Part shown: in pieces, positions 1-64,000 of the stretch
Layout of the letters: each line of letters opens with the position of its first letter
Numbering within the stretch: position 1 is the stretch's first letter
From: Scyliorhinus canicula
Lineage: Eukaryota
Direction: 5' to 3'
NCBI RefSeq assembly: GCF_902713615.1
Contig: NC_052165.1
Location: 19,906,522 to 19,970,521, forward strand
DNA length: 64,000 nt
The notes under the pieces: model-generated
Databases searched by the model: none
What the model was told of the DNA's origin: nothing
The model's input: the letters and a program-made list of their open reading frames with translations, nothing else
Translations under genes and position numbers: made by a program

Positions 1-99
1 TGGATTTTTCTACCCTAGCTGTTTGTCTATGTTCCATCATTGAATATATTCAAGGTTGAGATAGACAGATTTTTGATCCCTCTGGGAATCAAGGAATAT

Positions 100-403
100 G
101 GGTGGCACGGTAACACAGTGGTTAGCACTGTTGATTCACACCGCCAGGGTCCCAGGTTTGATTCCCGGCTGAGTCACTGTCTGTGCGGAGTCTGCACGTT
201 CTCCCGGTGTCTGAGTGTGTTTCCTCCGGTTGCTCCGGTTTCCTCCCACAAGTCTCGAAAGACGTGCTGTTAGATAATTTGGACATTCTGAAGTCTCCCT
301 CTGCCCGAACAGGCGCCGGAGTGTGGCGACTAGGGGCGTTTCACAGTAACTTAATTGCAGTGTTAATGTAAGCCTACTTGTGACAATAAAGATTGTTATT
401 ATA
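100..403 (+). mobile_element. tRNA-derived SINE with a GTGACAATAAA-(ATT)n tail
   Basis: A/B-box head GGGTGGCACGGT...GGTTTGATTCC; inserted in a CR1 3' end. Confidence 0.8.
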
Positions 404-590
404 TTGGGAGAGGGTGGAAAGTGGAGTCAATGTGGAAGATAATGTTGAATGGCAAAGAGGGCTCTGTCTACTCCTGCTCCTATTATGTTCTTAATACAGC
501 ATAAAATAGTAAAGACTTTAATTTCTCAATGAATAAAATAATTTTAAGAAGTAGCATTTGTGCTCAATATCTAAGGTTGTGAAAAATTAC

Positions 591-756
591 CTGGAAAAGG
601 TTCAAAATCCTCCAATTGTAATAAGTCAGTCAGAGAAGAAATAGAAGATTTTTCTGTACCGCTTAATGAGGCTTGAAGATCAGCAAAGAAGGATAGAGGT
701 GCTCTTGTTTGTTGCCTAGGCTTCCCTTGTGCCGGTGATTGAACCTCTGGAGTCCA
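591..756 (-). CDS. Coding exon 4 of an uncharacterised CH-domain gene (WTPEVQSPAQGKP...EDFEPFP); gene continues beyond the left window edge
   Basis: Acceptor ttttcgattcag|TGG, donor CCAG|gtaatt; 166 nt; phase 0 in, matching the previous exon; open frame. Confidence 0.75.
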
Positions 757-1192
757 CTGAATCGAAAACATAACACAATTTCCTTACCTTGGATCCGAAT
801 TCCACAATTATCACAGAAAACAGTGGCACAATTACAAGGAATATGTGTCACTGTCAGTCTTCAATAATTGTTTCAATTTTGTATTCGTATCATGTTTTTT
901 TAATATCAATGGTATCAAAATTATGGCTTTAATGTGTATTCTGTCAGCAATGATATTTTAATAAATATGCTAAGTTTGATTTAAAAGGATCATAGCAAGT
1001 TTTTATTTCTGATGAAATGGACAGAAATATTGCAACATTACATTCAAAAGCAATTATTTAGTGTCTATCAAAATTCCAAACATCATTATCCCAAATTAGA
1101 ATTTAAAATGAATAGATTATATCTATTCCAGACCAACGACATGTTGAATGAGCAATTGTGAACATCTAGAGAACATGAAGTCACCCTTGTAC

Positions 1193-1303
1193 CTTGAAGC
1201 AAACAGAACAGACCAGTTTGTTCTGGTCAAGCTGCAGTTGGCTTGATCTTTCCCAGGTGAATCGGATGTCATACACTATTAGTCGCCATAGCAGTTCCGC
1301 TAT
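1193..1303 (-). CDS. Coding exon 3 of the CH-domain gene (IAELLWRLIVYDIRFTWERSSQLQLDQNKLVCSVCFK)
   Basis: Acceptor gtgctttag|ATA, donor AAG|gtacaa; 111 nt, phase 0/0; LLWRLI resembles the terminal helix of a CH domain. Confidence 0.8.
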
Positions 1304-2389
1304 CTAAAGCACAAATCAAAATGCATTCCTCACAATATGGTCAACATTATGCAATCTAAGCATTAATCGCCAAGAATCAGTAAATAACACTGTTATCAGC
1401 TGATCCACTTAAGAAAAATAGGCACATAAATACATGAACCTGGACTTTACAATTGTAATGGCAGCAAAATTGTCAGCATACACTATCATAATCCTGGAAA
1501 CTGACAATAAAGTCTGTTGTCCCCATGTGTGCCGTTAAATGCTAAAATTGAGAAATTGCTGTGATGAATCTTTGGACATCCATACCTAACATATTTGGAA
1601 ATCACTGAACTGATGCAAAATTACCTTTCAAAGCTGCTAAAATATGAAAAGATTCCACATTGCTGCTGAGGTGAAACTGGGTTTTTTAATAGCATACTAA
1701 GACATGCCTACTGCTGAACAATCTGTCTGGCCCTGGGAAATTAGCCTTATATATGTGTAATGTACCAATCTTTATTTTGCTTTTTGTACAATTTATAAAA
1801 TGTGAAAGATCATAAGTGCATTTTACTTCCGGGTTTGCTGTCCGTGAGAATACTTAAATTTGATTGGCTTTTTACTTTGCTTGATGATCAAACAGGTCTC
1901 TTCGACTTGGTGCCAGATTCATTGGGAAAGATGGAATCCATCCAACAGAAATTGCTCGATGTTTATTGGCAACTTTCTTTGAGGTCAGTCCTGAACACCA
2001 TTGATTAGTCGTTGAGTGCAGAATCTGGGCTCATAAATAATTTTAATAGATTGCCATCAATAAAGAACTAATATTGAATTATATTTTCTGTAATGCAACA
2101 TTGAAGGTACAATTCATCATCATCGGAAGAATTTTTGGAGGACAATGGTAGTGGTAACAGCAGCAGATGGCTATGCAATTCATATCGGCCAACGTGTCAG
2201 TTTGTCGGTCCCAGCACGCCCACAAAGCCATTTTCAAGAATTCCAGGTACATTATTCAATTAATTAAAAAGTAATTTAAGGCGATTTATCAGAGGCCTCC
2301 TGTAGGCCATCCAGCATAGAGAGTCCACCTGCCGTCCTTAATTGGCAATGAGCAAGCATTCTGGTCACTAGTTGGCCAATCCACAATTG

Positions 2390-2982
2390 ATATCATAGAA
2401 TATCATAGAATTTACAGTGCAGAAGGAGGCCACTCGGCCCATCGAGTCTGCACCGGCTCTTGGAAAGAGCACCCTACCCGAGGTCAACACCTCCACCCTA
2501 TCCCCATAACCCAGTAATCCTACCCGACACTAAGGGCAATTTATCATGGTCAATCCACCTAACCTGCACATCTTTGGACTGTGGGAGGAAACCGGAGCAC
2601 CCTGAGGATACCCACGCACGCTCGGGGAGGATGTGCAGACTCCGCACAGACAGTGACCCAAGCCGGAATCGAACCTGGGAACCTGGATCTGTGAAGCAAT
2701 TGTGCTAACCGCCATGCTACCGTGCTGCCCCACAATGCTACCGTGCTGTCCCACAATCTTACCGTGCTGCCCCAAAATGCTACCGTGCTGTCCCACAATG
2801 CTACCGTGCTGCCCCACAATCTTACCGTGCAGCCCCACAATGCTACCGTGCTGCCCCACAATGCTACCGTGTTGCCCCACAATCTTACCGTGTTGCCCCA
2901 CAATGCTACCGTGCTGCCCCACAATGCTACCGTGCTGCCCCACAATCTTACCGTGCTGCCCCACAATGCTACCGTGCTGCCC
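2390..2982 (-). mobile_element. HE1-type tRNA SINE with a tandemly amplified 5' head
   Basis: CR1-like (TCTATGATA) tail; typical body; about 13 copies of a 21-bp unit at ~2712-2982. Confidence 0.9.
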
Positions 2983-3084
2983 CTACCAGATATGGAGTAG
3001 CTGGTCCCGACACAGTGCTTTTGATCCTGGCAAAAAGATTACTTTTTAACTTTACATGATATCAGACATCTTTGTATCTGTTGT

Positions 3085-3405
3085 TCAGTTGGCATAACTC
3101 TTGCCTGAGTCAGAAGGTCGTGGATTCACAGTCCCACTTCACGCATTGATCACAAAGGTCAAGGATGACACTCTGTACAGCACTCAATATTGTCAGAGTT
3201 CCTGTCTTCTGGAAGAGACGGTAAACTGAGGCCCAGCTGCCCTCAAGAGATGGACATAAAAAAAACTTTTGCCACAAAATAAAAAGTAGGGGAGTTATAA
3301 ATGATGTCCTGGCCAATATCTATCCCTCAATCAAGACAACAGAAAACGGATCTGGTCATTACCATATTGGTGTTTTTGGGAGTTTGGTGTGTGCAAATGG
3401 TTGGC
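3085..3405 (+). mobile_element. Old SacSINE1/DeuSINE-like SINE
   Basis: Recognisable GAGTCAGAAGGT...GGGGAGTT...GTCCTGGCCAATAT...GTGTGCAAAT body; family name from recall. Confidence 0.55.
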
Positions 3406-4440
3406 ACATTCCTATCACTTTGCTGATGGAAGGGATTGTTGGTAGTACTATCAAGTGGCACTTACTCAACAATACCAGCTCACTGATGTGTAGTTTGGGT
3501 TCCGCTAGGGCCACTCGGCGCCTGAACATCTTTACAATCTTGGTAAAACACGGACACAAGGACTAAAGTCAAGAGATGAGGTGAGAGGTACTGTCCATGA
3601 CATTGAAGCAACATTTGACCATGTGTGGCATTGAGGAGCCCTCGCAAAACGGATATCAATGGGAATCAGGGGAAAACTCTCCAGAGGTTGGAAAAGAAAA
3701 GTGGCTGAAGTTGTTGGAGGTCAATCATCTCAGTCCCAAGACATCACTGCAGGAGTTCCTCAGGGTAATGTCTTTAGCTCAACCATCTTTAGCTGCTTCA
3801 TTTTTGACCACTCCTCCATCACAAGGTCAGAAGTGGGGATGTTTACGGATGATTACATAATGTTCATGCAGCAGATGCATTGGAATGGCACCACCTGCAA
3901 GATCTCTTCCAAGCCACGCACCATCCTGACTTGGAACTATATCGCCATTCTTCTACTGTCACTGGGTCAAAATCTTGGAACTCCCTCACTAACAGCACTG
4001 TGGATGTGCCTACACTACATGGACAGCAGCAGTTCAATAAGGCAGCTCACTACAACCTTCTCAAGAGCAATTAGAGATGGGAATTAAAATTATGGTGAAG
4101 CAGATGATATCCAAGTCCTGTGACTCCTCAGATACTGAAACAGCCTAAGCCCATGCACAGCAAGCCCTGGACATCATTCAGGTTTGGCTGAAAAAGTGGC
4201 AAGTAACATTTGAGCCACCCAAGTGCCAGGCAATTACCATCTCTAACAAGAAATCTCCAATATTTTCCCCTTGCCATTCAATGCCTTGGAATTGCTAAAT
4301 GCCCCACTATCAACATCCTGGGGGTAACTCCCCTCCCAAACAGCAATGTGGTTGGAACTACACCACATGGACTGCAGCAATTTAAGGAGATGACTCTCAG
4401 CGACAATTAGGGACGGGCAATAAATGCCTGCCTAGCCAAC
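3405..4440. mobile_element. Cluster of decayed CR1-type LINE fragments
   Basis: ITAGVPQG.V and MFTDD remnants; repeated 3'-end pieces (AATTAGGGA.GGGCAATAAATGC). Confidence 0.6.
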
Positions 4441-4499
4441 AAAATAAGAACTGAGGAACAGGAGGGGAGTTATCCCCTGGACCAGGGTGTCCTGGTCAA

Positions 4500-4645
4500 T
4501 TCATGAAGCCCCGCCTTCTCAACGGTGCCCCTTGCCTGAGGTGTGTTGATCCTCAGGTTAAATCACCACCAGTCAGCTCTACCTCTGAAAGGGGAAAGCA
4601 GCCTATGGTCATCTGGGTCTATGGCTACTTTGCCTTTACCTTTCC
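4500..4645 (+). repeat. Short dispersed retro-repeat with a (TTTACC)-like tail; second copy at 53781-53923
   Basis: Two clearly homologous ~145-bp copies in the window. Confidence 0.7.
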
Positions 4646-5699
4646 TCTGACCAGTATTTATCCATCAGTCGACATAACAAAAAATAGGTTATGTGTTTGT
4701 TATATTGCTGTTTGTGGCAGTTTAGCACTTGGTTCCAAGTTCAATCCTGGAAATGAATAAAAGTTCTTGAACCTACAATTCATATTTCCCTATTTTAGAT
4801 GGCTTAGAAGAGGGAATCGACTATTAAAAGAACACAAAGATATTGCGGGTATGCCAAAAAAAGGGTTAATGAAAAAGGCTGCACTCTTTGGCAGATAGAA
4901 GACAGTTCCCACAAATGTACCTTACAAATGGAACACTGTTTGAAGGGAGAAAGTCAATTATGAAGCACAGTGGGTGAGAGGAACTTGTCGCTTCAAGTTA
5001 CTCGTGGAAGTTCACTTGATTTGTGCCAAATGGACAACATTCAAATATAAAACTACCTTAGGGATTGTAATTGAAGAAACATATTCCCTCCAGTTGAACT
5101 GATTAACTGCATAAATTGCAAATACTTAAAATAAATAACACTACCTCTGGTTCATTTCAAATATCTATTTGGTTGACATACACACAATCATTCTCAGCAT
5201 CTTTATCTTGTATTTGTAATGATCTGCGATTCCAATTCTGGACGCTTTTCAATCTTATCAACCTATTTAGAATATTTTTTGTAAGCATAGAATTCCTACA
5301 GCACGGAATGAGGTATTCGGTCCATCCTATTCCTGCAACCCCACCTAACCACATTTATGGACAATGGGACAAAACCGGAGCACACGGAGGAAACCCACAC
5401 AGACACAGGGAGAATGTGCAGTCAGCCAAGGCTGGAATCAAATCCGGGTCCCTGGTGCTGCGAGGCAGCATTGCTAACCACTATGCCATCCCGCTACATT
5501 CACTGCTCATGAAATTAAACATTTTCTCTTTAAAATATAACAGATTGAGTGAGAGATGGAAGCCACTGCTAACCAATTCCATTCAGAAGGGAAAATGTGG
5601 ATTTAAAGTATCAGATCTTATTGAGGGGAACAGGATGAAAGTTTACAATATTTCATAATTGTCCTAGCTGCCGAGCACAAGGTAATGAATGTGCAAATA

Positions 5700-6022
5700 A
5701 TCATAGATCATAGAATTTACAGTGCTGAAGGAGGCCATTCGGCCCGTCGAGTCTGCACCGACCCTTGGAAAGAGCACCCTACCCAGGCCCACACCTCCAC
5801 CCTATCCCCGTAACCCCACTTAACCTTTTTGGACACCAAGGGCAATTTAGCATAGCCAATCCACCTAACCTGCACATCGTTGGACTGTGGGAGGAAACCA
5901 GAGCACCCAGAGTAAACGCACACAGACGTAGAGAGAAAGTGCAAACACCGCACAGTCACCCAATGTTGGAATTGAACCCAGGCCCCTGGAGTGTGAAGCA
6001 GCAATGTTAACTACTGTGCCAA
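5700..6022 (-). mobile_element. HE1-type SINE
   Basis: Same body and tail as the 15788 copy. Confidence 0.85.
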
Positions 6023-6506
6023 TGTTGTCAGAAATCAAAGTGAACAGGGGGTGGAGACAACATTCACTTTCCACTAACTTATAAAACTCATTCATTCTGG
6101 GCTGCATTCTTTGCTTGCACCCGCCGAAAGATTGCCATGGTCGCGACGAGTACCATGTAAAGGTTCATTGACCTCAGGCAGGAATTTCTGGTCGCCGGAC
6201 AGACACGGCCGCAGAATCCCGCCCTCCGTGTGCCATGTAAGTTCACCATCTGTGGGCATTGTAACATTTTAAGGTATAGCATTTTCTAATGATGATACTG
6301 TGGTTTCTGCCCACTGACAAGGGTGAGACCTGCTGTGAGTGTGTTGATAAGTTGCCCAGCTCAGTTCAAGAGTCAATGATGAACAGTTTATGAGTCAGTC
6401 AGTTTCAATCCGAAGAGAATTATCCTAGGAGAATGGACAAGGGAGGGGCAACTGTGCAATTGAAACTGAGGAGGAGGCCCAGGAGTTGTTTGGTAGTTCC
6501 ATGTTG

Positions 6507-7626
6507 TGTTACGACACGCTGGAAAAGTGCACAATCAATTCCAGGCCCACAGGCCCCAGAATCCCAACACAAGTGAATTAACCAATAATTTGCATTAAAT
6601 GACCGAGATCTTTGGCCCTTGACTGCTCCAATGACTTACAGGCACCAGATTTGTAAACACAACAACTGTTTATTTATAACAGAAATAGAGTTGAAACATG
6701 TAGCAATTGTAACAAACCAACAGCCAGCTAATCTACTATTCCCCCCTTTCTACCCTCCAACCCTCTGTGCAATCACATACAAGACAGACACACACAGAGG
6801 GAGGGGTAGGGGTAAAATAACAACAAAAATTAAATGAAACATGAGTGTCCTTGCTTCCAATGTCAAGTCCGTTGCAGTAGGCTGTCCTCTCTGAGTGCTG
6901 AGGGATTGAAGCCACCGGCTGAATTACTGATGAGTATCTTCTGGCAGTAACATTCAGTCAGAACTCCCAGGCTGTCGAGCTCCCTCTGGGGAGTCACTTT
7001 AACTTTTAGCAACCTGAGCCTTCACAAAGGATCCTCCTCGGTCTGTTTAATTCTTAATTGTTTCCAGCTCAACCAGAATGACCAACAGCCTTACTGAGAC
7101 AAGAACAGAGTTCCCCACACAATATCTTTAAAAAGGATTTTTTAACAACTGACCCTGCCTGCAGCTAGTGGCTGGACTCAATTTCCCTGCAGTTCAATCA
7201 GGCTGTAGGGAGAGAAAGGTATTTACTTTAGATTTTCAGTAAGAATCCATCAGATGAGAGAGAGAGACATCAGAGTTGTGACCCTCCAGCTTCTAATCAA
7301 AACAAAAGTAAAAGCAAACAGTCACACAGAGGAAGGAACATTCCAGAGAAAACCCCAAACAATTAGCATGGGCCTTTGATAAGGCCCAGCAATTTGAAAC
7401 AGTCCATTGACCGACAACAAAGACCATCATGATATATCAGCACTGATCTTCCTTGAACCTGCTGATCTGAAATATAATAAACAGCTTTTTGCAACCTGCC
7501 TTGTCTGAGGTCATAAGTCGATCCTCAGTTTACCTGCCCCTTGAATTAAAGATGAAGTTCATTTTAAAGGCATAGGTCCCATCGATTGTTCATGGACAGA
7601 AAGGGATTAACAGGAGGACATTTACC
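6507..7626 (-). mobile_element. Probable solo LTR (~1.1 kb)
   Basis: Starts TGTTACG, ends TTTACC; imperfect 4-bp flanks GTTG/ATTG; non-coding; AATAAA on the minus strand. Confidence 0.4.
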
Positions 7627-7710
7627 ATTGTGAAAATATGTAGGATTAGAAGAAACCCTGGGAGCCACTAACAGTGTGTGAACACTAGAAAGTGGATGCA
7701 GAAGGTCTGG

Positions 7711-8282
7711 TGCTGGATTCTCCAATTTTGTGTCTAGGTCCAGAGGAAGCGTCTGGTCTTACAACCAAAATGTCGGCGCCACCCCTGCACCGATGCTCCG
7801 CCCGGTGGGGGGCTTGCAGCCACACCATGTAAATCCCCCGGCTTTACCTGTAGATGCAGACGCAGAATGGCCGGGTCCGCGGCCTGCGACGGTCTACGAG
7901 GGCCACACTGTACAACACGCCGCCAGCCGCGTGCTGACCTGGCATGCAAAATAGTGCCTCCCCCCGTAACCCCCCTCGCCTGCCCCCCCCCCCCCCCCCC
8001 CAGCTGTGGCGGCGCTGGACACAGTCCGCAGACACCACGGAGGTTCACGAAGGTTGAGAGCACATGGGACCGAAGCCGTCGGGAGGTTGGCCCATCGGGG
8101 GCTGAGCATCGGAGGAGGGCCTCAGGTGACGTCCTGAGGCCATCCGACCGGCGTGCGGCGTATGGGTACGCCGGGGGTGGAGCATCCAAAAAAGGGCCCC
8201 ATCCCTGATTTTGGAGTAAAAACGTATTCTGCGGCCGATTCCAGGAGGAATTTCGGCATCGGCAATCACAGATTCCCGCCCA
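7711..8282. mobile_element. GC-rich Harbinger-type MITE
   Basis: Termini TGCTGGATTCTCC ... AGATTCCCGCCC resemble those of the other Harbinger elements here. Confidence 0.55.
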
Positions 8283-8619
8283 GGATCTCTTCAATAAGGA
8301 ACCTTGAAAAAAGCTTGATGAGGAACTGAGTTTAAGGAACGCCTGTATTTGCTCGAACATGTAAAACAACAGTGATTTTAGATTTCATCTGTATTGGGTG
8401 TCTCAGGGAGAGAACCGAACTGAATAAAGCTCAAAGGTTTGCCAGAAGAAAACTTGAAGTTGAGTTAACTCAGGCGAGTTATATCAAGCCAAGTTCCGCT
8501 CTGGGAACTGACTAGCCCAGTATTAACATCAGCTGGGTTACAACACTCAGATTAAGTTTATAAAATCCATTGGAGAAATGGGGCATTTTTAAAACATATC
8601 TTTGCATTAGGTTGGATCA

Positions 8620-8808
8620 TGAAACGAAATGAAATGAAAATCACTTATTGTCACGAGTAGGCTTCAATGACGTTACTGTGAAAAGCCCCTAGTCGCCACA
8701 TTCCGGCACCTGTTCGGGGAGGCTGGTACAGGAATTGAACCGTGCTGCTGGCCTGCCTTGGTCTGCTTTAAAAGCCAGCGATTTAGCCCAGTGTGCTAAA
8801 CCAGCCCC
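8620..8808 (-). mobile_element. Short tRNA SINE (GGGGCTGGTTTAGC head, GTGACAATAA tail); related copies at 21806-21990, 27024-27198 and 63020-63131
   Basis: Multiple homologous copies; this one sits inside a CR1 3' end. Confidence 0.8.
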
Positions 8809-9289
8809 TCGAGCCTGCTCGCCATTCAATAAGATCATGACTGACCTGACTGTAACCTCAACTCCACAATCCCACCTACCCCGATACCCTTTCACCCCTT
8901 CACCAATCAAGAATTTATCCAGTTGTGCCTTAAAAATGTTCAAAGGCTCTGCTTCCGCTGCCTTCTGAGGAACAGAGTTTAAGAGTCTCATGACCCTCGA
9001 GAGAAAGAATTTCTGCTCATCTTTGTCTTCAATGAATGCCCGCCAATTCTAGATTCTCGAATAAAAGGTCATCAATTCCCCTCACAATAAACGGTAACAT
9101 TCTATTCACGTTCCTATTTTATGCAACAAGGACAACTCGCATTCATTAATCAATAGAAATATTGATATGGTAAGATGCCCCTCGTCAGTTCACAGGACTG
9201 TGACCCTCGGCCACAAGAAGAGAAATTAGCATTTAAAAAGAGCCGGGAGGGAATTCCACAGCTTAGGGCCTAAATTTTATTTTTACTTA

Positions 9290-9622
9290 TTGGATGTGGC
9301 CGTTTAGTGGGCCACTATTTATTGCCCTTGAACTTGACTTGCTCGGCCATTTCAGAGGGCATTTAAGAGTCAGCCACATCGCTGTGGATCTGGAGTCACG
9401 TGTAGACCAGACCAGAAAAGGATGGCAGATTTCCTTCAAAAAAAGGGCATGAGTGAACCAGATGGGTTTTTATGACAATCAACGATGGTCATCATTAGAC
9501 TTTTAATTCCAGATTTTTATTGAATTAAAATTTCACCACCTGCTGTAGTGCGATTCAAACCCAGGGCCTTGGGTGCCTGGATCATTGGTCCAGTGACAAT
9601 ACCACTGGGCCACCATCTCCCC
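9290..9622 (-). mobile_element. Older tRNA-derived SINE
   Basis: Minus-strand head GGGAGATGGTGG...GGTTTGAATC; CR1-like GGGCAATAAA tail. Confidence 0.55.
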
Positions 9623-9727
9623 ATGACTGAAGGCCTAGCTACCAATGGTGGGGAAATGAAAATTGAGAATGTACAAAAGGCCAGAACTGGAAGAATGCAG
9701 AATTCCTGCAGGTAGTAGAACTGGACT

Positions 9728-10152
9728 AAGAACAAAGAACACAGAAAAGTACAGCACAGGAACAGGCCCTTCGGCCCTGCAAGCCTGTGCCGACCATGTT
9801 GCCCGCCTAAACTACAATCTTCTACACTTCCTGGGTCCGTATCCCTCTATTCCCATCCTATTCATGTATTTGTCAAGATGCCCCTTAAATGTCACTATCG
9901 TCCCTGCTTCCACCACCTCCTCCGGCAGCGAGTTCCAGGCACCCACTACTCTGTGTAAAAAACTTGTCTCGTACATCTACTCTAAACCTTGCCCCTCGCA
10001 CCTTAAACCTATGCCCCCTAGTAATGGACCCCTCTTCCCTGGGGATAAGCCTCTGACTATCCACTCTGTCTATGCCCCTCATAATTTTGTAGACCTCTAT
10101 CAGGCCTCAGCCTCCGTCATTCCAGTGAGAACAAACCGAGTTTATTCAACCT
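9728..10152 (-). mobile_element. CR1 3' fragment
   Basis: MRGIDRVDSQRLIPR...TRGHRFKV...FFTQ. Confidence 0.85.
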
Positions 10153-10904
10153 ATAGAGGTTACAATGATAGGTAGGCGGTGAGGCCATGGAGGCAGTTGA
10201 AAACAAATATGGGAATTTATATCTTAAAATTGGCGTGAAATAGTTTCCTGACGGGAATCTGACATCTTTTGAAATTCAAGAGTCTAATTTCTATGATTTC
10301 CCATTTGATAAATACTGCACTCAAAAGAGATTCACACCAAAGAAAAGCAGCATCTTAATAATAATAGGCTGCTCTTACACTGCTTCCAGGTGTTTTAATT
10401 TACAATCATGTATACAATTGGCCTCAAGCAATCTCTGGAAGGGAACACTTGGGGCATTTTCAGCAAAATTACCTTTTAAACTTCAAAATTTAATTTACTT
10501 CCATATTGTATGAGTGGCACTGATACTGCAAGAAGTGAAAAGCCAAGATAATGCTTTGTGATCATTTGAGATATTTATTTCTGAAACCGAATGGCAAAAT
10601 CATTAGTTATGCAGCAGATTCCAAATTTAAAGTTATAACAAATTGACGTGAAAGTCTGTCAGTTAATGCTCCCATAGGGAGGATCTCACAGCAAAAAGAG
10701 CTACAGTATTATAGACCCCAATTCCCTGATTGCTGGAGGCACAGGTTAGGCAATTACCCCCTCAGCATAAATTGCCTATTAAACATGATTTCAATTGAAA
10801 CACAATTACACGATGATGGGAATTATCAAAAGATCAATTATCAAGATATCAATGTGGTGTCGGCCAAGCAAGAGAGTTAAGCTGAAAGAGGCCCTGTTAC
10901 ATAC

Positions 10905-11074
10905 ACATTTAGTATTTTTCTTGGCAATGGCATCACAGTCAAATTCGCTGTCCTCTGGTATGATGCCAGCGGCCCGCAATTCGACTAAAAGCAACTCAAA
11001 TTGTGCAATGCGTTGTCGGTATGTGTGGCAGCGGGTCATGTTGTGTATACTCTTTGGACACTTTCCGATTAAAC
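10905..11074 (-). CDS. Coding exon 2 of the CH-domain gene (LIGKCPKSIHNMTRCHTYRQRIAQFELLLVELRAAGIIPEDSEFDCDAIAKKNTKC)
   Basis: Acceptor tttcattag|GT, donor TGT|gtatgt; 170 nt, phase 1 to 0, compatible with both neighbours. Confidence 0.8.
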
Positions 11075-11651
11075 CTAATGAAAAGATGGAGAGAGAGGGG
11101 AGAAAAATCAATAAATCCCAACCTGTATCTAGCAGAAAAAGCAGTTCACTTGGAAATCAAGAATTAAAAGTTTCCATTGGTTAAAGAGAAAGAAATCCAC
11201 AGATCTTGTTGCTTAAATGTGTAAAGCCAATTTATAGAGCACAGAAAACAACAGCTATGTAACAATTCAAGAATATTTTAATAGTGTACAGACATAAATC
11301 TTGTTATCTATTCCTTCATTTCAGATATTCCAATTTTGGGAATTGGCAACACTTCTGCCTCTCCACAGGTTTCTATCAGTCAAACTGCCACCTGCCTTTC
11401 CAATTTACTTATCATAAAAGGCTACATGAAGGTGTGAACTACAGACTAGACATTATATTAGTCATGCAGCAAAATAAAATAGATTTTGGTAGAGTTTTGT
11501 TTAACTGCTTTGCACAACAAAATACAAGTTTTACTTAAAACTTTCCATGCAAATATTTGGCCAATGAAATACATAAACGTATACCAAAACAAATGACCAA
11601 TAGTTAAATTCGACAGAGAATTTTTTTAATAATCAAGCTATTTGAACCTAC

Positions 11652-11781
11652 CTTTTAACAAGGATTTCAAATGAGTGCCTACGAATATATCTGAAAATAC
11701 ATTATTGAGCGGCCTTTCAAATGATGAACATCGCACATTTGCCCAGGCCGTGTAGCTTGTTATTTTTGACTGTAGAGGCAT
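11652..11781 (-). CDS. First coding exon of the CH-domain gene (MPLQSKITSYTAWANVRCSSFERPLNNVFSDIFVGTHLKSLLK)
   Basis: ATG directly preceded by an in-frame TAA; donor AAAG|gtaggt (phase 1); upstream acceptor (T)n-aaattgcag at ~11828 implies a non-coding exon further upstream; YTAWAN resembles the FTxWxN CH-domain start. Confidence 0.8.
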
Positions 11782-12549
11782 TTAATCAGATATTTTCCAA
11801 ATCATTACACTGAAATGCATTCAATATCTGCAATTTAAAAAAAAAAATCAACTTCATAAACATTAACATAGGAACTTATGAAATCAGAGGAGAAGTAAAT
11901 CATACAGCTGCCCCAGCCTCTTTGCCATTCAATAAGATCATGGCTGATTTGTTTATGTTTCGAATTTCACATTCCCATCTACCCCAAGAATCTTTGATTC
12001 ACTTGCCGGACAAGAATCTATCTACCTCCACCGTAAACATATTTAATGACCTCACTTCCACCGCCTCCTTTGGCAAAGAATTTCAAAGTCTCTCTCTGAG
12101 AGAGAACAATTCACGCCACCTCTGCCTTGAAAGGGCAGCCCCTAAATTTAAACCAATGCCACCCCCCACCCCCTCCCTCCTGGCCTAGTTCTGGACTCAC
12201 TCACAAGAGGAAACATCCTTTCCACGTCAAGACTGTTCAGGATCGTGGGCGCCATTATCCCATCGTGTTGTGCCTGGCGCCGATCCCATCACGGCAGAGG
12301 CCAAAAAAGGGATTTGTACCCGGTGCCAAATGTTAAGTGATGGGTTAAGAGACATTCCAATTAGTTGCCTCATTTATGTTAAGTATCCAATAATTGACAC
12401 TGATTATGTAAAGGGGCTTCAGGTGACCTTTATGTGTGGTGATGTGAAGATAGAGTTTTGTGCAGAGTCTATTAAAGTGGAATAAAGGTGTCTGTAAAAG
12501 GAGCAGTACCTTTGACTCTTTATACAACAGCAGCTAAACGTATAACAAA

Positions 12550-12567
12550 TGGTAGCAGAGGATGGTT
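12550..12567 (+). promoter_or_regulatory. Primer binding site complementary to the 3' end of initiator tRNA-Met
   Basis: TGGTAGCAGAGGATGGTT begins 2 nt after the 5' LTR. Confidence 0.9.
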
Positions 12568-15500
12568 GCTGTGCGAATGTGAAGGGTTGCACAATACAAC
12601 TTTTCCAGAGCAAACCAAGGAGTGAGTGAGAAGAAAAAAAAATATGGCTGAACCTAGGATAAAGATGGCCGGATATGACTACCCCTCCTTATATTCTGAA
12701 AAGGGATGTTACGACCAATGGAGAAGTGCAGTAGTTATGTGGACTATGGTAATTGCCTTGGGAAAGAGAAAACAAGGTCTGGCATTGGCTCTTTCTCTAC
12801 CTTATGACAGTAAAATCCAAAGAAAAGTGTTTTCTGAGCTGGAATTGGAAGAGTTAGACTCAGAAGAAGGTCTGGAGACTCTAATATGTTATATGGATAA
12901 GATTAATAAAAAGGATGACCTGTTAAGTGAATATGCAGCATGGTTGGATTTTGATAGGTTCTGGAAAATACAGGATTTCTCCATGGAAGAGTATATAATG
13001 GAATTTGGCAGACTATATAAAAGGCTGCAGAAACACAACCTGGAATTTCCACAGTCTGTGTTGGCCTTTAAATGACTTGACTGTGCTAGAGTGAGCAACA
13101 TGGATAGGCTCCTGGTTTTGACAGGAGATCAGTTTGCGGATAAGAATACCTTATTCGATCAGATGACAGAAGCTTTAAAGAAGTTTCTGGGGAAACATTT
13201 GATTCTGATGATTCTGATGACCCAAATAGGTCAGTCTGCAATAAAGCAGAATATAGAAGATACACTACTAACAGGATGGTGAAATCGCATGGCTACAAAC
13301 AGGTTCCAAGACTATGGAAGGAGATTGGGACCCAGAAATTATGAAGACAGAAACCCAGTTAGAACCTACAACAGGAAGATGAACCCCAGAAATGCCCGGG
13401 GTATGATAAATCGATGTTTTCGATGTGACTCTCAATACCCGTTATGCTGTCAACTTCCAACACGTTAGAATAGAGTATTTGAAGCAACACATGAAACAGA
13501 AGAGTCAGAAGAGGAAAAAGATAGTGACCAGAAAGAAGACATTGTCCTATTAACAAGCAGTTTTACAGAGGGTGTTGGTTGCAGAATCCTTCAATTGTGC
13601 TGTATTGGACAGTGGCTGCACATCTACTGTGTGTGGGATTGACTGGTTAAAATGTTACCTGGACTCCTTGAATGCTGAAAATCGTAACAAGGTTAAGGAA
13701 TTTGAAAGTTCCACAAGTTTCAGGTTTGATAATACTCTGAAGTCGCTGAAAAGAGTGGTGATCCCTTGCAATATTGCCGGAGTGAATCATTTCATTAGCA
13801 CAGATGTTGTATCAAGTGAGATACCTTTGCTTCTGAGCAGACCGTCGATGAAGTAAGCACACATGAAACTGGATATGGAACAGGATAAGGCAACAGTTTT
13901 TGGAAAGACGGTGGACTTACAATTTACACAGTCGGGACACTATTGTATTCCTTTACTGACAAATAATATTTCAAGTGCAGTTGTTAAGGATGTGTTAATG
14001 GCAGTTGAAAATGGGACTTTAGCTGGTAAAAAGCTTGTTGTAGTAAAACTGCATCGGCAATTTGCACACCCGTCTCCTCGGAGGCTGAAAATTTTATTAA
14101 AGGATGCAGAGTTAAGGGATGAAGACTATGCTATACTAATAGAACAGGTTAGTGATCGCTGTGAAGTTTGTAGGAAGTACAGAAGGACACCAGCACGACC
14201 GATTGTAACCCTACCTCTGGCCAGGGATTTTAACACAAGACATTGCGGCCTTGGACCTTAAGATCTGGGATGAAGCCAATAATATATTTATTTTGCATTT
14301 TTTAGATTTAGCAACCAGATTTAGTCAATCAACTATTGTAAGAAGAAAGAGAGTAATTTGTGGAAGAAAGGAATGGGCCCACCGGCAAAATTCCTTACAG
14401 ACTATAGTCTCTATCCTAGAAATCCTGAAATTCCGTCCATTTTAGATGACCAGCCTCCAGCTTGGGAAGGGACTACAATTAGCTCTGGCTTTGCTGAGCA
14501 TTTAAATACACTACATGGTAGTATCAAAGCTTTTTTGGAAGCAGAAGTCTCTGAAAGAATTCGCAGAGCTTTAAGACATAATGTACGACCATCAAATACC
14601 GTTTTTCAACAAGGAGACATTGTATACTATAAGAGAGACAATCTTAATGAATGGGAAGACTCAGGGAAGATCAAAGGCATAGATGGCAAAACAATTATTT
14701 TGCAACATGGCAATCAAACTGTTAGGGTACATTCATCAAGGATAATGGGTATAGGTAACAAATTTTCAAATTTAGACAGAGCAGACAGACATAACGAGGA
14801 ACCAGAGTCATCTGGTACGCGCGCGTTACAGAACTATTACAGGAGCAGTTAACTGATATAGACAGGGTTTCTGTAGAGGAACACAACACTTCTGATAAAT
14901 TAGATCAGGCCATTTTCCCGAAAGGGCAACTGCCAAAGGTTGGTACAAAAGTGACATACTTGCCTGAAGGGTCTAGTCAGGTCCGCAGGAAAAGGTCGAG
15001 AACTATTGAAAGGACATCCCACAGCAGAAGGGAAAGATCAAGCAGTAGCAGTACAGAACGAAATACCAGGCGGGAGAGGGAACGTAGTTTATCAAGATCT
15101 CGGAACATGAGTAAGACTACGAATACTATTAGGAGTAGAAGCCCACATGCACGTGATATTTTGATGGCTTCCAATAAATTAGATGCCAAACAGCAAGAAC
15201 TGGATAGTTGGAGTGAATTTGGGGAATACACGGAAGTACCGGCTAGGGGACAAAGAGCTCTATCCCACAGATTGATTTGCACGGAAATGGTTCTTCCGGA
15301 TGGAACTTATAAGGCAAAGGCTAGGCTTGTGGCTAGGGGATTTGAAGAAAACTTAGAAGATCAGGATTTAAGGGTAGATTCACCTACGGCAGAAAAGGTT
15401 ATTTTAAGGTCTTCTTGACTCTATTAGCCACAAAGGCATGGGAATGCAAATCTATAGCTATGAAAGCTGCCTTTTTGCAGGGGCATCAGCTCCAGAGAGA

Positions 15501-15787
15501 CATTTTTTCCCGTCCTCCTAAAGAGGCAGCTAACACAGAAGGGGTACTCTGGAAGTTGAACAAATGTGTATATGGATTAAAAGGTGCGTCTAGAGTCTGG
15601 TCTTTTTCGGTAAGGTCAGTTTTGTTCAAGTTAGGCTGTTGCCATTTGAAAGCAGATCTGGCAATGTTTTACTGGCACTATAAAGGAAATCTTTCTGGCA
15701 TCTTTATGATGCATGTCGATGATTTTTTGTGGGGTGGGACTATTGATTTTGAAGCTATTGTAATCTTTGGTTTGAGGAAAGAATTCA

Positions 15788-16146
15788 GGGCAGTACGGTG
15801 GCATTGTGGATAGCACAACTGCTTCACAGCTCCAGGGTCCCAGGTTCGATTCCGACTTGGGTCACTGTCTGTGCGGAGTCTGCACATCCTCCCCGTGTGT
15901 GCGTGGGTTTCCTCCGGGTGCTCCGGTTTCCTCCCACAGTCCAAAGATGTGCAGGTTAGGTGGATTGGCCATGATAAATTGCCCTTAGTGTCCAAAATTG
16001 CCCTGAGTGTTGGGTGGGGTTACTGGGTTATGGGGATAGGGTGGGGGTGTTGACCTCGGGTAGGGTGCTCTTTCCAAGAGCCGGTGCAGACTCGATGGGC
16101 CGAATGGCCTCCTTCTGCAATGTAAATTCTATGATAATCTATGATA
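15788..16146 (+). mobile_element. Young HE1-type SINE inserted in the copia RT
   Basis: Full head, body and (TCTATGATA) tail; interrupts LRKEFR...ASGAFKYIG. Confidence 0.92.
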
Positions 16147-17499
16147 AAGCAGGCTTCCGGTGCATTTAAATATATTGGACTGGAAATCAGACAGACTAAG
16201 TTAGGGGCAACTTTACGTCATCAATCTTATTTGGAAAGCATCAGCCTAGTAAATAGCAATTAGTCGTGGCCGGGTTTCACAAAAAGATGCAATGGTTTCA
16301 AAGATGGAAAAAAGCAACTGCAAAGTTTAATTAGGCAACTGAATTAGTTAGATAGACAGACTAGACCGGACCTGAGTTTTGATGTCTTAGAGTTGAATAC
16401 AAAAATGAATGATCCCAAAGTGGAAGACATAATAAGAGCAAATAAAGTGTTGGCCAAACTAAAAACGCAGGAGTGTGTTTTGAGGTTTTAGGTGACCTTC
16501 GGCACTTGAAACTCATAGTTTATCGTGATGCGTCCGATGCAAATTTATCTGATGGAGTTTCAAGCGCAGGAGGTTTTATAACTTTCCTTTTGGGGAACAA
16601 TGGTAAATGTTTCCCTCTTGTGTGGGAAGCAAAGAAAATAAGGAAAGTGGTCAAAAGCATTTTGGCAGCTGAGACATGAAGCCTTCTAGAGGCGGTGGAT
16701 ATGGCCTTCTATATATATCAGAAATTGACAGAAATTTTGGGATTAGGGGATTTGAGTAATATACCTATTGATTGTCACATTGACAATAAATCCCTGTGGG
16801 AAAATGTGCACTCTACAAAAAGTGTCAATGAAAAAAGGTAGAGGATAGGCATCGCAAGTTTGAAGCAGATGTTGGACAGCGGAGAAATAGCAAAAATTAA
16901 ATAGGTCGACAGTAACTATCAATTGTCAGACTGTTTTACAAAAAGAGGGGCTAGTTCACATAAACTTTTGGATATTGTTAATGAAGGACACCTTTTTCTG
17001 TGACTGATTGTTTCTTCACAAAAAAAAATGGAAAAAAAGGGGGGAAATTGCGTGTGTTTTTGAGTTTCTTGTAATTTTGTTTTCACCTAATAATTTTTTT
17101 CTCCAAGGAAGGGAGACTGTTAAGTAATGGGTTAAGAGACATTCCAATTAGTTGTCTCATTTATGTTAAGTATCCAATAATTGACAGTAACATGTAAAGG
17201 GGCTTCAGGTGGCCTTTGTGTGAGGTGATGTGATGATAGAGTTTTGTGCAAAGTCTGTTCAAGTGGAATAAGGATGTTTGTAATAGGAGAAGTACCTTTG
17301 GCTCTTTATACAACAGCAGCTAAATGAATAACACCAAACAGTTTGGCCCGCTCCCGATAGCGCAATCAGGATCTTACATAGAAAGGGCGAGGACCTGATC
17401 ACACCACATTGGCATTCATTTCACTCTCCTTAGCGAGATTAAAGTTGAATGCAGCAGCCTCCCAGGAGTCACCCGCTCCCCAGTGAGAAGTCACGTACA

Positions 17500-18090
17500 T
17501 GAGGTATTCAAGCCATCCTTAAGTATAGTGGACACGTGTAAAAGGGCCAATCACAGTTGCAGCCTTTCTGCCATACCGAGCCCTGCTTCAGCTTGTCTCA
17601 TGAAAGTCTATTTCACCCCCTTTGACTGTGACCAGCCTCTTGCTTCTCAAAGGAGGGATTAGCCTTGTTCGCAGTGACAGATCTGATGGCCCCTAAACTC
17701 CCATGTGCCTCCTCTACCGGGTGCGATGAGGGGCTGGAAAGAGGATGACCTGCTCCTTGGCTTGACAAAACTTGCCATAACAGGACGAGGCAGCGGGCTA
17801 CCAAGGGGTAATCCGACAGGACTGTCTGCAACTTTTCCTCTGCTCCATTCACGGCAGGGTTTCCCTAGAGAGGGAGCATGCAGTGTCCAAGGGCATCATC
17901 GAGGCTTTCCATGCCCGGTGCGCACCGCAGGGACTAGGGCGCTTAATTGACCTTTTAAATCACCTTTTGATTTCATGTTTTAAGTTTAATTTGTTCTTTG
18001 TTTTTATTTAGGGCAATGTCCCTTTAAGGAGCTGCCCCTTTTAATTTGTCCCTCAGTTTATTTGATTTTGTTTAATTAGTGAACTTAAAA
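17500..18090 (+). mobile_element. Tx1-like LINE 3' fragment, degraded
   Basis: Remnant reading EDDLLLGLTKLAI typical of Tx1 ORF2 C-termini, followed by a T-rich 3' UTR; boundaries approximate. Confidence 0.5.
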
Positions 18091-18759
18091 TATTTCAAGT
18101 GTCACCTCAAAAGAACAGGTGGCCTGTCTGAGAGGATGAGTGGCCTGAATGTCCTGCAAGCTTTGATGCCTGGAAAACGTGCCTGTTCTCCAGGAGCATC
18201 AACACCATAGAGGCAGCTGCCAACAATTAAACACTGAGGACCCTCGCATGGCCAAAGGATAATTTTGTAAGGAGCACGAAGAGTCCGCACTGAGTGTGTC
18301 GAAACAAAAACTTAAACAAAACAAAAACTTATTTCCTTTCGCAAACTATATACAGCTCCAGTAGTTTCCTACTGAGTTCACTAATCAGTGCCTTACTGGC
18401 TGACTCTATTTTTCAAAGAGAATATCGTTCTGAAAGATCCACAGGGTAGTTAATCATCCCTACCCCGTAAGACCCATGTGTGTTATAACAGGTAACTTTC
18501 TGGATGAATATTGGACCACTGAGCATGACCTCCCTAATGTTCCCGGCAGAGATCTGGGGTCTGGGTGTTCCTGATCTGGGCGGGAGTGAGTGTGCAGAGT
18601 GAAGTTTGCCAGCACAACTGGCTCGTTGGATGTCACTCTGAGAGAAGGCAGGACAGTTATGTTAGAGGTGGCAGGCTTGGGGAATTTGAGATTCCCGGGA
18701 TGGAAGCCCTAACTGACTGTCGGTCTCTCTCTCTCCTTCTCCAAATCCTTCCAGATATC

Positions 18760-19940
18760 AAGATGAATGTTGACGTTGATCCCGGTGAGGATGACATTGT
18801 TCTGCTTGTTGCAGCCAAGCCGGGCAGATGGTGTCAAGATCAATGCAGGCTGGAGCCTTCAGCACCCGGCCGCCCGTCAGGCTGAGGAGGGGGCCAGAAG
18901 GGGAGACCAATGGTGTGTGAGGGTGTACAGGAGTCGATGGTTGGTCAATGAGCTGATGGACACCATGTGCCACACGAGAGTGTGTCTCAGTAGGGAGACA
19001 GTGCGGCACCTATGCCACATCCTGACAGACATGGCACCCTGTGGGGGAGGAGGACACCCACTCCCGGTGGCTGTGAAGGTCATGGCAGCCCTTAATTTCT
19101 ATGCCACTGAGGCGTTCCAGGGCTCGAACTGCGACCTGTTTGGCATCTCATATTCGTCAGCCCACAGGGTCGTCCGGAGGGTGACAGATGCTCTGTGTGC
19201 CTGGGCAGCCAACTACATCACCTTTGACCTGGACCAGCCCATCATGATGCCCAGACTTCAGGATTTGCCACTATTGCCAAGATGCCCCAGGTCCAGGGGG
19301 CCATCGATTACATGCATGTCGCCCTGCGAGCACTGGGGCATCAGTGAGTGCCCTATATTAATAGGAAAGGGTCCCACTCCCCAAATGTTCAGATCAAGTG
19401 GTATCACCGTTCGGAGATCAGGCGCATGTATGCCCGCTACCCTGGGAGCCTGCATGACAGCTATTTCCTGTGGCACTTGCAGATCCCTGGTGTCTGGATG
19501 ATGGATTGGCTCGTAGGAGACAAGGGATAGCCGCTGAGGTCATGGCTGCTGGATGTCTCTGTGGAGCCTGAAACCGATGCGTAGACCTGATACAATGAGG
19601 CCCACGCTGTCACCAGTGCTGCCATTGAGCAGCGCATTGGGCTGCTGAGAATGCGGTTCCTTTGCTTGTACCACTCTGGTGGTGCCCTGCACTGCACCCT
19701 CCAGGGGGTCCCCCACTTTGTGGTGGTCTGCTGTTCACTGCTCAATCTGGCAGCAGGACGACATGGTGGGCGGGTAGGAGGAGGAGCATGTAAACATGTG
19801 GTCTCGTTTGAGGAGGAGGAGGGGAATCAGGAGGGGATGGAGGACGAGCCCGGGGAGGACCGGAGAATGGACAACAGGCGGCGGGAAGCCTCCAACAGGC
19901 CAAGAGGACCAGGGAGGCCCTCATCATCTTCAGGTCCACA
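18760..19940 (+). pseudogene. PIF/Harbinger (HARBI1-like) DDE transposase remnant
   Basis: Across frameshifts: LPVAVKVMAALNFYA, GISYSSAHR, VQGAID, YINRKG.HS.NVQ, ARYPGSLHD, LVGDKG, IEQRIGLLRMRF; host element probably starts at ~12247 and resumes after 26190. Confidence 0.88.
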
Positions 19941-19980
19941 GTGGCCTTCAGCTTGACACACCTTTCATCACAACTCACTT

Positions 19981-22900
19981 CCCCGATCACCCTGGTCCCC
20001 CTCCCGATCACCCTGTTCTCCCGATCATCCTGTTCCCCTCCCGATCACCCTGTTCCCTCTCCCGATCACCCTGTTCTCCCGATCACCCTGTTCCCCCTCC
20101 CTGATCACCCTGTTCCCCCTCCCCGATCACCCTGCTCCCCCTCCCGATCACCCTGTTCCCCCTCCCAGATCACCCTGCTCCCCCTCCCGATCACCCTGCT
20201 CCCCCCCGATCAACCTGTTCCCCCTCCCGATCAAACTGTTCCCCCTCCCCGATCACCCTGCTCCCCCTCCCCGATCACTCTGTTCCTCCTCCCAATCACC
20301 CTGTTCTCCCGATCATCCTGTTCCCCCTCCCGATCACCCTGTTCCCCCTCCCGATCACACTGTTCCCCTCCCCGATCACCCTGTTCCCCCTCCCCGATCA
20401 CCCTGTTCCACCCCGATCACCCTGTTCCCCCTCCCCGATCAGCCTGTTCCCCTCCCCGATCACCCCATTACCCCCCCCGATCACCGTTCCCCTCCCCGAT
20501 CACCCTGTTCCCCCTCCCGATCACCCTGTTCCCCCTCCCCCATCACCCTGTTCCCCCTCCCGATCACCCTGTTCCCACCCAATCACCTTGTTCCTCCTCC
20601 CGATCACCCTGTTCCATCTTCCCGATCACCCTGATCCCCCCCGATCTCCCTTTAACCCCCCCGATCACCCTGTTCCCCCTTCCCGATCACCCTGTTCCCC
20701 CTCCCGATCACCCTGTTCACCCTCCCGATCACCCTGTTCCCCCTCCCGATCACACTGTTCCCCCTCCCGATCACTCTGTTCCCCCTTCCCGATCACCCTG
20801 TTTGTGCTCCCGATCCCCCTGTTCCCCTTCCCGATCACCCTGTTCCCCCCCCCCCGATCACCCTGTTCTTCCTCCCGGTCACCCTGTCCCCCCCCCCCCC
20901 CCCCCAATCACCCTGTTCCCTCCCCGATCACCCTGTTCCTGCTCCCGATCACCCTGTTCCCCCTTCCCGATCACCCTGTTCCGCCCCCCCGCCCCCGATC
21001 ACCCTGATCCTCCTCCCGATCACCCTGTTCCCCCTTCCCGATCACCCTGTTCCTCCTCCCGATCACCCTGTTCCCCCTTCCCGATCACCCTGTTCCTGCT
21101 CCCGGTCACCCTGTTCCCCCTTCCCGATCACCCTGTTCCCCCTCCCGATCACCCTGTTCCCCCCCCCGATCACCCTGTTCCCCCTTCCCGCTCACCCTGT
21201 TTATGATCCCGATCACCTTGTTCCCTCTTCCCGATCACCCTGTTCCCCCCCCGGTCACCCTGTTCTTCCTCCCGGTCACCCTGTTCCTCCCCCCGATCAC
21301 CCTGTTCCCCCCCCGATCACCCTGTTCCTGCTCCGGATCACCCTGTTCCCCCTTCCCGATCACCATGTTTCCCCCCCCCCCCCCCCCGATCACCCTGTTC
21401 CTCCTCCCGATCACCCTGTTCCATCTTCCCGATCACTCTGTTCCTGCTCCCGATCACCCTGTTCCCCCTTCCCGATCACCCTGTTCCTCCTCCCGATCAC
21501 CCTGTTCCCCCTTCCTGATCACCCTGTTCCTGCCCCCGGTCACCCTGTTCCCCCTTCCCGATCACCATGTTCCCCCCCCCCCCGATCACCCTGTCCATCC
21601 CCCCGATCACCCTGTTCCCCCTCCCCGATCACCCTGTTCCCCCTCCCTGATCACCCTGTTCCCCCCGATCACCCCGTTCCCCCTCCGCGATCACCCTGTT
21701 CCCCCTCCCGATCATCCTGTTCCCCCACCCCGATCACCCTGTTTCCCCTCCCCGATCACCCTGTTCCCCCTCCCCGATCACCCTGTTCCCCCTCCCGATC
21801 ACTCTGAAAATGAAAAAATGAAAATCGCTTATTGTCACGAGTAGGCTTCAATGAAGTTACTGTGAAAAGCCCCTAGTCGCCACATTCCGGCGCCTGTCCG
21901 GGGAGGCTGGTACGGGAATCGAACCGTGCGGCTGGCCTGCTTGGTCTGCTTTAAAAGCCAGCGATTAGCCTTGTGAGATAAACCAGCCCCTCTGTTGCCC
22001 CTCCCCGATCACCCTGTACCCCCTCCTGATCACCCTGTTCCCCCTCCCCGATCAGACGATGTGGAGTCTGTGTGGGTAGAGTTGAGGAACCACAAAGGCA
22101 AAAAAACCATAATGGGAGTTATGTACAGGCCTCCTGACAGTGGTCAGGACCAGGGGCACAAAATGCACCACGAAATAGAAAGGGCATGTCAGAAAGGCAA
22201 GGTCACAGTGATCATGGGGGACTTCAATATGCAGGTGGACTGGGTAAATAATGTTGCCAGTGGACCCAAAGAAAGGGAATCCATTGAATGTTTACAGGAT
22301 GGCTTTAGTGTTATGTAATGAGCCAGAATTGATAAAAGATCTTAAAGTAAGGGAACACTTAGGAAGCAGTGATCATAATATGGTAGAATTCAGTCTGCAA
22401 TTTGAAAGAAGGAAGGTAGAATCAGATGTAAAGGTTTTATAGTTAAATAAAGGTAATTACAGGCGCATGAGGGAGGAACTGACGAAAATCGACTGGAAGC
22501 AGAGCCTAGTGGGAAAGACAGTAGAACAGCAATGGCAGGAGTTTCTGGGAGTAATTGAGGACACAGTGCAGATGTTCATCCCAAAGAAAAGAAAGGTTAT
22601 CAGAGGGAGGATTAGGCAGCCATGGCTGACAAAGGAAGTCAGGGAATGCATCAAGGCAAAAGAGAGAGCCTATAATGTGGCAAAGAGTAGTGGGAAGTCA
22701 GAAGATTGGGAAGGCTACAAAAACAAACAGAGGATAACAAAGAGAGAAATAAGGAAGGAGAGGATCAAATATGAAGGTAGGCTAGCCAGTAACATTAGGA
22801 ATGATAGTAAAAGTTTCTTTAAATACATTAAAAACAAACGGGAGGCAAAAGTAGACATTGGGCCGCTCCAAAATGACGCTGGTAATCTAGTGATGGGAGA

Positions 22901-25900
22901 CAAGGAAATAGCTGAGGAACTTAATAAGTACTTTGCGTCAGTCTTCACAGTAGAAGACATGAGTAATATCCCAACAATTCAGGAAAGTCAGGGGGCAGAG
23001 TTGAATATGGTTGCCATCACAAAGGAGAAGGTGCTAGAGAAACTAAAAGGTCTGAAAATTGATAAATCTCCGGGCCCAGATGGGCTACATCCTAGAGTTC
23101 TAAAGGAGATAGCTGAAGAAATAGTGGAGGCGTTAGTTATGATCTTTCAAAAGTCACTGGAATCAGGGAAAGTCCCAGAGGATTGGAAAATCGCTGTTGT
23201 AACCCCCCTGTTCAAGAAGGGAACAAGAAAAAAGATGGAAAATTATAGGCCAATTAGCCTAACCTCGGTTGTTGGCAAAATTCTAGAATCCATCGTTAAG
23301 GATGAGATTTCTAAATTCTTGGAAGTGCAGGGTCGGATTAGGACAAGTCAGCATGGATTTAGTAAGGGGAGGTCGTGCCTGACAAACCTGTTAGAGTTCT
23401 TTGAAGAGATAACAAATAGGTTAGACCAAGGAGAGCCAATGGATGTTATCTATCTTGACTTCCAAAAGGCCTTTGACAAGGTGCCTCACGGGAGACTGCT
23501 GAGTAAAATAAGGGCCCATGGTATTCGAGGCAAGGTACTAACATGGATTGACGATTGGCTGTCAGACAGAAGGCAGAGAGTTGGGATAAAAGGTTCTTTT
23601 TCGGAATGGCAACCGGTGACAAGTGGTGTCCCGCAGGGTTCAGTGTTGGGGCCACAGCTGTTCTCTTTATATATTAACGATCTAGATGACGGGACTGGGG
23701 GCATTCTGGCCAAGTTTGCCGATGATACAAAGATAGGTGGAGGGGCAGGTAGTATTGAGGAGGTGGGGAGGCTGCAGAAAGATTTAGACAGTTTAGGAGA
23801 ATGGTCCAAGAAGTGGCTGATGAAATTCAACGTGGGCAAGTGCGAGGTCTTGCACTTTGGAAAAAAGAATAGAGGCATGGACTATTTTCTAAACGGTGAC
23901 AAAATTCATAATGCTAAAGTGCAAAGGGACTTGGGAGTCCTAGTCCAGGATTCTCTAAAGGTAAACTTGCAGGTTGAGTCCGTAATTAAGAAAGCAAATG
24001 TAATGTTGTCATTTATCTCAAGAGGCTTGGAATATAAAAGCAGGGATGTACTTCTGAGGCTTTATAAAGCATTAGTTAGGCCCCATTTAGAATACTGTGA
24101 GCAATTTTGGGCCCCACACCTCAGGAAGGACATACTGGCACTGGAGCGGGTCCAGCGGAGATTCACACGGATGATCCCAGGAATGGTAGGCCTAACATAC
24201 GATGAACGTCTGAGGATCGTGGGATTATATTCATTGGAGTTTAGGAGGTTGAGGGGAGATCTAATAGAAACGTACAAGATAATGAATGGCTTGGATAGGA
24301 TGGACGTAGGGAAGTTGTTTCCATTAGCAGGGGAGACTAGGACGCGGGGGCACAGCCTTAGAATAAAAGGGAGTCACTTTAGAACAGAGATGAGGAGAAA
24401 TTTCTTCAGCCAGAGAGTGGTAGGTCTGTGGAATTCATTGCCACAGAGGGCGGTGGAGGCCGGGACATTGAGTGTCTTTAAGACAGAAATTGATAAATTC
24501 TTGATTTCTCGAGGAATTAAGGGCTATGGGGAGAGAGCGGGTAAATGGAGTTGAAATCAACCATGATTGAATGGTGGAGTGGACTCGATGGGCCGAATGG
24601 CCTTACTTCCACTCCTATGTCTTATGGTCTTATGGTCTTATGATCACCCTGTTCCCCCTCCCGATCACCCTGTTCCCCTCCCCGATCACCCTGTTCCCTC
24701 CCCAATCACCATGTTCCCCCTCTCCGATCACCCTGTTCCCCCTCCCCGATCACCTTGTTCCCCCTCCCGATCACCCTGTTCCCCCTCCCCGATCACCCTG
24801 TTCCCCCTCACGATCACCCAGTTCCCTTCCCCGATCACCGTTCCCCCCTCCCGATCACCCTGTTCCCCCTCCCGATCACCCTGTTCCCCCTTCCCGATCA
24901 CCCTGTTCCCCCTCACGATCACCCTGTTCCCTTCCCCGATCACCGTTCCCCCTCCCGATCACCCTGTTCCCCCTCCCGATCACCCTGTTCCCCCTCCCCA
25001 ATCACCCTGATCCCCCTCCCGATCACCCTGTTCCCCCCCCGATCACCCTGTTCCTGCTCCCGATCACCCTGTTCCCCCTTCCCGATCACCATGTTTCCCC
25101 CCCCCAATCACCCTGTTCCTCCTCCCGATCACCCTGTTCCATCTTCCTGATCACCCTGTTCCTGCTCCTGATCACCCTGTTCCCCCTTCCCGATCACCCT
25201 GTTCCTCCTCCCGATCACCCTGTTCCCCCTTCCCGATCACCCTGTTCCTGCCCCCGGTCACCCTGTTCCCCCTTCCCGATCACCCTGTTCCTCCTCCCGA
25301 TCACCCTGTTCCCCCTTCCGGATCACCCTGTTCCTGCCCCCGGTCACCCTGTTCCCCCTTCCCGATCACCCTGTTTCCCCCCCCCCGATCACCCTGTCCC
25401 CCCCCCGATCATCCTGTTCCCCCTCCCCGATCACCCTGTTCCCCCTCACGATCATCCTGTTCCCCCACCCCGATCACCCTGTTTCCCCTCCCGATCACCC
25501 TGTTCCCCCTCCCGATCACCCTGCTCCCCCTCCTGATCACCCTGTTCCCCCTCCCCGATCACCCTGTTCCCCCTCCCCGATCACCCTGTTCCCCTCCCCG
25601 ATCACCTGTTCCCCCTCCCCGATCACCCTGTTCCCCCTCCCGATCATCCTTTTCCCCCTCCCCGATCACACTGTTCCCCCTCCCGATCATCCTGTTCCCC
25701 CTCCCCGATCACCCTGTTCCCCCTCCCCGATCACCCTGTTCCCCCCCCCGATCACCCTGTTCCCCCTCCCCCTGATCACCCTTTCCCCCTCCCGATCACC
25801 CTGTTTCCCCCTCCCGATCACCCTGTTCCCCCTCCCGATCATCTTGCTCCCCCTCCCCGATCACCCTGTTCCCCCTCCCGATCACCCGGTTCCCCGTCCC

Positions 25901-26185
25901 CGATCACCCTGTTCCCCCTCCCGATCACCCTGTCCCCCCCCCGATCACCCTGTTCCCCCTCCCGATCACCCTGTTCCCCCTCCCGATCACCCTGTTCCCT
26001 CCCCGATCACCCTGTTCCCTCCCCAATCACCATGTTCCCCCTCACCAATCAGCCTGTTCCACCCCCTGCTCGATCAGCCTGTTCCCCATTTCCCGATCAG
26101 CCTGTTCCCCATTTGCCGATCACTCTGTTTTCTGCCTTCCCAATCACCCTGTTTCCCCCCTTCCCAGTCACGTTCCCCCTCCCCC
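19981..26185. repeat. Large C-rich minisatellite, 20-22 bp unit CCCGATCACCCTGTTCCCCCT, split by a SINE and a CR1
   Basis: Well over a hundred visibly repeated units at 19981-21803, 21991-22054 and 24642-26185. Confidence 0.97.
22055..24642 (+). mobile_element. CR1-clade LINE, 5'-truncated, with an intact 695-aa RT-containing frame (22467-24554)
   Basis: Partial AP-endonuclease (MGDFN, SDHN); KSPGPDG, NYRPISLTS, YLDFQKAFD, SGVPQGSVLGP, KFADD; (TCTTATGG)n tail. Confidence 0.95.
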
Positions 26186-29100
26186 CTCCTCCAGGGGCCT
26201 ATGTTACAGGGGATGGACCTGCATTAACGTTGTCAACGGTCACTATTCACAGCAGGAGGGCGATGAGCACTCACTGTGTGGAAAGCTGTCGTGCTCCTCA
26301 GGTCTGACTCCTGTATTTCTGCTGACAGTGCGCTCACACCCATCCTCGTGACGGAGTCGGCAGCAGGGGCTATTGATGTGCTTCCTGCCCTTTTCCTTCC
26401 AGGTGGTCAGTCGAGATTGTGGGTATGATAACAGCAGTTGTGATGTTTTGATGTTGGTGGGAGTGTAAGATGGAGGTGGTGAGTGAGCCAAATCAAGCCA
26501 GCTTCTTTGTCCTGGATGGTTTCATATTCTCTCGGATAGGTTCATGGCACCATACTGAAACTATTGATTGTTGTTAAAGTTGCAGTCATCCTATTCCATC
26601 ACACTCCTGAAATGTGTCTTGTTGATGGTGAAATGGCTTTGTGAATGAAACTGTAATCATAAGTGATAATTCCAAATTCTAAACCTTGTAATGGAGAGAC
26701 ATTATTGATGGACAGCAGAAGATGGTTGGTCCTAGGACACTATTATGAGGAACGCCTGCAGCAATGTCCTGGGGCTAAGATGAATACTTTCTGACAATCA
26801 CACCCAATCGATTCTCCCATTGGCTTCCCCCCTAATTCCCACTGGCACTTTTACTCAGACTCCTTAATGTCACACTTGGTCCAATGTTCCATTGATGTCG
26901 ATGGACATGATGGCAATCACTCCCACCTCACCTCTGGAACTCAATTACTTTGTCCATGTTTCTACTAAGGCTGCAAAGAAGTCTGATACTCCAGCAGAAC
27001 AAACAGAATATTGGTGAGCAGATTAATAATAATTGCTTATCGTCACAAGTAGGCTTCAATGAAGTTACTGTGAAAAGCCCCTAGTCGCCACATTCCACTG
27101 CCTGTTCGGGGAGGCCGATACGGGAATTGAACCCGCTCTGCTGGCCTTGTTTTCCATTACAAGCCAGCTGTTCAGCCCACTGAGCTAAACCCACCCCTGG
27201 TGAATTATGGGTGAATAGGTGTTACTTGATACAGTCGACAACATCTTATATTACTTTCGTGATGATAGGGATTAGATTTACGCAATGGTATTTAGTAGGA
27301 TTGGATTTGATCTGCTTTTTGTGGACAGAAAATAACTAGGGCCATTTTCTACTTTATCGAGTAGATGTCAGTGTTGTTGCTGTGTGGAGTTTGCCTTGTC
27401 TCAGTGTTGGTTTCCCCAAGGTGCTCTGTTTTCCTCCCACAGTCCAAAGCTGTCCAGATTACTGGAGGCACAGTTATGTGTGGAGCACAGATCTTCAGTA
27501 CTACAGCCCGGATGTTGCTGGAGCCCAGAAGCCTTTTTGCATCCAGAGCATTCAGCATTTCTTCATATCACATGGAGCAAATCAAATTAGCAGAAGATTG
27601 TTTCTCGTGATGGTTCGTGATCGGCGGGAGCAGAACAGTTCGAATAAGAATTTCTTGGATGTGTTGCCAATTTAATGGAATACTATAATAATGTTGCTCT
27701 TTAGTGAAGCATTTATGCTAACCACCATGCTACTGTGCTTTCTTTTACATACAGAAAATCTGCAACACAAATCTCACTGGCTATAGCTCCGGTTTCCTCC
27801 CACAGTCCAAAGATGTGTGGGTTAGGTGGACCTATCAACAGCAATAACCTATACTTAACTTCAGGTGACCGGCACTGTGCAAGTGGATAAGGCCTTTTCT
27901 TGATCACGTGGCTGGTTTGAAGAAATGGCTCTGTCTCTGCTGGGCTCATCCGTCAGGTAGTGATCGTTGGTCTTGAACTTGGCTGTCTCATCATTATGCT
28001 GCAGTTGGGCTGGTACAGGCCAGGTCCAAAAGAGACAGAACAGATGGCTGTGTCCCTTTTTATCCTTCTGAGTTTTGCGCTCTTTGGGGCGGTCCTTAAT
28101 CTTGGACCCAATTATTCTACAGGCTTCGATCACTGCCTTCTATTTTGGCCAATAAAGGGGCGGGTGCCTTGGTAGCTGGGCAGGTCCTTAGCAGTCATTG
28201 TCCTTGGCAGTTAGGTTCTCTGAGTAAAGGGAGTGGCGCCGATCAGTCTGTGGCTGTATCGGTTTCTTGAATGCAGTCCTATTGTTCTGGGGAAATGGGC
28301 CATTAGAATGCAAACAAGCGGGGGTTTCGATCAGGTCTAGCTATCTGGGTTGCAAATACACAGAAGCTCTGTATCTGTCTGAGTCCTGGGTTGGCCATAA
28401 TTCCCATTGTCCTTTGCAGATGGCCATCTCAGACGGCTACAGATGTATTCAAGATAATTGTCTGGAACATTATGGGTGCCGTCATAACTGTCTTTCACCC
28501 CCCCCCCCCCCCCCCCCCCACCCTTCATATACACCCCTCATCCCTCCTTTCTTGGGCATGTACCCCCTCAGGCCCTGACCTTTGGCAGTACCTCCCTTGG
28601 CACTCAGATACTGGAACCGTGGAATTCTGGCAACAGTCCTGCCAACCTGGCAGTGCCACCCGGGCACCTTGGCAGTGCCAAGGAGCCAGCCTGGCAGTGC
28701 CTATGTGCTCAGTGCCAGATGGAGAGCCAGGCTGCCATCAAGGCAAACATTAGATTTTATCGTAGATCACCTCCTCCGATACACGTATCCAGAATCGACA
28801 ATAAAGATGTCCAAAGATGTGCAGGTTGGGTGGATTGGCCATGAAAAATTGTCCAAAATTCTATGATTAACCTAGGACAAAAGTTCGGCGCAACATCATG
28901 GGCCGAAGGGCCTGTTCTGTGCTGTATTTCTCTATATATTAAATAAGTTAAACATGAATTAACAGGCAAATTGTGGTTGATGATTAATTACACATTAAAT
29001 GGCAGATCCAATCAGAACAGATCTTATGTTTTGGCTGAACAGTCTACTCAGCATCTATGTCATTGCTCTCAGTCACTAAGTACTTCAATGCCCTATCTTC

Positions 29101-29614
29101 CATATGAAGAATTTCAATTCCTCTCCTTCTCGGATGTTACCTGATCCCCAGCTGACAGCAATACACAGCCAAGCCGAATTCCATGAGCATGGTCTTCACC
29201 ACAAAATAGCCAATGTCTGCACAACCTCCTCAACTTGGTCTGGATGGCATAGATCAACTAATGTTAGCTTCAAATAATGGAAACAGCTCTAACAACCTAT
29301 TCTCAGCTCATGGACCTGGACTCTTCAGCTTGTTGGTTACTGCCCCACTGGACTCAACTGTGGCTACTGAGCTTGGTTGGTTCTGCCTCCTTTATACAGC
29401 CTCAACCAGTTTAGTCTGCCTAGAGGGTTTAGTTTCCAAATCTCAGGTTCAGTTCTTTAGAGACTAGGACAGCCGGTTTCTTTTCTCGGTTTCCTTTTCT
29501 GGTTTTCCCTTTCAGTTTCTGTTTTCAGTTTCCATATTCTGCCTAAAAAAAATCAAAAATTCTGAAAGTGCAGGTTCCATCACAGCAGGCGGTGGAATTG
29601 AGATACAGACGAGC

Positions 29615-29914
29615 CGTAGAATCCCTACAGTGCATAAAGAGGCCATTCAGCCCTTTGAGGCTGCACTGACCCTCCGAAAGAGCACCCTACCTAGGTCCAC
29701 TTCCCTGTCCTATTTATCCAACCCTGTGCTTTAATCATGGCCAACCTACCTAATCTGCACATCTTTGGACTGTGGGCGGAAGCTAGAGCACCCGGAGGAA
29801 ACCCATGCAGACACAAGGCAAGCTCCACACAAACAGTGACCCAGGCAGGAATCGAACCTTGGTCCCTGGCACTATGAGGTAGCAGTCCCTAACCACTGTG
29901 CCATCTTTCTGCCC
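29615..29914 (-). mobile_element. HE1-type SINE, diverged
   Basis: Homologous body and tail. Confidence 0.8.
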
Positions 29915-31159
29915 TGCTATGGTGTCCTTGAATGGTGGAACATGGCCCTAAATGGTCTATGCCAGTTTCTTTGACGTTGAAACAATGGTTTCAACAACAA
30001 TGAAACAAACGTGGTTGACTTGTAATTTTGAGCCAATTTCAAGTTACAAAGTTGATAGAATATCACACAGCCAAAGGAGTAAAGGATGATAGATAAGTCA
30101 GAGAAAGCAATGATCTGAATATTTTATACCTGGGCTGAACCTTCCCACACTGTGTCTATTTCAGGACATCAACAAATAAGATGGACATTTGAGTGCTACA
30201 GGCACTAAGTGGATGTGAGTGTTGAACAAAGACTATATATACTTTGCATGGTGGAAAGGGGGAGTCATAGAGTTGATTTCATAAAGCATAGAAAAAGTTA
30301 ACCCCACAACATTGAATTACACTGCAATATACTTCTGGAATATACATTCAAACTAGTGGAAGGTAACTTCTGAAACAATATCATGGAATTTTCCTTCAAA
30401 GAGATAGAACAGTGGAGGAAAATACTCTGAAAACACCTGCATGATACAAATTAGGCGTGTTGGCTGGGAGAGGGGGTGGGTGGCGGTGGGGGCTAGCATC
30501 CTCTGGATGGCTGAATTAAGATGGGCCGAATAACTATACTCGCCTGTGCTTATCTCATGAAAAAGTTACTTGCCAGCTCTAGGTTAGGTTTAAGGTGGAA
30601 GGGTAAGGTAAGCTGCTCGCTGGTCCATGCCTTCAGCCTCTTACCTCGCAACTGAGAATGGTCCACCCCTATGTTCCCTCCATCTTGCATCATGAAAGTC
30701 CTTCATCATCGCATTAACCTGGAACGGCCAATTGAGGGAAGTTAGCGGTCAGGTCGCACCCTGATGGTCACAATGGGAATTTGCTGCCTTTCGCGGTTGG
30801 ATTCTCCACCTTTATAGAAAAGACAACATTCAGAAGCTCCCAGCAACCGCGGGACCTGGTCTTGCGATTGGTGCATCGTCTCAATGAAGCGTCAGAGAGA
30901 AAGGTGTTGTTTGCCGTTACTATGACTCCCAAATAATCCGCTCTGAAACTCGCCTATTTAACCGCCATCCTTTGTTCCACTCAACTACTGAGCTGGGTCT
31001 CAGTATCTCCCAAGCATCAGGCGTGCTGTAACACCCCGTTTGTTAAATTACCCGCACATTCCTGCTCCCTTGTTGTTCCCAGAACGTTTAAGTGAAGGAA
31101 AGAAAAAAACATCTGCAGTGAGTGTTCTGACAGCTGGGCGACAGTCTGGGGAGTAAGTT

Positions 31160-31378
31160 GGCACATTCTCCACGTGTCTGCGTGGGTTTGCTTTTCTCCC
31201 ACAAAAATGTGCAGGTTAGGTGGATTGACCACCCTAAATTGTTCCTTAGTGTCCAAAAGTAGGGTGGGTTACCAGGATAGGACATGGGAGTGGGCCTGGG
31301 TAGGGTGCTCTCTGGGAAGGTTGGTGCAGACTCGATGGGCCGAATGGCCTCCTTCTGCACTGTAAAGTCTATGATTCT
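31160..31378 (+). mobile_element. HE1-type SINE, 5'-truncated
   Basis: Homologous body and tail. Confidence 0.8.
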
Positions 31379-32814
31379 AAAGGTTATTTTGGACCTAATT
31401 TTAAAGTAGCAATCTGAAAGTGACATCTTGAACGATCCAATGGTTTATAAACCCTGGGTGCGATTCTCCGGAAAGATTTCCAAGTGTGGTAGAGATTGGG
31501 AACTACTGCGGGCTTCCCGGTGTGCGGCCCAGCGAGGCCGGCAATGCTATTCAACATTAATTGGCCCAATTAATGAGGTTTCACGTGCTTAACACTGCTA
31601 ATAAAGACTCGCCAACCGATTTGCCGGGACTGCGCTCGCCAGCCCCCCGCTAACAAGGTCAAGCAGCACATAAACAGCACAGCCAACCCCACTCAGCTCG
31701 TATCCATGGCACTGAGAAGACCGGCCCCAAGATTTGGAGATGTGGACCTGGGGAGGCTCCTAAATGCAGTTGAGGCTGGGAGAGATGTCCTGTTCCCGCG
31801 AGGGTCCTGGAGGGTGAGCCACAGGGCAGCCAGTGCCACTTGAGATGAAGTGGCAGCGGCCATCAGCTCAGGCAGTGACCAGGAGGTCCGGCACCTCGTG
31901 CCGCAAGAGGGCCAATGACCTACACCAGGCCGCACGCGTGTGTTGACACACACACCCCCCCGACACCTTCCTACTCCCATGCAAACAGCTCCCCAATCTG
32001 CTATTAGCCCCTCCCACACTCCCTAAGCCCCCTCCAACCCTCCCTTCACCCCTCCCTTCACTCACTCCCTCACCACTGGGAACCACACATGCGGCATAAC
32101 AATGCCCTCTCTGTGTATCCGCAGAAGAAGCTGCCCCAGCATTGTTGAGAGAGAGCCCAGACTAGTGATGGGGTGCCAGACATAAGAATCATCGCGCGAT
32201 TCAAGGAACGGGCCCTGGAGGTGACGAGTGTGACCACGGACAGAGTGGTCACCAATGCAGAGGTCGGCGCATGCTGCAGAGGTGAGGATCCACCGGACCC
32301 CACCCAGAGGACCTGCCTAACATGAGTTGTTATTGCCCTACAGACTGACCCATCCCTCCCACTGACCACATGTCCATTCTCCTGCAGGACCTCCTGCCGA
32401 CACCGTCGGCCCATCTGGGGTTGTCCCACTCCTGCCTCCCAGGAGAACAGCTTGGAGGAGAGCTCCGAGGATGCAACGATCATTGCGTCACAGCTGTCAC
32501 CCCCACCCCCCCACCAGCGCAGAGTCATGTACCTCGGTGGACGACGTTAGTCGTCAGGCTTCTGTGGCACAATCTGGTCAGCACCACACTGTTGCTGATA
32601 TACATCAGGTGAAGGTAGGAACCCCCAAGCGAGACAGCAGTTGGAAGGCTGCTAGATCCCAGGATGCAGCTGGGTCCCAGTCAGATGCTGAGCTCCTGGA
32701 ACAAGTTTACCTGGAGCTGATGCAGATGTTAGAGTTTGGCCAGTACATTCAGAGGGGGATGTCAGCAACACTCTGGCAGGTCCATAGCCAATTGGAGGAG
32801 TCCTAGAGGCTACT

Positions 32815-34258
32815 TGTTTTTGAAAACTCACCACTCTTCTTAGAATTCCCCCTATACCAAAAGGCCGACATTCTAAATGGTGAACAGGAATTCTCACTCC
32901 CTGACTCCGATGCAGGCTTCAGTGGGTGCCATTCAGGTCAAACTATATTTTCAAGTTATCCCCCAGCATAACCCATACCTTGATCGAAGATTTTATCTAC
33001 TTACCACTTAGTAGCATCGATGTCTTGGGTCCCGCATTGCTAAGTAAGTAACGTAGACTTTAGGAAAAAAACACTTTTTCAGGTTAAGTAAGTTATTTTA
33101 TTATTATATTTTTTCTTTTAAAAGCTGCAAACACTTTCTTTACAGAAAGATCTTGCTTCTGGATCCTGCTGGTTGGTTGAAGGGACCTTCAGGCCCACCT
33201 TGACACTCAATCTTCTTTAAATTCTGGTCTTCTTGGGATGTATTCGCTGGTTAGCTCTGTTGCTATGTCTTGTCGATCCATGTACTGAGCTATAAGAGCT
33301 AACTCTGCTAGCTATCTCTAAGCTGACTCTGACTCCGGTTTAAATTCTAGTCTTCCTTAGATGTATAGCTGTTTAAACTCGGCTGCTTGCCTTGTCTTTC
33401 CCATGACCGAGCTCTCTCTCTCTCTCTCTCTCTGAGTTCTTCTCCCCTTCTCTCCTGTTGCTGTTGCTGTTGCTGTTGCTCTTCTGCTTCTGCTCCCTGG
33501 GTTTATATTCTCTTTCTAACAATTATTAAGTTTCGAGAGCCTTATTGTAAATTAACTTATTTCCCTTTGATTGTTAAAAAGTATCTTTGATGTAAACATT
33601 CTAATACAACTAAATCTTCAATTTGGGCATAAAGTCACCTCCCAGATCTGATTACAAAATGCTTTGGTTTCAATAGGTGTTACTTTTATTTCTGTGATTT
33701 CGAATCGTTTAATTTTCCAATTGTCCCCAGCTCTTAACTTTGCCTTTGGTTTTGACTTTAAATTATGTTTCTTGTAGACAGGTCGTCTCCAATTTGCTTT
33801 TAATTGACTTGATGTTAGTAGAATTTTACACTTAGAATTAACACCAAATTCGACTGAGCATCATCCATCCTTTCCAGCTGTTTACTAAGAGAGTTCATTT
33901 CAATTAAGGTGTGAAACTTTGCTTTTAGCTGTATGCTAAAATTTAACTTGGTTATGACTTGAAAGACCTGCCTGATTTAAACATTCGTCACTTAATTCAA
34001 TTGAAACTCTCATCCATGCTTTTCCAGATGCTTCCTGAGATAGTTACTTTCAATGAAGGTGTGAGCCATTGTTTTAGCTTACCACAAGGGTCCTGTATGT
34101 TTGATAAACCTGCTTGTGAGAAAGAATCTGCATTTTATAATCCTGCTCTTTGCAGCTGCTATTAACCTTTTGTGGGATCTTTCCCTGTATCCTCTCAAAC
34201 CAGATATTGCCAGACTTCCATGTTTCAAATTACACATTTTTCTGTATTTTCAATTACA
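32815..34258 (-). mobile_element. Solo LTR of 1444 bp
   Basis: TG...CA ends; 4-bp TSD TACT at 32811-32814 and 34259-34262; TATA-like and AATAAA motifs on the minus strand; internal (CT)n and (TGTTGC)n runs; orientation inferred. Confidence 0.8.
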
Positions 34259-34646
34259 TACTGGTGCAGGGGATGTCGCCGGAAATGAGTGGCACAGAGA
34301 CCACCGCTGCTAGGGTAGCAACCTGTGGTGGTATGATTAGCATAGCTGCCTGCCATTGGTGCAGAATACCGGTTTACCATTGGCCCTGGTCGGTCATGTG
34401 TCTCTCGACCGGTTGGTTGAAACCAGTCATGTGACGGCTCCCCGATTGGTCGAGAGGCTGAATTAACCCCGCCTCCAGGGCGGGGTAGAAATGCCCAGTG
34501 CTCCCGGTGGTCGTCCTTCTACTGTAATCGACCGCAGGGCTTAACATCTAGTATATTAAAGCCATACTTTTGTTCAGCAACTCGTCTCGCGTTCAATTGA
34601 TGGTACATCAATTTAATATACTAGAAATTTGAAGATGGAGCTCCGG

Positions 34647-34994
34647 TTCATAGAATTTACAGTGCAGAAGGAGGCCATTCGGCCCATCGAGTCTGCATCG
34701 GCTCCTGGAAAGAGCACCCTACCCAAGGTTAACACCTCCACCCTATCCCCATAACCCAGTAACCCCACCCAACACTAAGGGCAATTTTGGACACTAAGGG
34801 CAATTTATCATGGCCAATCCACCTAACCTGCACATCTTTGGACTGTGGGAGGAAACCGGAGCACCCGGAGGAAACCCACGCACACACGGGGAGGATGTGC
34901 AGACTCCGCACAGACAGTGACCCAAGCCGGAATCAAACCTGGGACCCTGGAGCTGTGAAGCGATTGTGCTAACCACAATGCTACCGTGCTGCCC
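34647..34994 (-). mobile_element. Young HE1-type SINE inserted just after the Gypsy gag start
   Basis: Near-identical to the 15788 copy; splits MELR...CLRISPQ. Confidence 0.92.
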
Positions 34995-35933
34995 AACTGC
35001 CTCCGCATCAGCCCGCAAACTACGAACGCATCGGCAATCTTCAAGCATTGGCTGCCGTGTTTCGATAGCTATCTGGCGACCGCAAGCAGCCCCCCCACCT
35101 TGGCACAGAAACTTCATATTCTCCATTCCAGCGAGGGCATGGCAGCCTACGTGATGATAGAGGAAGAAAAGGAATATGACGTGGCCATGGATATGCTAAA
35201 AGGACAATTTCTTAAGCCGGTAAACCGAGTGTACGCCCGACATCTGATGGCTACCAGACAACAGCTCCCCGGTGAGTCCTTAGATGATTTTTACCGGGCC
35301 CTCGCTGTCCTGGGGAGGAATTGCGCCTGCCTCCAAGTTTCAGCCACTGAGCACATGGAACTTTTAATCAGAGATGCTTACGTGGCTGGGATGCAGTCCG
35401 CCGCAATCCGCCAGCGGCTGCTGGAAAAAGACGACCTCAGCCTAACTGAGGCACGGACTCTCTCCACCTCCCTGGAGGTCGCTGACTTAAATGCCCGCGC
35501 CTATGCCCCCAGCCGCGCTGCAACGCCCTGGGCCTCCTGGCACGCTTCCCCACCGCCATCCGCCGCTCTCGACCCCCCTCAGTCCTGCGCCGCGGGACGC
35601 CCCGACAAGTCCATGGGGCCCCGCTGCTATTTCTGTGGGCTTGCCAAACACCCCCGCCCGTGCTGCCCAGCCCGCTCCCCCCTTTGTAAGAGCTGCGGGA
35701 AGAAGGGCCATTTTTAGACGGTCTGCCAGGCCAAATCGGTTGCTGCTGTGCCGCGCAGCGACCGGGGATCTCCTCCTCCGGGCCCTTCCAGGTCCTTCCA
35801 GTCCACCGCATCAATCTCCCCCCCCCCCCCCGGCCCCCGGGCCCCTGCGTCCGGCCTGCGCGCCTCTTTGCCCCCGCTCTCAACCGCTCCGAGGGCCCGC
35901 TGGCACCGCTAACCCCGCCCCCAGCAACCACGA

Positions 35934-36085
35934 GGGTCCTGCGGGCGCCGCCATCTTGGGCCCCGGACACCAGGTGCGGGTCCTGGGCTCCGCCATCTTG
36001 GGGCCCCAACTCCACGTGCGGGTCCTGGGTGCCGCCATCTTGGGGCGCCGACCCCACGTGCGGGTCCTGGGCGCCGCCATCCTGG
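35934..36085 (+). repeat. 42-bp tandem repeat (4 units) between gag and protease of the Gypsy
   Basis: CGCCATC recurs at 35949, 35991, 36033 and 36075. Confidence 0.9.
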
Positions 36086-38789
36086 ACTGGCACACAAGGT
36101 CCTGCCAGCACCTACTCGGCCAACGGCAACGGCTATGGATCTTCTCCACGGCTCGCGGCCATTCAGCTCGGCCAGTCACGTCCACGCACGCTCGCCAAGA
36201 CGCAAATCCACCTCAACGGGCATGAGACGGACTGCCTGCTGGACTCCGGGAGCACGGAAAGCTTCGTACACCCTGACACGGTAAGACGCTGTGCGCTCCC
36301 TGTCCACCCTGTAAAACACAAAATCGGGTTAGCCTCAGGTTCGCACTCCGTCCGCATCACCGGGTGCTGCATCGCGGACCTCACGGTCCAAGGGAAGGTT
36401 TTTTAAAATTATAAACTCCTTATCCTCCCCGACCTTTGTGCACCGGCACTCCTAGGACTGGACTTCCAGTGCAACCTGCAGAGCTTGACCTTCCAATTCA
36501 GCGGCCCTATACCCCCCTCACTGTCTGCAGCCTCGCGTCCCTCAAAGTTGGCCCCCCCTCCTTGTTTGCTAATCTCACCCCCGATTGCAAACCCGTCGCG
36601 CCCCGGAGCAGACGGAACAGCGCCCAGGACCGGATCTTCATCAGGTCCGAGGTCCATAGGTTGCTGAAGGAAGGGGTCATCGAGGCCAGCAACAGTCCCT
36701 GGCGAGCCCAAGTGCTGGTGGTCCGGACTGGGGAGAAAAACCGGATGGTCATCGACTACAGTCAGACCATCAACTGATTTACGCAACTGGATGCGTATCC
36801 TCTCCTCCGTATTTCCGCCATGGTAAACGAGATTGCGAAATACAAAGTCTTCTCCACGGTGGACCTTAAGTCCGCTTACCACCAGCTCCCCATCCGCGCG
36901 AGTGACCGCAAGTACATCGTGTTCGAGGCAGATGGGCGCCTCTACCACTTCCTCAGGGTTCCATTCGGTGTCACAAATGGGGTCTCGGTCTTCCAACGGG
37001 AGATGGACCGAATGGTCGACAAGTATGGATTATGGGCTGCCTTCCCGTATCTCGATAATGTCACCATCTGCGGCCACGACCAGCAGGACCATGACACCAA
37101 CCTCCGAAAATTCCTCCAAACCGCAAAACTCCTTAACCTAACTTACAATAAGGATAAGTGCGTGTTTAGCACCGACCGTCTAGCCATCCTCGGCTACGTA
37201 GTGCGTAACGGAGTGATAGGTCCCGACCCCGAACGCATGCGCCCCCTGATGGAACTCCCTCTCTCCAATATCCTCAAATCCCTCAAATGCTGCCTGGGTT
37301 TCTTCGCTTACTACGCCCAATGGGTTCCCAATTACGCCGACAAGGCCCGCCCCCTCATTCAGTCAACGACCTTCCCGCCGTCGACATGGGGCGCAGATAG
37401 ACCGCCTCCGCTCCCTCCACGCGGACCTCTGCCATCCAGGGGTGACCCGTTTCTATCATTTCATAAAGACCCGCAACCTGCCCTACTCCATCGAGGAAGT
37501 CAGAACAGTAACCCGTGACTGCCACATCTGCGCAGAGTGCAAACCGCCGGATCCTCCGGATCCCCTCTCCCGACGTGGCTGGCTGCCCCCGGACCCATCT
37601 TGCTCTGGAAGCATGTGTGGGTGCACAAGTCCGACCCGTTGGTGGAACAAGTCCAGTTACTCCATGCTAACCTGCAGTATGCGTACATGGAGTACCCCGA
37701 CGGTCGGCAGGACACGGTCTCCCTCCGGGACCCAGCACCCGCTGGCGTGTGGCCTTCCCCCCCTTCACCACAGACCCCTCCCCGCCTCTATTCCCCCAGC
37801 GCCCCACCCAGGCCACCCCTTCCCGATCCATGGTGTCTCCACCACCAGCCCGGGGTACGGAGACAGTTCAAGGACCACCGCTCCCGGAGTCCAGGACATC
37901 AGCTAAACCACCACCATCAGCTGAACCAACGTCGCCAACTCCCCTGCGGCGGTCTGCCAGGACGTCATGGGCAACGGAAAGGCTGATCAAGTCCATTTAA
38001 CTTCAACACATCAAGGTCCGACTGGTACTGGGTCCCCAGCGACTCGGACAGTCCACCGAGGCCTTGTATGGACACTATGTACTGTTGCTAAATGCCTGGG
38101 CCAGTAGGAAGCCAAAGATACATTTTTTTTCTCCTTACTACTCATACCACCAGTTCTCCCCCCCGCCCCCAGCTCTCGTTGACACCCCCCCCCCCCCCAC
38201 GGCTTCTTTCTCTGCAAGGGGTGAATGTGGTGGTATGATTAGCATAGCTGCCTGCCATTGGTGCAGAACACCGGCTTACCATTGGCCCTGGTCGGTCATA
38301 TGCCTCTCGACCGGTTGGTTGAGAGGCTGAGTTAACCCCGCCTCCAGTACTCCCGGCGGTCGTCCTTCTACTGTAATCGACTGCAGGGCTTAACATCTAG
38401 TATATTCAAGCCATACATTTGTTCAGCAACTCGTCTCGCATTCAATTGATGGTACATCATGACCATTGTGGAAAACCTGGTGCACAACATCAGCAGCATT
38501 AGTGGAGGTGTCCAAGGCGCGGCGCCGTCGGTGACTGCCATGGCTGAGGGCCTCGGTGGACTGTCCGAGTCGCTGGGGACCCAGTACCAGTCGGACCTTG
38601 ATGAGGTTCTGCGGGACATGTCCCGCTCTCAGATGAGAATGGCCGAGGCGCTGCGGAGCTTGTCTCAGTTGCAGGTGGGCATTGCCGAGGCACTGCAGAG
38701 CGTGGCCCAATCACTGAGGACATTCATTCTGACCCGACCACATCCTCAAGCAGTGCATTCTTGATCCTTAGATTTTCCTCGTGTCGCCT

Positions 38790-39575
38790 TAAGTCCCTTT
38801 GCTTTTCATTTTCAATCTGTGCCCTTTGGTTCTCAACCATTTCCCCAATTGTACATTCTTCCTATCAACTCTATCCAGACCACTTATGATTTTGGACATC
38901 TCCATCAAATCTCCTCTCAATTTGCACACATACACCCCCAGGGCCCTGTTTGGAGGCAATTTGGCCCATCAATTCCATTCCCCTACTCTATCCCTGTAAA
39001 TTAATTTCTCCCAAGTACCCATCCAATTTCCTTTCGAGATCATTCACCATCTGTTTCTACCACCCTCAGGTTTGGTGAGTTCCAGCATCCCCTTTAGAAT
39101 TGTATCCATTATCTTATGTTGCCTTTGTTTGTTTTTCCCTGAAAAATGTAATCACACTTCTCCGCATTAAATTTTACCCACCCAATCCACCAGCTTGTCT
39201 ATGTCCTCTCGAGGTCTATTGCTGTCTTCCTCATAATTCTCAGTTTCACGATATTTCCAACTTTGGTGTCATCTACAAATTTTTTATTTGTGCCCTGCCC
39301 ACCCAAATCTTGGTTAAGAAAAGCAGTGGTCCTAATATCCATCTCTGGGAAACCCCACTCTTTATATCTTCCTCCAGTCCAAAAACTGTTCATCTCTACT
39401 TAGCCAACTTTGTATCTGCGCAGCCACTGCTCCTTTTATTTTATGGGTTTTAACTCTGCTGACAAGCCTGCTATATGGCACTTTATCAAATACCTTTTGG
39501 AAGTCCACGTACACATCAACTGCATTATTTAATCAATCCTGTCACCTCATCAAAAAACTCAAATCAAGTTAATTA
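38790..39575 (-). mobile_element. Decayed CR1 fragments
   Basis: KFVDDTKVG and DFQKVFDKVP remnants on the minus strand. Confidence 0.65.
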
Positions 39576-40898
39576 AAATAGATTGTTGCCATAACTCCCA
39601 GAAGTTTAAAGCATTAGCTTTAATTATTATGGGTTGTGTTATCCAATTGTGGGTCCATTTTACTGAAACCTTAAGCTGTGAGCCGACATACAACCAAGTG
39701 TCCTCCAGCTCAATCACAATTTTCCTACCTATTTCTAATTTAACATCCAAATTATTTTAGTGCTTGCATACAATATTAAATGTTATCTAATAGGAATAAA
39801 TTGATATTCCTTATTTCGGATTTCCAGCATCCACAGGATTTTGCTTTTACAGGAATCAATATCTTAGAAGGTACATGTATATTGTTATGTGGAGACATGC
39901 TTTTGAATTAGTAACAAGTAAGAACAGGATTTAATTTTGTATTTAACTTAACTTAAAATAGATTCCACTACTGTCATGAAATGAAGTTGAAATTTATAAG
40001 TCTTTCTCATGAACTTATCTTGTTTCTATGCTTGTTAGTGTTCTACTATCTTAGGGTACTGAGTCTTACCTGGAGTCTACAACCTTTATAATGGTTGCTC
40101 AATAATATTTTTATTGAGCTTAAATCTTAGATTACATTATAGTAATGGTCGCAATATTAAAGTGTAAATTTAAAATCATGTAATCCATCTGAAATATAAA
40201 TGTAAAATACAAGTTTCACCCAAAATATCAGATATTCAATTAAATAATAAACTAGGTTTATATTTACGTCAGAAGTATAAAGTGTTGTTTTTCCTTTTAT
40301 CTCAGCTAAGAGATCAAATTAAACCTTGACTCTTTTACAGCCACTTGTCAATAGTCTAATTTAAAGAAACTATTTTGCTTTTGGAATAACTAACTATTGT
40401 GTAATATACTCTTAAGGCTATTTGAGATTTCTTGTCAGGTCAAATAATGTGTCTTTATGACTGCAGGTATTCTCCAGCTGGCTATAAACAGTCTCAAGAT
40501 CCTATCTGGCAAAAGCCTTCTCAAGGCCTTTGCGTTCTTTGTTTGTGCACAATGTTGTCTCTCTCGCTGCTCTTGGCAAAGATTTTCTTTAGCTCAGTTA
40601 AGTTTTTCACCTTTTCATTAACTGGGTCAAATCCTTCACATACTAAGCAGTAACTTGAATATGTTTGATGCTTGCAAGGGTTGAATATTTGGAAATGTGT
40701 TCTAAAGATAATTAATCTAAAAGATAGTTGCATAGGCACAAGACTAAATCCTGCCTGTACTTTATATTCTAGATTGATACACAACAGTAGAGTATGGATA
40801 CGGTCAAATTTTAATGATTTGAAACCGTTTTGTGTATCAAGCGTTGCATATATTGCTTAGGAAATTATTGTGATGGGTCATAAGAAGATAGAATCAGT

Positions 40899-41331
40899 GG
40901 GTGCAATCTACCGGCTGTTAACGCGGCGGGATAATCTGGTCCCACGTCGGCGCATGGGTTTCCCAGTGACGAGGGGTGCAGTCACCGAGAAATTACATTG
41001 ACAATGGCGGGGTCGGTAAATCCCGCTGGCAGGCCGCCTCCTCCACCAAATAACACGCGGCGAGGGCAGCATGGTGGCGCAGTGGTAGCCCTGCTGCCTC
41101 ACGACGCCGAGGTCCCAGGTTCGATCCTGGCTCTGGGTCACTGTCCGTGTGGAGTTTGCACATTGTCCCCGTGTTTGCGTGGGTTTCGCCCCCACAATCC
41201 AAAGATGTGCAAGGTAGGTGGATCGAACAGACTAAATTGCCCCTTAATTGGAAAAAAAATTAATTGGGTACATTAAATTAAAAAAATAAAATAAAATAAC
41301 ACGCAGCGGGTTGATCGGTAAATCCCCCCCC
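40899..41331. mobile_element. Small Harbinger-type MITE hosting an A-tailed SINE (41064-41293, +)
   Basis: Termini GGGTGCAATCTACCG / CGGTAAATCCCCCCC; SINE TSD AAATAACACGC(G/A)GCG at 41048-41062 and 41294-41308. Confidence 0.75.
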
Positions 41332-42330
41332 ATAGCCTGTATTAAAAAAGGCAGTGGTGGGGTGGGGAGGTTGCTGTGTCGTCAAGTTAATCAGGAACAA
41401 GTACAAGGTGGGGTCCTGAGGTTTCACAGGTTGCATTTCTTTTTCAACTCAAACTAATTTGAAATCCAGCCCAGATAGAGGGAATGGAAGTCTATGGCTG
41501 CTGTTGGGGTCCTATAAAAATGAATTTGAATAGTTTTAATAAGTTCTTAATGGACACTTCACAGCAAAAAACAAATACTGGCTCCAGTTCAGTTCAAAGT
41601 GGCAATCTGAATCAGCAGGGGGTAAAAGGATAGTAAAATTCAGACTAGTGCACTGGGGAATGTCCTTCTGACGTTGGGCCAAAACATATTTTTGGGTATT
41701 CTGCATCTAGCTTTGTTAAAAGTTGATTTTCAAATCCAACATTGCACTGCAAATACAGAGAGTGCTCAGTTTTCCAATCAAGACATCATTCAACTTCACA
41801 AGTATAAGAATAACAAACTTTGTACTGCATCACAGATAGTTTAATATCAGATATCAAAGAAAAGTTACTCGACCCCCCCATTGGTCACTCTTTACAACAA
41901 GATCAATAATACTTTCCACAGGAAAAATTTCCTTGAGCAAAGGGATAGAAGAATCATCACTTCCAAGTTAAATATTCAAAGTGAATACTTCAAAACATGC
42001 AAATATAAAACATATCCTGTACATAAAGTTTAAGCAAGCTATTTTGATGAACAACTTATTTTTCCGAAGGGACAAGCTACTTTTTCAGGTGTATTTTTGT
42101 CTTGTTTGATTTGCACCTTCTTTGCATTGGACCAACTACACTGACCAGCTGGAATGTGCCATCTACAGACATGCAAATGAACAATTTTGCTAGCAGCGTC
42201 AGTATGGCATACTCCAGGTTACCCAAGCTGAGGGGCAATGCCAATTAAGGGAAACATTTTAAACACTCACAAAATGGGATACATAAGAGATCAAAATTGT
42301 TGCCACTGTTGAGGTCAAAAGTGTGTTTTC

Positions 42331-42501
42331 TTATTTTATACTCTGATTATCTTGTATTTTCTTAAGCAGGTATTCCATCTGTATGTTCAGGTTCGGTTGC
42401 CCCTTTCTTGTTTTTTTGCTGAGAATTCTGTACTTTTCCAGTTTAAGCTCCTTGTATTTCCTCTGGGCCTCTTCCTTTTCTTGTCGACTTTTTTCAGCTG
42501 C
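42331..42501 (-). CDS. CCDC59: CCDC59 (TAP26) last coding exon ([56 protein letters not shown])
   Basis: Acceptor (t)n-aataaag|GCA; ends in TAA; KKT.KGQPNLN.QMEYLL.KIQ is the conserved CCDC59 C-terminus. Confidence 0.95.
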
Positions 42502-43497
42502 CTTTATTAAAAAAAAATATTTAGAAAGTTAAGTACACTTTGAATGAATAACTCTGGAACATTATTGGTTCAGTGGGGTTAAGAGATTTATGACAATCCT
42601 TTGAATGTATTCTCTGATTCAACACATTCACATTTTGGCACCGCATGTCGTACATGGTTATAATTCACAGAGAGTGCGCTTAAATAGCAGCTTACTGATG
42701 GGCACATTTTCGGCGAATTCCAAATTGTAACTGACAGACGGCACACATCGCTGACAATATGCATTGGTGGTGAAGGTACTGAATGTTTAAGATGGTGGAA
42801 GGAGGTTCAAGTGAATCTATGATCACTCTGTTGCAGAAAAACTGATATCTACTGGATATCTTTTTGGCAGTGTTATCATAGGTCTATGAACTTTCAGTTG
42901 CAGGTAAGTTGGCACAGATCAGAGTTATGTGGCAGATGTGCTTTGTGTGTCTGATAGCTATTGGCAGCAGGGCAATAATGGGAATTGTATTTTGGAGAAC
43001 TTCTTCAGGTTCAGCCTCAGCAGGTATGTCATTTTCTCAGTGTGGGTTAATTTCAATTTTGCCTTAACCCACATGTACTCAGTGAGATGGGGTGGGATGT
43101 GATGGGCTGTAAGAAGGAGGGGCTTGAGTTTTCTGCCTCATATCTTCCTCCAGGGTCTTAATGAGAGCTTCACACTTAGACTTGCCTTGCTTTTGCAAGC
43201 GAGCCGCCAGAAGATGCCGCACCTTGCAACAGAGAACCACCAGAAGCTGCTCTCTTTGGGATAGATACATTAGTAAGGCTCCAGGGGACAATCCCTGCCA
43301 CCTACTAATTAACTTCATCAGGAATCAGGAAACACCTTATAGAAGAAGATTAGGAGTACAAACAAGTCAGTTAGTTGAGAAGAAGTTTGGAATTGATACT
43401 GAGAAACAGTTGCAGATGTGGGCAACATGGTCGGAAATGTAGCAAATAATGGAGAGAGTAATAGCTGGGTAGAGGAGGACAGAGACACACTAAAAGT

Positions 43498-43782
43498 GGG
43501 CTGCACAGTGGCTAGCACTGCTGCCTCACAACGCCAGGACATGGGTTCGATTCCGATCTTGAGTGAATGTGTGTAGTTTCACATTCTCCCCGTTTTTTGC
43601 ATAGGTTTCCTCCGGGTGCTCTTGTTTCCTCCCGCAGTCCAAAGATGTAAAGGTTAGGTGGATTTGTGATTCTAAATTGCCCCTTAGTGTCCAAACGTTG
43701 GATGGGCCTAGGGGGATCGAGGGGGTATTGGGCCTAGATGGGGTGCTCTTTTGGAGGGTCGGTGCAGATTTGATGGGCCGAT
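43498..43782 (+). mobile_element. HE1-type SINE, diverged
   Basis: tRNA-like head and shared body. Confidence 0.75.
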
Positions 43783-43982
43783 GAAAATGGGAAGATACAA
43801 AGCAGATGAAATGCGAATGCATTTTGAAAAGAATGAGGAGAAGCAACTTAAACAAACTGTTTTGAAGGGGGCGCAAGAACAGAGAGAACAGGGGGTTCAC
43901 AAACTCAATTCTTTTAAGGTTACAGGACAAATTGATAAGGCTGATCAAAACAAAAAGTGCAACTTTTTTCTAGCAGATATTT

Positions 43983-45085
43983 AAGAACAAAGAGAAGTAC
44001 GGCACAGGAACAGGCCCTTCAGTCCTCCAAGCCTGTGCCGATTAGTATGCCCTAACTAAAAAAAAACATTCCGCCCTTACTCGGTCTGTATCCCTCTATT
44101 TTCTTCTATTCAGGTACCCATCCAGTTGCCTCTTAAATGTTGCCTGCCTCCACCACATCCTCTGGCAGTAGGTTCCAGGTGTGCACCACTTTTTGCGTGA
44201 GAAACTTACCTCGCACATCTCCCTTAAACTTTCCTCCTCTCACCTTGAACCTGTGTCCCCTTGTAATTGACACTTCTACACTTGGAAAAAGCCTTTGACT
44301 ATCCACCCTGTCTATGCCTAGTTTGTAGACCTGTCAGGTCTCCCTCAGCCTCCATGTTTCCAGTGAAAACAATCCTGTTTATTCAACTTCTCCTCATAGC
44401 CAACTAACACTCGAGGTCAGGCAACATCCTGGTGAACCTTCTCTAAAGCTTCCACCCGATAATGTGGTGACCAGAACTGCATGTAGTACTCCAAATGCAG
44501 CCTAACCAAGGTTTTATACATCTGCAACATGATTTGCCAACTCTTGTACTCAATGCACCGGCTGATGAAGGCAAGTATGCCATATGCCTTCTTAATCACC
44601 TTGGACCCCTGTGTTGCCACTTCTAGGTAACTGTGGACCTAAACACCCAGATCCCTCTCTATATTAATGAACCTAAAGGTTCTGCCACTTACAGTATAAT
44701 TCATACCTAATTTTGATCCTCTAAAATGCATCACCTTGTATTTGTCTAGGTTAAACTCCTTCTGCCATTTCTGTGCCCAAGTCTCTAATCTATATATATC
44801 CTGTTGTATCCTCTGCCAATCCTTGGCACAATCAGCAACTCTGCCAATCTTTGTGTCATCCACAAATTTACTAATCTGACCACCCATATTTTCCTCTAGA
44901 TCATTTATATACCACAAACAACAGAGGTCCCAACACTGATCCCTGCGGAACACCACTAGCGACAGACCTCCATTCTGAAAAAACACCCTTCCACCGCTAC
45001 TTTCCATCTTCTATAACCAAGCCAGTTCTGTATCCATCTACCCAGCCCACCCAAAATCCCATGTGATTTTAGTTTCTGTACCAGT
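43983..45085 (-). mobile_element. CR1 RT/3' fragment in CCDC59 intron 3
   Basis: YINDLEE, SKFVDDTKIG, LYKTLVR.HLEY-like remnants; TCTTTGTTCT tail. Confidence 0.85.
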
Positions 45086-45380
45086 CAAAAAGATCCAATT
45101 TTGCAATAAGAATATTTTAATGTTCTAGGGATAAAATTTACATGCGGACTGGGATAAAAATGTTCATTAATTCAGAACATTTAAATTCTATTTCTAATTA
45201 TCATATAACTATTTCATTAAATCCTTGCTGTTTATGTCAATGAAAGTCTGTATTGATTCTCCAGTTTAAAATCTTTTCGCACTCTTGCATTTCTAAAACC
45301 ATAATTGGAAACACGATCCAAATGATAGATCACAGAATCACACTTCAATTCCAAAAACCATACAATTCCAAAAAACATAC

Positions 45381-45459
45381 CTCTTTCTGTTTTATTTGTT
45401 CTGCCCGTCTGTTTTCATATTCTTCTTTGATCTTTTGATAGGATGACTTTCTCCTTTTC
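45381..45459 (-). CDS. CCDC59: CCDC59 coding exon 3 (KRRKSSYQKIKEEYENRRAEQIKQKE)
   Basis: Acceptor gattttag|G, donor GAG|gtatgt; 79 nt, phase 2 to 0; resembles human KKKTSNQKAQEEYE. Confidence 0.9.
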
Positions 45460-45959
45460 CTAAAATCAGAAAGTGTAATGAAAACAAATGATCTTAAATG
45501 CTGCATTGAAGTAAACATCTTCAGCCATGGGACATCCACCACAGATTTATCTTCCAGAACTTAGCAGTGATTGAAGTCAGCATTCTGCAATTTTGCAGAT
45601 TTGGTACACAGCCCAAATACAGAAGCATGGGAATTTTAGCAGATGCCTGCCATTTGTCCCATTCTGCTAGTTCCATGTCAGTTACCTATTCTAAATTCAT
45701 TTTGTGTTTTCGCAGGAAGTGCTCACCATATTGCATTTTAAATGTTGGGATTTATTTAGTTTCAAATAGCCACACTGGATATTCTAAGAATTTTTGCATG
45801 AAAAAAAAATTCCTAACATTTCCCTTCTAGTAATAAGCAACAATTTATGCTCCTGGTATCCATTCATCAAGCTATCATTTACTATTTACCCTCTCTACAG
45901 TGTCTCCACAAATAAAGTCCAGAAATCTATTTGCCCTATGCCTTCCTCAATACCTTTAT

Positions 45960-48300
45960 TCTTTTAGCTCTCCCACTTTACTTGGGATTGCCATAGTGCT
46001 CGTTGATCACCCTTCTCCATTTACTTCCCGTAGTCATCTATTCCTTTTCAATCCTGCTGTGTTTACATCTTATGCTGCCACACCTTTCCATCTGGCCATA
46101 GGCCTTTCTCTTCTCCTCCTCCCTGGCAGTCTCATTCTCCATCACTCACCTCACCACATTTCCTCTCTTCCTCTCCGAAACAAAGGCCCAAACTATTTTA
46201 ATCTCTCCTCGGCTACTTTCTTTGCTGCTCCCACAATCTTCACTGAACTCCTGATGGACAGGTTCTTGATTTTGTCCTTTATTCCACACTTCCATCTCAG
46301 AATCGACATCTCATTAGTATTCAGTCATTCTACCGCTCGTCTTGGTGTTGTCTGCACTATGTAACAAGGTCAGTCTCACAAACGCTCTTGCAGATTCATC
46401 CTCCTACTTTCAGCAATACGTTTCTACTGCATCTCCTGCAATTACTCCAATCACAGCTAATATGTTGATTAATTTCCATACTTCCATCTTCTACCAACAT
46501 TGACCCCAGGTACTCGCTTTTTCCAAGTCTTCACCCACAATCTTCACTTTCATTCTAACCCTCTTTCCGAGGCTCAAATTAACGTCCACATATTGGGTCT
46601 TTGTTCTACTGATCTTCATATCCTCGTCTTTCAGTGCTTTTCTCTCGTTCCTTAGATATTCAGTCACATGCCCACCACATTGTTCAATGTCATCCGCAAA
46701 CATCATTGACCATGGCGCACTCCGTCTCATTTATTCAGTTAGAACATCCATGATAATCAGAAAGAGGATCAGTGTCAATCCTTGGTGTAATCAAATCAAA
46801 TTTTGGTCTCCCCCAAGTTGTTTTACTCTTTCTGGCAGTCCTTGTATATGTTCAACAATAGTCGATGCACATTTCAGAGACTCCCATGAACTGTAAAACA
46901 TCTGCACACTTATTCCCTAGGCACCCAATCATAAGCCTTCTCTAGATGAATTCATGCAATCTTCATGTTGCATTGGCATTCTCAATATTTCTTCATCACT
47001 CGTCGCAAAACAAAAATGGCATTGATGGTACTTCTTCATGGCATGAATTTGAATTGACCTTTATGCATTTTCCACAGTCTCTGATCCATGACTCTCTCCC
47101 ATATCTTGAAAGTATGGGAGAGTTTAATTCCTCGGTAGTTTTTGTAATTTTTGAATGTCTCTCTTGAATGCCGCCCTTTCCTTTGAATATTGGGTACCAA
47201 AATGTTTTCTCTCCATGACCTTGGATGTTCCCTTTCGTCATAAGACAGTCGACAAGCTGGACCCTATATTCATCCAGCCAGATAGACACATACTTCTGTT
47301 GGTATCTCAGCTGGTCCTATTGCTTTGCCGTTTTTCATTGCTTTCAGTGCTGTTCTAATTTATTTCAGATTGGTGTTAGTTGTCACTCCTGGACTTGCAG
47401 CTACCTATTCCTTGTTCTCAGATTTCCTTCAGTCATAAGTCAGTTAAAGTATTGGCCCCACCCCTTCTCTTTCACTAAGGTAACTCCACCTGCCTTGTTG
47501 ATTATATGCATATTTCCCACATTTTATGCTCACCACTCTTCAGTAACTACTACACTGAAGATATTTTCTGTCCCTCTTTGTTATCTAGATTCTCATGTTT
47601 CCCATGGTTAGGGATCTTTGTCTAGAAATCAGCTTCTTTGCCTTCCTTTTTATGATGCTATTTTTCTTCTTTTAGCCCTGTTCCTGCACTGTGTTTTCAT
47701 TCCACCATTAAGCTTATTTTCCAGCCTTTCTCCTTCCTAATAATCTTGCACACATTTATTTGCTCACTTTCCTGATCAGGTTTGCTGCTGCGTTCCTTCA
47801 GCTTCCAGTGTCTATTGTGACTTATTCTATTCTCTTCGCTGTTTCTCTATCTGCTCTCTGAATTCCCCCTTCCCGTGCAGATCTTTTGAGTTTCCATCAC
47901 CTGTTTACCTCCCATCTGCTGCTGTTTTGCTTGCTTTGCAATCAATTCTGCTATCAGGACTTTATGTTGGGTGGTCAGTGCCTCACTTATGAATAACTCT
48001 GCAGTTCTTCGTGTCCTTTGCATGTTCTTTTCTAACCATGTAGTCCAGCTTTGTTTCTCTATGACCACTGGTGTAGGTTATAAGCTGGTTTGTGTGATTT
48101 TGGTACCAGTTGGTAAAGCATGGCAAATTCTAGGTTCTTGGCTCCTTCTTCATTTGCTTCTCTAAAATCATATCTACCATGGATAACCTTGTATCTCACC
48201 GTTTCCTCATCTCCCATGTCCGTTTGGGTCACCTGCTAACACTAGTCTACCAAGCTGTGACATTGTTTGAATTGTGATGTCCATCTGTTCCCAGAATGCG
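45960..48300 (-). mobile_element. Old RTE-clade LINE, highly decayed, in CCDC59 intron 2
   Basis: Remnants PWSMMFADDI, MKISRTKT.Y, YPIFKGKGGIQE, TTQHKVLIAEL; boundaries approximate. Confidence 0.7.
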
Positions 48301-48664
48301 TCTCAATAAACTGTCTTCTTTTAAAAGATCTCTGATCAGTAGCCCCGGATTCCCTAAGACCAGGGAATTTTAATATTTAGGCTCTATTTTCATTCTCTGT
48401 TCCCCCGCCCCAACAAATTATTCTCCTTTACATTTATCTACACTGAAATGGATTTGCTAGATCTATCAATTGCTTAATTTGTTTATGGTCTCTATTCCCA
48501 AAATAGATTGTATGGTTAACAAACTATATATAGATTTGCAGATGACACCAGAATATACATGGACCAAATGAACAAATCAGCCATTTGGGGGAATGGGCCC
48601 ACATAAGACAGATGTCTTTCAATACGGGCAAATGCAGTATTCTGTACTTAGAATGGAAATCTCC

Positions 48665-51034
48665 CGTGCGGGTCCTACAGGCCAATCTCCCTGATTAATG
48701 TTGACGCCAAGCTCCTGGCAAAGGTACTGGTGGTTAGAATGGAGGACTGCGTACCGGAGGTGATTGGGGAGGACCAAACTGGGTTCGTGAAATGTAGGCA
48801 GCTGGCGGCCAACCTGAGAAGATTACTTAATGTGATAATGATGCCCCCGGCGGGCAGGGAGGTGGAGGTAGTGGTGGCGATGGACGCCGAGAAGGCCTTT
48901 GACCGGGTGGAGTGGGACTATCTATGAGAGGTGCTTGGACGGTTTGGGTTCGGGGAGGGATTGGTGGATTGGATCAAATTATTATATCAGGCCCCGAGGG
49001 CCAGCGTCAGGACTAACAGAGAAGTGTTGGAGTACTTTAGGTTGTACCGAGGGACCAGACAGGGCTGCCCGCTCTCCCCGCTGCTGTTTGCGCTGACCAT
49101 AGAGCCGTTGGCGATTGTGCTGAGAGCCGCAGAGGGATGGGAGGGGATGGTGAGGGGCGGGGTAGAACATAGGGTCTCTCTTTACGCAGATGACCTGCTC
49201 CTGTACGTGTCGGACCCAGTGGCCGGGATGGGAAGTATACTGGGAATGTTGAGGAAGTTCGGCCAGTTTTCAGGATACAAATTAAATACGGTCAAGAGTG
49301 AAATGTTTGTGGTACAGGCAAGGGGCCAGGAGAACAGATTGAGAGGGCTACCGTTTAGGCTGGTTGAGGAAAGTTTCCGGTATTTGGGAATCCAGGTGGC
49401 ACGAGACTGGGGCAGGCTGCACAAGTTAAATTTGGCCAGGGTGGTGGAGCAAATGAAGGGAGGGTTTCGGAGATGGGATGCACTCCCGCTGTCGCTGGCA
49501 GGGAGGGTGCAGACTGTAAAGATGACAATCCTCCCTAGATTTCTGTTTGTTTTTCAGTGCATCCCGATCTTTGTTCCACAGTCCTTCTTCAAAAGAGTTA
49601 ACAGGATGATCATGAGCTTTGTCTGGGTGGGAAAATCCCCGCGGGTGAAGAAGGCGATGTTGGATAGGAACCGCAGCGAGGGAGGGCTGGCTTTGCTGAG
49701 TCTGATTAATTATTACTGGGCGGCCAACATCGCTATGATAAGGAAGTGGATGGTGGGTACAGGGTCTATCTGGGAGCGGGTGGAGGCGGCTTCGTGCAGG
49801 GGCTCCAGCTTGGCAGCCCTGGTCACGGCTCCTCTACCGTCGGCCAAGTACTCCACCAGCCCGGTAGTGGTGGCGACCCTGCGGATATGGGGTCAGTGGA
49901 GTAGGCATGTATGGGAGACGGGGGCGTTGGTTTGGGCGCCAATCTGCGACAACCATCGGTTTCCCCCCGGGAGTATGGATGGGGGGTTTCGAGTATGGCG
50001 GTGGGCGGGGGTGGGAAGGGTGGGCAATATGTTCCTGGAAGGGAGCGTTGCGAGTTTGAGGAGCTTGGAGGAGAAATTTGGGCTGGTATGGGGAAATGAT
50101 TTTAGGTACCTACAGTTGCGGGACTTTGTTCGTAGACAGGTCCCATCTTTCCCACGCCTCCCGCCAATGGGGATCCTAGACAGAATAGTCTCTAGGGGGG
50201 AAGAAGGGGAGGGTAGAGTCTCTGGTATTTATAAGGTGCTCATGAGGGAGGAAGGGTCCCAGACGGAGGAACTGAAACTTAAATGGGAGGAGGAGCTAGG
50301 CGGGGAAATGGAGGACGGGCTGTGGGCAGAGGCCCTGAGTAGGGTAAATTCGACCGCGACATGTGCCAGGCTTGGGCTGATTCAATTTAAGGTCGTTCAC
50401 CGGGCCCATATGACGGTGGCTCGGATGAGCAAATTCTTTGGGATAGAGGACAAATGCGCTAGGTGCGCGGGAGGACCAGCGAACCACGTTCACATGTTTT
50501 GGGCATGCGGACGTCATGTCCCGGGTGCTAAAAACAAGGGTGGCGATGGGTCCAGGGGTGGCAATTTTTGGGGTTTTGGAAGACCCGGGAGTCCAGGGGG
50601 AGAAAGAGGCCGATGTTTTGGCCTTTGCTTCCCTGATAGCCCGGCGACGAATTACTATTGGCGTGGAGGGACTCAAAGCCCCCGAAGACTGAGTTGTGGC
50701 TTGCGGACATATCGAGTTTCCTGGGTATGGAAAAAATTAAGTTCGCCTTGAGGGGATCTGTACAGGCGTTCGCCCGGAGGTGGCAACCATTTATTGACTT
50801 CTTTGCAGGAGAGTGAGCGTCAGCAGGGTGGGGGGGAGGGAGGAGTAGAGTAGAGTAGAGTAGGAGGGATAAAATGGCGGGTAGTACCGGTGGGAGAGGA
50901 GCGGGCTTGTGCAGTATGTTACGATTGAAGTATTGAAAGTACATGGATGTTTGCACATTTCTGCCTTCTTTCTGTTGATGTCTGTAACTGTTTACAAAGC
51001 AAAAAGTACCTCAATAAAATTGTTTATTAAAAAA
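48665..51034 (+). mobile_element. L1-clade LINE, 5'-truncated ORF2, antisense to CCDC59 (intron 2)
   Basis: YRPISLIN, DAEKAFDRVEW, GTRQGCPLSP, YADD, C-terminal CARC...HMFW; AATAAA and A-tail; 15-bp TSD AGAATGGAAATCTCC at 48650-48664 and 51035-51049. Confidence 0.93.
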
Positions 51035-51368
51035 AGAATGGAAATCTCCAGGCATGATGTGGGAAACAATATTCAAACACCATAAACAGTTACTACTGAT
51101 TACTAACTGCCAATTGTTATATGCTGGTGGTTAATTTAAAACAAGAATTACAAACCATTCCTAAATGACAACAGTGATCATAATTTAAAAGTATTTAATT
51201 GGTTGGTGAAATGCTTTGGGTCATACAGAGATCGTGAAAAACCTATTGTAAAAGCAAAATTTCTTTGCACATGAATTTAGAAGTTTGAACATTAAACCGT
51301 AACTTGATTGCAGTATTAATATAAGCCTACTTGTGACAATAAAGACTAGCATTAAAAAAAACACCTAC

Positions 51369-51606
51369 TTTTTTGTCTCCTCTTCTTGGGAGTCTGGTTG
51401 ATCTATTGCTACAGTTTTGTTCTTTTTGACTTTCTTTGAATGTTTCTTAAGAAGTTCTTCTTCAGCTAGATACAGGTGGCGTAAATGATCTGGGTAATTC
51501 TCAGTGAACTGCATTTCTTGAGGATGCTGTGCTTTCTTTTCTTTTCTCAGTAACTTCTTGTATTCATGCTTGATCTTCTCCTTTTGTTGGAAAGCAAAGC
51601 CTTTCC
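51369..51606 (-). CDS. CCDC59: CCDC59 coding exon 2 ([24 protein letters not shown]...[18 protein letters not shown]...)
   Basis: Acceptor ctcttacag|GG, donor AA|gtaggt; 238 nt, phase 1 to 2; GFAF and [11 protein letters not shown] motifs of CCDC59. Confidence 0.95.
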
Positions 51607-51971
51607 CTGTAAGAGAACAATATTACCAGGTAAGTATCAACCTAGACTCTAGAATGTATCCGTCATCAAATCAACAACAACATTAGATTTATACTCACCT
51701 CGAACAGTTCATTGCTCAACAATTTTTAAAACTCAACATAATTATTTTACCATTTCCCAGAAGATAATTAGAAACTTGGGGAGTACATCAGAGCAACACA
51801 CATTACACCATTAACTCAAGTGGTGCACCCACAAATATTTAAAAACAGTGGCAAAAGATTAATTCCTCATATTTTAAATGGCACTGTTATGTGCAACAAC
51901 TTGATATTTTACATGCAAGTTTCTGGAGGAGCGCATCTCTACAGTTTGAACAGAACATGGATGGACTGGCA

Positions 51972-52333
51972 GGGCAGCACAGTAGCATAGTGGTCAGCAC
52001 TATTGCTTCACAGCTCCAGGGAAATAGGTTCGATTCCCGGCTTGGTTCACTGTCTATGCGGAGTCTGCATGTTCTCCCCATGTGTGCGTGGGTTTCCTCC
52101 AGGTGCTCCGGTTTCCTTCCACTGTCCAAAGATGTGCAGGTCAGGTGGATTGGCCATGCTAAATTGCCCTCAAGTGTCCAAAATTGCCCTTAAGTGTTGC
52201 ATGGCGTTACCGGGTTATGGGGAGAGGGTGGAGGTGTGGGCATGGGTACGGTGTTCTTTCCAAGAACTGGTGCAAACTCAATGGGCTGAATGGCCTCCTT
52301 CTGCACTGTAAATTCGATGGTTCTATGATTCTA
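51972..52333 (+). mobile_element. HE1-type SINE
   Basis: Full head, body and TCTATGAT tail. Confidence 0.9.
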
Positions 52334-52599
52334 TAAGCAAATTTATTTTAAAAAGTAAACAAGTGGAGAGCATACATCAATATGACCTTGAATAATAACT
52401 TTTAATTTTATAACATTATATGTTCTTAGTAGCAGGAAGAACAACTTCATCACTAGGCCCAAAGATCAAAAGTACCTCTAGCAAAAAACGACGCCGCAAA
52501 TGAAATTGACTCCAGAGGTTATGGGGAACAAAAACTTTCAATTTCCAAACCAAACTTTACAAGTTCATTATTTTCATTAATTATTTGAAATCCAAATCA

Positions 52600-53670
52600 C
52601 CTAGTCAACACCACCATTCCCCATTGATCCCCAAACCATGAAAGTGTTCCTCTTGTCCTCACCTACCAGCCTCCACATTCAACTGATCTTCCTTTGTCAT
52701 TCCCCCCACCTACAGCATGATGCAACCACTGGACAGATCTCCCCACTAATTGCCCACGATACCATTTTTCCCATGCAAGGTTAAAACCTGACCTTTCACT
52801 TCTCCCATCACACCATCCAGGGCCCCAAATGATCATTCTAGGTGAAACAGTAATTTACTGGTATTCCTTTCAATTGCGTATGCTCTGTTCACTACTCGTG
52901 ATGCAATTTCTTCACTGGGGAGACCAAACACATGTTGTGTGGCCACTTTATTCAGTCTGCAAGCTTCTGGTGACCTATCATTCCCACTCTGACCATGCTA
53001 TTCCCAGCCTCCTAAGCCATTCCAAGTGAAGTTCAATGTAAACTTGAGGAACATTTTTCCATAAATTACTTGACAAGTGTTTGGGACTATAATTTAGTTA
53101 GAATAATTTCAGATCACAACCAATGCCCACTGGTTCAGACAGCAACTGTTGGTAAAGATTCTGCTATTCTCCTGGAGACTCCTTTACTTCCTTACTTGTC
53201 CCATTTGCTTTTGCCCTGTGCTAATTTTTGTCATTTAACCTCTCCTGCCTTGCATCTTATTGCATCTTTTTTGTCCTTTCATCCCATTTTTCCTCAATCC
53301 TTTTCCGGCATCTGTACATGCCTGAAACACATTACATCTATTTTTTTTTCAATTAAGGGGCAATTTAGCATGGCCAATCCACCTACCCTGCACATCTTTG
53401 GGTTGTGGGGGCACAACCCATACAAAACACAGGGGAAATGTGCAAACTCCACACAAACAGTGACCGAGAGTCAGGATCGAACCAGGGACCTCGGTGCCGT
53501 GAGGCAGCAATGCTAACCACTGCGCCACCATGCTGCCCGAACACATTACATCTCTAACCTATTGCAATTCTGATGAAAGGTTATCGAGCCGAAACATTAT
53601 GTCTACAACTTGTGCCAGCTGTTACGGATCTGTTGAGCACTTCCAGCATTTTCTGTTTTTCTTTCAGTCA
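52600..53670 (+). mobile_element. Penelope-like element relic (GIY-YIG region plus terminal repeat), interrupted by a SINE
   Basis: Degenerate TIQGPK...GETK GIY-YIG-like coding remnants; CTGATGA...GAAAC core at 53570-53595. Confidence 0.55.
53341..53538 (-). mobile_element. A-tailed tRNA SINE with a 14-bp TSD
   Basis: AACACATTACATCT at 53326-53339 and 53540-53553. Confidence 0.88.
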
Positions 53671-54501
53671 AAAACTAATTTTGTGAGGAACCCACTAGAA
53701 ACTTACTTTAAACATGTTCTGCAGTACAGATTCAAAGCTTTGTAATGTAGCTGCCCGTTACATCTCTACAGGCCGAGATTATTCATGAAGCCCTGTCTTC
53801 GCAACTTTGTGCCTTGCCGGAGGTGTGGTGAACCTCAGGTCAAATCGCCACCAGTCAGTTCTCCCCCTCAAGAGGGGAAAGCAGCCTATGGTCATCTGAG
53901 ACTATAGTGAGTTTACTTTTACTTATACGAATGATACTGTGACAATGCAGTGAGTAGGTTTGCTGGCCTGAGAGAATCTGAGCTATAAGGACTAGGTGGA
54001 ATATTTTTAATGCCTCGTCTTTGCACGTTGACTGAACACCATGGGTTCCCAGGCTAAAGAGAATGGAAATGAGGGGAAGGAGGGGAAAAAAATCATCCAA
54101 CGTTTCTACTTCTGGACGATGGAGCAGTAGCACTGGGGTCAGATGGGATGATGTGAATTAATTTGTCAATGGTAACAGGTAAGAGTGGGCAATGTTGGGC
54201 GAGAAGGAGGGATGGGAGGAGGGGGTAACTTTGAGTTCCCTGTTAAGGTCTGGCAGTGCGCCATGCGTGGGCGCATCGAGCTCCCTCTGCCAGCTGACCT
54301 CAAGTCCACCTTCCTCACTGTCCCCTAATTCCCTCAGCCGCACAGTCTGGGTTTCGCTGTGAAAATTAATGAGGACTGACTGCTCCGATTAGAAGTTTAC
54401 AGGCCGGTTATTTTGTGCTGCAGGCCGCCAGGACATTGAAAGGTCAGCCCGGTGGGCTTGGGCCCTGGTAAGCTCAGCGCTGCGGCCGAGAGAGTCCTCA
54501 C

Positions 54502-54955
54502 CTTCCTTAACACTGCCCCAGCCTTTCTTAAAATGATTCGCCTTCCAGCGGTGCTTCTCTTTTGAAATCTTTCCGCCGCCGGGAGCAGGTCCGGGGCCCG
54601 CGGGATTTCTCATCTTCAAAGAGCCGCCGCCGGGAGCAAGTCCGGGGCCCGCGGGACTTCTCATCTTCAAGGTGCCGCCGGGAACAGGTCCAGGGCCCGC
54701 GGGACTTCTCATCTTCAAGGTGCCGCCGTCGGGAACAGGTCCGGGGCCCGCGGGACTTCTCATCTTCAAGGAGCCGCCGCCGGGAGCAGGTCCGGGGCCC
54801 GCGGGATTTCTCATCTTCAAAGAGCCGCCGTCGGGAACAGGTCCGGGGCCCGCGGGACTTCTCATCTTCAAGGAGCCGCCGCCGGGAGCAGGTCCGGGGC
54901 CCGCGGGACTTCTCATCTTCAAGGAGCCGCCGCCACTCCGCGAGCCGGACGCCAT
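54502..54955 (-). CDS. CCDC59: CCDC59 coding exon 1, containing a 7-copy 16-17 aa tandem repeat
   Basis: AAGATGGCG start; ends RWKANHFKKGWGSVKEG|gtgagg (compare human TWRPNHPQAFVGSVREG); phase 1 matches exon 2. Confidence 0.9.
54573..54934 (-). repeat. Coding minisatellite, 51-bp unit (one 48-bp unit), 7 copies
   Basis: Repeated plus-strand ggtccggggcccgcgggacttctcatcttcaaggagccgccgccgggagca; encodes GGGSLKMR[S/N]PAGPGP[A/V]P. Confidence 0.95.
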
Positions 54956-55157
54956 CTTCACCGACACGTCATTATCGTGCGACGACGGGAGCCGAGGGAG
55001 ATCAAAGCCGGGCTTTGCAGAAGCGGAAAACGCGGCCGGGAGCCTGTGCGGGTTCAGCGGGACATTGGCGTCTCAATCTCCCGGGTGTGGGGGGACCTTG
55101 TTCTCCTTTCGGGTTCCGCTGTGTTAGGGTGTCTGAGGCGGCCTCACCCACTCAAAA
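54935..55157. promoter_or_regulatory. CpG-rich bidirectional promoter shared by CCDC59 and METTL25
   Basis: Divergent start codons only ~200 bp apart (54955 and 55158); high CpG density; YY1-like AAGATGGCG over the CCDC59 start; the same head-to-head arrangement is known in human. Confidence 0.75.
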
Positions 55158-55362
55158 ATGTTCTCTGCCACTGATGTCGGGCTGGAGCTGGTGAAGAGCA
55201 AAATCAAAACTCTCACTGAGTTCCTCGACGTTTACCTCAAAATAGCAAACGTGCACACCGTCGACTTCTACACCGAAGACGTTTGGAATGAGTTCGTGGC
55301 CCTGCCGCCTGAGGCTGTCACCTCACATCTCCTCCATCAGCAGGAAGGCAGCCCTGGAGCGG
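55158..55362 (+). CDS. METTL25: METTL25 coding exon 1 (MFSATDVGLELVKSKIKTLTEFLDVYLKIANVHTVDFYTEDVWNEFV...)
   Basis: N.HTVDFYTE.VW motif of the METTL25 N-terminus; donor G|gtaagg, phase 1. Confidence 0.93.
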
Positions 55363-56149
55363 GTAAGGAAGGGTTTACATCAACTGACTGACCATCCGTG
55401 CATGGAGCAGAACTGACAGCAATCTGTCCCAAAACAAACCTGCAAGAGAAGCTGAGCATCTGGCTCCTGTTCAACCTTGCCACGAGTATTGGCGAACCAG
55501 ATCAGCCGTTGGATTAGCAACCATTCAAAAAATAACCATACATTTTCTATATATACCTTTCATGAGCTCAGACAGGGACCCCCCAAAATTGTTTCACAAA
55601 AGTACTTTCAAAGCAGAGTCACTGTGGTAACGTACTAATGGACTGGACTTTCTTGTCGGATTGGGGACCCGATGCAGGGACCATCTGTGGTACTGAGTCA
55701 ATATTTGCTGGCAGCGCAATCCTCCAGAAGGCGGTTAAGCTTGAGGAGACGTGCTGTTCATTTGCTGCCTCCAGTCTTGCATTATCTTTAATAACACGGG
55801 CTAGACAGTCAATGCTGCAAGCTAAATCAGAGCGGGGACTGCTCTGCAGCCTCCATAGCCCCACTGTTGAGGCAGGTCAGGGAATGCAAGTGTCATTCAA
55901 CATGGAAGCGAAGATTCTTAAAGCTGGGAGGGACATCGGATAGAGGGAAAACACCTTCTTGGGATTAGATGTGGCCACTATTGCAGTCTTTCAATAATGC
56001 GACCTTGCCATTAAATGGCTGCCTGTTTCCAACCCTGTCTCCACATCCACCCTAATGTGTATAGAGAAAAGTTCCACAAACATCGGTCTGACCAATGAAC
56101 CACACAGCATGTTATTTGAAGAAGAGCAGGGAGATGTTTGGGGGTAAAT

Positions 56150-56830
56150 CAACATCTGCCATGTGGGAGGCCTTAAAATGTCAGTTGATAGAAATTCAGG
56201 AAGGCATGATCATGTGAGGAAGAAGGATAAGTAGTGCAAGTTTCGGGAACCTTGGATGATGAGGAATATTGTGAGCCTAGTCCAAAAGAAAAAGGAAGCA
56301 TTTATAATGACTAGAAGGCTAGAAACAGACAAAGAGAAATATAAGGAAAGTAGGAAGGAACTTAAGCAAGGAGTCAGGAGGGCTAAAAGGGGTCATGAAA
56401 AGTCATGGCAAACAGGATTAAGAAAAATCCCAAGGCTTTTTATACATATATAAAGAGCAATAAGGTAGTCAGGGAATCTATGCATGGAGCCAGAGGAAAT
56501 AGGCGAGGTACTACATGAGTACTTTGTATCAGTATTCACTAAAGAGACGGACTTGCTGGATAAGTCTGGGGAAGGGTGTGTAGATAGTCTGGTTATATTG
56601 ATATCAAAAAGGAGGAGGTGCTGGGTGTCTTGAAAAACATCAAGGTAGATCAGTCTCCCGGGCCTGATGGGATCTACCCCAGAATACAGAGGGAGGCAAG
56701 GGAGGAAATTGCTGAGGCCTTTGAATCCTCACTGGCTACAGGTGAGGTCCCAGAGAACTGGAGAATAACTAATGTTGTTGCTCTGGTTAAGAAGGGTCAC
56801 AAGGATAATCCAGGAAATTACAGACTGAGA
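56150..56830 (+). mobile_element. CR1 ORF2 internal fragment
   Basis: IKVDQSPGPDGIYPR, KDNPGNYR. Confidence 0.8.
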
Positions 56831-57021
56831 ATAATTTGCAGCTGTCCTGAGAATCTGCCTGCTTGATATTGTCTGATCATTCCATTCCTCACTGTGATGT
56901 GTACTAATGAGTGGCACGGAACACTGAACATTAAACACTCTTCATGCCTTTGAAATTGTTTCCACAAATTCAATTTTCTGTTGCTATGTATTTTATATTC
57001 ATTGGATACAGGAAAAAAGCT

Positions 57022-57349
57022 GGGCAGCATGGTAGCATAGTGGTTAGCACAATTGCTTCACAGCTCCAGGGTCCCAGGTTCGATACCCGGCTTGGGTCAC
57101 GTTCCCCCCGTGTGTGCGTGGGTTTCCTCCAGGTGCTCCAGTTTCCTCCCACAGTCCAAAGATGTGCAGGTTAGGTGGATTGGCCATGCTAAATTGCCCT
57201 TAGTGTCTGAAATTGCCCTTAGTGCTGGGTGGGATTACTGGGTTATGGGGATAGGGTGGGGGTGTGGGCTTGGTAGGGTGCTCTTTCCAAGAGCCAGTGC
57301 AGACTCGATGGGCCGAATGGCCTCCTTCTGCACTGTAAATTTTATGATT
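57022..57349 (+). mobile_element. HE1-type SINE
   Basis: Full head and tail; small internal deletion. Confidence 0.9.
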
Positions 57350-57518
57350 TCCAAGCTCTCGTGTAGAAATATTGTGGATTTGGTCTTATAAAATATGCTA
57401 CAGATCCAGTGTGTTCAAAAGGATTAATAATTTATTTTTTCACTTTTTCTTTAAGCAACATTAGTTATTAGAGCTCAGGTTTAGTTATTGCTTAAACATT
57501 ATCTTTATTCATAACCAG

Positions 57519-57671
57519 ACAGAACGGGTGCCTCCGTATGGGACCAGACCCAAAAACTTAGCGATGTGGCTGCCTACAGGAGAGTTACTCAGGATCATGC
57601 TCTGCCAAACCTTGGAGTGTGCACACCGCTAGATGACCTGCGACAGGAAATGTGGGGAGATAAGCAAAAAG
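57519..57671 (+). CDS. METTL25: METTL25 coding exon 2 (RTGASVWDQTQKLSDVAAYRRVTQDHALPNLGVCTPLDDLRQEMWGDKQK); later exons lie outside the window
   Basis: Acceptor ataaccag|AC, donor G|gtttgg; 153 nt, phase 1/1; QKL..V.A and NLG.CTP motifs. Confidence 0.88.
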
Positions 57672-58165
57672 GTTTGGAAATCACAAGTTCTGTATTGAGT
57701 CATTGTTTAATGCAACATGGACTGCTTCACATATTACACATGCACAGCATGGAAACAGACCATTCAATTTGGTTTTTGCTGATTTTTATCTGCACAGGTG
57801 CCTTCTCCCACCATCTTCACGTAATTCTGTCAACATAATCTTCTATTCCTTTCTCCCTCATATGCTTATCTAGTTTCACCTTAAATGCATCACGCTATTC
57901 ACCTCGACTGCTCCTCGTGGTAATGAGTTCCGCAATCTAACCACTCTCTGAGTAAAGAAAGTTCTCCTGAATCCCTTATTGGATTTATTTGGGAATATCT
58001 CAAATTTATGGCCAATAATTTTGGTCTTCCCTACAAGTGGAAAGATGTTCTCTACCTTTACCCTTTCATAACCGTAATACCCGTTATCAGGTTCACCTCT
58101 AGGTTCTCACTTTTTTATTTGGGAATTGGTTTAAATAAGCAACTATTCTTGAGTTAAAATGATCC

Positions 58166-58715
58166 ATAAGACATAGGAGCAGAATTAGGCCACTTGGCCC
58201 ATCGAGTCTGCTCCGCCATTCAATCATGGCTGATATTTTTCTCATCCCCATTCTCCTGCCTTCTCCCCATAACCCCTGATCCCCTTATTGATCAAGAACC
58301 TATCTATCTCTGCCTTAAAGACACTCAGTGAATTGGCCTCCACAACCTTCTGCGGCGAAGAGTTCCACGGATTCGCCACCCTCTGGCTGAAAAAAATCCT
58401 CCTAATCTCTGTTTTAAAGGATCGTCCCTTTAATCTGAGATGGTGTCCTCTGATTCTAGTTTTACCTACAAGTGGAAACATCCTCTCCATGTCTACTCTA
58501 TTCAGGCCTCGCAGTATCTTGTAAGTTTCAATAAGATCCCCTCTCATCCTTCTAAACTCCAACGAGTACAGACCCAGAGTCCTCAAATGTTCCACATCCG
58601 ACAAGTTCTTAATTCCAGGGATCATTCTTGTGAACCTCCTCTGGACCCTTTCCAAGGCCAACACATCCTTCATTAGATATGGGGCCCAAAACTGCTCACA
58701 ATACTCCAAATGGGG
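58166..58715 (-). mobile_element. CR1 3' fragment
   Basis: EYCEQFWAPYL...LERVQRRFTRMIPG...GYGEKAGEWG; TCTTATG tail. Confidence 0.9.
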
Positions 58716-59759
58716 TATTAGTTCTTGCCCTGTTACTATTTACATTTGTTTTCCCTGTTAATTTTGTACATCACTATTCTTGAGTTAAAATTTTATCAGG
58801 ATCTGATAAAATGTGAAATTTTACCATTTTACCTCAATCCAAAAGTTAGATTAAATTCTGACCTGCTTTGTCATTGTTAAATGTTTTCGGATTCAAACTT
58901 CCTGATTTCTTTCAGAAAATATCTGGCTTCTTCTTCATATTATTTATTATGGAAATCTACTTCAATCTTCCCTTGTGTCCTCTCTTCAATCATTTAATAT
59001 TCTATCACCACCCTTTATTATTGTAATCAGCAGTTGATCAAAAACATATCAAGTAGCTTTGTGCAGGATGCCATGTCTATTCTGAACCTAGTCTGTCTGA
59101 CTGAATTTTCAACTGTATGTTATATGATATTGCATCTGATTTCAATGAGGGAGTTTTTATTTACTGATGCTGGGAACTGAGGGATCTGGTAGTCTGCAAT
59201 TCCAAGCATGCTGTGTTGTCTTGACTGCATAGCCTTTGATTATGGCCCTGAAATATTCCTTATCGCGATGTCAACCTTATTGATAGGTTTGGCTTATAGT
59301 TAGATGGCAGCATTTGGAGAAAGCCACAGACGTAGGTAGGCCTAATCTCCAACTTTGGGGATAGGAGTGGGGCCAACCTAGGGAAAAGGTTGAGGCATGT
59401 GTGGATATTGTCTCAAGACAGATTTGATCCCAAGGGAAGGTCTGATCCCTTATCTCCATGAGAGAGGCTCTGATTCCTGACCGTGGGGCGACCAATCAAT
59501 TATGGGGTTTGTTGTATGGTGTGTGTGTGGGGCTCGGCAGGTGCATGGTCTGATGGTGGGTAAACCTGGGGATTGGGAGGAAGATTACCTGCTTCTCTCA
59601 GTCCACAAGGAGTGTTGTGAAAGCGCTTGCCTTCTCCCAGAGGCTTTACCTCCCTCAATGCAGTTGCCTGGTTTCTCGAGGCCTGAGCAACCCATCTGGC
59701 TACAGGTAAACCTGCAAAGCTGGTTAGATCTGGAGATTCCAGCCTCACTAATATATGCA

Positions 59760-60690
59760 GGGTGGCACAGTGGTTAGCAATGTTGCCTCACAACGCCAGA
59801 AACTTGGGTTCAATTCCAGCCTTGGGTGACTGTATAGAGTTTGCAGGTTCTCGCCGGGTGCTCTAATTTCCTCGTTCAGTCCAAAGATGTGCAGATTAGG
59901 TGGATTGGCCATGCTAAATTGCCCCTAGTGTCCAATGGTTAGGTGGGGTTATGGGCCAAGATAGTGGGCGGAATTCTCCGACCCCCTGTAGGGTCGGGGA
60001 ATCGCCCGGGGCCAGAATTCTCTGTCACCCGGGAATCGGTGGGAGCGGGAATCACGTTCCGCCAGTCGGCGTGCCCCCCGCGGCGATTCTCCGGCCCGCG
60101 ATGGGCCGAAGACCCACCGCTGACAGGCCAATCCCGCCGATGTGGTTTAAACCACCTCTGTTCCAGCGGGATTGGCGGCGCAAGCGGACCCCCGAGGTCC
60201 CGGGAGGGGGGCGCAGGGCGATCGGACCCCTGGGGATGCCCCCATGGTGGCCTGGCCCGCGATCGGGGCCTACTGATCGGCGGGGGGGCCAGTGCCGTGG
60301 GGGCACTATTTTTCGTCCGCCACGGCCTCCACCATGGCGGAGGTGGAAGAGACCCCCTCCACCGCACAATGCGCCGGTGGTGACGTCAGCGGCCGCTGAT
60401 GCTCCGGCGCGTGCGCGGACCGGCGAAGGCCTTTCGGCCAGCCCCGACACCGGGCGCCGTAGCGCCAAAGGCCGTTGGCGCCATCGGCGGAGCGGGAGCC
60501 ACTCCGGCGCGGGCCTAACCCCTAAAGGTGCGGAGAATTCCACACCTTTGGGGAGGCCTGACGCCGGAGTGGTTGGTGCCACTCTGCTACACCGGGACAC
60601 CCTGCCCCGCCAGGTAGGGGAGAAGTTCGCCCAGGGTGCTCTTTCGGAGGGTCAGAACAAAGTCTATAGGCTGAATGGCCACTTTCTGGG
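59760..60690 (+). mobile_element. HE1-type SINE split by a GC-rich Harbinger-type MITE (59965-60631)
   Basis: SINE sequence stops at ...GATAGT and resumes at AGGGTGCTCTTTC; MITE termini GGGCGGAATTCTCC / GGAGAAGTTCGCCC. Confidence 0.8.
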
Positions 60691-60977
60691 AATGGATTGG
60701 TTATTTACCCCTTGTCTCACTTTAGTAAAACACAGATGTTGACGAGTTGGAGCCAGTTTCCTCACCCTGAATCCCATCCCAATCCCATCCTCTCATGTTA
60801 ATATTTTTTTTTGAGAAAAGTGTAGAAACGTTGAGTATGCTTGGTGACACTACATGGGGCTTGATATTTAGATGGAGGCTCCAAACATATAGAACATATG
60901 TTATATATTCAAATGGTTTAAATATGTTATATATTCAAATGGTTTAAATAAGCAACCATTCTTGAGTTAAAATGATC

Positions 60978-61148
60978 CATAAGACATAGGAGCAGAATTA
61001 GGCTACTTGGCCCATCGAGTCTGTCCTGCCATTCAATCATGGCTGATACTTTTCTCATCCCCATTCTCCTGCCTTCTCCCCGTAACCCCTGATCGCCTTA
61101 TTAATCAATAACCTATCTATCTCTGCCTTAAAGACACACAGTGAATTG
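60978..61148 (-). mobile_element. CR1 3' end, duplicate of the 58166 copy including its flank
   Basis: Shares the LINE tail and ~38 bp of adjacent non-LINE sequence. Confidence 0.85.
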
Positions 61149-63536
61149 ACACAGAAATTGGAAAACAAAACAAGGAAAAAACATGTTAGCCTCAACTGGA
61201 CCATGTTGATGTTTATGCTGCATGTAAACAACGATTCTAATCTCTTCTCATATCGCTTTATTGCCATTTGCATCAGTCACCTATCTAACCTTTGTCTTAA
61301 AAATTGATATGTTTGCATCTTCACTTACTAACTGTAGTACGTTCCATAGCATTACAGCCCTCTGCAAAAATATGTCCCCTGCTTCCTGCCCTAAAGATTC
61401 ATATTTATTCTTACATCTATGTCCCCTTGTTCGAGATATTCTGAACCCAGACCAGACCTCAACAAGCTAGGATACTGACTGAAACTCCAATATTTCAGTT
61501 TAATTTTTAAAACTGTGTGGAAAGAATACTTTTGCTCCAGGACTGATTGTACGAAGAAATAGGAATTTGGTATTTTAGAACAAAACTTTATCATTAACAC
61601 AATATTAAACTCTTTAACATCACACTTGAAAATAGCTTACAATTACTACTCAATACAGTAAATGCTATTTCTATTACTATCACTTTTCCCAATTAAACTG
61701 CAAGAAAAAAAAAACATACAGCCCCCAGTCTATCCTACATCCCAATGACACAGAGTAATACTTGCTTCCCAGAACAAATTTGGCTCCTGTTAGAACCTGG
61801 CTGGATGGCAGACTCTGGCTGGATGGCTTCAAAAAGCAGTTTCAACTGGTTTGTTTCAGCTTCCCACTTGTCATCAGACAATTCTGCATTGCTTTAAATA
61901 CTATTCATCTTTTTTTAACTATCCTACTGTGAGAGCAAAATACTTTACTTATGATAAAGGGTTAGCCACATCAGAAATCAGTCAAAAATACTTTCTCAAA
62001 ATGTCTCAATGCCGTAGCTCCATTCAGCAATACACATTAACTCCCCTAGTCAAATAATAGTGCATGAATTCAGGCTTTTAAGGTGGTCAATTTCACCTGT
62101 GGCTGCTGAAAGCTTTCTGGTCTTGCAAAACAAGATTCTTTTAAAAACTACTGCAGTCAAACACACTCTAACCCAGGCTTGTAATACTTAACTTGCCAAA
62201 TGCTTCTAATCCAATATATCTAAAACTCTGCATTTGTTAGAGAGACCCTTCAATCAGTGGAAACAATCTGTTTCTCACTACTCTACCCAATCTTCCATAT
62301 TTTCATATATTTCAAAATATCCTGTAATCCACTCTGTTCTAACAAAAACAGCTACAATTTTCAAGCTTTCTCCATATTTCTATTCCTCTTACTGAGTGAG
62401 CAGCATCTTAATTAATTTGCTCCATACACTCCCTAATGCTTCATCATCCTTCTTACTGTATGGAGGTTAAACTGTATACCATATCCTAACCTAATCTTAC
62501 AAAGGTTTTATATGAATTTACCATAACATTGCAACTTCGTTATTCCACACTTCCATAAAGCCCAGTATTTATGGTTTTATCTTTTTGAGGTGATGCTTTA
62601 ATTACTTTGCGAATCTGAAATACTCCCAAAGCCTTCTGCTTTTCTACATCACTATTTTTCCCATTGAAGGTAACTATTACTTCCATGAATCAAATTGTAC
62701 CCATCTCATTTAATGAGTTGAATTTGTTCTCGCACCGTTTTGGCAAGTCCATCAACTGATTCATTTCTATTATTTGCAACATGGCCTATCATGGTATTGT
62801 CTGCAGATTAGGACGGTGTTCCCTCAAGCATTTTACTCAAATCATTGATGTACATAGTAACTAGAAGCAGTCCTAAAACAGAACTCTGTGTGGCACTGCT
62901 TCTAAATACTCTGAACAATTGCCCGACTCGTTGCTCCCTACTTCCAAGCCATTTTAAATTTAATTTTCCATTATTTGCTTAATTGCATATGCTTTAACCT
63001 CCCCTTGACGTCTTTTGTGTGGTTCCCGTACCGGCCTTCCCTAATAGGCGCAGGAATGTGGTGACTACGGGCTTTTCACAGTAACTTAATTGAAGCCTAC
63101 TTGTGACAATAAGCGATTATTATTATTATTATGATTTCTAAAAAGCATGTGTACCACATCCACATTTCCTTCATTGTATTTGAAGGACAGGACAGCTTAG
63201 TCCACATGGCCGATTCTCCCTGCACCCCTCATTTTCAGAAAGAAGGATTTCCATACCTGTGTGACAGGAGAAAGGTGTAGTCCTGTTATTGTCTAATTTT
63301 ACTCATGATAACACTAACTTCCTGTGGAAATAGTGAATAAAATGGTTCTGGTTAAGTCATTGGCCGGCATTTTCCTGCCTCTCGGCCGTGGCATGGCTTG
63401 TGAGCCACATTGGTGGGTCCAGAAGATCCTGTCGGCGTGGCCAGGGGGAAAATACCAACCATTGCCTATGTATAGTAACTGATGTATAGAAAGTATCACC
63501 ATATTCATATTGTACACTATACATACTGCAGACATA

Positions 63537-64000
63537 GGGGTGCGATTCTCCGCCCCCCACGACGGGTGGGAGAATAGCTGGAGGGCGTCCCCGACATTTT
63601 TCACGCCCTCCCGCTATTCTCCCTCCCCCCCCCAACACACACCACGGCCGCCCCACGACACGAATCGCTGCTCGTCATTTTTTTACGGCGAACAGCGATT
63701 CTCCCCAGGCCGATGGGCCGAGTTCCCAGGCCTTTACGGCCATTTTTACGGCAGCAAACACACCTGCTTGCTGCCATCGTAAAAACGGCCGCAACATGAC
63801 TGTTCTGGGCATCCTGGGCCCCGATTGGCACGGCCAGGGGGGCATGGGCCCGAGATCGGTGCCCGCCGATCGCGGGCAGTGCGTCCGTAACGGACGCACT
63901 CTTTCTCCCTCCGCCGCTCCGCAGGATCAGTCCGCGGGGCGGCCGAGGGAGATGACGGCCCCGCGCATGCACGGGTTGGAGCCATGCGCGGCTGACGTCA
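63537..64000. mobile_element. GC-rich Harbinger-type MITE, runs off the window
   Basis: GGGGTGCGATTCTCC terminus; internal similarity to the 59965 element. Confidence 0.7.

Follow-up and report, generated by a model that had tools for sequence, protein, structure and literature searches.

Four minus-strand exons beside CCDC59 in Scyliorhinus canicula belong to a gene for a predicted tandem calponin-homology and ankyrin-repeat protein

Four exons on the minus strand of a 64,000-nucleotide stretch of the Scyliorhinus canicula genome (the window, whose sequence is free of N) form the 5' third of the tandem calponin-homology (CH) region of LOC119955195, a genuine, spliced, transcribed and single-copy gene, and the account given below is, as a whole, very probably the right explanation of the data. 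An earlier note on this DNA had joined the exons, with GT-AG sites and phases of 1, 0, 0 and 1, into an open frame of 192 codons; exon ends read on the window sequence returned exactly the peptide that it quoted, and a chain of this kind is far beyond chance expectation. The joined peptide (577 nt of coding sequence) is identical to residues 1-192 of XP_038637111.1, a RefSeq protein of 1057 aa from S. canicula named "uncharacterized protein LOC119955195". The gene is already in the databases, where the RefSeq model has the same N-terminus. For annotation, the RefSeq start codon is thereby confirmed, and the N-terminus of an older S. torazame model, GCB71563.1, is wrong.

The tandem-CH actin-binding proteins are a small and well-studied set, comprising the actinins, spectrins, dystrophin/utrophin, filamins, plakins, nesprins, calmin, fimbrins and parvins. 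LOC119955195 appears to represent a further ancient tandem-CH family, one of different architecture and missing from the standard amniote and teleost models. It has no member in human, mouse, chick or zebrafish, which apparently explains why it has gone unstudied. The suggestion that no named gene corresponds to these exons proved sound: the family members found are all named uncharacterized or hypothetical, apart from automatically named fragments, and literature searches by locus name, accession number and combination of domains returned nothing relevant to LOC119955195. Some models are split: an Acipenser fragment bears the name Ankycorbin, and lamprey fragments are called PP6 ankyrin subunit A-like.

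The first coding exon (11827-11652) begins at 11827, the first base past a CAG acceptor, and consists of a 46-nt leader, an ATG at 11781 and 130 coding nt (11781-11652; 43 codons plus one base) followed by a donor GT. Its translation is identical to residues 1-43 of XP_038637111.1 and supplies helix A of the first CH domain (CH1), with the motif TAWANVR, together with the segment DIF..THLKSLL. The second exon (11074-10905; 170 nt, bounded by AG and GT) encodes the central part of CH1 (residues 44-100). The third exon (1303-1193; 111 nt, AG/GT, residues 101-137) supplies the final helix of CH1 (LLWRLIV) along with DIxFTWERSSQLQL...CFK, the best-conserved stretch of the family; mean column identity over this exon is 0.73 among 12 orthologues. 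The fourth (756-591; 166 nt, AG/GT, residues 138-192 plus one base) carries a WTP motif and then a poorly conserved, predicted-disordered stretch between CH1 and the second CH domain (CH2), and its mean column identity in the same 12 orthologues is 0.49. LOC119955195 continues past the window start.

A check for junction reads had been proposed, and spliced contigs were found. The joint between exons 1 and 2 (11074|11652) is present in contigs of runs X1, X2 and X8 from three studies, which are labelled RNA by guess only and show exon-only coverage with GT-AG skips that is hard to obtain from DNA. These contigs skip 11075-11651 (CT..AC on the plus strand, that is, GT..AG on the minus strand), are unbroken over 11650-11829, and lose coverage exactly at 10905 and 11829. 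At 10905, the loose end of the X8 contig equals window positions 1274-1303, the start of exon 3, in 30 of 30 letters; at 11829, that of the X1 contig equals positions 30647-30676, likewise in 30 of 30 letters. Past 11829, the loose ends run for 120 letters in the X1 contig and 191 letters in the X8 contig, and together they delineate the 3' part of a 5' leader exon (30645-30693, minus strand) that extends further upstream and has a donor GT after 30645. A short upstream open reading frame that opens with an ATG at 30693 in this exon ends within the leader of the following one. The three runs also contain exon-sized shares of the stretch 500-1400. The joint between exons 3 and 4 was seen in none of the reads, and its basis is the RefSeq protein and the aligned orthologues. 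In a raw oligo-dT RNA run, a single read aligned in part to the stretch, within a repeat and off the exons; since this run gave no exon read, expression of LOC119955195 appears to be restricted or low.

Lampreys, sharks, a skate, sturgeons, coelacanth, caecilians, the frog Ascaphus and a tunicate (sea squirt) all yielded orthologues, at identities of 38-75% (39% for the tunicate and 38-42% for lampreys). Intron positions are identical in the skate, sturgeon and lamprey loci, and the family tree agrees with the species tree and has full support on 10 of its 12 inner branches. The gene is large, spanning well over 100 kb in sharks (165 kb in S. torazame and 127 kb in Chiloscyllium). The Rhinatrema and Ascaphus proteins had no record by exact sequence. 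These comparisons demonstrate that the gene has been inherited vertically from before the split of tunicates and vertebrates. The gene had been supposed to be ancient, and it is older than proposed, given that the tunicate and lampreys have it and that the tree follows the species tree. The idea that it was kept in cartilaginous fish holds for sharks and the skate and fails as a limit, since sturgeons, coelacanth, caecilians and Ascaphus keep it too. A transposon-rich window in which Pfam is silent on the single exons might suggest a chance chain of open frames, a pseudogene or a transposon fragment. Nonetheless, the spliced transcripts, the identity to a RefSeq protein, and the persistence of orthologues with shared intron positions for more than 500 million years refute that reading, to which we assign practically no probability.

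Word-indexed protein searches with shark, caecilian and 10-sequence-profile queries gave no match in mammals, birds, reptiles or teleosts; such searches reach sequences that share exact 5-residue words and have 0.55-1.75 of the query length, and the best 8000 candidates were scored with the profile. This distribution agrees with the proposed loss in mammals, the absence from amniotes and teleosts being that of protein-level searches only, and loss of the gene in both groups appears most likely. A named mammalian gene in one-to-one correspondence with this one, but evolving fast or differently modelled, could have slipped through the word and length requirements, or through split and misnamed models of the kind found in lamprey and Acipenser, yet we consider this improbable: the same searches reached the tunicate and the lampreys without returning any amniote or teleost. 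Moreover, a phmmer search with exon 2 against 1.84 billion representatives, which uses no word index, gave one true match, P0001, the family's own representative (E 1.1e-13). A second match, P0002, a repetitive protein of 520 aa aligned over 25 residues, was rejected as spurious. Neither the sequence matches nor the Swiss-Prot structure matches contained a named amniote protein with a CH-CH-ankyrin architecture. Loss in amniotes and teleosts, the reading we prefer, would make the family a clean example of the repeated loss of an old cytoskeletal gene.

A conserved anchor allows this loss to be tested directly in any genome. The earlier note had placed the exons next to CCDC59 and called for a comparison of synteny; in shark, sturgeon and lamprey alike, CCDC59 is indeed the immediate upstream neighbour and has the same orientation. 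In the window it occupies 42340-54967 (minus strand), with exons at 51610-51374, 45461-45378 and 42516-42340 and a first exon taken from that note. The three located exons were recognised by tblastx against the window, with the genes upstream of the sturgeon and lamprey loci as queries; both of these carry PF08524 (the rRNA_processing / BR22 family). No neighbouring gene was found in the flanks of the skate locus. The window itself is rich in transposons.

Exons 1-3 encode a type-1 CH domain; a CH domain had been read from the spacing of motifs. Pfam gave no CH match on the four single-exon peptides, called CH1 in no single sequence, and found no CH domain in the catshark protein at E 0.01, but a profile of the 12 orthologues (positions 7-110), searched against the PDB, matched utrophin CH1 at E 1.7e-8 and the CH1 domains of dystrophin, plectin, filamin and alpha-actinin at up to E 1e-4, with the motif correspondences listed beforehand. 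The CH fold is all-helical, of about 105 residues, with a conserved tryptophan in helix A and an LLW motif in the last long helix; in CH1 of this family, W13 and W106 vary little or not at all. With exon 2 alone, the ESM Atlas gave weak CH leads only (0.80); among the language-model neighbours, 87 of 100 were CH clusters. A Pfam match of exon 3 to DUF5530 was dismissed as chance (13.4 bits against a cut-off of 25, E 0.07, with a query of 37 residues); DUF5530 is absent from all full-length family members, and a literature search on it was without result. CH2 (about residues 205-320, outside the window) matches PF00307 in 10 of 12 members and exceeds the gathering score of 26 in the tunicate (30.7 bits) and lamprey (28.8 bits).

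Structure prediction also bore out the CH assignment, the fold model matching whole tandem-CH domains. The AF2 model of the tandem-CH region, built from a 12-row alignment, has a pLDDT of 77 and a pTM of 0.78, and was the one confident model of five (77 versus 42-58). Residues 1-116 align to the F-actin-bound CH1 of alpha-actinin (3lue; Z 13.2, 108 of 109 residues) and to beta-spectrin CH1 (8iah), while CH2 aligns to the CH2 domains of utrophin (Z 13.7) and beta-spectrin (Z 12.7). Over both domains, VIA-align superposed the model on alpha-actinin-3 (1wku) with a Z of 19.6 and an rmsd of 2.7 A over 220 of 227 residues, and Foldseek gave target-normalised TM scores of 0.71-0.78 against whole actin-binding domains. 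Identity to the solved actin-binding domains is 13-19%, and the top Swiss-Prot models by structure were calmin, spectrin and cortexillin. In the predicted structure, CH1 and CH2 demonstrably take up the closed arrangement of the actin-binding domains of alpha-actinin, filamin, plectin and dystrophin. The connection between them is about 90 residues long; residues 140-188 (49 residues) have a pLDDT below 50 and are poorly conserved.

The part of the protein encoded beyond the window consists of CH2 (type 2), an extended helical hairpin, a beta domain of about 120 residues and about 450 residues of ankyrin repeats. The repeats were recognised as Ank_2 (E 2.1e-49) in five stretches over about residues 535-990 of XP_038637111.1. 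In AlphaFold DB clusters, the beta domain (residues ~407-525) matches the domain found at the N-terminus, ahead of VWA domains (E 2.5e-8 to 3.6e-5; about 120 residues superposed at an rmsd of 2-3 A), with similar matches in ESM Atlas clusters. It had no Pfam match and nothing significant by Foldseek against the PDB; a VIA wide search with this domain was filled by helical-hairpin matches and gave no significant PDB match, and an Atlas feature search gave no usable match. From the architecture of its matches, the domain may be VIT-like.

We propose that the N-terminal module would bind F-actin via CH1, as in the spectrin/actinin superfamily, that the ankyrin platform would hold one or more partner proteins, and that the protein would thus act as a linker between actin and these partners. 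Considering the model, F-actin binding through CH1 combined with a partner-holding ankyrin platform is somewhat favoured, and the term "cytoskeleton-binding" used in the earlier note would follow from the fold. Tandem CH domains might instead have the actin-binding fold without binding actin, serving as an adaptor, as a microtubule or membrane module, or within a scaffold unrelated to F-actin. Such a role is clearly the less probable one, although the low identity to actin-binding domains, the long family-specific insert, and the invariant FTWER...WTP after CH1, which is missing from canonical domains, are consistent with it. The CH1 part can also be aligned with parvin CH2 (Z 13), and gamma-parvin and PAT-6 are among the Swiss-Prot matches; parvin CH domains bind ILK and paxillin. 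However, in sequence the first domain is matched best by CH1 domains that all come from proteins with proven actin binding, the two-domain fit to actinin, filamin and plectin reaches Z 18-19.6 against 13 for single CH domains and parvin, and a CH1-type followed by a CH2-type domain is the canonical order.

A wider reading can also be formulated, and we regard it as a long shot. LOC119955195 and its orthologues might constitute an undescribed chordate tandem-CH family, the only one to fuse an actinin-type actin-binding domain directly to an ankyrin platform, which arose before the tunicate-vertebrate split, has been linked to CCDC59 since the vertebrate ancestor, was lost independently in amniotes and teleosts, and could serve a specialised actin-rich cell type that those groups gave up. 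Lampreys, sharks and skates, sturgeons, coelacanth and caecilians, which make up most of the lineages with the gene, also keep ancestral aquatic senses, e.g., ampullary electroreceptors. A link of the family to such a cell type, drawn from the taxon list alone, would be pure speculation. Ascaphus and tunicates break the electroreceptor pattern.

The family resembles the tandem-CH proteins of the alpha-actinin, spectrin, dystrophin, filamin and plakin type in that a CH1-type domain precedes a CH2-type domain in one chain, and the predicted closed pair superposes on those of alpha-actinin-3, filamin B, plectin and dystrophin (Z 18-19.6, rmsd 2.5-3.1 A, 210-225 residues). It differs from the actinin superfamily in its low identity (13-19%), in the invariant FTWER...WTP that follows CH1, and in what follows the module, namely the beta domain and ankyrin repeats instead of spectrin, filamin or plakin repeats. 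Canonical actin-binding domains have a short linker, whereas that of the catshark family is a connection of about 90 residues with a disordered insert, and not a short helical linker. The module with this long insert may represent a natural variant of the actin-binding domain, one that bears on how the opening and closing of CH domains control actin binding. Calmin (CLMN), interaptin and cortexillin likewise have a tandem-CH region at the very start of a protein of about 1000 residues, but their identity is ~11-15%, they end in a transmembrane anchor or coiled coil with no ankyrin repeats, and they are non-orthologous. Ankycorbin (RAI14) and PP6 ankyrin subunit A share the ankyrin repeats; these names were given automatically, from repeat similarity on truncated models, whereas full-length family members have an N-terminal CH-CH. 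RAI14 has N-terminal ankyrin repeats and a coiled coil, and is not known to contain CH domains. The VIT-like N-terminal domain of VWA proteins resembles the middle beta domain, which differs in having no VWA domain after it. Parvin-ILK-PINCH also combines CH domains with an ankyrin platform and links actin to partners, and parvins are among the weaker structural matches. There, however, the CH domains, which are atypical in parvin, and the ankyrin repeats belong to different proteins, whereas the catshark family has both in one chain. The likeness to Parvin-ILK-PINCH is a functional analogy, with homology limited to the domain folds.

The 5' part of the catshark gene LOC119955195 lies on the minus strand in four coding exons (E1 to E4), whose ends were placed by their flanking letters. 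The coding part of E1 runs from the ATG at 11781 to 11652 and is followed by GTAGGT (130 coding nt); E2 (11074-10905; 170 nt) is preceded by CATTAG and followed by GTATGT, E3 (1303-1193; 111 nt) by CTTTAG and GTACAA, and E4 (756-591; 166 nt) by ATTCAG and GTAATT. Their coding lengths give phases of 1, 0, 0 and 1, and the joined exons form 192 codons without a stop, in a window free of any N; the joined peptide of an earlier note, which had been drawn from the sequence alone, was reproduced exactly. The outer coordinate of that note, 11827, is the base right after a CAG acceptor, so 46 nt of leader open E1. Within the 9.6-kb E2-E3 intron lies a minisatellite of 21-nt units (2530-3049). One frame of it gives GQHGSIV/GQHGKIV repeats and the opposite strand MLPCCPT repeats; the resulting ORFs of 115-144 aa are not genes.

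When the 56 residues of E2 were searched with phmmer against 1.84 billion representative proteins, one true match was obtained (E 1.1e-13), a 1007-aa protein of the sawshark Pristiophorus, and E1-E4 are colinear with its N-terminus over every junction. By cluster look-up, the joined peptide is identical at 192/192 residues to the start of XP_038637111.1, the 1057-aa S. canicula protein; a gene with this N-terminus is thus already in RefSeq. The gene is unnamed, as the earlier note had proposed, and unstudied; given the existing model it is not new to the databases.

Three sequencing runs from three studies (X1, X2 and X8), whose labelling as RNA is a guess, provided contigs that cover exons only, skip 11075-11651 with GT..AG ends, and stop exactly at 10905 and 11829. 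Past 10905, X8 continues with 30 letters equal to 1274-1303, the start of E3, and past 11829, X1 continues with 30 letters equal to 30647-30676. The leader-E1, E1-E2 and E2-E3 junctions are therefore seen in transcripts; the predicted E3-E4 junction is supported by the RefSeq protein and by the aligned orthologues. Exon-sized shares of 500-1400 were also present in all three runs. One raw oligo-dT run gave a single, partly aligned read, located in a repeat (about 12.2 kb), and no read on any exon, so expression is either not ubiquitous or not high. Some X1 contigs diverge from this structure. One departs at 11807 (minus strand), just inside a second TTTCAG acceptor, and its 147 further letters match nowhere in the window; the contig may be chimeric, or it may carry a different leader exon that lies upstream and beyond the window. 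Two others (3104 and 383 nt) match no more of E2 than its final 30 letters before they diverge, and the X1 loose ends at 10905 have a mixed consensus (agreement 0.63); here the cause may be a different exon downstream or an artefact of k-mer branching.

The 5' leader exon has its 3' end at 30645 (minus strand), followed by GTAAGA. It carries the ATG (30693) of a 23-codon upstream ORF (MMQDGG...) that stops within the E1 leader and is conserved at 14/16 positions in S. torazame. This upstream ATG is the start of GCB71563.1, an older S. torazame model that enters the main frame via an invented 96-nt intron within E1, so replacing the conserved first 23 residues of the first calponin-homology domain (CH1); the segments concerned are 30693-30646 and 11827-11712. 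Because the transcript contigs are unbroken across 11650-11829 and all other orthologues have the conserved start M-x-x-x-[ST]-[RK]-I...TAWAN, the N-terminus of GCB71563.1 was rejected as a modelling error.

E1-E3 encode CH1. Pfam searches with single exon peptides returned nothing beyond a sub-threshold match to DUF5530. A profile of twelve orthologous N-termini matched, at positions 7-110, CH1 from several proteins with proven actin binding, namely utrophin (E 1.7e-8), dystrophin, plectin, filamin A/B, MACF1 and the alpha-actinins. The CH motif correspondences listed in the earlier note were recovered in these matches: FTAWANvR aligned to FTKWINAR, the DLf.Gt.L..LLE.LtGk block was among them, and the LLWkLIv helix of the family aligned to LGLLWSIIL. 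A second domain (CH2) follows outside the window, at about residues 205-320, with a PF00307 match in 10 of the 12 members; the tunicate and lamprey matches exceed the gathering score. The end of E3 and the start of E4 encode the most conserved stretch of the family, DIxFTWERSSQLQL...CS.PFKWTP; the rest of E4 is weakly conserved and predicted to be disordered, with pLDDT <50 at residues 140-188.

An AlphaFold2 model of residues 1-335 (mean pLDDT 77, pTM 0.78; one of five models confident) matched whole tandem-CH actin-binding domains in Foldseek, with TM 0.71-0.78 normalised by target. With VIA-align, alpha-actinin-3 gave a Z of 19.6 (rmsd 2.7 A, 220/227 residues), and filamin B, plectin and closed-state dystrophin all lay less than 1 Z unit from this score, against about 13 for parvin and for single CH domains. 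The top Swiss-Prot models were calmin, interaptin, cortexillins, beta-spectrins and actinins, and the language-model neighbours were CH clusters. In the spectrin/actinin-type superfamily (actinin, filamin, utrophin, spectrin), the main actin-binding surface is on CH1 and is regulated by closed CH1-CH2 packing. By analogy, the N-terminal module probably binds actin. The main rival, which we consider less likely, is a parvin-like adaptor role that does not involve actin. As an actin binder, the protein would attach to F-actin through its tandem-CH module, the long insert and the invariant FTWER-WTP stretch could tune the opening of CH1/CH2 or bind a partner, and the ankyrin platform would recruit cargo; these functional steps we infer, taking the fold, architecture, transcription and conservation as shown.

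Word-indexed searches of 5.8 billion proteins were run with three queries (a shark N-terminus, a caecilian N-terminus, and a full-length profile built from 10 sequences) and found family members in lampreys (Petromyzon, Lampetra, Lethenteron), sharks and one skate, sturgeons (Huso, Acipenser), Latimeria, caecilians (Rhinatrema, Geotrypetes), the frog Ascaphus and the tunicate Phallusia (39% identity across 99% of length). All are labelled uncharacterized or misnamed after their ankyrin repeats. Also returned was an intronless, mRNA-like JGI metatranscriptome contig of 3587 nt, which encodes a further member of 1037 aa and clusters with the tunicate in the tree; its source, a marine invertebrate and probably a tunicate, expresses the gene. 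No amniote or teleost protein was among the matches of these searches, even though they did reach more distant members. A maximum-likelihood tree of 15 members, with 10 of 12 inner branches fully supported, places the cartilaginous fishes as monophyletic, the coelacanth with the amphibians, and the lampreys and tunicate outside; its agreement with the species tree argues for single-copy vertical descent. First-exon intron positions are common to skate, sturgeon and lamprey. The earlier note, which suggested an ancient gene kept in cartilaginous fish and lost in mammals, stands overall, with corrections to novelty, retention and loss: the gene is older than vertebrates and is indeed kept in cartilaginous fish, but retention is far wider, and the loss in mammals is so far indicated only by absence from protein databases.

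The immediate upstream neighbour in sturgeon and lamprey, on the same strand, codes for a protein of about 240 aa with Pfam PF08524 (rRNA_processing, BR22/CCDC59 family). Minus-strand segments 51610-51374, 45461-45378 and 42516-42340 match its exons, which confirms the CCDC59 adjacency that had been proposed; the order CCDC59-then-CH-ankyrin is therefore at least as old as the vertebrate ancestor. Retroelement ORFs (gag-like with a zinc knuckle, pol fragments, a 606-aa reverse-transcriptase) lie between the two genes (34986-37906) and inside CCDC59 (48931-50751), and most of the CCDC59 introns and of the intergenic space derives from transposons. A 695-aa LINE-type reverse-transcriptase ORF (22467-24554) is flanked by proline-rich repeat ORFs (19941-21844 and 24571-25536, plus strand; PDHPVPPP / SRSPCSP units, GC about 0.6, strong skew); 19941-25536 resembles a satellite array broken up by a retrotransposon.

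Beyond the window, a model of residues 320-560 of XP_038637111.1 (pLDDT 82) contains a beta domain at about 407-525 in addition to three long helices. The beta domain is conserved and lies between a helical hairpin and the ankyrin repeats (about 535-990); it had no match in Pfam and no significant one in the PDB. No characterised protein was found to combine tandem CH domains, helices, beta domain and ankyrin repeats; we regard it as a new family of tandem-CH proteins with a new architecture, and the gene as an unstudied ancient cytoskeletal gene whose loss pattern is clean and testable. The main difference of the protein from canonical tandem-CH domains is a CH1-CH2 connection of roughly 90 residues, and its beta domain is similar to a domain found at the N-terminus, ahead of VWA domains, in clusters of AlphaFold DB and the ESM Atlas.
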